Assembly: GCF_040938485.1 (NCBI RefSeq)
Contig: NW_027272455.1
Span: 434,001 to 498,000 of the forward strand
Direction: 5' to 3'
Origin: Diadema antillarum
Taxonomy: Eukaryota
DNA: 64,000 bases
Positions 1 through 64,000 of the stretch are shown here, in pieces. Positions within the stretch are counted from its first letter, which is position 1; each line of letters opens with the position of its first letter. The notes beneath the pieces were generated by a model. That model worked only from the letters and a program-made list of their open reading frames with translations, had not been told where the DNA came from and made no database searches. The position numbers and the translations under genes were made by a program.

Positions 1-3000
1 TACTTTGAGGGCTATTTGAGACGACAGAGAAGATCTCGCTAGTACAATGTGTACCTCGATTAGAGTCCCCCTGTCTAGGAGGACCTCATGAGGACACCCA
101 GAGGACATGCCAGATGAAAAAGAGCATTTTTTATACAAACTCAGCAGGGGATGAGAGAGACACACGTTAAAGAGTCCCCAAGTTATCTAGCGCAACGTTG
201 GCGTACGTTTCTGTGAAAACCAGTTGGCAAGCCTTTCTCCTCCAGAGAGGCAGCAGTTTCTTGTGCACACATATGTGCACTCCGCCACAAACAGCACGGT
301 TCACCGAAGTGTGTGCCGTGTTCACCCCCAGAGACCGTTTAAAGTCTCCTCATTTAGCGCGAGTCTTCATAACTCTTGGAGGTTTTGCTAGACTCGAGCC
401 AGGCTATCTAGCGCGATCTTTACCTCAGAGTCACCCCAGCCTCACGCCAGACGCCTTGTGCCGTGCCATCGTCTGGGGTGAACACAGAACATCTGCACAG
501 TTTATATGACCACCGTAAATAATGCGCAATTCCACTGTAAGTGTGACTGGCTCAATTATTTATATTAACACTCCCTTCCAGTTAAGAAAATAAACAAACA
601 GGTGTAACACAAGGTACCACAACGACTATTTTAGATCATCTGAACGATAGGAATTAAGAAATCACACATGGTACGTCATTACTACAGTGACTTGAAAAGC
701 AGCTGACTTTACACACACAAAAAGAAACATTTTAGGCCAAATTTCACCTTTGCACAAGAAATGCAAATGCTGAGTTTGATCATGGGTCACAGATCAAGCT
801 TTAATCATTATTTCACAGTGAGTGACTTTGAACACAGCCAGGAAATACCCATACTTTCACTTTTAAAAACTTAAACGTGATGAAGTCCATGGAGAGGTAC
901 TGTACTTTTTTGCCCAATACATGTCAAGAAACTCGGGTATGGATGAGAGCTTGAACTCTCATGGTTCAAGGAGTGTATCAGAAAATGTTGCAAAACTCCA
1001 TTTTTGTTTTACTGCTTATAGCTGTTATTGGTATGAAGACATAATTTCCAAAGGCATATGAGCAAGAATTGAATAAAAAAGAACACACATAAGGACAGGA
1101 TATGTTAAAAAGCATATGAAAAACAGAGTATAAATTTGTTTTTATGTTTTTCCTTAGGGTACACTATTGAGAGAGACCAAAAAAAAAAAAAGAAATTTGT
1201 GAGAGCACCTGTTTTGAACAAACTGTGGCCGGTTTTTCTCAAAATAAATCTTCTGTGCTAGAACTCTGCAGGAACTGGACAATCTATACTGCAAGTGTTT
1301 ACCTGTGGTGTAAGGAAAAAAAAGTGTGAGCTACAGTGAGCCCTAAGAACCAGAGAGAGATGCTAAATGGGTCACCCTACCCATTTCCCCAGTTGCAAAG
1401 CTGCCCCTGTCCCTTCCAACGATCCCTTCTTACTGAGAGGTCACGTCAAAAAAGGCTTACCAATATAATGCATCATGAGCAGTGCTGAATGTGTGTGTCT
1501 GTCTTTTTGTGTATAAAACGTACATGTGTGTGTGTGTGTGTGTTTGGGAGATGGTGATACATGGCTGAGTTACAGTAATATTAATACCCCAAGACAGCAG
1601 AGTGTAATCAAGATTTCAATGTAAATGATATTCACTGGATGGATTAGAGAGGAGGTAGCGTTGCTCTGATGGAGGACTTTATGAGGAGGGGCCTGTGTGA
1701 CGAGCGAGAGTGGGTAAATTCGACAAGTGATGCTTTCCTGAGAAATCATGATGGCCTGGCAGAATTGATGCACCATACGAGTCTTTATGGGTAGAGGACT
1801 TGTTTGGAAATGTCAGCTGATGAATATTTTCCCACGAATTGAAGTATTTAGTCATATTTCTAGCAAATAAGTGTAAGGAGGGGGAAACACGATGGAATTG
1901 CTGTGAGTTAAACACATCAGAATATTAGTATTTTGCGTTCAATTTGTTGGGATTGAATTTGTGTATGTGTGTTTAAATATCTTTCATCCCTGATTTGATC
2001 CGCTTAGCATGCCAACTGATGTCAAAGGAAGTATTTGTAATATGATGTAGCAGGTAGAGGAAATATTAATTGTGTGCATAGTAAACAGACATACAACGTA
2101 CCATGCACTGAGGGGCTCTCGTTGAAATTGTAGATTCTGACGGGGCAAGAGGGATGCAGCCCCAAAGAAAAATATGCATTTTCTTTCACCAAGGAATCCA
2201 TGATTTCACTCATGGCTCCAAGACAGTGCATGATATGAATTATATGTTTTATGTCCCTCCAACTGATCATAAAAAAGATAGTAAATTTGTTGAAATGAAG
2301 ATGTTTGGATACTCTAGTGCTGACAATCTGTGTACCCCAATGGATGTGAATTACACAGTGGTCTGTGAGGTGGATGCCCATAGCATTAACACATGCTGTC
2401 AATGAAAAAAAAAAAAACATTGATCTGTCATTTATCAATATGACGTAATATTCATGGTATGGTGCGATATACAATAAATGTTACATCATGATATAGCATA
2501 TTTTTCTCCTTTGGCATTTTCTTTTCAACATTGGTCATCAACATCAAGCAATATTATGTTTGGTCACATGATGCTGTGTAGACCAATCACAGTACAGGAT
2601 TCCATTAATGAAGGATGTAATAGTTATTGGCCAAATTGATAATGGGAATAAGTATCACATTTGTGATACTTGTAGAGTATATGCAAAAGCTCTGTGTGTG
2701 TGTGTGTGTGTCACTCTTTTAGAAGGAATTTGGCATTGGAGAGGTAAAGGAAAATAGTGGGTTATTTGCCTTCTGAATTAAGATATCATGCTCTTGTCCT
2801 TGTAGATATCACTTTTATTTTTTATCCAGTAAAACATCTGTAAGAATAACAAAAGTAATGAGATAACTATCATCAGGTCTTATTGGTATCAAAAGCACAA
2901 ATCTGATCCCCCCCCCCTTTTTTTTTTAATCACAATTTAAATATTTGTGAGGTATTATTGATTCCACTAGTCAGAGCATCACAGTTAATTAATGAATGGA

Positions 3001-4154
3001 GTATCGGCAGTTTGGTACAGTGCATCAACCTTGTGTGAGCATCATAGCAAATTGACACTATTTGGCCAAAACCTCTGATGAAAACCAGTACGTGTACATG
3101 ACAGAGCTTTCGTGATTCATTATTTAGAATTCACAATTTGAACACATAGAAAGTAAAAATATTATGTTGATCTCAATTTCATGTGTTGCTGGTGTCATTG
3201 CCTCTGTTCATATTTCAGTTAATTTTGGTTTCTGTTGTGATTGAGCTTTGTGGTTTGTTTGTATCATATCTGTCAACTTTTCTGTACAATAAACTACTGA
3301 ACCAGTCATGGACAGGCAGGAGAATATCATCATTGGGTGAATGAACTAGTTCATGAGAAACGATTAAAAAAGAAGAAAAATATATAGAGCAGATAGAAAG
3401 ATAGATAGATTGTAAAGAGTTCCTTTTCAAAAGGATATATTCAATTTTAGCAGTCCAATACAGTAAACTCTTTGAAGTACTAAATTTCTTGTGAGAAAAT
3501 AGAGATATTGAGCAATGAAAACTTAGTTTTGCTCCAAAAGGTGCCAAATCCAGTAGGATCCAATGAGAAAAACTTGTGCTTGGGTGACCAAACTTTGACC
3601 TTAGAGTATAAGCCTGGCTGGCTAACTTTCCTGCCTGTATAGAGCTTTCCAGATGACCCACATAGTACTTGATTATTAGCTGTGAAATGTTTCATATCTA
3701 TGCATATACATTCTTTGAGAGATTGAGAAAACAGGAGAATGTGTAGAGATAATAAATCATCCCAGAAAAATACACAAAAGTCTCAAAAACTTGCCACTAT
3801 AAAGACAAAACACCATTTACACATTGTTCATCACTGTTAAAAATGTTGTTCCCAAAGGTGCTAAATCCACAACCCCCCCCCCCCCAATATCCATTCTTTA
3901 AAAATCTGTGTAGACACATACATTTTTCCAAGACACATTTTCTTTGTCCTGTATGGGGTACTTTTGTGGGACATAAAGTTAGTGCATGAAAACATTTACA
4001 AGCATGTGAAATATAAATCCATGTTTTTCTCCTTTTATACTATAAAAAGTAGATTTAGCACCTTTTGGAAAGGAACTCTTCATATACAAATAAAATGAGG
4101 AAAACTAGATCCTAGACTCATCTATTTGCCATCGCCTTTTCTTCCCATCTGCAG

Positions 4155-4303
4155 AAGGTGTCCCCCAAGTGCATTACTTTGGCCCCTGTGGGAAGTACAA
4201 CGCCATGGTCATGGAACTCCTTGGACCAAGCCTGGAAGATCTCTTTGATCTCTGTAACAGACAATTCTCCCTCAAAACAGTCCTACTCTTGTCGATACAA
4301 CTG
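4155..4303 (+). CDS. CSNK1G: CK1 gamma exon ([50 protein letters not shown])
   Basis: ctgcag|AAGGTG acceptor and CTG|gtaagt donor; kinase subdomains IV-VIa. Confidence 0.95.
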
Positions 4304-7004
4304 GTAAGTGTCAGCCGATTGGATGAACAAGTAGCAATACATCTCTTCCCGTTTCTGGGATATGCCATCTTGAAATAGGCTGTTAGAATAGTATATGTCA
4401 TTAAACGTTACTCCTTCCCCCAATTATTTATGTTTACAAAATCAAACCTCACATCAGAGATGGACTTCGTAAAACACTTTGTCAATTCCAAAAAAAATAA
4501 TAAACGTAAGTTGACAAATCCAGCAACCTCAGTGAAAGCCTCTGATATTTCACTAGTAGCTGTTTATGTCCTAACAAGAGGAACTGGGAGCTTCAGAAGG
4601 GATTCTTTATTTGCTCTTTTCTATCATGTTTTCCAAGGGGAAAAATACAAAAATATGTCTTCATAATCCATGTGTATGTGTGACAAACACATGCTGTATT
4701 CTTCCAGTCATGAAGCTGGTCATTTTCTACCCCATAAACTTTTTCCATGTCATGTTTTGTGATTTCATACCGAACGAACAGTCATTCCAGTTATATGTAT
4801 TTTCGACCACACCCAGTTTGACGTACACAAGTAGCCATAATGGCTACCCTCCCACATCCAGCTTCAAAAACACAATGTGAGCACACACCTCCTATCTCTA
4901 AATTGCAACAGTTTTCCTGTTTGCAAGACTCTCACTTCACAGCATACTCATGAGTCTTATTAACCCAATGAAGACTAGTCCTGATTATACTTGGGCAGGT
5001 GTCTGTGGGAATTGTGTGATAAAAAAATCAGCTCTTCCTCAATGGGTTAATACTCACCAGTCCTGACAAATGATTCTCTTGTGATTGGCAAGTTTTTGTC
5101 CACCTTTCCAAATTTATGGAGAGTGTCCCTCTGATTTTTAGCAGCCCATTGTATTTGCTGTAAATCAATGCATTTTTGTATTATGAGAATTCAGGTGGCA
5201 TATTTCCAATAGTTGCTTTATCAGACAAATCTTAAAGATGATGGTTTTGGATTATCATGGCATCTTGAATGCAAGACGAGTATGCACAAAAAATGAATAC
5301 AAACCTACACATGGTCTACATTGCCTAGTTGAATTGATTTATCATACATGTATATATTCAAAGACAGTAAATCACAGTTCACATTTTGCAGTATGAATTG
5401 AAGCTGAGAATTTGTGTATATTTCATTCAGTCAGTGTATTGTTATATTTGTATTATTATTGTTTGGTGTTTTTTTTTAATGGAGGGAATCTGGTGATGTG
5501 TATCAAGTTATTGCAATTTGTTAGGGGACTGTGATCATCTGCAGCACTTCTGCAAATAATTTAATTCTTTTTTTTTTGTCGTTATCTTAAATTGTATCAC
5601 AATATATCAGATTGTATAGATATTGCACATTGATAATATCTGTCTGTCTCTCTCTCTCTCTCTTTGTGTCTCTCTCGCTCTCTCTTGCTCAATTGTCTCC
5701 ACAGCTACACAGAATAGAATATGTACATACGAAACACCTCATCTATCGCGACGTCAAGCCGGAGAACTTCCTGATTGGCCGGAGCTCCAGCAAGACACAG
5801 GGCGTCATCCACATCATCGACTTTGGCCTGGCCAAGGAGTACATTGACCCCGAGACCAACAAGCATATACCCTACCGGGAGCACAAGAGCCTGACGGGCA
5901 CGGCCAGATATATGAGTATCAACACGCATTTAGGCAAAGGTAATATCAAGGACGGGCATTTGGAGAGGGTTTTCCGTAGACCAATTTATGAGGAGCAACA
6001 GGCATGTACGAAAAAGGTTACAAGATTTGGCATTTAGAAAGGGTCAGATCAATGTATGAGCTCATATTTAGGTAAGGGTATTAAGAAATGCCATGATATG
6101 TCAAAGGGTTGGGTGGACAGTTGAACATTAGCTTGCTTTATACTAGAAAAGGTTATGAAAACTGGCATGGGGGGGGGGGGGAGGAGTAGACTGACTGTAT
6201 GGGTATCTACATGTTATGAGGCAAGGTAGAAAGAACTAGTATTCTGAAGGGGTTCCTCCTATGTATGAGAATCAATACACAATGTTGGCCATAGATTTGA
6301 TGTGTATCATGTCAGCATCTACTCATTCAGGAAAAGGTAACATGAGATGTTATTCATATACACATGATGTCAGGCTGGTACATCAACAACAGGCATTTTG
6401 GGAAATGGTAACATTAGCTGTCATTTTACATAGCCAGGGAAGATGCTATGTGGCAATTGGTCAAATGTATACAGTACAGGAAAGATAATCAGGACCTACA
6501 CTATGAATTCATAGTTGGCTGTCTTGCTGGCAATGCAATGGGCTTTAGCTGTTTTGAACATGTCAGCATTGTATCTTTGATAGATTCGATTATGGCCTGT
6601 TCACTGTGCTTACAAAATGATGATAATTTAGTTTAGTGTGTTCAACAAGTCTTCCTTTAAATCATTTTCTTTCATGTTTTTTAAAGTTCTCTGATTAATG
6701 TGAATTTTACTGAAAGTCAGTCAGGAATGACAGTGCCCTTGCTGTTGTTATTGTATACAATTCTGAAGTGTTAAGGGGAGGGGGGAACTGATTAGTCTCC
6801 TGTGAAGAAGATGCTAGAAAATCATGTAGACATGTGGGATAGGAGGGATGTGTGCAGCTAAGACCGGTCTCTTCCCCCACCGTGCTCATTTTTTAGCTCA
6901 TCATGTTTATAATCGTCCCGCAGCCTCTGTTTATGCTGAGTGCTACCTTGTGTGTCCAGCAAGTCTCTAAAGTGGATGTTCTTTTTCTCTTGTCTCCATC
7001 TTTC

Positions 7005-7049
<45 letters not shown>

Positions 7050-10000
7050 GTCTCTTTCTATTTCTTCCTACAGAGCAAAGTCGGCGGGATGACTTAGAAG
7101 CCTTAGGTCACATGTTCATGTACTTTCTACGGGGCAGCTTACCATGGCAGGGATTAAAGGTAACAGCATCTTGCTTTCAACCCAACAAAAAGATAAAGAA
7201 AACATTACAATTCCTTGAATTTGCCTCTCAGGGCAAGACAAATACTCTCGGTTTCTAACTTAATGACAACATCCGTAGACTGTCACTACTTTCACTGAAG
7301 ACCGCTCTGTACCTGCAGAATCATATTTATGCCGGATTTACCATCTCTGTCACATGCCTTTCCCTGGTTTCAAGTCCATTCATTTTCTTCGGCATAAAAA
7401 CACAGACTGAAGAGCTATCACAACAGCAAATGTTACAAATGTCAAATACACAACTTCTCAAATGTCAAGCACGAGCCGGAAAATGTAGCAAACTGTTTTC
7501 CCTCCAAATTTCAAATGATGGTGGCATTTTGGTGGTAACAGGAGAACATGGGTCATATTTCAAGGTAAACAAGTCATACGATTGGATGTTGAGAAATGGA
7601 AGTATATCCCGTTATTCTTCCCTGTGTCATTCTGTATTTATTTTTTAGAGGCATTTGAAGGTGAAGTTGTCTTCCAATATGCGTTAAATAAAAATATTCT
7701 GAATTACATCCTGTTGTTAGATAATGATTTCTCCATCAGAGTCATGACAGAGATACCACACAAGTTTAAATCCAGCCAGTATAAACCTACCTACCACCAG
7801 GAAATGTTTTCTGAAAAAATGTGAAATTTTAAAGTGCCATATCTTCTTTATTTCTTTCCTGATTATTGTCATGTTTAAAATGTTCTGTAGGGATTTTTTT
7901 TTTGTCTTTCTTTTTGAGTTTATTTATTTTTTGGGTGGATTCCCTCGTTAATGGTACCATCCATTTCTTCAGATTATTGAGTTTGTAGATGCATGTGTTC
8001 ATATTTTTTTTCTTCATATTTATTTTTTCAATGTGTGCAACATGGTTTATCATTTTAGTCCGCCAAACGATGTGTTTGTGTGTTGGTCCGTTCCCCCCGC
8101 CCCCAGAAAAAAAAAAAAAACTCTCATATGACTTTGGGTATAAGATTATGCAGAATATTTAAGAGAAACTAACATTTTTGTAGAGGAAAAATGATCACTT
8201 ACCATGGAGCTCATGTCTCCATCACATGGCCTTAAAAGGACTGGACAATACTTTTGACAATTCCCTGACAACTTCAAGCACATCCTGTCTGTCAGCAGTT
8301 AAGAAACATGTTATGGCTAGGTTGATAGTAGCATGTGGTTTGTTATACTTCAGATAGTACAATGAATACAAAAGCATAAACAAAAAAAATTTCATCCTGT
8401 TTTGTCAATAGCAATTATCTTGCCCTTTTGTTGAATAATGTGATATACCTGATACCTTTTCAGGCCTCACTAGTAGGGGAAACATTTACACTAACTTAAG
8501 CTCTAACATCCTTTGTTGATACATATGTAAAAATGGGGGGGGGGGGAAGAAACCCAGAAGAGGGTGTTCAATTGTGATTTGAATCAACTTCTGGTGTGAA
8601 TTATCATTGGTATACCATTTTAGACTCAAGTGGTCTTGTTCCATAACTTATACCCTAGTGTTACCAGAGATTACAGTCTTTAATCTTGTGTAATACAAAG
8701 CTGCCAACCTCAGTGCATTTGAAACCCAGAGAAGCACTCTGAGAGCACAGACCTCCACCAAGCAGCTCATTTCTACCATTGATCTTGTTCTTCCATTTAT
8801 ATATCAGTGGTTTCCACCCATGTATGCGTGCTGATTTCCCAATATACATGTAGAAGCCTATTGTAAAACGTCATCAACTTCCAGCTACACGGCGTCCCTC
8901 ACCCTAGCAGAAACTAGAGCATGCACTTTAGTGTGCATATATGCAAACTTGAACTCCAAGTTCATTGACCCTACCTGCCAAAATATGGAAAATCCTTCAT
9001 AAAAGCCATAAAAATTCCCAGATCACTACCAAAAATTAATCATCTGTTCCTTGTGTTATTCTCAACCTTTCTTGTAAGTATCATCCAAATCCATTCACAA
9101 CTTTTTGAGTTATTTTGCATGCAGACAAACAAACAAACACCGGTGAAAACATAACCTCCTCCCTTGGCAGAGGTAACAAAATTGCAAAGATTGAGGTTGC
9201 CGTATTTAGGTAAACTGTAATGCAGAGCAAGAGCTGTACCATGCAGACTTGATATATGCCAGTCCCTTGGAGTGCTGAACCAGTGGTGTAGTTTTGGATA
9301 TGTCCGCATTGGTGTGGGTTTTCATTACAGTAAACTCCACGTAAGTCAACTGCGCATACAATGTTGAATAATCAGTGAAGTCAAAGCTAATGGTGAAGTC
9401 CAATTTTTGTGCATAGGCTTACGTGTATTATTCCTCCATACAAGTCCATTTTTCTTGATAGTCAACTTATCACCTAAGTCAATCAGTTTCTGAGGACAAT
9501 TTCAAAGAAAAATCATTAAATTTGCAACACCTATTCAAGTCTTATTGTGCCGCAAAGTGTAGTGAATCACTGTTAAACTGCACCATGCATTCATTTTGTT
9601 TACACAAAACTTAGTCTCCAGACTTGCCACAGGCTCGCCCAAGCTTACGCAAGCCAGCAGAAGCATAGAAGCAAATCATGAATGTTTGCAGCTTCATACG
9701 TACCTGTGCACACAAAGACTACTGCTACGTAAACATTGTTGATACACTCATGATAGTTTTCTTGGAAAGCCATAATAAGCCAAGAGTGAGTGAAGCTACA
9801 AGACAAGACCATTCCGATTCCATTATTTTCAGGCGGCTTTTGACGTGTGTTTAGGGGATGTACATCAGCTGGAAAAACTCATTTTCCTTATTTTATTGAG
9901 TTCTATTGTGTCCTTTGGGCTAAAGTTTTATCGCACTAAATGGCAACATGATTAAATTGAGATGCAATAAAGATGGCGTGATCCATGGTTCAAATCTTTA

Positions 10001-13000
10001 ATCTGTTGCAGTTGGGCACAGTTTAGTCTTTGAAATAGAAATTGAAAGGGTAAAATGCAATGAAAACTTTCACCATAGTTACATGATAAGTATCAGCAAT
10101 TTATCAACCAAAAATTTGTCAACCAACAATTTGTCACTTAATGAAAGGTAATTACAGACACTTTTTCATTTCTCATTGATGCAAGTAAGCTAAATGCAGC
10201 GTTGAAGGCACCATGTTATAAATGATGTTCGTTATTCTGAAGGTTTGCTATTCCAAAACACATGCATTCCCTATACCTGTGTAAATGTTAATCAGAAAAT
10301 GAAATGGGGTTCGTTAAGCCGAACATGAAATTTTACAGCATCATAGCAAAGGTTCATTATTCCGAAAGTTTGCTAATCCCAAAATGAAATATGGTTTCTT
10401 ATTCCAAAGGTTCGTTCGAAAGTGAAATGGGGTTAGTTATTCCAAAGGTTCGTTAGTCCAAAAATAGATATGGTTCGTTATTCCAAAAATGAAAAGAAGG
10501 TGCTTACTAATGAACCTGCGGGATGACAACTGTAAGCGATGCTGCACCAATTTCATTTTTCTTCCTGTTCTTTTTCTTCTAAATAGGTCCCCAGAAGTCG
10601 GGGTGCAACTAATAAATATACGCAGGTGCGTATATCGCTGACACTGCCATGCACTCCCGAGACTCATTAGCACTAACAGATGTGTATTTTTTTCGCATCC
10701 ATTTAATTTGCTTTTCTTCACATCATGTAAATGATGTGAAGTTTCATTAACATGCGACATGATCACATGTATTTTCATACCTTAAACACCCAAAATCCGA
10801 GGGTTCATTTATCCGAAAATAAAATTGGGCTCGTTATTCTGAAGGCTCGTTAGTTCAAATATGAAAAGAAGATGTCTACTAACGAACGTTCGGAATTACA
10901 AACCTTTGTTTTCGGATTAAAGACCTTCGGTATAATCAAACTTTTTTTCTTTTTCATTTTCGGATAAACAAAACTTTGGAATAATGGACCTTATTTCATT
11001 TATGGATTAACGAACCTTTGAAATAATCTTCACATCGTGTAGACGATTTGAAGATAAGAGTAATTAACGTGCAACCTGATTACATGCACTGTATTGTCAT
11101 ATTTGAAACATCCAACGAGCGTTGAGAATAACGAATTGTCACTTTTTTTAATCACATGAATACTCCGGCACTTTCTGTTCTGTTCATCAATACAGTGTCC
11201 TCGTACAATGCATGCTGTACTGCACAGCATACGGTGTAGATTATTTTAACCCTGAAAAGGCTGGTCTTACCTTAAAGGATCCCCCCCCCCCCAACATGAA
11301 CTGCGATTATTTTGTAACGCTTAAAGATTTCACGCTTTTATTTCATGACTTTTTTCTACCCTCTAGAGTTAAACAAAACTTTGGAATAATAGAACTTATT
11401 TCATTTATGGATTAACGAACCTTTGGAATAATCTTCACATCGTGTAGACGATTTGAAGATAAGAGTAATTAACGTGCAACATGATTACATGCACTGTATT
11501 GTCATATTTGAAACATCCAATGAGCGTTGAGAATAACATTTGTCACTACTTTTAATCACAAGAATACTCTGGCACTTTCTGTTCTGTTCATCAATACAGT
11601 GTCATCGTACAATGCATGCTGTACTGCACAGCATACGGTGTAGATTATTTTAACCCTGAAAAGGCTGGTCTTACCTTAAAAGATCCCCCCCCCCCCCCCC
11701 CCAACATAAACTGCAATTATTTCATAACGCTTAGAGATTTCATGCTTTTATTTCATGACTTTTTTCTACACTCTAGAGTTTTATGCAACTCTCGATACCA
11801 AATATGCATGCCCCGCTTACATGATTACAGAGTTATGTCACACTTTCACGTGGCATGTCCAGAAAAATTTGATATTTTGCATTTGTTTGTGTGTAAAGTC
11901 AATGGGAACTGGAATAAACACTGTTTATTGCAGATACTGTTTTCAAACTATATTTTCATTGGATTCTTTTCAGTCTATATTAATGTCATTTGTTAATACA
12001 AATAACTCTGCTAGATCACAAAACAGTGACATACATTAGACTAAAAAACAAAGAAATACTTACAAGTAACATCAAAAATGAAAAACGAAGAAATACATAA
12101 GGAACTAGTGCAAACTGTAGAAACACTGCATATATTCTTGATTATGCTATGTTTAGATTATTAGAGCTTGTTTATGATTTCTGTCATTCAAGTTTGCTTT
12201 GGATCATTCCATGATAAGATATGTACAATAAAAAGTACCCAAACATTCCATTTGCCAACATGATGTGTACTTAATTAGTCATATGCATATACATTAATTA
12301 CTAATTTGTACAAGTGTATCACATATTTCAAACATGAAATAACACAATTGGACAATGAACACCTTCTTTTTTGCATATAATAACCTTGATCAGGGATTTC
12401 TAGACGCATGAATATTTAAAAATTAAAAAAATTTCCATCTATACATAATTAATCAAGAATATCTGTAAAGATAAGAGGAATTATATTAATTTGACTATAC
12501 ATGTAGAAAACATAATGACCTGTGTGTATACTAGATTTGGTTGCAATCAGACAATCAACAGCTAAGAGCTCGGGGGGGGGGGGGGGGGGGGGGGGGCTTT
12601 AGGCCCCTCCCCCAATTTTTCCAGCCTCCAAAATACCCCAGTCTTTTTAGGATTAAGGGTAAGGGCCTGCCGATAGCACAACGACGCTCTTAGGTAAAAC
12701 AGCTGGAACTGAGGATTTCAGTTTTATGGGGTTCCGAGTATGTTTTCTTTTTAATGAACATCTCTTATTTGTAATGAAAGTAAAGTGAGAAATAATCATC
12801 TTCTTGCATTTGCAACACGAACTTTTAAGCATTAATAGGGATGGTTGTGTCTGCAGTGCAATCTGTGATCCTGCCAAGCTGAATCAGATTGAGTCACATG
12901 GCGTTCCCGTTCTATGATATGACAATGCTCATAAGTTGATTTACTTTGACTTACGCAGAAGTCGAATGTCACCAGTCCTGTGAAAGATCGACTTACGCGG

Positions 13001-16000
13001 AGTTGACTGTAATTTGTTTTTAGCTTGTCTGCATTGAATTGATCCCACTCTGTAGTGTGATCATTGGTGCGAGGCTTATGGAGCTCTGGCATGATTTTAC
13101 CACTCATTTGCTGCCAGTGGTATTGAAGTTAATAAACTTCAAGTATATTACCCAGTGTTTCTCATTTCGATCCACCATCACGACTGTTTCCCCCAACTTC
13201 CCCCAACCCTTTTCCATCACTGGCATTCTCAGCCCCACCACCCGCAACCTTTTGATCGAGAAACAAATGGTACATTAGATGAGTGACAAGAATCAAGCGA
13301 AGAATTGGCAAGGTTTTGATGTTCGAGAGCAAAAGAAGAGATGAAGCAATAGTTTTGATGTGGGGATTTTGCTACTCCATGCACCCTAGTCAACTACAGC
13401 ACATTGGTGCATGATATCACCGACTGCACTGACGTGTTGACTTGATCAGATATGCCCCCCTATCATGTGCACTCAATGTTTATGAACTGGCTGGCCTATC
13501 TTTGAAAGGAAGCAACGAATCTGGCTGGTCTGTTTACAGAGTGTAGCGGTACTTCATTGTGAAAATTTGTATGGCTAGAGAGATAATCATGTTTTGTTTG
13601 TGTCATTTTATCATTAACCTGCATGTGAATCAAAGGGGCTGTTTACACTGTACAATTTCTTTCCTAGTTCAGTGGGCCTGCCCAGTCAAATCAGTAGCAG
13701 ACAGGGCATGTGTTAAATTAAAATGTTACTGCATAAAGCAGTGGTCAAGTGCGTTATAGATTGATGTAATTCTTATAAATGTAGATGTGTACATAGGAAG
13801 AGACATAGACAAAAGACATCGGACAAGTACAACAATAGTGCGTGCTGAGTTGCACAAAATTAATCAAGTATTAACATGTACGCCTGCATAGAAACATCAT
13901 GCTTCTGTGCGAAACACACAGGAATGGCTTGGCAATACGTGTATCATGTGACGCAATGCTTCTTGATATACTGTATATATTTAAGTGGTACTAATGTACA
14001 AGTGTCGCCCTGTTTCTGCATCCCCAGGCTGACACGTTGAAGGAGAGATACCAGAAGATTGGGGACACAAAGAGGGCCACGCCCATTGAAGTTCTGTGCG
14101 AGAATTATCCAGGTTTGTTGACCCATTTGGGCGGGGCCACCAGGGATGCGGTCAGGCTTATTAATGTCATCCATTGTGATAGTCGAAATTTGTGTCATGC
14201 TTTCTTGTCCTGTTAGGAAAATCAAGAAAATCAAGATGAATTTGATATCTGTACCTTCATTTCCCTCCTTCAGTAATTGATCTAAAAACATTGTGAGATA
14301 TGCATGAGCACATGATGGCTCACCCGCCAACCTAACCACTCTGACTGTAACAATTGGAGAAAAAAAATGTAAATAACATTTATGTAATCGTGCATACTTG
14401 GGTGCTATGAATAATACATATGAAGGGGAGAGTTAAGATATTATTTGATGAAACTCTTGGCTGAATCACTAGTTTTGCCTGTGTAATGCCAGATCCTACC
14501 ATCGCACCTGCAGAAACCATGTCTTTTTCCAAGGCAAACAAACAATTTTTTTTTGGTTTAATTCACAGAAATTGATTTATTTTTCCAGTTTCAGTATTTA
14601 AATTCCGTAAACCATTGCACATCTAGCGAGAAACATTGGATATCTAGCGAGAAACATTGGATATCTTTGTTCTTGTGAGATTTTTAGTGTCAGATGTGGT
14701 GGTGAGGATATTGATGAAATAATCTTGGATGGTTTGGCCTCCAGCAAAATGATTTGTCTTGTCAAGATCTGGATCTGGATCTTTACCATGCAGGGCCCTA
14801 CTGGGCTTAAACACATTGGTACTTGTGTGGGATCCAAGTGGGATCTTGTACGTGCGTGGGTTGTAACTCACACACACAGGACCTCTATATAAGAAATGTT
14901 GTGCTTTCCGTGCCGTGCCTTTAAGCTTCATTTCGTGCATTGCTTAATTTGTTGGCGTGATTGTCCATTCTCAGATGAGTACATTCCTTGATCATCCTTA
15001 TTCTGTCTCCCTCTCAAACTTTCTACAGAGGAAATGGCTACATATCTCAGGTACGTCAGAAGACTAGACTTCTTTGAGACACCAGACTACAGCTACTTGC
15101 GCAAACTCTTCGCCGACCTCTACGAGAAGAAGGGATACGCAAAATCGCCCGAGTTTGATTGGACCGGGAAAGAGACGGTAGGCCTATAAACTTTCTTTTG
15201 AGATTTTATGTCAATTCATACTAATGAGGGAGTTAAGCTTATATGAAAGTAGTAGAACAGAGAAGAATTTAGTTTATATAGATTTGATTAACATGAACAG
15301 CAAATATCAATGAAATTATGGCTATCCAAATATAGGTACACCAGTCAACCAAATTGTGTTCCATAAAGTATCTCAAAATAGATGCTGTAGTCACATAAAT
15401 GACATCTCTTACACATCACCTACCTTTTGTCTTGGAATTAAGGTGTCTTCAATGTTACCTTTTCATCTTTCTTTAATAAAAAGGTTCCATTTGTATATAT
15501 GTTTGATTGCAAACATTATGTTTGTCATACATGTCTACCACTCTACCTTAATGGCTAATAAACCTGATTTGAGAAGATTTGTGTAAATGTTTTGGTATTT
15601 TGTTGGCCTTGCGAGAATTAATGGGCACCAATGTTTGCAAGTAAGATGAGAGAATCCAGGCAGAGAATACATCGCAATCCATCAATTTCAATGACATCAA
15701 GTTATGTCGCTGGAAGTTTGCTCTGGTTAGGTAGTCTGATTGTGATGTACTCTATTATCAAACTCTGGCCATTTCATTTGACGTTATCATAGATATCGCA
15801 TGTGCCAAGCTCCACGACAGAAGGTGGACCCACTTCGCCGCCCAAAGACAACCGAAGAGACGACAAGGACAACAAACATGGCGTCCGAGGGGTAAGTTGG
15901 GATTTAAAGTTTCGGTCTATGCATGGTGATTGGTATTGTGGTGGTGGTGGTGGTAATGGTGATGATGGTAATGATGATGTTGATGATGGTGGTGGTGGTG

Positions 16001-17862
16001 ATGGTGGTTGTCAGGTGGTTGTTGTAGTGGTAATGGTGATGGTGATTATGATGGTGGTGGTGGTGGATATAATGATGGTGGTGGTAGTGATGATGGTGGT
16101 GGTGGTGATGATGGTGGTTGTTCTAATGATGATGGTAGTTGTTTTGGTGGTGGTGATGGTGATAATGATGTCAGTGTTTATGATGTTGATGGGTACTGTT
16201 GTGTTGATTGTGGTTACTGCTTCCTTCACTGATCAGAGATTACCAGTGGAGAAGAAAAAAACACTGTATTTCTTGATAGTTTAAGATTTAGATATGTGGG
16301 GTAGATATTATGTCATCACAATTAAAAGAAATGCATTAAAAACATGTACAGCATTAATTGTCAGTCTTAGCAGCAAACAGTCCATTTTCTCTACAGCTAT
16401 GTAATATTTTGCTGCTGAATACATGTTTTAGTTTGTCCTCTGGCTGCTTTCATTTCAGTTGGGAACAAAAGGCTGGGTGGAGAGCCAGCGGCAGGGAGGA
16501 CTGGAGCCCCCAGGGACAGGCAACCAGCCAGGCTCCATCCAGGTCATCAGCTCCACCAACGGGGAGGTGGCAGCCGACGAGTTCAACAAGGGTTCGCAGG
16601 CACCCATCACCGCGCCCACGGGCGAGGTGGAGGTGGTAGAAGACACAAAGTAAGTACTGGGTGGCTGCAGTCTGTAGCCATGGCCCATCCAAGAGGGGAT
16701 GGGCTTATTGTTAATCTCAATCTGACTTATCCACAACTTTGCATCCGTTTGTGGACAAATTATGGACAGAATTTTCTGGTCTTTCATTATCACCTTTGCA
16801 TTGTCACTGTGTTAGTCATACCATGAAAATGAAGTGCTGCCTTAAGCAATGGCATATTTTGAATGTCAACGATTAATGTAAAATAATAGGAGCTCAATAT
16901 CAATGAACAGATATATACAGAGCTGTATGGAGGGGATGTGAGATTTTGAGATTTGTATCGAAAGGAATGAGCAGTTTTTCTCCAGCCATTCTTCATCCTT
17001 TCACTTCAGTTGAAGAATGAGAGCTTTAAGCTGTAGAGTTGTATTGTATATGGGGGAAAAACAGGTCTTGGACCATGCCTATTATGACTTATTATAGGGT
17101 ACTGTAAAAGTAGAAATTTTCGTGGTGTTGAAATTTTCGCGCATTTCGCGCAACCCGAAACCAGTGTGAAAATAAAAGCACGCGAATATTTTTGTTTGCC
17201 ATATGTTCCAGTAGTTGATGTCTTGATTCCGCGGAATTCAAAACACGCGAAACTCTTCTTACCCCGCCGAGCGCGAAAACATCCACTTTTACAGTATGAG
17301 AAAAGGGTTCCTCTGCAGTAGATTGATCATTCAATTAGCATTTGTGGATTACCACCCAACTCCAGACTGTCCAGCAAGGGTTTTGGGAGGGGGTTGTCAG
17401 TAAGGACTGGGGAATACATGTGGCAGTTTATTCAAGGGACAGTCTCATTCAGTAATGCTTGAAGCCAAATGGAAGGTTTACACATGCCTGCTATATTTAG
17501 GGTAGAATTTTTTTGAATACCCAGTCCTGTGAGCCAATTAGTGGACTGGTTGGGTAGTTTATGAAGGGGCACTGCAGTCTGGTTCAGAGACTATGAATTG
17601 TAGTACCTGATGCCGTTATCTGAAGTAGCAGTGTGAAGTAGCAGTGTAGAGTAGCAGTAAAACAATTTGTTGCCAAGTTGTGAATCCACTGGATCATTTC
17701 AAGATGCCATGTTAATTATGAGATATGATTAGGCCTCTGTTTGTGGTGACAATTTTTGATCATGTTCTAATTGGACTTCTCCAACACATGCTTCTTCCCC
17801 CGTGCAGGTGCTGTTGCTTCTTCAAGCGAAAAAAGAAGAAGGGCCTCGGAAGGCGTAAGTAG
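4155..17862 (+). CDS. CSNK1G: Casein kinase I gamma (gilgamesh orthologue), 5'-partial gene; 8 coding exons in window: 4155-4303, 5705-5939, 7074-7159, 14028-14112, 15029-15177, 15793-15891, 16459-16649, 17808-17862
   Basis: All junctions are GT-AG and the intron phases chain (1,0,1,0,1,0,0,2) into one frame of about 348 aa. CK1 motifs: [52 protein letters not shown]. Gamma-specific C-terminus: SSTNGE...[26 protein letters not shown]. Confidence 0.96.
4960..5050. mobile_element. 91-bp piggyBac-like mini-MITE with TTAA at both ends
   Basis: TTAAcccaatgaaga at left and tcttcctcaatgggTTAA at right form an imperfect inverted repeat; central near-palindrome cctgattatacttggg. Confidence 0.6.
5705..5939 (+). 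CDS. CSNK1G: CK1 gamma exon with catalytic loop and DFG ([25 protein letters not shown]...IDFGLAKEY...[17 protein letters not shown])
   Basis: ccacag| acceptor and AAAG|gtaata donor; 235 bp. Confidence 0.97.
7074..7159 (+). CDS. CSNK1G: CK1 gamma exon ([29 protein letters not shown])
   Basis: ctacag| acceptor after a (TCTG)n tract and AAG|gtaaca donor; 86 bp. Confidence 0.96.
8990..9180 (-). mobile_element. DINE-1/HINE-like non-autonomous Helentron-type repeat fragment
   Basis: Minus strand reads TTTGTTACCTCTGCCAAGGGAGGAGGTTATGTTTTCACCGGTG, then a (GTTT)n microsatellite, then AATGGATTTGGATGATACTT. This hairpin + microsatellite + core layout resembles DINE-1-like elements; classified by resemblance only. 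Confidence 0.5.
10225..11026. mobile_element. Foldback-type DNA transposon remnant with arrays of an approximately 16-bp subterminal motif (GGTTCGTTATTCCGAA) in inverted orientation
   Basis: Many degenerate forward copies at 10228-10850 and reverse-complement copies (TTCGGAATAACGAACC-like) at 10889, 10975 and 11003. Confidence 0.6.
10965..11780 (+). repeat. Tandem duplication with an approximately 405-bp unit (2 copies)
   Basis: taaacaaaactttggaataat starts at 10965 and 11370; both copies end in ctctagagtt; near-identical ORFs appear at 11212 and 11616. Confidence 0.92.
11650..12656. mobile_element. piggyBac-like non-autonomous element, about 1.0 kb, TTAA-bounded
   Basis: Left TTAAccctgaaaaggctgg (11650) and right ccagtctttttaggaTTAA (ending 12656) form an imperfect 19-bp inverted repeat, with poly-C and poly-G tracts just inside the two ends; no coding capacity. 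Confidence 0.65.
14028..14112 (+). CDS. CSNK1G: CK1 gamma exon ([28 protein letters not shown])
   Basis: ccccag| acceptor and CCAG|gtttgt donor; 85 bp. Confidence 0.95.
15029..15177 (+). CDS. CSNK1G: CK1 gamma exon ([50 protein letters not shown])
   Basis: ctacag| acceptor and ACG|gtaggc donor; end of the kinase domain. Confidence 0.95.
15793..15891 (+). CDS. CSNK1G: CK1 gamma linker exon ([33 protein letters not shown])
   Basis: tcatag| acceptor and GGG|gtaagt donor; 99 bp, phase 0/0, fits between the neighbouring exons; sequence is poorly conserved. Confidence 0.8.
15925..16215 (+). repeat. (GGT/GAT/ATG)n degenerate trinucleotide tract in a CK1 gamma intron
   Basis: Direct inspection; produces poly-V/M, poly-G/D and poly-T/I ORFs. 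Confidence 0.9.
16459..16649 (+). CDS. CSNK1G: CK1 gamma C-terminal exon (...[40 protein letters not shown])
   Basis: tttcag| acceptor and AA|gtaagt donor; matches the CK1gamma C-terminal domain. Confidence 0.92.
17100..17296. mobile_element. TA-flanked Tc1/mariner-like MITE (TACTGTAAAAG...CTTTTACAGTA)
   Basis: 25-bp TIRs with about 21/25 matches and TA at both ends; the same family occurs at 51696-52050. Confidence 0.75.
17808..17862 (+). CDS. CSNK1G: CK1 gamma last coding exon ([17 protein letters not shown]), palmitoylation/polybasic membrane anchor
   Basis: gtgcag|G acceptor completes the phase-2 Lys codon; CCCFFKR is the known CK1gamma palmitoylation motif; TAG at 17860-17862. Confidence 0.95.
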
Positions 17863-20800
17863 CCGACCACCCAATGCCCCCCTCGATGTCCTGGAACGAC
17901 CATCCACGTCCTCTGTATCACGACCCCCTCCCCCCTTCTCTCCAGACTCTTTGACTGTTTCTGCGAGCCAGCCAGACACTTTGGCAGAACAGGATGCTTT
18001 CGCCGTCCCCCGTTTGTTTTTCGAGTTTGTCGTCGCTCATCGTGATCCGTGCGACGTCGGATGTCTCACAACGTGTTCCTAGCCCACCAGGGGGAGGTGA
18101 GGGAGAAGGAGAGAGAGAAAAAAAAAAACACTGTTCACTGTTCATTGATGAGAGGCAGAAACCCATGCGTAGAGAAGGAGGAGGAGGAGGAGGAGGAGGA
18201 GGAGGAGAATCACATAGCATGGGAAGAGAGGCCACAAGTGCAAGCAGTCACTATTTTCCTGTTGCATACTCCACATGTGATCTGTCCTCTCTCATCTGTT
18301 TGAGTGTTTGTCTGCCCGTCTCTACCACATGTACACACACAAGGGTCTCCCTATTGCTACCCAAGTTTTATATGCCTGCATTAGAAGAAGAATTGAAGAA
18401 GAAGAAGAAGATGAAGGAGAAGAAGAAAAAAGAGGACAAAAAGTGCATCCATGATGGGCTTTGTGAACGGAGTTTTTTTTTTTTTCACTATATTTCAGTG
18501 TGTATGATAACAAACGTTGTGTGTACTACCAAGATGACTGTTCAATGGTGTTTTCTACATGAAGTTTTTCCCGTGAAGTGGTGATGATATTCTTGAGTGA
18601 ACATTTATGTCGTTCAGCTGATTATGCGTTACTTTAATCTGACTTCTTTAGAGCTCATCTTCTTGTGTTTACACCATAAATGGTGAAAACAGATAAGATT
18701 TCATATGACTGAGGTGTCTTATCTTATTCTTTGTGTCCCTTTTTTTAAGTAGTCGTAGTTTGCATACTTTCATGCTCTTCTAAGAATGTTGTTGGTGATT
18801 TCAAAATCAGAAATCCTCACCTTCTGTATCGTTACCTCATGTTTAGATTAAATACAGAGTCCATTGTAGAGCTTTACAACATCTCCAGGAGTTATAGAGA
18901 ATGTGAACACTTCTCAGAGTACACATAGGCACGTGTGTAGCACTATTTCACATCCCATTCCCCCATCTGCCTCACACGACGGGCAAACTAAAACCACTTG
19001 TTGCAGTTGCATCACCAACACAGTGTGAAATTAGGATGAACTTGCATGATCAACATCCAAATCCATATCCATTTCGACATACATATTTCTCCGATACAGT
19101 GCATTGCAAGGCTTCTTTTGGTTTGTTTTGTACCCTCGAGAGGCCGTGTAAAGTCCATGTGTGTAAGATAAAAGAATCCCTTCTTCACAAGAGTCTTGAG
19201 GGATGTTTGCAAATGGAGCCAGTCCGTGTAATATAGCTCCATATGGCACTGTTGTGACCAAGTTGCATATGTTGATGTCAGTGTATTAAAAGCTCTAATT
19301 CTCTCTGTCTCTCAGCATATTTCACAATTACCCTTCACGCCAAAGGAAGTAAAGATTTGTGTGTGTCTGTATGTCTGTGTGTAATCTTCTCGCTGTAATT
19401 CTTTTTTTTTTTTTATATGCATGTTCCCCCTTATGCCTTCTTTCAAAAAATGCCATTCCCTCTGAGGACATTAGCTCTCATAGTATGGCATTGTGTTTCA
19501 ACACCTATAAGTATGTGCAATGTTGTTTAAATCTATTTAATCCTCGTCTGTAATTTCTGTCCGTCAAGGCACAGACAAAAATAAAGAAAAGTTAATAGGA
19601 ACTGGCTTTCTTCCGTAGAGTATTTCTACCATGCAGTCGACGTAAAGTTATGTTCGCCCGATAAATGATGAGAGAGATTTCTGTTGATATGATGCATCTT
19701 GCAATCACAGCCACCTCTCTGGATTAACTGGAAGGCCACTGTATCATCGCAGTGATAAGAAAAATATGCATTGCTAGGCTGGGGGCCTGGCGTTGGCCGA
19801 CGGCCACTGTTCAAGGCACGCAACGCTGTCCTGTGGCAGGTAGTGTCAGTGCACCTCTGGCAGTGACGTGGGGGGGGGGGGGGGGAACAGAACGGGCTGT
19901 AGTGTGGATGGTGTAACCATATGGGAAATTTCTCACCTACCAGTTTTCCTTTCACACCTAATTTGAGCTTCTGCTGAGGAAGTGATCACATGTCGAGCAC
20001 ATTATATAAGAAGTCACACTCAATACCCCGGTGAGGCCATTTCTGTTCCTAATGTTGTCAAGTGATGACTACATTCATGAGAGTATTATTCACTGTGGCA
20101 CAATATCAACAGCAAAAGCTCCCGTGCTCCAAGTTTGACCCTAGCTGTTCTTGTACTTGCACATTGGTCTATACCTTCTCTTTCATATGCATACATCTAT
20201 GACTGCATGTTTGATCAGTGTTTTGTAAAAACAGTGGCTTTTCTTCTTCCCACCCCCACCCCCTCCTCCCAGCAAAAAGAAATGATCATCTATGTTGACT
20301 GGGCTTTATATACCATCTCACATTTGCCTGTGTTTGATTGTGTGAAGCTGGTGGAATATTGTTATTGTATTTTCTTTTTCATTTTCTTTGTTTTTTGCAA
20401 GAAAAAAAGCAATTTCATATTTGAATAAAATGTAAAAAGAGTCGTGTAAGTTCATATGTTTGATTTTTTTTTTTTTTAAATACCAGTGCAAAATGTATTA
20501 TAGTTATTTTGTATACCACACACTTAATTTAATAAAATCAGAGAGGGGTATAGCACTGGGGTGTTATTTTGTAAGGGTGACTTACATTGCAGCTTGTTTG
20601 GCAAGCTGGGATGGCCCAAGACTTTGAGCTTGGAACATATTTTTCTTTTTTGGGGGGTGGGGGAGGGGCTTTTTTGTTTTTGTTTTTGTTTTTTTACTTT
20701 GTTTTTTCCTGGGAAGGACATTGCTTGAATCTTAAATGCATTGTATTTATAACATATGTTGTCACCCACAATTGCCTTATATAAGTGTACATTTTTCATC

Positions 20801-23800
20801 GAGAGAAGAGAGTGATTGTTTTATGAGTGACAACATATTACAATCCTCAGATTCAAATTCATGGCAATGCTGTATGTATAGTTTACTTGGTACCACACTC
20901 ACAAGTAATTCTAGGTATTGCGACTGGACGTCACACCGTTGACAGTCACTAGGCAACATGCAGAAACAAGGTGAAGCAAGGTTGTAGCATGGTAGTTGTT
21001 CATGCAACATGTGTACATTTCCATTTTGTTTTTGTTTTTTGTCTTTTCTTGCAAACAACAAAGCAATTTTTCTCGCACCTTGCAAACACAGCACACCATT
21101 TCAACAATGAGGTCAGAATTTAAAAAAAAATAAGACAAAATATTGTTGAGAGAGTATGCATCGTGAATGTTGATATCCCAATTTGTGGAAACACAAGGCA
21201 TGTACAGAATAATCTTTTTAAAACAGAGAGAGAGAATTATGCCATGGAAGAAATATTGTTTTGTATCATCAATTTGTTCTGATGCATCTGTAGAGAGTTG
21301 TTATATTTCCATTCTTTTCTTTGGCTGTCTCACTAGCTTTTTTTTATGCCTCCGCCACGAAGTGGTGCCGGAGGCATTATTTTTTTCTCTCTCTATCCCT
21401 CATGTACTGTATTTATTTAGTTTATTTGATTATTTTTTTCTTTTTGCTGTAATATCCTTCTTCCTTGCAAATCTTCATTATTCTTGCCTCGTGTTGTAGT
21501 TGTGTGATATACAGATCATCATTCCACTGAAAGGAGAGAAGCAAGCTGGGAAGGATGCTTACCTATCAATTACTGGTACTGACTTATGTAAAATAAACCA
21601 CGACTTGTGGCATACGAAGTGTTTTGCCTCAGCAAAGGCCTCTGTGAGAGAGTAAAGAGCAGTATATGAATTGTACATTTTGTAAAACTTCTTCACAGTA
21701 TACTTTTGATTTCATCCAGGAGAAAGGACTCAACTTGTCCAGCGAGAATTCTTATTCTTTTCTTCTCCTTTTTTTTTTTTTTTTTAAATTTCAATTTTGG
21801 TTTTGCGTTGTAGACCAGCTTCGTTTCTTTTGTGCAGTTGTAGAAAAATGAGAAAGGAAAATCTGTATTCTTTCTCGGAACTTCCTAGCTCGCGCAAACT
21901 AAAGAGAAAAGAGGACAAAGTAAAGTGTGACAATTGCCCTGTGTAGCTGTACTCGAGATGTAGATAATAATTGAAAGTTGCATTTTAATGAGAAGTACAC
22001 TTCTGTGATACAAATAAAAAACAACAACAACGACAAAGAAAGTGTGAAAGAGCATGTGAATTGACATCTCTGTGATCTGTTTTGAATCGGATCACCTTGG
22101 AATGAAATTTGCATTATCTCTGTAATTCAGTGCATTTTTGTATTTAAAACAAAAAAGAAAGGAAGAAGAAGATGAATGCGTATGGTGAAATCATTATATC
22201 TGTTAACATTGTTTGTTTTCTATATCAAAGGTGGAAGAGGGACACAGTGGGAGGTTTGGTGTGGGAGAAAAATAAACATACCCATACACTTACACACATA
22301 CACACACACATACATGCTCTCTTTCAAACATAACATACATATATATATACAACTGTATGTTTGTGGTTTGATAGGAGTTATGTCAAAATTCTGTCTATCA
22401 CAGTTGTGTATTTAAATATGAAGAATAGATGGATGTGATCTTCAAGCATCTGCTTTTTTTATATAAATGTGTTGTTTTTTTTCAACAATAGTTAATATGA
22501 GGAGAAAAAAAAAGGAATGAAAATTAGTTTGTTCTTTGCAGAGTGGTTAAATGTGATCGGCTGAGAGGGAAAATGGATGCTTTTATTCTGTTTACAGTGA
22601 AACACTTCAGCTATGCCTTTGAGTTAGCCATAGGCCTGCCATGTCCTTCTCTCAAGTACTTGTTGAAAAAGTGATGACTCAGATAGAGGACTGGATATGG
22701 GCGAAATATCCCCCCAAAAAAGCATTACCATCGGAAGCACCACACTTTCACAGCCATTTCTCAAGCGTAATCGACTGTGTTACCCAGATGAGTTAAACAA
22801 TGACTGCATTTTATTTTCTTTCTTTTATTAATTTTTTCCTTGTATCCTTTCGGAATAGGTCAGTGAACAGTTAGCTTCTTTTTCATACAAAGCAAAATTG
22901 AAGAGACAGTCTTTCTCAGCAAACTGGACAAATGAGTTGGCTATCTCTTGTATTAGATTGATGTACTTAATATTGTAGTATCATTAGCATACAGTGTGAT
23001 CTATATGTGGACATAAAGCTTCACCATTTTTTGCTTCATCTTTCATGGAGATAAAACAGTTTGACAAGCCTGTACGAAGGGTTTAATAGTTTTATGACAT
23101 TCACATTCTACAGTTTTTGTTAGTACTTTCATTTGTAAGGAATGAATGCCTAAGTGACACAGTGAAAATATGGCGTAAAATTGGGTTTTTTTTCATTGTT
23201 GTTTTTTTATTATTCCCTCTGAGCCGATCAAATTTTCCACTCCCTCTCTCAACCTCTCTCTCTCTCCACCCACACCTAGATAATCTAGTCATGTAAACCT
23301 GGGCAAGTTAAATGCTAGATATATGAGATGTATGTGATGAACATATGTTTGAGTCTATAAGAATTCCCCGTGTGTAAACAATCAAAATGATGTCCCCATG
23401 ACTGTGATAATGTATCCATATGTTCTCTGCCTCTCTTCCTGTACCCTCTTCACACACGACACGATCTGTTTCACTCTCCGTTCAAAGATTATTTCGTAAT
23501 TACTGCTTGAGTGAAATGATGGAGTCAAAAGAAAAAAATGTGAATAAAATATGTAGAAATTATACAAATCATTGGAAAGTATTGTTTCTGTCATTTGTTA
23601 CGTGAAGGCTGCTCTGTGCCACGTCTCTCACTGTGTGTGAATGATGTGTTTAGATGACTGGGTTGATTTAGAGATGACGTAGAAGAGACGTAGAGGAGAC
23701 CTCCGGATGATTTTCAGACTTTTACATATTAGCAACTAATAATTGGTTATACTGGGTACAGAGTTTCAGAATTTATAGTTATTGGGATGAGGAATAAGAA

Positions 23801-25382
23801 TGTTTTCAAAATTTATAACAAATCACAATGAACAAGGCTGATGACATGGCAGTCTCACTATAAGAATGCATGAGTAGGGGCTCAAGGAAGCAGAGCAAAA
23901 GAAGAAAGTATGCATAAATTCTACACAGTTGAACTTGTTTAATAAGCACATGGTATTGTAATGGTATTACATTGCTACATTTCTGAAATATGTGAGGCTC
24001 CTATGTCATCATCCCTGTTCAGTATAATTTGTTTTTGGATTTTCAGAGTATTGATTTCTCTGCTTAAGGACCACAATAATATTCTACAGATCTATACATG
24101 GAGCTGTTGATTTATGTACTCCATGATGTGAAATTATGAAAATTGTCGGGAATGCCCCTATAAAGGTAAAACATAGTTTCCATACACCTGCAGAAACTGT
24201 CTATTTTTGCTCTAAAATGGACACTGCGTCGTCTGCCCAGCAGAACAGCCCTAGGGCAAGCAGGCTTGAAAAATCACACACACACACACAATAAATAAAA
24301 ATGATGGTACAAGATAGCATCATATGAAAGAGCTTTCAAAACTCTGTCAAATTATGACACAAAAAAAAATTAAATTTCGCGGTGAAATTTCATGCTAAGG
24401 CCTGTCTGTCAGGCAGGCGACGACATACAGTTGTATGCATTAAAAAAACTGTTTGAAATAATGCCGTGATAACACAATTTCATTTGGATAAGGACAAAAA
24501 TATGAAAATGTTAGATAGTATTGCAATCTCAGCAGATCTGATTTTGGCTGCTGCGTAATGTTGTATAATTGATTACAAATTGGAGCTATAGCAGCATCCG
24601 TAGATCTGAGTAAGAATTAGATCACATGCAGCTTGTTGGGGAAATATGATTGCTAGGGCATGATCGATCATCAGGTAACATTCTACCTACCCACTACTGA
24701 AAGGGGAGGGTGCTGCATAAATAATAGTCATCTACTATGATCAAAATTAGTGTACACTTTTGATCTCAAAATACTCTGAAACAACTCATAATCCTAGCAA
24801 ATTGTGTCAGCCAGACAAGTTTCGTGGCAGATCCTTTTGATGTACAATTGTATAGCAAGCAAATTCCAAATGGTAGAACATGAATTTAAAGCCCTTCGGA
24901 GACCTATGTATTACCTGTCACCATGTTGCCTTGTTCACATGTTGTGTGCTTTTGTGTTGTTTTACACGGTGAATATCTTTGAATCTTGTATTTTTCTTAA
25001 TTAGAACAAAACATCTTGCCTGACATTTTGATTTGATTTTGTTTGATGTTATTTTCACATTCTATTTTTCTCAAACAAGCATATAAAATGCACCTTCCTT
25101 GATACCTAATGGAAATATAATGAAGTGCCATTTTACTCTTTGGCTCAGCATGTCAAATTACCCAGAGATTATGATAGAATTCTCTTGAATTCTAGGGACA
25201 AACAAGGTTCCTAATATCCATAATTTCTGAATCTATGAGGTTTTTATCTTTCATCTCTCTTTTTGAGACTTTAGAACTGAGATTTCTCTATGAAAGTGAA
25301 TGAGATATGAAGTGAGGGTTTGGATGATAATGATTTAGATTAACTCAGAATTTACTGGAGAGAAGAGGGTTGTTTGGGGTAT

Positions 25383-25384
<2 letters not shown>

Positions 25385-25434
<50 letters not shown>
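25385..25434 (+). repeat. (TG)n microsatellite
   Basis: Direct inspection. Confidence 0.95.
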
Positions 25435-25438
<4 letters not shown>

Positions 25439-25684
25439 ACCAAATGTATCATAACCAAATGCAACAAATTTGTTTTTGTTTTTGTTTTTTAAGCAAAATA
25501 TGATGAGTGATACTGGTGCTATGACAGACTAAAAGTGAGAAAGTCATTCATATATTGGGCCTCAAGGGAAGGTAAGATACCAGGTAACAGTTGTCAGCGT
25601 TTGGTGATTAAAGTATTATGTCACTCCATAAAATGATACTTACATGAATGCAGTAAAGTAAATACATAGATATGAATATATACA

Positions 25685-25851
25685 NNNNNNNNNNNNNNNN
25701 NNNNNNNNNNNNNNNNNNNNNNNNNNNNNNNNNNNNNNNNNNNNNNNNNNNNNNNNNNNNNNNNNNNNNNNNNNNNNNNNNNNNNNNNNNNNNNNNNNNN
25801 NNNNNNNNNNNNNNNNNNNNNNNNNNNNNNNNNNNNNNNNNNNNNNNNNNN
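25685..25851. other. Assembly gap (167 N)
   Basis: N run. Confidence 1.
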
Positions 25852-27287
25852 TTTTGCCTTTGAGACCCCTAAACCCAAGACACCGCTCAATGCAACCCCC
25901 TATCTCTGCTCATATCATGAAAAGTATCCACAAAGATTTTGTTCAAGTGTCCTACATTGTACATTATATCCAACTATTCAGTCATGGGGGGGGGAGGAGT
26001 GGGGAAACAGGGGGCCAATTTTTCTACTTTTCAAGATGAAATAATCCTGAATGAGGGATCAGATTTCAAACCTAGCAGGAATTTAAAGAAAATTTAAAGC
26101 AATTACAACCTCTTCCCAGTTGTTTTTAGATTATTACAATACAACCATTCATTGATGCAAAGGATTCCCATTTTCTTTGCTTATTTCGATCAAATTAAAA
26201 GGGAGCTGTAATCAAGACTTGTTTGTGAGTGAATAGGAGATTTCAAAGGTGATGATATCATCACTTTGCATATATTTTCACATTTTGTGAAAATGCATGA
26301 ATCTTTCAACATCTCATAACTTTCTTTTTAATCTATTACAGTATATGAGGCTTTGATGAAACATCCATCATTCCATATAACTGTAAATTTTCACCATTTA
26401 TCAAAGTTTGACATAAGTTTTTCTTTGCACTGGACAATACATCCTACCTGTCTTTTTATTTCATTTACCTCTGCAAAAGAAGTGAATTCCTCCATTTTTT
26501 TTTTTTTTTTCATTTAAGAATATGCAATAACCAAGCAAATGTCACCACACCAAGACAGATCTTTTGGGGTTAGTTCACATGTGACATATGGCATATGACT
26601 CATAGGTGTTGTAAATACTCATAATCTCTTGGTCATTACTTTTACTTCAATTAGTTTTGAACAACACAATAAGTTGACTGTAAAAGCTAGAGTTTTCTCA
26701 TAAAACAGAACAGTGAAAGATTCATCAAAATCAAGTAGAAGATGGGTTACTTAGTTCAATGTATGTTTCTCTTTGCCAGGTTCATGTTGACTATCCATTA
26801 CCCTACTCAGCAAAGTAACCTCCAATAACAGGATAGCCTGAAATTGACTGTCTCCTGCATTAACCCTTAAAATCTGTCTGTGCCAGGGACTGTGGGCAGT
26901 GTGTAAAACATTATGAGGTTTTTCTGTGTCAAACAGGAACTCACGGCACACAAAGGGATGACAGTGCTGTCATCCCTGAAGAAGAGGAAGGATCCTCGAA
27001 AATTTGGATTATTCATTAAATCAAGATTGGCTATTAATGCATTCCCTGCATTCCTCTGTTGTGACTTTATTATTGCTAGTTCTAGTATTGCCAATACGCG
27101 GAACAACTACAATGTTTATATACATATACATATATATATATAGAGAGAGAGATTGATAGATAAATAGATGGATGGATGGATGGATGATAGAAAGATAGAT
27201 TTAGATAGATATCAATAGATGGATACAAAGATTGATAAACATGCAAAAAAACAGGCTGATATAAGTATGTATGTATAATGTATATAT

Positions 27288-27620
27288 TTAGTATGTTGAT
27301 TGTTGTTGTGGCTGGCACTCTCTCTGCTTCCGCCTTCTTCTCTTCTCAGCCAAAGCTGCATTTCTCGCATCAGCCACCTTTACGCCAGATTTCACAGTTA
27401 AGCGCCAGGAAGACCGGTCCTTAGCAAGGCTCTCCCAGGAGGAGACGTCGATGTTGCACTGCTTCAACAACACAACAATCAACATTGGTCTGCAAAAAAT
27501 GCAAGAGGGACTGCCACTTGAGGGTGGGAGTGTTCAACCACTCCTGCCGTTGCCGCTGACCTCCCATCTCTACGGAACTACTCCATTGTCTCACGAAGAC
27601 GGAAGGATGCCGACGGCGAT
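27288..27620 (-). mobile_element. RTE-clade LINE 3' ORF fragment
   Basis: Minus-strand translation LKQCNIDVSSWESLAKDRSSWRLTVKSGV resembles the C-terminal segment after the RT domain of RTE/BovB-type elements; flanked by (GATA/GGAT)n and (ATAC)n. Confidence 0.6.
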
Positions 27621-27640
27621 ATTATGTATATACATACCCA

Positions 27641-27722
27641 CATACATACATACATACATACATACATACATACATACATACATACATACATACATACATA
27701 CATACATGCATACATACATATA
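27641..27722 (+). repeat. (CATA)n tetranucleotide microsatellite
   Basis: Direct inspection. Confidence 0.95.
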
Positions 27723-27900
27723 TACATGGATTCATGCTTTCTTCCGTATACATGTAGATTGATAGAGAGTAGACAGACCATTTAGGTAGGTGAAAGACAA
27801 GGTCGATTGACAGATTAGATGTGAGTTAAACAGAATAATCAATGTAAGAACATGAATTAACTGATGACTGTCAAAACATAATCTAGATAATATGCATCTC

Positions 27901-28175
27901 NNNNNNNNNNNNNNNNNNNNNNNNNNNNNNNNNNNNNNNNNNNNNNNNNNNNNNNNNNNNNNNNNNNNNNNNNNNNNNNNNNNNNNNNNNNNNNNNNNNN
28001 NNNNNNNNNNNNNNNNNNNNNNNNNNNNNNNNNNNNNNNNNNNNNNNNNNNNNNNNNNNNNNNNNNNNNNNNNNNNNNNNNNNNNNNNNNNNNNNNNNNN
28101 NNNNNNNNNNNNNNNNNNNNNNNNNNNNNNNNNNNNNNNNNNNNNNNNNNNNNNNNNNNNNNNNNNNNNNNNNNN
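27901..28175. other. Assembly gap (275 N)
   Basis: N run. Confidence 1.
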
Positions 28176-28305
28176 TCTTATAATAGTATTTATGTAGATT
28201 TAGATCAGAATGATATTGCCCAAGACAGGGAATGATTTAATCCGTGAATCCAAGTAAGGAGTATTATGTTGACTTTGGTTGGTTTCTACTTGAGTAATTG
28301 AGTAG

Positions 28306-30015
28306 GTAATCTATGTTTCAATTAAAGATAATAATTCAGTTATAAGAGATGTTAAGTGTGGTGTTCCACAGGGAAGTCTTTTAGGGCCGCTGTTATTCAT
28401 AATATATATTAATGATTTTTCCTCTGTTTCAGAGGTACTTTCCTTTATACACTATGCTGATGACACCAGTGGTGTGTTTTTTTCCCATAACGATATCGAT
28501 GTTCTTGTTCAACAAGTTCATACAGAATTGAAAAAAGTGACCAACTGGGTCAGAGCCAACAAGTTGTCATTGAATGTTCAAAAAACAAAATGTATGCTTT
28601 TCAGCAATACTGTTGATTCTTTGAATTCAGAAATAATTCTGGATGATTGTAATTTAGAAAGTGTGTCATATTTTAAATTTCTTGGTATTTTTGTAGATAA
28701 TAAACTTTCTTGGAAAATACATATTGATCATATTTGCAAAATCATTTCTCGCAATGTAGGTGTTATGAACAGACTAAAATTTTATATTCTTGAAAAGACA
28801 TTACTGGTGTTATACTCCTCTTTGATACTCCCTTACCTTCATTATGGAATTTTAGCTTGGGGCAATACTCATCAGACGCTGCTGAATAGAGTGTTATTAC
28901 TGCAAAAGAAAGCCATTCGTATCATTTCCAATTCTCCCACTCATTCACATACAAATGTATTGTTTAACTGTAATAAGCTACTAAAAATCAACAAATTATT
29001 TGTATACAACTTAAGCCAATTTATGATTATGTATGACTCACAGTTTATTGCCACCTATCTTTGGTTCTATGTTCAAAAAAAAATCAATCATTCCATAATT
29101 ACCCCACCCGACACTCTAACGAGTTTCATTTACCACTTCTTCGAACGGTTCTAGCAAAGAATACATTCATTTACACTGGACCTAATTATTGGAATTCCCA
29201 TAACCACGATATAAAATCTGCTCCTTCTATATACTCCTTTAAAAGGAGATTGAAGTTTTTTCTTTTGCAATCCTATAATGACGACCCCCCAGAATCAGAT
29301 TAGTTCATAGGCTTATTTTGTTACCCGTCCGCAAAATCTTTATTGCCGTTCTTTTTATCATTGCTACTTTTGCCTAAGCTTTGATTATGATAAGATCTTC
29401 TTTAACTTATACCTCGCAGTTGAAGGGTATGTTGTATATTCTTCTTTTCTTCTTCTTCACTTTCTTCCTCAAACCTTCGAGGATCGTTGTCTCTGTTGCA
29501 TACTCCTGTCTATTTTGTTACCTCTTCGTCGCGCTATAGTCTTGTTTCCTATCGTGTCGTCAAGTCAATTTTCTTTCCTATAATTAGTCTTGTTGCTGTC
29601 CCAGTCTTGTCTCATGCTCATTATTTTGTTTGTTATTGTTTTGTGTATAACTGTTTGTCCGTCTGTCTCTTAGTGGGCTGCTAAACTTTTCATGCAAAAC
29701 TTTTCGTGCTGCTTTGTTGCTATATTCAGTCAAATTTTGCATCGAGTTTTTAATACAAGAGGGGCCCACACTCTACAAGCATTGTCTTTTTAGTTGGTCC
29801 CCCGTTTTTTTTCACACAGTGCATATTGACAATTCTTTCATTTTCGTTACCTCTGCAACAATTGCAATGTATTGACACTGTTAGTTTTTCCCATTATTGT
29901 TGTTTTCTTTGTACAAATTTACATGCATTGTTTCTGTCACTCAAGAAAGTGAGATTTATGTTTATATTACTTTATTGTGGAAAAACGAATAGATTCGAAC
30001 TTGAACTTGAACTTG
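28306..30015 (+). mobile_element. 5'-truncated CR1/Crack/L2-group non-LTR retrotransposon (RT C-terminal half, 3' UTR and tandem-repeat tail)
   Basis: Open frame 28306-29154 includes GVPQGSLLGPLLFIIYIND, YADDT, WVRANKLSLNVQKTK, KFLGIFVDNKLSW and LQKKAIR. It frameshifts into ORF 29061-29303. The 3' end is (GAACTT)3 at 29997-30015. Confidence 0.9.
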
Positions 30016-30591
30016 TATATGGATATAAGATGATTGAATAGAGAAATAGACAATAATGCATTATTGGCGTTATACTGTATCCTCTGGTTGCTTTCAGGTT
30101 TACAATGATATATTTTTCTTCTTCTTGGCAATTTTGCTCCCTCAGTGAATTTGGATGTGTACGTTTTTCTAGATAGATGACCAAGATATGAAAATGATAT
30201 CAGATTTAGGAGTGTAGAGATATCAAGTAGTGAAAAATAAAACCAGAAAGGATGAACAAAGTGAACGCAGTCAACATTAAAATCCTCATATTGTTTATCC
30301 ATCCATCATTGTTTCATCATTCGAATTAAGTCCGTTGTAGATTTGATTTTGTTTGCCTGTTTGGTGTTGTCACTTTTTGTGTCTTATTGATATTATCATT
30401 GTTAGCATTTTTATTGAACTCAGTTCAATTAAGACCTTGGAGTACATGGGCGTCACCAGGGGGGGTGCGTTGGGTGCGAACGCACCCCCCTTCAGATCCT
30501 TAAAAAAAAAAAAATCAGTCTGCGAGCGACCTCAACGCCGGACGCTAAATAATTATTCTTTTCTATTTTAAAAAAATATATATTTTGCACC

Positions 30592-30595
<4 letters not shown>

Positions 30596-30650
<55 letters not shown>
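30596..30650 (+). repeat. (CA)n microsatellite inside the TIR element
   Basis: Direct inspection. Confidence 0.95.
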
Positions 30651-30654
<4 letters not shown>

Positions 30655-31801
30655 CGTCGGCAAAAGCAATTCGCACCCCTGGTTCTGGCAGCACTAATTT
30701 TATACAATATCTATTAGTATTCTACAGTGTTTACTATTTATCGACCGTACTGTACATCCGTACGATACGGAGCACTTATACACGTTTGCATGTACGTATG
30801 CTACTTACAAGTATGTAGGGTCTATGTACGTTACTTCTGACCAATCCATATTGCCAGCCCAAGAGCAAGCCTTAGCCTCATTAAAAAAAAGAAAAAAACA
30901 TGGAGGGGCAAGCATATTTTAGTTCCCCCCCCCCCCATAATTGATAATTCCCGAAATGAGAAGATTTTCTTGCTTTTGAAAGAAAACAAATGTTGCCCCC
31001 ATAAAAATATTGGAAGGCAAGCGCACCATTTGCCCCAACCCACATAATCATAATTCCCGCGATGAAAAGATTTTCTTGCTTTTTGTTAGAATTCAAGAAA
31101 TCTGTCCAATTATTTCACCCAAAAGCAGTGGCGTAACTACGGAGGGGGGGGGGGGGGTGCGCCCCCTGCCAATCCGCTGGTAAAAAAAAAAAAGATTTAC
31201 CGAAATAGTAGTTCAAGTGTTAGTAAACTGCTTTTGAATGAAAGGGTAATCCAGAAATAAGATATTTTTCTATGATTTCTTTTAACCATAATTAAATAGG
31301 TATATAGTGTGAAACATTGTTCAAAAAGCCCGGACCCGACAAAAGATTGTGATTCCTGGTTGGCATTCTGCATAATATAAGCAGGATGTGTTGCAGTGTA
31401 CTCAGTACATCCGAACGAAGAGTCGCTACAATGTTGCGCAATGTGATGTAGAATGTACACCTTTGTACCTTACGCTTCGTTATATCAAAGCTAGATCAAT
31501 GATTTTGCAGTGTTGCTTTACATACTAGTCTATATGAAAATGTCTTGCATTGCCAATAAAAAGACTTGACATGGGCTAATTCCTAACTTTTCCATGTATA
31601 CAATACACACACACTAACAAACACGCACAATTAGTTTAGGGGATGCTCTAAAGTGCAGATTTTGGACATCCTTTCCCCGCTTGGTCACTTCGACGCCACC
31701 TCGCTGGTCATACCTCCCCCAGTCATGAACATAAACCCACACCCTTGACTACCAGTGGCGGATCCAGGGGGAGGGGCGCACCGGGCGTTCCCCCCCCCCC
31801 T

Positions 31802-33305
31802 TTAATTTCCAAAGCGAAAAAAAAAAAATATAGCTGCAAACGGCAGTTTTTGGACAGTAAAATGTCAAAATTTTCAAGCTCGCTCGCTCCTCTCGCTTGC
31901 ATTTAGTCGTAATGCCATTCTCCCTGAAGTTGCCGCCAGTAATTGCCGGCAGTTGCGCCTGGTGCGCCCCCCCCCCCTTAATTTCCAAAGCGAAAAAATA
32001 TAGCTACAAACGGCAGTTTGGGGACTGTAAAATGTCAAAATTTTCAAGCTCGCTCGCTCCGTTCGCTCGCATTTAATCTTTATGCCATTCTTCTGATGTT
32101 GCTGCCAGTAATTGCCTGCAGTTGCGCCCGGTGCGCCCTCCCCCTCCCCCCCCCCCCCTTAATTTCCAAAGCGGAAAAATATGGCTAAGAACGGCAATTT
32201 TTGGACTGTAAAATGTAAAATTTTCAAGCTCGCTCTCTTCGCTCGCTCGCATTTAATTGTTATGCAATTCACCTGATGTTGCTGCCAGTAATTGCCAGCA
32301 GTTCCGCCCGGTGCCCCTCCCCCCTTAATTTCCAAAGCGAAAAAAAATATGGCTAAGAAAGGCAGTTTTTGGACTGTAAAATGTAAAATATTCAAGCTCG
32401 CTCGTTCCGCTCGCTCGAATGTAATCATTATGCTCTCCTGATATTGCTGCCAGTATTTGCCAGCAGTTGCGCCCGATGCGCCCCCTTAAATTCTAAAGCG
32501 AAGAAATATAGCTACAAACGGCAGTTTGTTTGTTTTTTACTGTAAAATGTCAAAATTTTCAAGCTCGCTCGCTCGCTCGCTCGCTCGCATTTAATTGTTA
32601 CGCAATTCTCCTGATGTTGCTGCCAGTAATTGCCGGCAGTTGCGCCCGGTGCGCCCCCCCCCCCCCTCCTTTATTTCCAAAGCGAAAAAATATGGCTCCA
32701 AATGGCAGTTTCTGGACTGTAAAATGTCAAAATTTTCAAGCTCGCTCTCTTCGCTCGCTCGCATTTAATTGCTATGCCATTCACCTGATGTCGCTGCCAG
32801 TAATTGCCAGCAGTTGCGCCCGGTGCGCCCCCCTTAATTTCCAAAGCAAATAAATATGGCTAAGAACGGCAGTTTTTGGACTGTAAAATGTAAAATTTTC
32901 AAGCTCGCTCGTTCCGCTCGCTCGAATGTAATCATTATGCTCTCCTGATATTGCTGCCAGTATTTGCCAGCAGTTGCGCCCGATGCGCCCCCTTAAATTC
33001 TAAAGCGCAGAAATATAGCTACAAACGGCAGTTTGTTTGTTTTTTACTGTAAAATGTCAAAATTTTCAAGCTCGCTCGCTCGCTCGCTCGCATTTAATTG
33101 TTACGCAATTCTCCTGATGTTGCTGCCAGTAATTGCCGGCAGTTGCGCCCGGTGCGCCCCCCCCCCCTCCTTTATTTCCAAAGCGAAAAAATATGGCTCC
33201 AAATGGCAGTTTCTGGACTGTAAATGTCAAAATTTTCAAGCTCGCTCTCTTCGCTCGCTCGCATTTAATTGCTATGCCATTCACCTGATGTTGCTGCCAG
33301 TAATT
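31802..33305 (+). repeat. Minisatellite of 9 units of about 160-185 bp with a 3-unit higher-order period (about 505 bp)
   Basis: Units start near 31802, 31978, 32159, 32325, 32486, 32670, 32834, 32993 and 33171; units 4/7, 5/8 and 6/9 are near-identical pairs. Confidence 0.93.
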
Positions 33306-33419
33306 TAGTGTCAAAACGCACCCCCCTTGAAAAAAAGCTGGTGACGCCCCTGGAGTAAATATTAAAAAAAAAAAATACTCTAATGTGTAAATAACGTAAC
33401 GATCGGTAAATCTATTTCA

Positions 33420-33715
33420 CTGCGATACAGTAATCTCTATTCCAGCGCTCGCTCCGCGATTGGCACTACCGGTACGTTTCGTAGAATAGCGCCAGCTTGT
33501 GTTGACAGTGAGCTCCACAAGCATAGCATGTAGCACTGAACAATCAGCTCCACTGACTGATCCATTGTGTGCGCGCGATATGCAGTTTCCCGCATGCGAA
33601 CGATATACGAACAAGAAGCCGCGCGATAGCGATCTCCGTGCCTTGTTCGGACGTACAAGTGTAAGAAAAAGCTATAACCTACCGTGTAAAGAAGTGAAGG
33701 TGAGCCGAAGCCAAA
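33420..33715 (+). promoter_or_regulatory. Probable AGGF1 promoter and 5' UTR (CpG-rich, TATA-less)
   Basis: Local CpG enrichment directly upstream of the ATG; inverted CCAAT box (ATTGG 33459-33463); E2F consensus TTTCCCGC (33586-33593); AAAATGG start context. Confidence 0.6.
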
Positions 33716-33766
33716 ATGGATGAATCTGAAGAAGGCGAAGGCGCGGGAAAAGAGACAAGTTTAGAG
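33716..33766 (+). CDS. AGGF1: AGGF1 exon 1 (MDESEEGEGAGKETSLE)
   Basis: AAAATGG start in the CpG-rich region and GAG|gtacgt donor; phase 0 matches exon 2. Confidence 0.75.
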
Positions 33767-36700
33767 GTACGTTGAGGCATACAGTTATTAAATCTATGCA
33801 CAACAGTTCAAATGAAGGAATGTGAATAAGGTATAGGTTATCATGTTTGATGGAGTATGCTAATTTCTGATCAATACATGTGTTGTAAATTCTATCATTT
33901 ATCAAGGAGTTCACTAGCACCATAGTTAATAGGTGGGACTGGCTTGTTTGATTTCTGGTGTCTGATGTCGTGACTGTATCATGCTGCGCTTCCTTCATGC
34001 ACACTCACTGTTCAGTTCAGCATGGACTAGGCTAAGAATATTTTTTCCTTGTTCTTCAGTGAACATTGCAATAAAGAATACAATTCAGTGATTTAGGGGC
34101 CATGCACTGATATGACCTTTCCAATGACACTTGTTGATATCTTGTGAGATGAATGCAGTGCCAGTGCAGTGGATATCCCCACCATGGCTTGTGACGTGCC
34201 CTGAACACCGTGCATGTGCAATTCGCTTCTCCCCTCGCATGCATCACAATGATGTCATTTTTCATTCATGAATCGGGAGCTACACCAAAGCTGCATCATC
34301 ATTGGCTCTTTACTCTCGTCATTTACATATTTTCCCACAACGTTATAGCATATGTGTGCGACGATTTCCAGCGCTATCAGCCGAACAGTTTGATACCAAA
34401 CTCGGCATATTTACATCAAATTTTCGATTTTGGGCCAAATATTTTCCACCTTCGGTGTAAACATGTATTCAGTGAAGCTATCGTTATGTTTGAGATTCGA
34501 TAAGTCATATTTTTACGTGATTTTAAGGTGTGAATTTGTGAAGTTGTTCGATGTGTTCGTTGGTGTGTGTGTATCAATACATGCGATATGTATGGTAGCG
34601 ACATGTACGGGTGTGGAGCGACACACATAAGAAGCTCAACACCACAATGCAAATTGGTCGCCATATTGTATGGCTTGTGTAGCGTTGTGTACTGACGGGA
34701 GCTCTTCAGCGAGGTCGCCGCCATAAGCGCTACGTAACACGAAGGCAAGCATGCATGTTGAGTGCAAGGCATTGTGTACACCACACCGATCCATGGAGTA
34801 GTGAATCTCGCACACTGCGCTGTGCAGGGAAGCGGACGGCCGGGCGATCAGCCAATCAGCGGCCCAGCTATCATTTCACAGCTTTCAACGGGGGATATTT
34901 TAATGTGATCCCTGTGTGATGTGCTGTTACATGTACATGTTTGTTCTCTCCAGAGCTCCCTGAAATTGGAGTTTGTTACTTTTTTACTTGCATCCATACC
35001 TCTGCTCTTACTATTCCGCACTTTGATTCTAACAACTGAACTAGATTTAAGTATGAACATACCTTATCATGTTTTTGTTTTGTTTTTGTTTGTTTGCTGA
35101 CTGATGGATGAATTTATGTCTCATATCATAACTTTCAGTGAATCTTTGACTCATGATTTTTGTGTCATGCTCAGTGTGAAGATGTAACAGACGAAGAGGA
35201 AGAGAAAGGCAGAGGAGGGAAGAATGATCCACCAATTATTGGTGATGAATGTGTTGAACTGGACAAGGCTAGTGATGGCCAAGGTAGTACCCCTGCTGAC
35301 CAGAATAAAGCTAGTGACAATGTCGACAATGAATGTGATGTTGCTCCAGAACAGTGCTCAGAGACGGGGAATGATGAAGAGGATTCTGGTGGAAGGGATG
35401 TAAATGAGCCTAGTGGAAGTGGTCAAGGATGCAGGGAAGAACAGAGTGGGCTTACATCGGCAGCAGACGTTGAGCCTCAGCAAGAGGCGGGTGAGGAGAA
35501 GATGGAACAGGAGGGAAAAGATGCCGATGTGCCACCAGAGCAGTCACATGATAGAGGTGGAATAGTGCCGGAGGAGGAGATGAGGGATGCAGAGCCAGCC
35601 CCAGAGGAAGCACAAGCTAGGGAGAGAGAAGATTCAGAAAGGATGGAGGATGCCCCGGCACAAAACCCACCGCAAGACGAGCCCAGCGTCGACCGGATAG
35701 CCCTCCCTGACGTGACAACACTGGATGGTGCAAGGCAGAGGATTAGTGAGCTGAAAGAGCAGCTGGAGGGAGAGAAGACCTTACGGCAAGATCTGGAGAA
35801 GGCAAACTCTGCCCTCACACAGCAGGTAGGCAGTCTTGCTATTCTAATGACAGCTTGAGGGGAAATTTTCACTTTTGTATAGATAGCAAGGCCCTCTAGA
35901 ATTTTGTTATTTTTATTTGTGTGTGCAATGTTATGTAGTAATAATAGTAAAACTACTACTACTACTAATAGCAGTAGTAGTAGTAGTAGTAGTGGTCGTA
36001 ATTGTAGTAGTAGCAGTAGTAGTAGAAGTAGTAGTGATGGTTGTAGTTGTACTTAGTAGTATCATCATCATCACTAACATCATCATAATCATGATCATTG
36101 TAAATACTATCATCATCATGATCATTTTTGGTGTTTGTTGTTTCTGATCAATACTTGGTGTCCTGATGAACAATAATATCTGGTATTGTGACATTCACTT
36201 CAGGTGGGCAAACTGCATCAGGAAGTGCACAACCTCCGGCGAGCAGGTATGGTTGCCGTAGAAACGCAAGAGATTGGCATCCAGACAGAGCCAGAGTGCA
36301 TCCACATCCAGGATGAGCAAGCTTCCAATCAGGCGGAGGTCTACCAGGTTGGAGAGAGTTCAAATGCTTCCAATCAACCATCATCATCATCAGGCACAAG
36401 GGATTGGGCAGCCAGAGGTAGTGCACAGGTAAAAGCTGTGACTTCCAAGAATCTCCTGGTCTGAGGAAGTGCTTTGGAAAATGTGTGTTATGCAAACTGT
36501 CCATTGGAGGATGAACTAGAAAATTTTTAGGTACTCTGAGTTAGAGTTTAGGTTCGGTTCATTTTACCAGTAGGTGTGCAATTAAAGTCATATGAGCAAA
36601 CAAGCATGTGGCAGACAGCTTTCAAGTCCTCTTGTTGGACCAGGCAGTGATGATAATGTGCCGTGCCTAGGGCCAGCTGCTGCCTGGTGGATTCAAACCT

Positions 36701-39700
36701 GGTACGTCAAGATGTGGAGTCACTGCTGTTTTCCACTGAGCCTCTGTAGAGATTACTGCTGTAATTGGCATAAGAAATAATGGGTCTTCTGTAAAGTAAA
36801 AATGTCTTTACTGCTTTTTTAACAACAAATGTTATTTGGCAAGCTAACAATATAGTGTTTAGCATATACCCAACATACAACAAGAATTTGTAATTTATTA
36901 TTGAGTAATTGAATACAACCGTCATGCATAGTAGATCCTTTGTACTTTTCTATCTACAGGGGCATTCGTCATCTTCAACATCTAGGTCAATAGCAGACAG
37001 CGTGCGTGCCACGGCGGAGGCTGCCCTCGCTCATTCTGGAGTGGTTTTAGATGAAGCCAGCGGCATGTACTATGACTACAACTCTGGCTACTACTATGAC
37101 CCTGTAGGTGGCAACATGCTATTCTTTGCATTTTTTTTTGTTGCTAAGATCTTACACTGTGCACCCAGCCATTACTGTGATTCTTCAGTAGGCCTTTAGT
37201 CATATTCATAGTATATTGTAGATGTATATCACGTGGTTGTGATCTGTACCGTAAGTGTGATACAGGCTACTCCTGTTACAACAAAGTCCTCAGGACCAGC
37301 AGTTTTATTTCATTGTATCAAAATTTTGTAATAGCCAAACAATAATGTATAGAAAGATATGTAGATGATCATTTTGGAACTTGAAATTTTACTTCGTTGT
37401 AACAAGATTTTCGTTGTAACTGTCTTCGTTATAACAGGAATAGACTGTATGAGATATATTTCAGATCTAAAAGCCAGTTGTTAGCTTTGTTTGATAGTAA
37501 GGTCATTTAGAGCAGTGCAGTGGAAAATAGTTTTCATGAAATCAGCTGCAGCCCTGCAGTTGTCAAAGAACATTTATATGACCGTTTAGTACCCGTGATT
37601 ACCTAATGAATAAGGTAATAGTAGAAGAAAAAAAAAAGATTTGGCTATGAAATCAGTGATTTGCAGTAAATATGTAGATTATGCCAAGCTTTCCAATATG
37701 TAGTCTTCTATTATATCTTCTATACATTATTTCTTGTCAGGATTCATGTTTGTCCATGGGATCATCTATTATATTTGAGAATTTTGCTTATGAATGTTCC
37801 CAGTTTCAAATCATCTTTGTCTCTCTGTGCCGTTTCCACAGAACAATCATCTCTACTATGATCCTGCCCGAGGGATCTACTACTACTATGATGAGCAGTC
37901 CCAGTCTTACCAGTTCCATTCCAGGGTCGAGATGCCTGAAGTCGTCGTGGGCCGGTCGGGGGCCCAGAGGAACCACGTGGGCAGCGGTGGCCGGAGGGAC
38001 AGGGACAGACATAGAGGGGAACGGTCAAGGAGAAAAAACCGTGACCAGAACAGAGAGGATGTGAGTTATGCAGCAAGATTTGTTATTTTGTCGTGGTTGG
38101 TGGTGGTGATTTCGTATCGAGATGCTTTGCCAGGTGTTTGAATTGACAGTGCCTTTATCGTCACTGTGGCGAAAAGACCTCATATCTACAAAATGTCAAA
38201 TAATCATGAGAGCAAAAAAACATGGCAGCCAAAGCACTGCGTCGAATGGGATAGTCTTTCTTTTCACATGCTGTGGTGGCTTCATTTTGGGGGTAAGACA
38301 GCTAGGATTTGGACAGGACATCACTTAACTGATTACCTGACCATTAATCTGAAAAAGTAATTTTCACCAAAATACAAGGTCTTGTCACCCCAGTGACGTT
38401 AAGTATTAGGACCATTGCAATGTGTGTCTCCTGTTTTGGTTTGAGGATTTGAGCACACTGTTTTCGTCATATACATCAGATGTGAAATCTTTTTTCAACC
38501 AAATTTGTCAGAAAGTGCAGTACTAAATATCAAATATTTCAAGAGACAACTTTTTATGTGGTAATTTGATATGTGCGTGTGTGTGTGTGTGTCTGTCTGT
38601 CTGCCTTTTTACATCAGTAATTTCTACAGTTGTTTAGTTTTGTAAACCCTACGAAGGCAGAAGAAATAAATTGCTGCAGATGTGTAGTTGAATTTTTTTT
38701 TTTTTTTTTTTTTTTGCTGTTGCTTGGACTTCCAAAACCAAGTACGGGATAGTCAGGATTACAGACTTGCTATGCCACAGTAAGCTGTTGTGCCAAAAAA
38801 ATAGTCTCACCAATATGTGTTTGTATGGGGTCAGCTCTGGTTTCACATGGTTTGCAAGATCAGAACCATGAATTGCCATGCAGTATATTATTGTATCTGT
38901 GCTTTTGAACTTCAGGGAGTGAATAGAAAAAACACCAGAAAGGAAAGTCAGTTTGAAAGAATAAATGGAAACAAGTTCTCTGCTTTTGCTACAATTCTAC
39001 AACATATATGTATCTTTTACTGTGAAACACTCTTGTTTGAAAAAACAACAACAAACAAATAGAAAGCAAACCAAAGCATTAGAAAATGAGCAGAGAGCTG
39101 AAGTATCTAGCGTCTTACGACTGTTTGGTCTCTTGCATTCTCATTCTGCAGGAGGGGCAACTTATTGCTGGCATAACAAGTCTGTCTCTAAATGAGTCTT
39201 CGGGGTGGGGCACCCAGTCAAACTTTTTACCAGGAGTCTACTCCTACCACCCAAGCCCTCAGATTACAGGTACTTTCAGTTATTTGATGCACAAAGTAAT
39301 GGACCAATCTTTGCATGTGCTGAAGGCTCAATTTGAACTTTTGAAGTGTGAGTGTCAAGATTTTTGCAGAAGTACAGCAAAATACCTGATGTGTCCGTAA
39401 GGTGTTCATGCTTTTAATTCTACCCCTCCCCCCATTTCATTATACCTGCAGCATGTGACACATTGGTCCATTACTTGCAAGTCATGCGACCTTATATTTT
39501 AAGTTGTTTCTTATCCTTCAAATTAACTCCACTCTTTCTCCCCGTCCCCATTCTTCTGTCTGATCCTGAAATCCATGTGTCTCTCTTTATTCCTGAACCC
39601 TACTTGGGCTCTTCTTCTCCTAATTTCACAAAGAGTTTCTTCTCTCTTCTCTGCATACATTCTCCTGTTTCCTCTGTTGCTCTCTCTTTCTCTTAATCTC

Positions 39701-41460
39701 AATTTCCACCATGCCACATTTCTGTGGACATTCTCTGGCAATCCTCTGCTTAATGCATCCAAACAACTGCCTGCAAATTACCTCTGCCTGTGTTGGCATG
39801 GAATTGGAACCACACGGACACATCAAAGCAGCACTCTGCAACCAATGAAAGGCAGTCGACCTCGGCAGATGCAACCTGCGAGGTCATCGACATCACCAGC
39901 CCCACGGAGGACTATCCCGAGAACGGAAATGATGTCGGCAGCCAGCCCCAGGAAGGTGAAGAGAGGGGGGACGGGCACGACGTTGTGGAGATCGTCGACG
40001 AGGAAGACCCGGCCAGGCATCGCCGCAGACGAAGGAGAAAGTCCTCGTCGAGCAGGAAGCGGAAGAAGGTGGCAGGGGAGGAGGAGAGGAGAGCCGATGG
40101 GGAAGAACTGCCCGACGTTATCGTCCTCGACTCTGACGAGTCCGAAATGGAGGAGGGGGAACTTTCTGAGAGCTCCTCTGAAAGTCGGTCGTCGAGTCGA
40201 ATGGACTCTGGTGAAGATGGGGAGGAGGGGTGGTCAGACGATAGTGAGGAATCCATGGTCATTGGTGACGATGAGGATGATGTCCAGAGTGTTGAAGGTT
40301 TGTCTGATGAAGTGCAACCAGCTGGAAATAGAAGAGTTTCCCCCCCCCCCCCAAGTTACACGGTTGATACATCAACATACATTACTTGCTAAATTCTGCT
40401 TACCAATATGATAGATGTAACTGCTCTGAATGTCCAATTGCCTAGTAGTAAGACAAGGTTTGTTTCTGCTTATTTGAGAAGGATGTAATATTTTTTGTCT
40501 GTTCTACCTTCTTTCTGTGTTAAAGGTGTTAAAATGTGAGTAAGTGTGCATGTGTGTGTGTGTGTGTATATATATCACAGAAGTGATTTGTTGTGGGGCA
40601 TTGGGTACTTATGTACCTGTGCTGGACAAGTTTTAGCATCTAGCTTGTCTAGATTTATTATGTTTATTTATTATGTAGCAACAAACCTCAATATGGTTTG
40701 TTAAATGCAAATCAAATGTGTATCAAAATGACCTTCTTCATGTGTAGAGGAAGAAAAAGAAAGAGGATTGTAATTTTCTTTGGCTGTAATGTCTTTGTTG
40801 CGTAAATGTTTTGGTTGTTATCCTGTGTTCACTATCATCAGCATGGCTTCCTGTTTGTTGTTTGTTTCATTACACAGCAACGAAGGTCGATTATCCCCCC
40901 TGCATTAGAATGATAGTGGTTCGATCTGAGTCTATGAAGCTTGGATCATTGGCTGTGGTCACATGCACCGGAGGTTCCATTGGCAGGTAGGGGGAATGTA
41001 TTACTTCACACAAATGAGAACTAATGTGTGTGCTGCGCAGCTATTAATGAAGTTTTTATAGATCTATCCAACTCTTTACCTCAATAGCACATGTTAACTA
41101 TAATGCTAAAATAAACCTTTAACTATAAATTAGGATTATTAACTACATGTATGTTAATATTATCCATTAAAAAAAAAGATATGTATTTATTCTTGAATTG
41201 TATCAGAAAATTGTGTGTATTATACTACTATCTGTGTTGTGAAAGCTAGTGAAAGGGGTCCAACTATATATAAACGTCAAATTGTCAAATTCAAATAAAA
41301 TCCAAGACTCTCCCTGCAGAAGGTGTCTATTGGCATCAGGGTAAATTATGGAAACATAATAGCAATCTATTTTCATTGTGATAGAGACAGCTGAAAGAAA
41401 TAAAGCACTTGCAATTGTATAACACTTGTCTTTACATTAACCTCTCTGTAAATATGTGGG

Positions 41461-41503
<43 letters not shown>

Positions 41504-44500
41504 AAATGAATCATTGTAAAGCATGTAGGAAACATCAATTTGTTTGTAACATGCTATTCTTATTTGTGTTCCTATTCCTGTTCCCATTCCCGTTCCCGTT
41601 CTGGTTCCTCTATCAGGGAAGGATCAAACCACATCCTGCTCGTGCCGGAGCTCGGGGTGAGCAAGACGCACGCACAGATCGCCTACGACAAGGAGAAAGG
41701 GTTCTACACCATCACCGACCTGGGCAGTCAGAACGGCACAGTGCTCAATGGAGTGCCTCTCACTCAAAAGGTATCGTAGATGACCAAAAGTCCATCTGGA
41801 AAATGTCAGCACTGTACAAACAAACGAACAAACAAACAAAAGTTTCACAGTGATTACAGTTGTAGATTGAGCTTCTTGAGAAAAAAGAAATAAAAGAAGA
41901 TGGGCTGAGTAAATAAACATTGGTACAGGTTTTTGTAAGTCATGTGGGATATTTTTTGTGCAGTGAGCACAGTGAAACTGAGAATGAACAACACAGTGAT
42001 ACAATTATTTATCAAGCAGGTCATTGCAGAATGATGGCGAAGAACTGATGTATTCATATTGCATGGTATCATTTACTCTTTGAGAAAAAAAGAAAGAAAA
42101 AGAAGAATAATAGCCTTGTGAAATGTTTTTTTTTTTCTTTGTGAGTACATGTATATTATTGAAGGTTGTGTCATTCTTCAACTTGGGTACCTCAGACAGA
42201 TTTTTGTGCTTATATGGGGTGGGAAATTGTTCTACAAAATCTGTCAACTTTCAAAATGTGAGATCCTTCATTAGACCTTTGTGGAAAGTTCCTTCCCTCC
42301 GCATTGACCTTTTTCTTCATTTAACATTTGAATCAGAAATGCAGTGTGCATGTGTGTTTGTTACTCACTGATGCCATGATTCTTTGAAAGTAGTGATGAC
42401 TAGGGAATGTGATGTGGTATGTTTGTAAATGGAGTATATTTGATCAAGCTGCATTTGGATGGACAAATATGGCTAGGGTCATGATCTTCTTTCCAATCAG
42501 CTTCTTTTTCATGGAGTCACAAAGTGTTAAGCAGATGGTGTGTATGCATTTGTGTGTTTGTGTGTGTGTGTGTGTGTATACTGAGTGTAAGTTAGTGGAG
42601 TAGAACAGCTTTTATGGATACTGTCTCACATGCTTCAAAAGAAATATATCATGGGAGTAGAACCTTCATGAATATGAAATGGCTCACAGTTTTTGTTGGT
42701 CGTAGTCTGAACTTGTGAAACTGATGGAGCAGACTTCAGTTAACACAAGAAACAGTTTGTGTAAGGTAAAGTGTAGGCATTGCCAGTTTGCTGATGAGTG
42801 TACATTTTTTGTACTGCTACAAATATACTTGCGTCATAAATTTCTGCAGCATGAAGAAGCATTTCTTGAGAAAGTCATGAGCAAATGTTTGTCTTTTTAC
42901 ACTCTTCTCCTCCCTGCAAACCTTCGCCTTTAGTCGCGTGTGAAGAGTGACCCCCAGCCCCTTTCCCACAAAGACTACCTGACCTTTGGCACTACCACCC
43001 TTCGGATCCATATCCACCGCGGCAGTGAGACATGTGATGAGTGTGAACCAGGTCAGGTCCAAGCCATGATTAGACAACAGCAGTCGTTGGAAGGTAAACA
43101 CCCCTGTTCACATTTGAAGCTTTAAGAGTGGGCAAATGTAGTGAGCATTTTTTACTGTCAAATGCTTATTTCTTGAAGTCACATGGCATTAAGAAATATT
43201 TCTTTTCACCAACTTTAAGATGGTGTTGTGTGACTCTGAAATTTGGAAGAGGTGTCTATATACCGCTGAGACATTTTAATATGTTTTTGTTACTGTGATA
43301 AAGAGAAGGCATATAAGATTACGTACCAGTACATCAAAGTGTAGAAGTAGTATAGATTCTTTGCAGTTGTTTTCCTCATCCAAATGTGATCACATTTCAG
43401 CTACCTCCGCTGGACTGGGAGACAAAGAACAGCAGCGGCGGCGCGAGCTGCGCAAGCTGAAGAAGAAGTACATGCTAGCTGGCGGTGGAGGGACGAGGGA
43501 CCACCACCGAACTAACGCAGAGTACAAGGACCGGGCAGAGGAGAGGCGCGTCACCGTCGGCAGCGACAACCCATACCAACCTGACGACCTACCGGCATCG
43601 GTTAACAGGTGTGGAAGGAGAGATGATCATTACATTTGGATAACGAGACTGTCAATGCAACATCTACCATCAGTGTCCTAAATGTTGGGCTTGTATCATT
43701 TTTTGAGGGCACAAAACATTAGGGGAGAAAGTACATTTTTTGATTACTGGTATTTTATGCTGAGATGCACACAATGTTAGATGACTTACAGGCTACTTGC
43801 ATGGCAGCATTTGGCTGAAAATGATGGTGATGCTGGTTTGAAAGAGAAGTATGATGATGAACATTGGAGTGACAATGAAAAGATATTAGCAAGCTTGAAA
43901 CATTAGCACCACAGATCTAAAGCTCATTAATGATGATGACTATGATAGCAGTGATTAGAGTGTTTAGTAGTGAAGATGTGTGATGGTGATTTCTATGGCT
44001 ATCTCTATATGATTTTTAGTTATTTTGTTTGTATGTTTGTTCTTTCAGAGCTATATCTGACACCAATATGGGCCACAAGATGCTGAAAAAGATGGGATGG
44101 AAAGAAGGGGATTCTCTAGGCACGGGTGACTCAGGGATCAAGGAACCGGTATGTCTAAAATACAGAGATTATTCCCATTGGTCATTCGTTCCATTTTGCT
44201 GCCTTATTTTTTACCTTTGGGCAGAAGAAAAACATAGCCTTGAAGATCAAATAGTGTGGGACTGGGGAGACATGGGCGGCCCCAAGGGATCGATCTTCAT
44301 TCGCAGTCCACCAGGGTACATTCGAAAACCATGAATAGCTCTCATCCGCAAATGTGCATCAAGCTTATGTTCATTGGTAACGGTCATTTCCAGTTGAGAT
44401 TCTGTGTGTGTACTAACATAGAGACCAGTGATAAAGCAGTATACCATTCATTACGGGGATTCTTGAATATATTTGAGCCAGGCTGCCCTTCCCACTCCAT

Positions 44501-46077
44501 AGTATCCCCATGCTACTGGGCCTTTAAGATCAGTGCCTGATCCTTTCTTTAATTCTAAGCAAGAAATCAGAAGGCATAAGGTACTTGTTTATTTGTTCCT
44601 GGGTGATCGGCAAAGAATTCACAGTCCGCCATGTAGACATTTTGTGAGATGTGATGATGGACGTTTGCTTGCCTCATAACTGCTCACACACCAATGTATA
44701 ACTTCCAAAGCTGTAATGTTTTTTATCATTTGGTTTATCCTTCCATAAACTTCTGTGAACTTTGCTTTCATGTATTAAACTGGCACAGGTTTTACATTGG
44801 AGTGATCTTACATGAGGCTTATTGTGTTGCAATGGAGAAACATGGGCTTAAGAAAGCACTACTAATATGCAGTCAGTCTGTCTCACAACAGTTGCTCTTA
44901 CTAAGCAAGCAATGTTTGATATGAAAGATTTAATCCATTTATACCTCAATAAACTCTTCAAAAGAAATGGAAATGTAATGTAAGATGCATCTTCCAGGCT
45001 TACACTGAATACCAGAGACTTAGATTAACACTCAGGAAAGAAGGTTGATTTGATCAACATTTGTTCTGTAGAAGAATTACCTGAAAATTAGCGGGATGTG
45101 TAGTCCATAGTAATTGCTTGAAGTCTAGGAGACTCATTGTGTTTTTGTTCCTCCAGATACAAGTATTCTTGCATGGCAAAAAGGCTGGCCTTGGTGCTGG
45201 TGGACTCAAATCCATGGACAGTATGGAGGTGCTGGGAAGGAGGAACAGTGAAAACTGGGACCTTGCTCGAGACCGCTTCCGACAGCTGGACCAAGGGACC
45301 AGCCGTCAGGTTGGCCGACCCCAGCCCATGAGGTGGGTCAAAGGTCGAATTCAGAGTGCCGACGATCAGCAGAAGAACAACGAAGATGGTCCCAGAAAGG
45401 ATGGGGAAATGCCAATTGAGGTGGCGAGCACGGACGGTGCTGGAGCTCACCCTCAGAGGAACGCAAGGGAAAACTCCGATGGCACAGTTAGTGGAAAGAA
45501 TGATGAAATCTTTGAGAAGGATAGAGGCTGCACAGCGGAAAGTAGTGTGAAGCAAGGGTCTGCCAGTGACAAGAGTGAAACTTTGCAGGGACCCATCCTT
45601 GTGGTGCCGTCAGTGGCGAGCGTCTCAAAGGATGAGGTGTCATCTGCTCAAGCCAGGGTTGCTAATATGGAGGGAGGGGATGTTGCAAGCACCTCTGGGC
45701 AGATGGCAGGAGACGAACAGATGCAGGCATCTCAGAGGAAAGACCATGATGTCTCCAAGCCAGCTTGCGGACAAGGTCCAGTGTTGGCCGGAGATGGTCA
45801 GAGTTCTTCCGATCACCAGGGCAAAGTGCAGAATCTCGTCGAGGCTCCTGTGGAGCGTGAAGCGGCCAAGAAGCCCATCAAGTTTGTCATTCCGCCCAGA
45901 CTGAGCCCCAAGCCCGGCGGTGGCAAGACCCCACTCACCGCCTCAGCCCCACCCGCCCCTCACCCTGTCCCCTCCCCGGAAAGTAACGGGGAGGGGCCAT
46001 CCACGAGGAGAACTCGGCAATCAAGGAGGAGGACCAAAGATAGAACTGACAAGATTGACATGTTTGAAAATGGCTGA
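33716..46077 (+). CDS. AGGF1: Angiogenic factor with G-patch and FHA domains 1 orthologue, 12 coding exons, about 1,135 aa: 33716-33766, 35175-35825, 36204-36428, 36960-37103, 37842-38060, 39829(or 39832)-40297, 40878-40986, 41617-41770, 42934-43093, 43401-43608, 44049-44148, 45157-46077
   Basis: All junctions are GT-AG with consistent phases. Domain order coiled coil - OCRE (GMYYDYNSGYYYDP/NNHLYYDPARGIYYYYD) - FHA (GSIGR...GVSKTHA...DLGSQNGTVLNG) - CDECEPGQV - YKDRAEERR - G-patch (NMGHKMLKKMGWKEGDSLG...AGLG) is diagnostic of AGGF1. Confidence 0.93.
35175..35825 (+). CDS. AGGF1: AGGF1 exon 2: acidic disordered region plus the start of the coiled coil
   Basis: ctcag| acceptor and CAG|gtaggc donor; 217 codons inside ORF 35160-35858. 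Confidence 0.85.
35950..36125 (+). repeat. (TAG/TAC)n and (CAT)n degenerate trinucleotide tract in AGGF1 intron 2
   Basis: Direct inspection. Confidence 0.85.
36204..36428 (+). CDS. AGGF1: AGGF1 exon 3 (end of the coiled coil, EIGIQTE)
   Basis: cttcag| acceptor and CAG|gtaaaa donor; 75 codons. Confidence 0.8.
36960..37103 (+). CDS. AGGF1: AGGF1 exon 4 (OCRE N-terminal half)
   Basis: SIADSVRATAEAALAHSGVVLDEASGMYYDYNSGYYYDP; ctacag| acceptor and |gtaggt donor. Confidence 0.93.
37261..37449. mobile_element. pogo/Tigger-like MITE, 189 bp, TA-flanked
   Basis: tacaggctactcctgttacaacaaag versus the reverse complement of cttcgttataacaggaatagactgta gives about 22/26 matches. Confidence 0.75.
37842..38060 (+). 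CDS. AGGF1: AGGF1 exon 5 (OCRE C-terminal half plus an R/D-rich segment)
   Basis: NNHLYYDPARGIYYYYDEQSQSYQFHSRVE; ccacag| acceptor and GAT|gtgagt donor. Confidence 0.93.
39829..40297 (+). CDS. AGGF1: AGGF1 exon 6 (acidic/basic SLiM-rich linker)
   Basis: Open frame with a tandem AAG/CAG acceptor (start 39829 or 39832) and GAAG|gtttgt donor; phase 0 to 1 is what exons 5 and 7 require. Confidence 0.8.
40878..40986 (+). CDS. AGGF1: AGGF1 exon 7 (YPPCIRMIVVRSESMKLGSLAVVTCTGGSIGR; start of FHA)
   Basis: acacag| acceptor and AG|gtaggg donor; not in the ORF track but in frame. Confidence 0.92.
41617..41770 (+). CDS. AGGF1: AGGF1 exon 8 (FHA core)
   Basis: VPELGVSKTHAQI...DLGSQNGTVLNG; tatcag| acceptor and AAG|gtatcg donor. 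Confidence 0.95.
42934..43093 (+). CDS. AGGF1: AGGF1 exon 9 (end of FHA, HIHRGSETCDECEPGQV)
   Basis: ctttag| acceptor and GAAG|gtaaac donor. Confidence 0.93.
43401..43608 (+). CDS. AGGF1: AGGF1 exon 10 (RRRELRKLKKKY...YKDRAEERRVTVGSD)
   Basis: tttcag| acceptor and AG|gtgtgg donor. Confidence 0.92.
44049..44148 (+). CDS. AGGF1: AGGF1 exon 11 (G-patch N-terminal part)
   Basis: ISDTNMGHKMLKKMGWKEGDSLGTGDSGIKEP; tttcag| acceptor and CCG|gtatgt donor. Confidence 0.95.
45157..46077 (+). CDS. AGGF1: AGGF1 exon 12 (end of G-patch, NWDLARDRF, WVKG, plus a 240-aa extension)
   Basis: ctccag| acceptor; the frame stays open to TGA at 46075-46077. Confidence 0.88.
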   Translation: MQVFLHGKKAGLGAGGLKSMDSMEVLGRRNSENWDLARDRFRQLDQGTSRQVGRPQPMRWVKGRIQSADDQQKNNEDGPRKDGEMPIEVASTDGAGAHPQRNARENSDGTVSGKNDEIFEKDRGCTAESSVKQGSASDKSETLQGPILVVPSVASVSKDEVSSAQARVANMEGGDVASTSGQMAGDEQMQASQRKDHDVSKPACGQGPVLAGDGQSSSDHQGKVQNLVEAPVEREAAKKPIKFVIPPRLSPKPGGGKTPLTASAPPAPHPVPSPESNGEGPSTRRTRQSRRRTKDRTDKIDMFENG

Positions 46078-47213
46078 TTGATACTACAAAGGGAATGATA
46101 TGACAGATTCAATCATCTCATAATCATTCTCAGCAAGGTAATGATGGAGTGATATTTGGGAAAGGATAATGTGTCATTTCTTAGGAGGGTCAAATCCCAA
46201 AATTTACTCACTTATTTCAATCGAACTTAACAATGGAAATTTGAGGGAATGTGTGTCTCCAGAAAAGTTAGATGGACATTTTGCTCTGTACACAATAACA
46301 ACTAATGGAGATAGGCTTATTGTAACAGTCAATGCTGCAGTTACATCAACTTGTGAGAGCCCCTTGTAGGGCCACTGTTAACAACAAGAGGAAAGTTTAG
46401 CCACCCCAGGGCCTCTTCTGCATCTTAACCTATCAAGCTTTGGGAGAATTTGCTGCAGATAAATGTCATCTTGGCATCAAATCTGGGCCTGTTGATTTCA
46501 CCCCATAGAAAGTGAAACTATTGAAATCTGCACACTTAAACAGAAATTTACAAAAATGTGCCATTTGAAAAAGAGATAAGAAATTGTAATCTTCAGTTTA
46601 GCAGTGAGAAGTATTTTGGTAATTCTGCAATAAAAACAAACAGCTATACATGAACAACAAAGGACTTGAGTGAAAGAGAGTTTACTCCACCTTATCAAAC
46701 ACTAGCAAGGAATATTTGTAATTTTAAGCAAAAGACTGAAATAGCACCAAAACTGAGGAAAGTTGTTCCTGGGACTCGATTGGTCAAATTAGTTTGTGGG
46801 TAGTAGTGTGGTAGCAGTAAAAGTATGTACATGAGTCTTTACATACAGATTATAACTTACAGATCGGTTACCTCAGATCATGTACATATTGTATTCAAAA
46901 GAGTTGCAGAAAACAATCGGGTACAATTCACAAGATTTTGATATAGAAATGTCAGTCACAAGTCCTGGGGATTGAGTTCAGGCTTCTGTATGAGGCATGA
47001 ATGATATTGATCATCGACATTTTAAGATTATCCTGTAGTGGCAATGTAAAGTCAGAGCATAGTTTATTAAAGTAAAGCCAGAATATATTTTGATAGACCT
47101 GTCTTGATTTCCTGCTGAATTATAGCTGATGCAATGAATGTGAATTCTTTTAGAAAATGAGCTGAATATGGTGTTGGACCAAACTAAAAAAAATTGTAAA
47201 ATTATTGTATCTG

Positions 47214-47589
47214 TTAAAGGGATAGTATAGTATTGGTGGAGATGAGGATAAGGCTTTTATTTTTTTTGCAACATACCAAGAAACCACTTATCAAATAGTG
47301 TAGAGCATACCATTCTAAAAGGAATTAAATGTTTATTTGATGAAAATTGGTTCTCGAATGGCTGAGATATCCAAAAACAGAGTAAAACAACCAATCTAAT
47401 AAAAGGTGGGTCCCACCTTTTATTCGGATCGCTCTGTTTTGGATATTTCAAAACCAATTTTCATCAAATGTTGAATTTCTTTTGGAATGACATGCTCTTT
47501 CACATTTCATGAGAGGTTTCTCATTGTCTCACCAAAAATTTTTAAAAACCTGAAGTTAGGTCTCAACCAAAACTGTACGATCCCTTGAA
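47214..47589. mobile_element. Palindromic Kolobok-like MITE (TTAA/TGAA flanks, AGGG...CCCT termini)
   Basis: About 30-bp imperfect TIRs plus an internal foldback: ttgatgaaaattggtt / aaccaattttcatcaa is a perfect 16-bp IR, and aataaaaggtgg / ccaccttttatt pair around position 47410. Confidence 0.7.
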
Positions 47590-48804
47590 AGTACGATGTA
47601 AATATGAGCATGTTGGACAACTCATCACGAACCAGCTCTCTGTGAGTGCAGCATTACTATACCGACTAGGGTGCAAAACTTGGGTGTGTAGGCAACTTGT
47701 GTATATTAAATACTATTGACATGCACATGTTAAATGTCTGCTTTAAGGTAATAGCATTAGGGGACAAGACAACTGATATTTTTGCCTGATTTCTCAGGAC
47801 AAATCAGTCTTTGAGACTTTTAAAAATTATAAGGAGACCCAGGACCAAGAAGAGAAAATTGTTACAGGGACTTTTCATCCTAAAAGACCTCGCAACGTGG
47901 GGATTCATGGGTGGGCTGATTGAATTAATCGTCATTTGCTGCCCACTAGGGCATATTCGAGAACCACAACAGCACCCAGTAGTGAATATGTGCATTGAAG
48001 CGTATGCTCACCTGTAACAGTCGACTCCAGGCGAGATTCTTCAGCTGTGTGTGTACATAGAAATCAGTGATAGAGCTCTACACAATTTGTTACAGGGATT
48101 CTCAAATATATCCAAGCTGGGCGAGCCTTTCTCACTCCATCCATAGTATTCCCTTGGTACTGGGTCTTTTTGCACAAAAAGTGCCCAATTCTACTTGATG
48201 TTTGTCCGTGAAATTTGAACAGTGTACTGTAAAGTTTACCAAGAGAAATGCCAAACTTTCTATGAATTGCAATGAGTGTCACATTCCATAACGTCCCCCC
48301 GATCCACTCTAAAAGTCAACACATTTTTTGTGTGATGATAATTGAATACTTTTTAGCGTGCAAGATTATGTACCCAGGAGACACTTAACATGACATTGAT
48401 AGCAAGAATCGTCGATATTGTGCAGTGCATTGTTAATTGGTGGAATTTCAGTGGGATTTGTATATACTGTGCTGTTGAATGTAGCAACTGGAGGGAAATG
48501 CCTAATTTGTGCGCAATGATTGTGAATGTAATCGTTTTGTAAGAGTTCTGCTTTGCATGTCAAGATACAACAGAAATATTTGTAATAAAGTTGTCAGTTT
48601 TTCCATGACTTTTGATGAACATGTGTAATGATTTTGATGATGCATAGATGACCCCTGTGCCATGGATATGGCTGTGTTGCTGTATGATTGTAGAAGTCAA
48701 TGGCCCAAGGACACCTCCAACACAATTCAAACCAGAAACAAGATGAAATGCATATGTGAACATAGACTTTCTCTTTAACCACAAGATTCTTACCAGTCAT
48801 CATA

Positions 48805-49606
48805 TACAGGGGAAACTCGAAATAATGAGATGGTCGGGCCTGAGTCGTTTTGCTCGTTATTGCTGATATCTTGATATATCAGCAGGCATGAAAAAGCATA
48901 ACAGTGAGACATTAATTCGCACATGTGGGACTACCCATCACCTTTCAATTACCAGGTAATACTGATAACCTGGTAATGTGTGTGAGAGAATTATTCACTG
49001 TATGGGTAAAATTTTTGTCGATGAAATCCAATATCAAGAATGTGTTTCTGAATGAATGTTTGAATTTGTAAATGTATAGCTTGCGTGTCATGATTGTCCG
49101 TGGATTGGTATGTGGTTATGCCAAGTGTGTGTTGTGTGTGGAAAGCTCGAACATGTTCTGCACAATGCTATGTTGTGTATGTGACACATTCTGTATTTAT
49201 GTAAGTACAGTGTACATATATTATGCCTGCGTGTGTGAAGATGGGAGATTCCCTAGTAGAAAGCCAATCAAAGCATCAGATTGCCTCACACCTGCTATAC
49301 GTCATAATGATGTCATGTATGCATAGGGCTGGCCGCACAATACTCCAAACACAGGTGGAAGGCTCTGAAGAAAATACGCGTGTACAAGACACAGTTTTCT
49401 TCGCATCGAGCTTTACAATCATGGAACATGATCGCACGGGCGAACTAAAGCTTTACCCGAAGAGATTTTGCTTTACCTCGCTATAACAGGTTTGATTAGC
49501 TATGTTTTTCTCTGTTTGGAATTCACTAAATTTATCTTGTTATAGCAATATTTCGTAATAGCCGATCTTGTTATGGCAGTGTTCATTATATCGAGTTTCT
49601 CCTGTA
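48805..49606. mobile_element. pogo/Tigger-like non-autonomous element, 802 bp, TA-flanked
   Basis: tacaggggaaactcgaaataatga versus the reverse complement of tcattatatcgagtttctcctgta gives 22/24 matches. Confidence 0.8.
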
Positions 49607-51695
49607 CACACACACGAGTCAACATAACAGCAAGTAGAGACTGACACGATCAACTTGATGAAACATTTGAACACATATGAATGAAATTTATTACTTCCTC
49701 CATCGTAAAATCACTACCGCAATGTTATACACAACTTCAGAAAACAAAAATTTTTTGAACCAAAAAAAAATATACATTATGCAGATACCATGTCTGGCTC
49801 TCATTTCATTTCTAGTATTAAACCAAAATATTGATTAATACATTCATGTTCCCCACAAGTCATTTCTTGCCCAATGAACAGAACTTATCAGCATTACAGG
49901 CAGTAGTCCCCCTTTGCCAATTTGTTCACTGGTATCACTTGGGAACATGCCCTTTGTACTTGGTTTTCAGAAAAGAGCTCATCTGATAGCCACTTGACAG
50001 ACAGTATGTAATGATTGTTGCATGCACTGCTGTTTACAGAAGGTGAATTTTGCAGTCAAAAGACCTAAGCATTGTAACCAGCTCTGCTGCTGATTACCAT
50101 ACCATGCGGGTATTCTCTTTGTGCAAACTCAGTATTTGGGAAGAAGCGAGTGTGTGTGTGTGTTTATGTGTCTATGGGTAGAATTAGTGTGTAGTCTGTT
50201 GGCATAAATGAGGACAGAATTACTGTCTACACTATCCATAGCAGCCAAGGGGTTACCATTCACACCAAGCAACATCAGGATGTGATCAAAAGTTGCTTCA
50301 AACAAAATGTGCCAGGAACTGCGACTGATAGAGGGCGCAAATTCATGGACTACTGCCTATAATGTACAATGGCATCATATTTGTGATGTGTTTCTTTTCT
50401 GCATTAGAACTAGCAGATAAATTGGTATCAGTTGATTTTTAAACTGAGAGAAGGAGTCATCTTCAAGGGATGACATACAGAACAATGAAAACCTTGCCAG
50501 GTTCACTTGTTGACGAGAAAATTCAGCTTCAGTATTACCAAACAACATGCAAGCCCTACCTTATCAGCAAGGCAAAAGAAGTAGACCTGATAATGCTAGC
50601 ACACTATATATTTGGTAAAGCATCAAACAGACCCTAAAAGGGGGTATCCTTTTCATGAAACATTATTTCAACCAAACTTGATACCGTTTTGCGGTAAAAC
50701 TCATGATTTTCCCCAACACAATTACAAAAAAATGAGAGGAAAAAAAAAAAGATTCATCCTTTCAAAAGAATTCAATCTATTGCTTCTCTGCTACCAATAT
50801 TTCTATATTACATACATTTCATTCTTCACATCTTTCACATGGAACATGTGAAATTGTGGCTCACTGTACAATCAGAATATATTCCAATCTGTTTACATTT
50901 ATTATAAACATCCTGTTAATGCCAAAACAAAGCACTAGATACAAACTATGACAATCCCTAGCAAGGGATCTTGGCAATGACATAAATCACGATACACAAA
51001 GACTTCCGCCTACGGCATGGAGCCATACAGATCAAAAAGTTGCTATCCATAGCAATGGACTCAAACATATGCAAACATAATGAACTCAACCTTACTATAT
51101 CGTACCCAGTGACATTCTTTGGTGGTATATCAAGCTTGAATCCCAAAAACCTATGAAGTGATTTTCATGACAGACAAACAAATATGTACTAAGAGACAAG
51201 TGCTATGTATTCAAATTGCCATATTGATAAATACAGATTACTGTAAATACATTGCAGAAAGTATTTCAACAGCAAATTCAACTATACTCTGTCTGACAAC
51301 TATACCATTTCCTTTACATTTTCTACTTTGGTATCCATACACTAAAAAAATGGAAATTTTTGCACAAGTGATTTTTATTTTTTGCGTTTGGCCTGGTAAG
51401 ATGAATTTTGCTTGTTTTTAATTTTGGGGAATTAAAACATGAATTAGAATTACATACAACAAGCAAAAAAAAATATATATATATTTTCGCACTAGTTTTA
51501 TCTCCCGCAAAATGTTAAAAACTTTCTGTATCGCAAAACTTTCCACCTTTGTGGTACATTTAAACACATTTCTTCACACCTAAGCAAAGTGATTGGCCAC
51601 ATATCTTCTTCACAACTTTTTCTAGGTTTATGCTTTCTTTCTTTGTCCTTTTGATTCTCTTATGATACGAACGTGAAGGTATGAATCATGTGCAC

Positions 51696-52050
51696 TACTG
51701 TAAAAGTGGAAATTTTTGCGCAATTAACTTTTTCATGCTTGGCTGAGTAAGATGAAATTTGTGGACGGTCACAGCAATTGAGTGGATACCTGGTACTTCA
51801 AACAGATCATTGCTGCCACGGCAGTTAAAGGATTTGGCAGCACATACTACAGTAAAAGGTAACTGGTCCACATTACAACAGCAAATCCACTCACCGTGCA
51901 GGACCAGCAATCATGCACAAAACTACAAATGAAAAAATAAATAAACAAAAATGAGCAAAAAATGCATGCATCTTTATCTTCTGCACGAGTTTCACGTGGC
52001 ACGAAACATGGAAAAACTTCCACACCACAAAAATGTCCACTTTTATAGTA
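51696..52050. mobile_element. TA-flanked Tc1/mariner-like MITE of the same family as 17100-17296
   Basis: tactgtaaaagtggaaattttt at left and aaaaatgtccacttttatagta at right; a more degenerate copy lies near 51337-51556. Confidence 0.7.
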
Positions 52051-52109
52051 TCACTCGGCATATAACTCATAAATGAGAGGTTGTGTACAAACCAATTGTC
52101 TCATTATTA

Positions 52110-52432
52110 GGGAGCTTTAGATTTTCAAGACGTGGACATTCACAGGAAAAAAAACCCTGTTCTGCACATGCACACATTCGCTTTTAAAAATTGACCTTGT
52201 GCAGTCCGAGTCGGCATGGTCGGTTCTGGGCCATTTTTTGTGTCTGCTCAAATCAACATTGCAGAGAGCTACTTGACGCAATGATCCTATGGGGGCGCCA
52301 TACTTTACTTTGTATTTATAAGCTGCATCCTCGCTTAATCTAAAGCTACTTTGCAACATGACGCAGGGGGAGAGGAGAACAGCCAATGCAGTCGTCGTAT
52401 TAAACGTCTGTGTCACAAATCTAAAGCTGCCC
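52110..52432. mobile_element. PIF/Harbinger-like MITE
   Basis: GGGAGCTTTAGATT at left, preceded by TTA, and AATCTAAAGCTGCCC at right; the TSD is not cleanly recoverable. Confidence 0.45.
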
Positions 52433-54294
52433 AATGTGTCCAGTAAAAAACAACATCTTGCATTCACTTTATTTCCATCTGACATATACGGTCAGTGTAT
52501 ATTAAAATCCTCTTCCACTATTAATTGCAGCGTCCTCCTTATTTCTTTCCTAATTATTTACCTCACTCTCTTTTCTAAATATCCAAAGTCCACTGAGTTT
52601 CACTGTGAATCTCACCCACGCATACACACCCAAGGTAGCATTATTTTCCACATATAACAGAAGATTTAATTCTAATGGCAATTGATGACTACATCTTCAA
52701 TGAAATCATTTCGAATTGTAACATATGATGGTTGTATGAACAGTGGCAGACATTTCTTAAAGACAGTAACAAATATACATTTTTGCCAGACACTCTGAAA
52801 CATGGAACACCAAATGTCCAAAAATAGAGATCCAATCTGCACATTACTTCTCATCGGTATATTCCATTCATTCAGTTGGGACATACATATGACATATATT
52901 TGCAATTTTTTCTTAATCCATTTCTTTTCATAATGTTTGTTTTCATTTTGTTTTTGACCAGAAAATAACTCTTTCCCTGGTTACAGATTTGTTCTTCTGT
53001 AAAACTTTCAGTAATAAATACTATGTACAGAGAGTCAAATGAAAACACAAAATAAAGCAACAAAAAAAAAGAAAAAAAAAAGAAGAAAGAAATGGAAAAC
53101 CAAAATCAGTATTCATCATTTTTCACTACAGCTGACAATGGGTCTGGTGTATGAGTAATATGAGGTATGTATTTACAGATACTTATTGCAGCTATGAGTC
53201 CTTAAAAAAATAAATAACACCAACTCCTTGCGATCCTACCTCACAAGCTACTTTACACACAATGGTATATATATCATTGATTCATCTCAATGTCTTCTGA
53301 TTAATTGACAGTCAAAAAAACTGCCTATTTATACCTCAATATGTATGCATTATGTCATAGAATTTGTCTCCTTTCTTTTTTTTTTAATTTCAAAAAGGTC
53401 CTTTGTCTCACCAGGACACATAAAATACCAATATAAGAGCTCGCAGAGCGGAGCTTAACAAAAATAGCATACAGGGCGACACTGTACCACACTAAATACT
53501 AATAAGAAGAGAGCTCTCGGAGTAAAAACACAGAAATTTCACACTAAAAGAAATGAGAGCTACAGCATATCATTTCCTTTTCTATAAAAATGCTACACAT
53601 CAACACACACTCTTCCTCTTATCTTATCTTTGATTGTTTAGCTAGGGACCAGCAGTCATACAAATTGCTTAGATACATACTCTGTGCAAAATGATTTTTA
53701 AAAATGAAAGATGCAAAATAGTGCAACACACAACACATTCTCACAAGACAAAGAAAAATTCATTTTGTGGATAACAGGAATCAAGTGTGCACATCATTTT
53801 TTGATATGACAGGTAGGATACACTTTGGGAGAAAAATGTACATGTTATAATGCATGTGAAGGATATGCACATGTTTCATTTTGTCTCATGTAGCTACATC
53901 ATTCTAAGACGAGAAAATGTTACAGTATGATTTTTTTATTCTCCTGCACCTACACAATGCAACAGAAATGCTAACAAAATCCATGACACATTTTTACAAG
54001 ATGGCACAATTCTTTTTTCCTTCGTCTGGAACAAAGAAACGCCCTACACACTTCACAATCCTTAACATAAAACGTTACCATCAATGACAACGAAAACATT
54101 GACATCAAAAGTGAATGATGGAATATTACAGAGAAAGGAATAACACTTCCGTAATCAACTGTGAGTTGGACTTTATGAGCATGATGGAAGGCTATAGTTG
54201 TGGCAGCAATATTGGTCTATGGATGGTAAACTTCCTTTATTCAGTTTCGCTTCTTGGAGACCGATGCTATCCACACACTATTACAATACATGGT

Positions 54295-54425
54295 CCTAAT
54301 ATCAATGATGATGTTGATGGTAACAGTAATAACGGCAACAACAACAACAATAATGATTATGATGATAATCATCATCATCGTCATCGTCATTGACATCATC
54401 ATCATCATCGTCATAGTCGTAATAC
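54295..54425 (+). repeat. (ATG/AAC/CAT)n degenerate trinucleotide tract
   Basis: Direct inspection. Confidence 0.85.
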
Positions 54426-56541
54426 TGCAATCTCTTTCATCCTTTGTTGCATCTTTGTGTGAGCACTACTCTTGGTGAAGACGTTGCCACGTTTATCAAA
54501 ACAGTTTTTCGGGTACTTATTTTCACAGACTTGGGGTAAGGGAGAGATGGTATGAAAAACATCCGGTCCAAGTACAGGCACAACTCAAAAGTCAGAGGTT
54601 CATAAACTAGTTAATGGCGCGTGATTATAACTTTCTTCTGAAAGATAAAAAAGACACATCACTTTCATTGATAGAAGAGCATTTAAAGAGAACTGCCGAA
54701 CCAGAATTATAACAATTTCCCCTTATGAAGTAACAAAAGCATTACAATTAACTTTGTGGGACTAAACGTGAGTATGTACAGTAATGGACAAAATGGTACC
54801 AGGTACACATTGTTTCTGGTCTCTGTACCAGCACACTTTACTACTTTGTATCTACAGACTGAAAACGCTTACAACCCGTTTTGAATTGTTTCACAAAATC
54901 ATTCCAAATTACTCAAAATGCTCATTATGTCTGTATAACCTCTCAGCAGGACTGCTGAATGTGAAAGAGATCTCGTAAAAAAATCAAGCGTACACAATAA
55001 CAAACATAAAAATGAAAACATTGCAAAATTTATTCTATAGGATTGTGATTATGTGCTAATCACTGCAATAATGTCTTGTTAACCAACAAATTCATTGTAA
55101 TATGTTTTTTTTTCTATTAAAAACAACAACAATCAAACAAAACAAAAAGCAAGTTGCACTGGTACACTGCAGTATCACTTATCTCATTGTCCAACAGTGG
55201 GCCTGGAAAGTGTAAGGAAAATGACGATAAAATGATTTTCTACTTTCTCACTTGCTCTGATACATACACGCACACACACACACTCACGCATGCAAACACA
55301 CACATACACACAAACACACACATCATTGCAGACTTTAATTCTTGAGAAATCATGTGCAAACTAAGGCAATGGAGTTCTACTCCTAATCTCTGAGTCCAAT
55401 GCCCAACATTCAAACAAGAAGGTCCCATACCATGTACACAAAACCGGTACAAAGTGATTGCCAACGCTGTAATACATAAAATAGTGCGCTATAATAGTAA
55501 CCATGTGCCCGTCCTGAAGGGTAACTGCTGTATGCAAGGAGCATTTGTGATCTCGGTCTAATAGAGCCGAGAAGTTTCTGCTTCAGCTTTGGCTGGTTTC
55601 AGTATACAAGACGCGACACTTATAATACAAACAAATGAAGAGGTGGAGTTTGGGCAAGCATCACATCACACATTTCAAAGACCTCTTGCTCTGTCCCACT
55701 TCAGAAATGAGCTGTTGCTCAGTCGCTTACAATTGCGTACCCTTCCTCAAAATCTCCATGCAAAGTACGCAAACTGCGACAATTAAAATTTTTTTTAGTA
55801 AGTCAAAACTGACAACGTCTTACAACATGACATATGGCACTTGGTGCAGAATCTCACCACATGTTAATGTTTGCATGAAACTGCAGCAAAAACAGCAGCT
55901 TCAACAAGCATGGTCCTGGACTAAATCCTAGAACATTTCCAAACATAGGAGTTCCGCAAGAGGGAGAAGGTCCCTGAGCTATTGGGGGGGGGGGGGGGGG
56001 CAAAGGTGCTCTATGCCTCCAATGCCTGTAGGCCTATCTTTACTGTCACCTTTCATATTTTTCCCTATTAAATGGCATACTCTGAAAATCATGCTAATAC
56101 CATTCCCCCCCCCCCCCTTCTGCTACATACAACCCTAGCTGGGATGGACTCTTAGCACACTTACCTTTAGGTCTGGCCTTATAATATATTAGGCCTTACT
56201 ATATGTCAGACCTGTACAGTTGTGACTGAGTAAGTGCAATGTCACCAAAAAGTGGCAGTTTATGTAACGAAAAAAAGAAAAAGAAAAGAAGATAAATGAA
56301 TAGATTTGATACCCAGTTAAAGAATAAAAAAGATTACTCTACTAAATCTCAGAACTGGCTTGGACTCATCCCCTGGGGCCTCCAGGGAAGGCAGGTAAAG
56401 GCTAGAAGTCTTGTCCCCTACCATGACATATGATAAAACGATGATAAAACAGCAGAAAGCTGGGCAGCCAGAGGGCAGGGTTCTATGCTGCTAAGGAAAG
56501 TGGCTCTTTCGCAGTTTTAGTGGCACGTTGATCATCTCGTT

Positions 56542-56679
56542 TTAATCGAGGGGGATGACGTCGGGGGGCCCTATGCCGTGTCCACTGCCTGTGCTACCGG
56601 CCCGGCTGGTGGTGGAGCTGGTGGCAACGCTGCTGCTTCGGCTGGCCCCTTGGTCCATGTAGTATGGTGGTGGGGGGTA
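56542..56679 (-). CDS. Probable last coding exon of an unidentified minus-strand gene (YPPPPYYMDQGASRSSSVATSSTTSRAGSTGSGHGIGPPDVIPLD*, assuming phase 0)
   Basis: GC-rich coding-like island; ttccattctag| acceptor preceded on the minus strand by a long pyrimidine tract (56740-56840); in-frame TAA at 56544-56542. The upstream exons were not identified. Confidence 0.5.
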   Translation of the reverse strand, partial: YPPPPYYMDQGASRSSSVATSSTTSRAGSTGSGHGIGPPDVIPLD

Positions 56680-58288
56680 CTAGAATGGAACAAGTGATTA
56701 GAAAATCTGGTGGTGAAAATTTAGATTTAGCAGAGAGAGAACGATAGAGAGAGAGGGGAGGAATAGAGGAGAGAGGGAGAGGAAGGATTGTCGGAAAGGA
56801 AGAAATAAGAGTGAGGGAGATGAAGAAAGAAAAAAAGATATCAAAAAATTCATATACACTATTTAAAAAAACAAAAAACAAAAACAAAATTACAGGCGAC
56901 TCCAGTTGTATGAAGTCCTTGGGACTGACAGTTTTCTTTCGTTACATCGAAAGTTCATTATTGCCCAAGAGTAAAGTATATAAAGATACATATATATGAT
57001 AATTTTGGGACCTGAATTTCTACTTTGTTATAACAGGAGTGCACTGTCCAGATTTAAACAAATGATCTTGCGAGATGATAATGCAATGTGTAAAAAATTA
57101 GGTAATTTTGGGAAATTTGGTCAGTCCAAGTCAAGAAAATACAAAAATTTATCCAGAAATAATGCCCCCGGCACCCTTCGGGCGGAGGCAAAAAAAGTAC
57201 ATGAATGGCACATATTCCTGGAGGAAATATTATCAGAATATTTTGAGAAGGGAATTATATTTCGCTATTACGAAGATTTTTATACTGACCAAAAACTCAT
57301 TTGTATGATATGTTTCAAAATGCAGTTCATGTCAACTGAATGATTGTTGTTGTTAATGCTGTTTGTTTGTCTGAATGCATATGTATATCATATTTCTAGA
57401 CAGTCAAGTTTCTCAAGTCAAATAAGGCAAATCATAATCCAGAGGAGTTTTGAAATTGAGTTCTGCTCGATTCGGGGTGCAGGATTAGAGTATTAGCAGG
57501 CAAGAGTATTGATGAGGTGCAGCTTAGTGTGACCTTGTGGTCATTTTGGCCATGGTGCCTGCATACACATACGGGTGTAATCTTTCACGTCAGCCTGTAG
57601 AGGGTTGCATGTTTCATTGACAGTCTGCCGTGTTTTTTGACAGAGGCGTCATTACGGAATTTCATCCGGAGGTACTGGTTGCTGAGGAGACCGATTTCTG
57701 TTTGTCGACGATACTCGGCAATTTCTGCGATGTGTTATAGTGTACTAATACCCTGGAAATCAAATTTCTGTACAGCTAGAATACACACACACAAAAAAAA
57801 AAACCAGTCATAATTCACCTGTGACAGCCCCTGAAGGTATACATATTTCGATAAGTTAGATCACATCTCAATAAAAATTTAGCACTTGTACTCCGCGTGT
57901 TTACGTTCTGCTCCATAGCTGGTACTGATGTGTGTGCATTCTAGCTATACAGGTATGTTTTTACGAATAACATTGAGATTCCATGTCGATTGATTAGTTG
58001 ATCGCGGGCACGCATTGAATATCACTATTGTTTAAGAATCATGTTTCAGAGACATGATTTACAAACAAATTCTTTGTAATTGTACAAACTCCTCAAAAAC
58101 ATTTAAAAATTCATGGCTTCAAGAGTGCAAGTGTAGTTTCAAAAAAGTTTTTTGAACAAGCATAACAGAATGCCATAACCTGTTGGTAGGTGAACCCCAT
58201 GTTATCTACAAATGTCCTTCACAAACAAAAACAGATAGTACCAATAGTAATCTTTTATAACTCACTTTGATACTTTTCGTTTGGGTTT

Positions 58289-59413
58289 TGTCACAAATGT
58301 ACACACTAGTAGTTATGTACATGTATGATGTACTGTATGCATGGTTGTTTTAATGTGTATGTACACAGGTGGACCAGATTAATGGAGAACATTCTATGTG
58401 GTATACATATAGTACATACAGGCTGACCAGATCAGTGGAGAATTTTCTAGGTGGTATACAATGTAGCTATACAGTACATGCATGGAATAGGAAAAACATT
58501 ATAGCTCACTCAATCTAGAATGATTTCACCCATTTCCAGAATGTTCTGGGAAGTGCTAACATATTTGGCTGAGTGAGGCACTGTCCCTGTAGCCCAATGT
58601 TATTGGTAGTTAATTTTGGTAATGATGTTTTGTACATAGTTAGGCAGTGAGTCATCCAGGTTTCCTGGAACTTAGACTGGCTAGTAGGTTGGAGAGAGTT
58701 ATAGAATGTGCTAGAAGGGGGTGAATGGATAGTATATAAGCCAGAGAAATTCTGCAGTAGGCAGAGTACCCAACACCTCTGCTCTGAGAGTTACGTCACT
58801 TCTGGCTCTGAAGCGACTTGTTATAGTCAGTCCTGTGTTACCTGCTGACCTGTTATGTTTGTGGAGATACTTGGCCTGGGAGACATTTTGCCTGCAGAGA
58901 ATTAATGTGCCTTCATTGGACTCCATATTTTAATGTCAATGGACATTGCTACAGCAAAGCTGTGACGGGCTGGATTCCTAGCTGGACAATATAAAGTGAA
59001 TCATCATCCAACGCATCGACTGGACGTGGTCGTTGGATTCTGCACATTTCGCTGTGAACAGTATACTGTGGATCTATTGTGGACATATACCCTGGATTTA
59101 TAACGCGGACTATTGTAACCTGTGCCTCTGGATTTACGTCGCAGGAATCATTCATCGGTGCATCGCGGATCATTCATTTGTGCATCGAACATCGTATCTG
59201 GACACTACCAGGGAACTGTAGCAACTTTGTGATAGTTTGGATGCATGTAAGTGATTCCATTACCGATTTGTAATTGTTTCTATTGATCATTGTTGTACTG
59301 ATATGACGCCGATTACCAGTCTGTACCCTCAATATCACTGTTAATAAACCGCCTGAACATCAGTTGATTGTTTCTTTTGTGCGATCATTCTCAGAGTGAT
59401 TTTGGTCGTAACA
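58289..59413 (+). repeat. 5' LTR (1125 bp, TGTCAC...GTAACA)
   Basis: TG...CA termini; TATATAAG at 58733-58740; AATAAA at 59343-59348; immediately followed by the PBS. Confidence 0.92.
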
Positions 59414-59417
59414 AAAT

Positions 59418-59441
59418 TGGGGGCTTGTGTCCGAGAATTGA
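59418..59441 (+). promoter_or_regulatory. Primer-binding site, tRNA-Pro-like (degenerate)
   Basis: TGGGGGCTTGTGTCCGAGAATTGA versus the complement of the canonical tRNA-Pro 3' end, TGGGGGCTCGTCCGGGATTTGA; 4-nt spacer after the LTR. Confidence 0.7.
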
Positions 59442-59549
59442 ATTTAAAGCCAAAATATAGAATTTGGAACGTTCCGGAATCTAGAACATTGGTACAGACA
59501 AAATACCAGTTGAGTTGATTGTTCAATTGTATATTGTGTGTAATACATT

Positions 59550-62500
59550 GTGACAATGTCAATCAGTACAATGGATGTTCAGGCATTTGTTCAGAGGACA
59601 GATTTGTCCCTCAGAGATTTGCAAAGGTTACGCAAATGTGATTTGACCGCTGTTGCACAGCATTTAAATGTAGATGTTCCACAAGGTGCAAGAAAGGCAG
59701 AGATTCTTGACTTAGTAGCTGGTCACATGGAGCTCAAAGAAGAAATTGATACTCCAGATCGAGCTCAAATTTCAGATCAAACACGGCTTGAGCTTGCTAA
59801 ATTGGAAATGAAGGAGAGAGAAAGAGCAAGGGAAGTAGAACTGGAAAAAGAGAAGATGAGATTAGAAAGAGAGAGGGAGAAAGAACAAATGGAAATGAGG
59901 AAATTCGAAATGGAGCAGCAAATGAAGTTGCGTGAGATAGAATTGACTCATGCACAGACTGTTGGAAATCGTGAAAGGGCTCCCTCTGAATTTGATTTGG
60001 CCAAGAACATTCGATTGGTGCCAAAGTTTGAAGAAAATAGAGTTGATGCATATTTTGTGTCATTTGAGAAGGTAGCTAACAGTTTGAACTGGCCACAGGA
60101 ATTTTGGCCCTTGCTCCTTCAAAGTGTGTTTGTCGGCAAAGCAGCTGATGTGTACTCATCTCTCTCTGAAGAGCAATCACGTGACTATGCTACAGTCAAG
60201 AAAGCAGTGTTGAATGCTTATGAGTTGGTGCCAGAGGCGTACAGACACAAGTTCAGAAATTCGTACCGCAGACCAGGCCAGACACATGTTGAGTTTGCTC
60301 GTGAAAAAGAAATGATGTTTGATAGGTGGTACAGATCCCTGAAAGTGGATCAGGACTTTGATAACCTACGTGAGGTTGTTCTCTTGGAAGAATTCAAAAA
60401 GAGTGTTGCTTTCAGTGTGAGGTCGCATTTGGATGATCATAAAGTGACAAGTTTGCATAAAGCAGCCTTGATGGCTGATGAGTATGAGCTGACCCACAGA
60501 AATGACAACAGACCACCTTTCAGGAATTTCTCTGGAAATAAGAGAGACAAAATTCAGTCGAGCAATCCAAAGAATGCTGGTCCTGAAAAAGGCACGAGTT
60601 CTGAAACTTCATCGGCACCAAAGCCTCAATCTGACAAAGGGTCCAGTACAAGTGCAAATGTCATCAAATGTTTTCACTGTAACAAGACAGGGCATGTAAA
60701 GTCACAGTGTTGGAAGTTGCAAAACAAAACAAAGAAGGACATGGGATTTGTCATGTCAAAAAGTGTCCTACCCGAAAACAGTGTCCCGTTCAGTGAAACA
60801 CAGGCCATTGAAAGTCAATCTCCCAAATTCAAAGATAGGATGAAGCAGGTGGATGAGAGCTATCGTAGCTTTTTGTTTGATGGTGAGGTGACCCCATGTA
60901 CCTCTGGTGAGGCAGGTAAGCCAGTGGTCATCCTGCGGGATACGGGGGCCTCTCAGTCGTTGATGGTGGATGGTGGTATGACTTTTCCACCAGATAGTGC
61001 AGTGAATGCAAAAGTCTTGATTCAGACTGTTGATGGCAGTTATATGTCAGTGCCACTGTATAGAGTGGATTTGAAGTGTGACCTAGTTTCTGGTCCTGTT
61101 ACTGTTGGAGTTGTTCCTGAGTTGCCCATGGCAGGCATTGATTTTTTGTTGGGGAATGACTTGGCTGGGGACAAGGTGGTTGCGTCTCCAGTTGTTTCGC
61201 ATAAACCAGTGGTGGTTGCTGAAACTGAGCAGTTGCAGGAGGAGTTTCCTGGGATTTTCCCAGATTGTGTTGTGACTAGGTCTCAGGCTCGTAGAGCTGT
61301 TCAAGATGATGCGGATTCTGTTGATGTGGAGGAGAATTCCGGTGTTTGGTTGGCAGAAACCTTTTTCAAGGATTTGAATGATGGGGTTGCTGTATTAGGC
61401 TCCGAGGCTAACAGCGATGGGCTGTTTAGCAAGTCTTCCTTGGTTGAAGCACAGCAGGCAGACTCTGAGTTGAAAGGCTTGTCTCAGACGGCGTGTTCTG
61501 AGGCTGAGGCTGAAAAGGTCCCTGAGTGCTATTATGTCAAAGATGGCATTTTGATGAGGAAGTGGAGACCTCCCCATAGGCCAGCTGATGAGGACTGGAC
61601 GGTGGTCCGTCAAGTTGTTGTCCCTCCTAGTTACCGCGGTGAGATCTTGAGGATTGCTCACGAGTTACCTGTTGGCGGCCATTTAGGCGTCAGAAAGACA
61701 AAGGATCGGATCATGAGGCATTTTTATTGGCCAGGGTTGAATGTGGATGTGGCTGAGTTTTGCAAGACTTGTCACACATGTCAGGTGGCTGGTAAACCAC
61801 AGCATTCAGTGAAGCCGGCGCCATTGATTCCGATACCTGCGTTTGAAGAACCATTCAGTCGGGTTCTAGTCGACTGTGTTGGACCTTTGCCTAGGACTAG
61901 GTCGGGTCACAAGTACCTCTTGACAATCATGGATATGTCTACACGGTTTCCAGAGGCTATCCCATTGAGAAATATCACTGCTAAGACTGTGGTAGATGCT
62001 CTAGTGCAGTTTTTCACTAGGTATGGGTTGCCCAAGGAAGTGCAGTCTGACCAAGGGTCAAACTTCATGTCAGGCATATTTCAAGAGGTGATGTATCGTT
62101 TGGGTGTGAAGCAGCTGAAGTCGTCAGCTTATCATCCCCAGTCCCAAGGTGCGTTGGAGCGCTACCACCAGACCCTAAAGACAATGATTAGGGCATTTTG
62201 TGAGGAGTATCCCGAGGATTGGGATAAGGGCATCCCTTTCCTACTATTCGCAACGAGGGACTCCCCAAATGAGTCGACGGGTTTCAGCCCATTTGAGTTG
62301 GTGTATGGTCATGAAGTTAGGGGCCCACTGAAGCTCATCAAAGAGAAATTCATGACTGAGGATGATGAGGTCCACCTACTTGACTACGTGTCAAAGTTTC
62401 GTGAAAGGCTTTCAAAGGCTTGTGAGGTAGCTAGGGAACACTTGAAAGTGTCACAAGACTCTATGAAGAGAAAGGCAGACAAAAATGCCAAAGCCCGAAC

Positions 62501-62708
62501 TTTCAACCCAGGTGACAAAGTTCTTGTATTGCTGCCCATACAAGGTGAACCACTGAAAGCCAAGTTCAGTGGCCCATACTGTGTCAAAAAGAAACTCAAT
62601 GATGTGAACCATGTGATCAGTACACCAGACAAATGCAAAGATCAGAGAATGTGTCATGTCAACATGTTGAAAGAGTGCTATGACAGAAAGTCAGTTGGTG
62701 TGACATAG
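59550..62708 (+). CDS. Gag-protease-integrase polyprotein, 1052 aa (likely ATG at 59556 or 59571); no RT or RNase H
   Basis: SCAN-related capsid; CCHC knuckle CFHCNKTGHVKSQC (60669-60710); aspartic protease DTG (60939); integrase HHCC (AHELPVGGH...CKTC); D-D(35)-E at 61872, 62049 and 62157; GPY module; stop at 62706-62708. Confidence 0.95.
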   Translation: MTMSISTMDVQAFVQRTDLSLRDLQRLRKCDLTAVAQHLNVDVPQGARKAEILDLVAGHMELKEEIDTPDRAQISDQTRLELAKLEMKERERAREVELEKEKMRLEREREKEQMEMRKFEMEQQMKLREIELTHAQTVGNRERAPSEFDLAKNIRLVPKFEENRVDAYFVSFEKVANSLNWPQEFWPLLLQSVFVGKAADVYSSLSEEQSRDYATVKKAVLNAYELVPEAYRHKFRNSYRRPGQTHVEFAREKEMMFDRWYRSLKVDQDFDNLREVVLLEEFKKSVAFSVRSHLDDHKVTSLHKAALMADEYELTHRNDNRPPFRNFSGNKRDKIQSSNPKNAGPEKGTSSETSSAPKPQSDKGSSTSANVIKCFHCNKTGHVKSQCWKLQNKTKKDMGFVMSKSVLPENSVPFSETQAIESQSPKFKDRMKQVDESYRSFLFDGEVTPCTSGEAGKPVVILRDTGASQSLMVDGGMTFPPDSAVNAKVLIQTVDGSYMSVPLYRVDLKCDLVSGPVTVGVVPELPMAGIDFLLGNDLAGDKVVASPVVSHKPVVVAETEQLQEEFPGIFPDCVVTRSQARRAVQDDADSVDVEENSGVWLAETFFKDLNDGVAVLGSEANSDGLFSKSSLVEAQQADSELKGLSQTACSEAEAEKVPECYYVKDGILMRKWRPPHRPADEDWTVVRQVVVPPSYRGEILRIAHELPVGGHLGVRKTKDRIMRHFYWPGLNVDVAEFCKTCHTCQVAGKPQHSVKPAPLIPIPAFEEPFSRVLVDCVGPLPRTRSGHKYLLTIMDMSTRFPEAIPLRNITAKTVVDALVQFFTRYGLPKEVQSDQGSNFMSGIFQEVMYRLGVKQLKSSAYHPQSQGALERYHQTLKTMIRAFCEEYPEDWDKGIPFLLFATRDSPNESTGFSPFELVYGHEVRGPLKLIKEKFMTEDDEVHLLDYVSKFRERLSKACEVAREHLKVSQDSMKRKADKNAKARTFNPGDKVLVLLPIQGEPLKAKFSGPYCVKKKLNDVNHVISTPDKCKDQRMCHVNMLKECYDRKSVGVT

Positions 62709-63026
62709 GTAGTGGATAGCATGGTAGAATTCAAGGGTGAAAAGTTTTCACCGCATATCATTTCCAGTGTATGTGTTTAGCATATTCATTAATGTGTGCA
62801 AAACAGTTTGATATGATTGTATAAGCTCCGAGAATCCAAGCAATATCATTGTAAATAGTATCCATGAAAAGAGAACATGGAATTAATATAGCTATCCAAA
62901 AGGCATGTGATAGTATGTGATTATTGTTGCTTGACTTGGACTTTACCTCACATTCGTTGTAAATAGCAATGAGAAATTGTGAAGGTAAAAGAAACCCTTG
63001 CTACAGCAAGGCTTTCTTTTTCCCAT

Positions 63027-63035
63027 GGGGGATGG
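63027..63035 (+). promoter_or_regulatory. Polypurine tract (GGGGGATGG) abutting the 3' LTR
   Basis: Purine-rich 9-mer directly before TGTCAC at 63036. Confidence 0.8.
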
Positions 63036-64000
63036 TGTCACAAATGTACACACTAGTAGTTATGTACATGTATGATGTACTGTATGCATGGTTGTTTTAA
63101 TGTGTATGTACACAGGTGGACCAGATTAATGGAGAACATTCTATGTGGTATACATATAGTACATACAGGCTGACCAGATCAGTGGAGAATTTTCTAGGTG
63201 GTATACAATGTAGCTATACAGTACATGCATGGAATAGGAAAAACATTATAGCTCACTCAATCTAGAATGATTTCACCCATTTCCAGAATGTTCTGGGAAG
63301 TGCTAACATATTTGGCTGAGTGAGGCACTGTCCCTGTAGCCCAATGTTATTGGTAGTTAATTTTGGTAATGATGTTTTGTACATAGTTAGGCAGTGAGTC
63401 ATCCAGGTTTCCTGGAACTTAGACTGGCTAGTAGGTTGGAGAGAGTTATAGAATGTGCTAGAAGGGGGTGAATGGATAGTATATAAGCCAGAGAAATTCT
63501 GCAGTAGGCAGAGTACCCAACACCTCTGCTCTGAGAGTTACGTCACTTCTGGCTCTGAAGCGACTTGTTATAGTCAGTCCTGTGTTACCTGCTGACCTGT
63601 TATGTTTGTGGAGATACTTGGCCTGGGAGACATTTTGCCTGCAGAGAATTAATGTGCCTTCATTGGACTCCATATTTTAATGTCAATGGACATTGCTACA
63701 GCAAAGCTGTGACGGGCTGGATTCCTAGCTGGACAATATAAAGTGAATCATCATCCAACGCATCGACTGGACGTGGTCGTTGGATTCTGCACATTTCGCT
63801 GTGAACAGTATACTGTGGATCTATTGTGGACATATACCCTGGATTTATAACGCGGACTATTGTAACCTGTGCCTCTGGATTTACGTCGCAGGAATCATTC
63901 ATCGGTGCATCGCGGATCATTCATTTGTGCATCGAACATCGTATCTGGACACTACCAGGGAACTGTAGCAACTTTGTGATAGTTTGGATGCATGTAAGTG
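63036..64000 (+). repeat. 3' LTR (first 965 bp; predicted end about 64160)
   Basis: No mismatch to 58289-59253 found by eye; three LTR ORFs have identical translations in both copies. Confidence 0.93.

What the first reader, a model, noticed from the sequence alone, without database searches (positions are those of the whole stretch)
58289..64000. RT-less but otherwise intact Gmr1-type LTR element: Gag-PR-IN only, with apparently identical LTRs
Seen: one uninterrupted 1052-aa ORF with intact CCHC, DTG protease, HHCC, D-D(35)-E and GPY motifs. It stops just after the integrase C-terminal module and has no YxDD or RNase H motifs; LTRs, PBS and PPT are all present. Known: Gmr1-clade Gypsy elements use the order PR-IN-RT-RH, so RT should follow the integrase, and LTRs are made identical during reverse transcription. 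Inferred: this copy was recently retrotransposed with RT supplied in trans while keeping its own capsid, protease and integrase. That suggests a semi-autonomous or bipartite system (particle/integrase donor plus RT donor), or a defective-interfering-like parasite of an autonomous Gmr1 family, rather than a decayed copy.
Basis: partly seen in the sequence, partly recalled or inferred. Interest (0 to 1): 0.8.

Follow-up and report, generated by a model that had tools for sequence, protein, structure and literature searches.

The report
RT-less Gmr1-like LTR retrotransposon copy
This is a real, very young copy of an echinoderm-type (Gmr1-like) LTR retrotransposon that keeps its capsid, protease and integrase genes but has lost reverse transcriptase, so it is most likely a non-autonomous element copied by a relative's enzyme; this kind of parasite is known, here in a less usual gene combination.

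Summary
Window 58289-64000 carries an LTR element with one intact ORF (59550-62708, 1052 aa; likely ATG at 59556). The ORF encodes Gag (SCAN-like capsid domain, CCHC), a retropepsin-fold protease and a full integrase, and nothing resembling RT or RNase H. Only 327 nt separate the stop codon from the 3' LTR. The two LTRs are identical over the 965 nt that can be compared, because the window ends inside the 3' LTR. That also means the TSD cannot be checked.

The closest intact relatives have the order Gag-PR-IN-RT-RH, so the Gmr1-type reading is right and the loss is at the 3' end.

No second copy of this family could be reached, so trans-mobilisation of this copy is not shown. A related family (83% DNA identity) in an unnamed ENA assembly gives strong indirect support. 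It includes at least four dispersed RT-less copies in that assembly, plus near-identical contigs in two other assemblies. These share one junction, which differs from the window's. LTR pairs are 98.6-100% identical, two copies have 4-bp TSDs, the ORFs are mostly intact, dN/dS is 0.25-0.30, and there are signs of recombination with RT-bearing partners.

Verdict: a non-autonomous, semi-autonomous-type deletion derivative. It is a new variant of a known kind, of moderate interest.

The parts
58285..58288 (+). Presumed 5' half of a 4-bp target-site duplication (GTTT)
   Evidence: Inference only. The relatives L001 and L004 have 4-bp TSDs. The window's 3' flank lies beyond position 64000.
58289..59413 (+). 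5' LTR (about 1125 nt; TG...CA ends; TATATAA at 58733; AATAAA at 59343)
   Evidence: The repeat starts at 58289. The end was placed by homology with the LTR end ...GTAACA of L001/L002. Signals were found by pattern search and their function is inferred.
59418..59435 (+). Primer-binding site, tRNA-Pro type (11 nt contiguous, then interrupted)
   Evidence: Compared with the MuLV PBS-Pro quoted in PMC1769482. No tRNA gene was available to test this directly.
59556..62708 (+). Single intact ORF, Gag-PR-IN (1050 aa from ATG; 1052 codons from 59550)
   Evidence: dN/dS against the intact relative L009 is 0.17.
60231..60710 (+). Gag C-terminal capsid (SCAN-like) domain and CCHC zinc knuckle
   Evidence: Pfam SCAN aa 228-317, E = 4.5e-7, above cut-off. 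CCHC motif at aa 374-387.
60843..61274 (+). Aspartic protease (DTGA at 60939-60950; LLGND)
   Evidence: Motif. The predicted fold matches retropepsins. Sequence searches were negative.
61620..62672 (+). Integrase: HHCC zinc domain, DD35E core, GPY C-terminal module
   Evidence: Pfam Integrase_H2C2, rve and Integrase_p58_C. Residue spacing checked.
62706..62738 (+). Stop codon, followed by about 30 nt still homologous to the IN-RT linker coding sequence of relatives
   Evidence: Homology to the RT-bearing L002 ends near 62738.
62739..62985 (+). 247 nt with no clear counterpart in relatives, probably diverged 3' UTR. This is where about 1.5-2 kb of RT-RH is missing.
   Evidence: blastn found nothing here. 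Local alignment is borderline for 62853-62919 against the relatives' 3' UTR (score 17-19 against a shuffle maximum of 18-21). All three frames are full of stops.
62986..63035 (+). Conserved pre-LTR block with the polypurine tract GGGGGATGG (63027-63035)
   Evidence: 90-92% identical to L001/L002.
63036..64000 (+). 3' LTR, cut by the end of the window (first 965 of about 1125 nt)
   Evidence: 965/965 identical to 58289-59253.

Best explanation
What it is: a non-autonomous deletion derivative of a Gmr1-like Ty3/Gypsy LTR retrotransposon. This clade has the order Gag-PR-IN-RT-RH, so losing the 3' part of pol removes only RT-RNase H and leaves an open Gag-PR-IN reading frame.

Proposed life cycle; every step below is inferred and none was observed for this copy:
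1. The 5' LTR drives a genomic RNA that carries R-U5, a tRNA-Pro PBS, the ORF, the PPT and U3-R.
2. The RNA is translated into a Gag-PR-IN polyprotein, which the protease cuts.
3. Its Gag co-assembles with the Gag-PR-IN-RT-RH polyprotein of a closely related autonomous element in the same cell.
4. The helper's RT-RH copies the RT-less RNA.
5. Integrase (its own or the helper's) inserts the DNA with a 4-bp duplication.

The identical LTRs mark a recent event of this kind.

Shown: the structure, the absence of RT, the domain order in relatives, and the youth of the copy. Inferred: that the template RNA was already RT-less, and that the element's own proteins take part.
For: Structure and RT absence.

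Domain order and colinearity with intact relatives.

The stop codon lies about 30 nt before homology to relatives ends. So the end of the ORF and the loss of RT look like two separate changes, which hints at more than one generation as an RT-less lineage.

The related family in ENA assembly ERZ26222911 and two other assemblies gives the following support:
- Six contigs (L001, L003, L004, L005, L007, L008) share one RT-less junction.
- Nine proteins in one 90% cluster share the same RT-less C-terminal tail.
- LTR pairs are 100%, 99.5% and 98.6% identical, alongside RT-bearing copies at 99.6% and 98.2%.
- L001 and L004 have different 4-bp TSDs, CTTC and GCAG.
- PBS, PPT and LTR termini are the same as in the RT-bearing partners.
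- dN/dS among RT-less copies is 0.25-0.30 with p<1e-6. It is 0.6-0.85 in the post-IN tail.
- RT-less copies are not one clade in Gag-PR-IN (AU p = 0.0096 without L006b and 3e-63 with it). This fits template switching between co-packaged RNAs.
Against: - Only one copy of the window's own family is visible, and no RT-bearing partner with its LTR is known.
- The TSD and the last ~160 nt of the 3' LTR are off-window.
- The window's junction differs from that of the related RT-less family. It is therefore not a member of that proven lineage, and the support is by analogy.
- The PBS is contiguous for only 11 nt compared with the relatives' 17 nt.
- The constraint on the ORF (dN/dS 0.17 against relatives) may all date from autonomous ancestors.
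- In the related family, recombination with RT-bearing copies could import constrained sequence. Low dN/dS there does not prove selection on the RT-less elements' own proteins.
Confidence: 0.55

Rival explanations
1. Born-deleted dead end. An autonomous parent RNA was reverse-transcribed by its own RT, and the enzyme jumped from the IN-RT linker to the 3' UTR. That would create an RT-less DNA copy in one step. The copy would have identical LTRs and a TSD but would never have been mobilised as an RT-less RNA.
For: A single copy is visible. The junction is unique to the window. Other, different deletions at the same IN-RT boundary exist in relatives (L006b lacks reference positions 4715-5111; L010 joins the linker to the last 31 nt of an LTR). 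So such deletions arise often.
Against: The ORF ends at a stop about 30 nt upstream of where homology ends. That needs a second change, or a parent that already carried it. The related family shows that such products can go on to multiply.
Confidence: 0.25
2. Post-insertion genomic deletion. A recently inserted autonomous copy lost about 1.5-2 kb by a chromosomal deletion.
For: This cannot be excluded from one copy.
Against: There are zero LTR differences in 965 nt. That leaves little time for both a deletion and the separate stop codon. No repeats flanking the junction were seen.
Confidence: 0.12
3. Assembly artefact. RT-RH is present in the real genome and was collapsed or mis-joined in the assembly.
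For: Young repeats are hard to assemble. The window contains two N gaps elsewhere (25685-25851 and 27901-28175), which were left untouched.
Against: There is no gap or repeat at the junction. The reading frame and cis elements are coherent. The same architecture is assembled independently in three other ENA assemblies for the related family.
Confidence: 0.05
4. Domesticated host gene derived from gag-pro-int, not a mobile element.
For: Gmr1-like gag gave rise to the vertebrate SCAN domain (PMC3424704), so domestication does occur in this clade.
Against: The ORF sits between identical kilobase LTRs with a PBS and a PPT.
Confidence: 0.01

Closest known systems
Gmr1-like clade of Ty3/Gypsy LTR retrotransposons (Gmr1 of Atlantic cod and relatives in deuterostomes and some protostomes)
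   Same: Integrase follows protease directly. The closest intact relatives place RT-RH after IN, which is the defining order as described in PMC3587641. Gag has a SCAN-like capsid domain (PMC3424704). The nearest named hits are echinoderm and hemichordate proteins.
   Different: This copy has no RT-RH at all. No phylogeny against Gmr1 itself was made.
RT-less family in ENA assembly ERZ26222911 (loci L001, L003, L004, L005; also L007 and L008 from two other assemblies)
   Same: The architecture is the same (LTR-PBS(Pro)-Gag-PR-IN-short 3' UTR-PPT-LTR). DNA identity is 83-84% and protein identity 82%. LTR pairs are identical or near-identical.
   Different: The deletion junction is different and the LTR body is unrelated. 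That family's ORF runs about 106 aa further into a diverged linker tail.
Semi-autonomous GAG-only plant LTR retrotransposons (RLG_Quinta with RLG_Cereba; RLG_Sabrina, RLG_WHAM)
   Same: These are non-autonomous derivatives that keep an intact ORF for a particle protein. They share PBS and LTR termini with an autonomous partner and recombine with it (PMC11302176).
   Different: They lack both RT and IN. This element keeps PR and IN and lacks only RT-RH. They are plant elements with the standard Gypsy domain order.
Mouse IAP I-delta-1 and ETn/MusD pairs; barley BARE2/BARE1
   Same: Internally deleted or defective LTR elements that are mobilised in trans by full-length relatives. They are often more active than the helper.
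   Different: The set of genes lost is different, and so are the host group and the retroelement lineage.

Membership tests
Ty3/Gypsy (Metaviridae) LTR retrotransposon | Long terminal direct repeats with TG...CA ends, a PBS after the 5' LTR and a PPT before the 3' LTR | tested here: met
   The 3' LTR is seen only for 965 of about 1125 nt.
Ty3/Gypsy (Metaviridae) LTR retrotransposon | Gag with CCHC, retropepsin, and integrase with HHCC + DD35E + GPY/F | tested here: met
Ty3/Gypsy (Metaviridae) LTR retrotransposon | Encodes reverse transcriptase and RNase H | tested here: not met
   No Pfam RVT_1 or RNase H hit at E<=1. tblastn with a relative's RT-RH found nothing. There are only 327 nt after the stop codon. 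The element is therefore a derivative of the family and not an autonomous member.
Gmr1-like clade | Integrase lies upstream of RT (PR-IN-RT-RH) | tested here: inconclusive
   Met in the closest intact relatives (P0136, P0004). In the window IN follows PR with no RT between them. Because RT is absent, the order cannot be read in this copy itself.
Gmr1-like clade | Groups with Gmr1 in an RT or IN phylogeny | not tested
Gmr1-like clade | SCAN-like capsid C-terminal domain in Gag | tested here: met
   Pfam SCAN, 30.0 bits against a cut-off of 27.
Non-autonomous / semi-autonomous LTR retrotransposon (criteria as used for the Quinta/Cereba pair) | Lacks at least one protein needed for replication but keeps the cis elements | tested here: met
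Non-autonomous / semi-autonomous LTR retrotransposon (criteria as used for the Quinta/Cereba pair) | Several dispersed copies share the deletion, each with its own TSD | not testable with these tools
The feature is met in the related family only.
Non-autonomous / semi-autonomous LTR retrotransposon (criteria as used for the Quinta/Cereba pair) | An autonomous partner with the same PBS and LTR termini exists in the same genome | not testable with these tools
   There is none in the window. The feature is met in the related family (L002 and L009 against L001 and L004).
LARD / TRIM | No coding capacity between the LTRs | tested here: not met
   There is an intact 1050-aa ORF.
Defective-interfering-like parasite | Lowers the helper's replication | not testable with these tools
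   This needs an experiment.

The most novel reading that the evidence does not exclude
Gmr1-like elements of echinoderms may maintain long-lived two-component systems. In these, RT-less Gag-PR-IN elements would persist for long periods beside RT-bearing partners. They would be kept compatible by repeated template-switch recombination in shared particles, and selected for their own capsid, protease and integrase. The window copy would be one such lineage, having arisen independently of the one in the related family.

The abrupt change in the related family is what suggests an old RT-less backbone with a repeatedly refreshed 5' part. Its copies are about 98% identical to the RT-bearing partner through IN, then about 82% in the 200-nt bin next to the junction.
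Probability: 0.25. Interest if true: 0.6.

Novelty: new variant of a known kind. Interest (0 to 1): 0.4.

Why it matters
Non-autonomous LTR elements that keep part of their coding capacity are well known, especially GAG-only elements in plants. An element that keeps capsid, protease and integrase and depends on a partner only for RT-RH is a different division of labour. The unusual Gmr1 gene order makes it easy to generate, because any 3' truncation leaves an open Gag-PR-IN frame.

If such lineages really persist, they offer a natural system for two questions. Which retroelement proteins act preferentially in cis? How do helper and parasite stay compatible?

For genome annotation the practical point is that 'Gag-PR-IN only' proteins are common in this clade. 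They are a mixture of true RT-less elements and split ORFs.

Tried and rejected
1. Standard-order Gypsy with an in-frame RT-RH deletion between PR and IN. Rejected: relatives are colinear from PR into IN with no gap, and RT follows IN.

2. Same lineage as the related RT-less family. Rejected: the junctions differ. Window homology to RT-bearing L002 ends at L002 8540 and resumes at 10582. For L001 the figures are 8738 and 10150.

3. Using the many RT-less proteins in the hit list as support. 33 of 120 hits end before RVT_1. Of five sampled loci, L011, L012 and L013 have RT-RH in the next ORF, and L010 is a truncated copy without a 3' LTR. Only the L001 type is a true family.

4. Further copies of the window family. 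None were found in the window, among proteins of 579-1841 aa (best hits 82-86% identical), by exact look-up, or in JGI metagenomes and GTDB genomes.

5. A tRNA-Pro gene to test the PBS. None was found in the window or the loci, and Rfam found nothing.

6. Protease by sequence. Pfam and PDB sequence searches were negative or marginal. Only the fold search succeeded.

7. The large representative-protein search was not run, because no claim here rests on the absence of relatives.

The majority line that align_proteins printed on its own for the protease segment was not used.
Full report
**1. What is in the window**

A direct repeat starts at 58289 and again at 63036. It has no mismatch over the 965 nt that can be compared before the window ends at 64000. 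Homology with the LTR ends of related elements places the end of the 5' LTR at 59413 (...GTAACA), giving an LTR of about 1125 nt. The 3' LTR is therefore cut by the window. Its last ~160 nt and the 3' target-site duplication cannot be seen.

Four bases after the LTR comes a PBS of the tRNA-Pro type. It is 11 contiguous nt at 59418-59428, and the match to the relatives' 17-nt PBS is then interrupted. The type was assigned by comparison with the MuLV PBS-Pro quoted in PMC1769482. A short polypurine tract at 63027-63035 abuts the 3' LTR, inside a 50-nt block that is 90-92% identical to relatives. TATATAA (58733) and AATAAA (59343) lie in the LTR; their function is inferred.

**2. The ORF**

One open frame runs from 59550 to 62708 (1052 codons; likely ATG at 59556).
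- Pfam finds a SCAN-like capsid domain, Integrase_H2C2, rve and Integrase_p58_C. It finds no RVT_1 or RNase H even at E<=1.
- CCHC, DTGA, HHCC, D-D-35-E and GPY are all intact, and there is no YxDD-like motif.
- The protease is invisible to sequence searches. A model of aa 432-575 built on 31 natural homologues (pLDDT 74.5) matches retroviral proteases by fold.
- The 327 nt after the stop are closed in all frames.
- tblastn with a relative's RT-RH finds nothing anywhere in the 64-kb window.

**3. Which lineage**

The word-based protein search returned more than 1400 relatives. The nearest named ones are from sea urchins, an acorn worm, a feather star, sea cucumbers and bivalves. From this I infer, without showing it, that the source is an echinoderm.

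Full-length relatives are about 1530-1620 aa. The window protein aligns end to end with their first ~1049 residues. The closest intact one, P0136, has the order SCAN, CCHC, IN, RVT_1, RNase H. This is the order that defines Gmr1-like elements (PMC3587641), and a SCAN-like Gag is also a Gmr1-like trait (PMC3424704).

**4. The junction**

The comparison is with RT-bearing L002, which is 83% identical in the coding part.
- Homology ends near 62738 and resumes at 62986, just before the PPT.
- The 247 nt between have at best a borderline resemblance to the relatives' 3' UTR.
- The stop codon (62706-62708) lies about 30 nt before homology ends, at a position where the relatives read on.

The end of the ORF and the loss of RT-RH therefore look like two separate changes.

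**5. Can trans-mobilisation be shown for this copy? No.**

There is no second copy in the window. No protein closer than 82-86% exists in the large collection within the length range searched. The exact sequence is not in the collection. Nothing turned up in JGI metagenomes or GTDB genomes.

**6. Indirect evidence from a related family**

The two best hits come from one unnamed ENA assembly (ERZ26222911). L002 and L009 are RT-bearing elements there, with LTR pairs 99.6% and 98.2% identical. L001 is RT-less, with 1208-nt LTRs that are 100% identical.

Further look-ups gave these results:
- RT-less copies L003, L004 and L005 lie on other contigs of that assembly.
- L007 and L008 are near-identical contigs (99.9%) from two other assemblies, and they encode the same 1169-aa protein.
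- All six share one junction relative to L002.
- Nine cluster members share the same RT-less C-terminal tail.
- L001 and L004 have different 4-bp TSDs. L003 shows none by my reading.
- PBS, PPT and LTR termini match those of the RT-bearing copies.
- Pairwise dN/dS among RT-less copies is 0.25-0.30 over Gag-PR-IN (binomial p from 8e-7 to 2e-13). It is 0.6-0.85 in the short tail after IN.
- In Gag-PR-IN the RT-less copies do not form one clade (AU test p = 0.0096 with L006b left out and 3e-63 with it).
- Identity to the RT-bearing partner drops from about 98% to about 82% in the 200-nt bin next to the junction.

The simplest reading is a persisting RT-less lineage that exchanges its 5' part with its helpers by template switching in shared particles.

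Caveats apply. The assembly has 2-6x coverage. L006b is itself a different partial RT deletion. Recombination also blurs whose proteins are under selection.

**7. What this means for the window**

The architecture seen here can multiply, and it arises repeatedly at the IN-RT boundary. The window's junction is its own, however, so the support is by analogy.

A copy born deleted during reverse transcription of an autonomous parent would look identical. Only the separate stop codon argues mildly against that. I put these probabilities on the explanations:
- trans-mobilised RT-less lineage: about 0.55
- born-deleted copy: 0.25
- later genomic deletion: 0.12
- assembly artefact: 0.05

**8. Comparison with what is known**

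Semi-autonomous LTR elements that keep GAG and share PBS and LTR ends with a helper are described in wheat and its relatives (PMC11302176). Partly deleted elements mobilised in trans are known in mouse and barley (my own knowledge). My limited literature searches found no description of a Gag-PR-IN, RT-only-less element in the Gmr1-like clade. I rate it a new variant of a known kind, of moderate interest.

**9. Limits and conduct**

- N runs at 25685-25851 and 27901-28175 were left as they are.
- The alignment tool's automatic majority line for the protease segment was not used.

Noticed in passing
L011:8449-8471 (also L012, L013): Some Gmr1-like elements have Gag-PR-IN and RT-RH as two ORFs. 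In L011 the LTRs are 99.8% identical, the two ORFs overlap by 23 nt with RT-RH in the +1 frame, and the Gag-PR-IN protein cluster has 297 members. This could be a programmed frameshift at the IN-RT boundary, or a shared mutation.
   Followed up: partly
L010:4850-4880 and 8391-8421: This Gag-PR-IN copy has a perfect 17-nt PBS-Pro. Its post-IN linker is joined directly to the last 31 nt of an LTR, and there is no 3' LTR body or PPT. It is a truncated copy. Its protein, P0102, represents a 90% cluster of 1006 members.
   Followed up: partly
L006 (circular-flagged contig ctg929677_11x_c): There are two elements in a row. The second (L006b) starts with the RT-less family's diverged linker and then jumps into RT, lacking reference positions 4715-5111. 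This is a third deletion type, or a recombinant between RT-less and RT-bearing copies.
   Followed up: partly
L005:729-1814 and 6262-7286: The two LTRs of this RT-less copy are only 84% identical. The 3' LTR is 97% like the LTR of RT-bearing L002. This is either an inter-element recombinant or an assembly chimera.
   Followed up: no
one search hits P0020 and P0080: Gmr1-like polyproteins are filed under bacterial names (Breoghania sp., Campylobacter sp. CS_ED1). This is most likely animal DNA contaminating bacterial assemblies.
   Followed up: no
window 31791-33305; 10965-11780; 15938-16161: Three tandem repeats: a 170-nt repeat of about 9 copies at 80% match, a 405-nt unit repeated twice, and a GTG-rich microsatellite inside a 160-aa ORF. 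The other long ORFs of the window have no Pfam hit.
   Followed up: no
L001:11500-15265: There is a long array of roughly 275-nt tandem repeats downstream of the RT-less element (self-matches).
   Followed up: no
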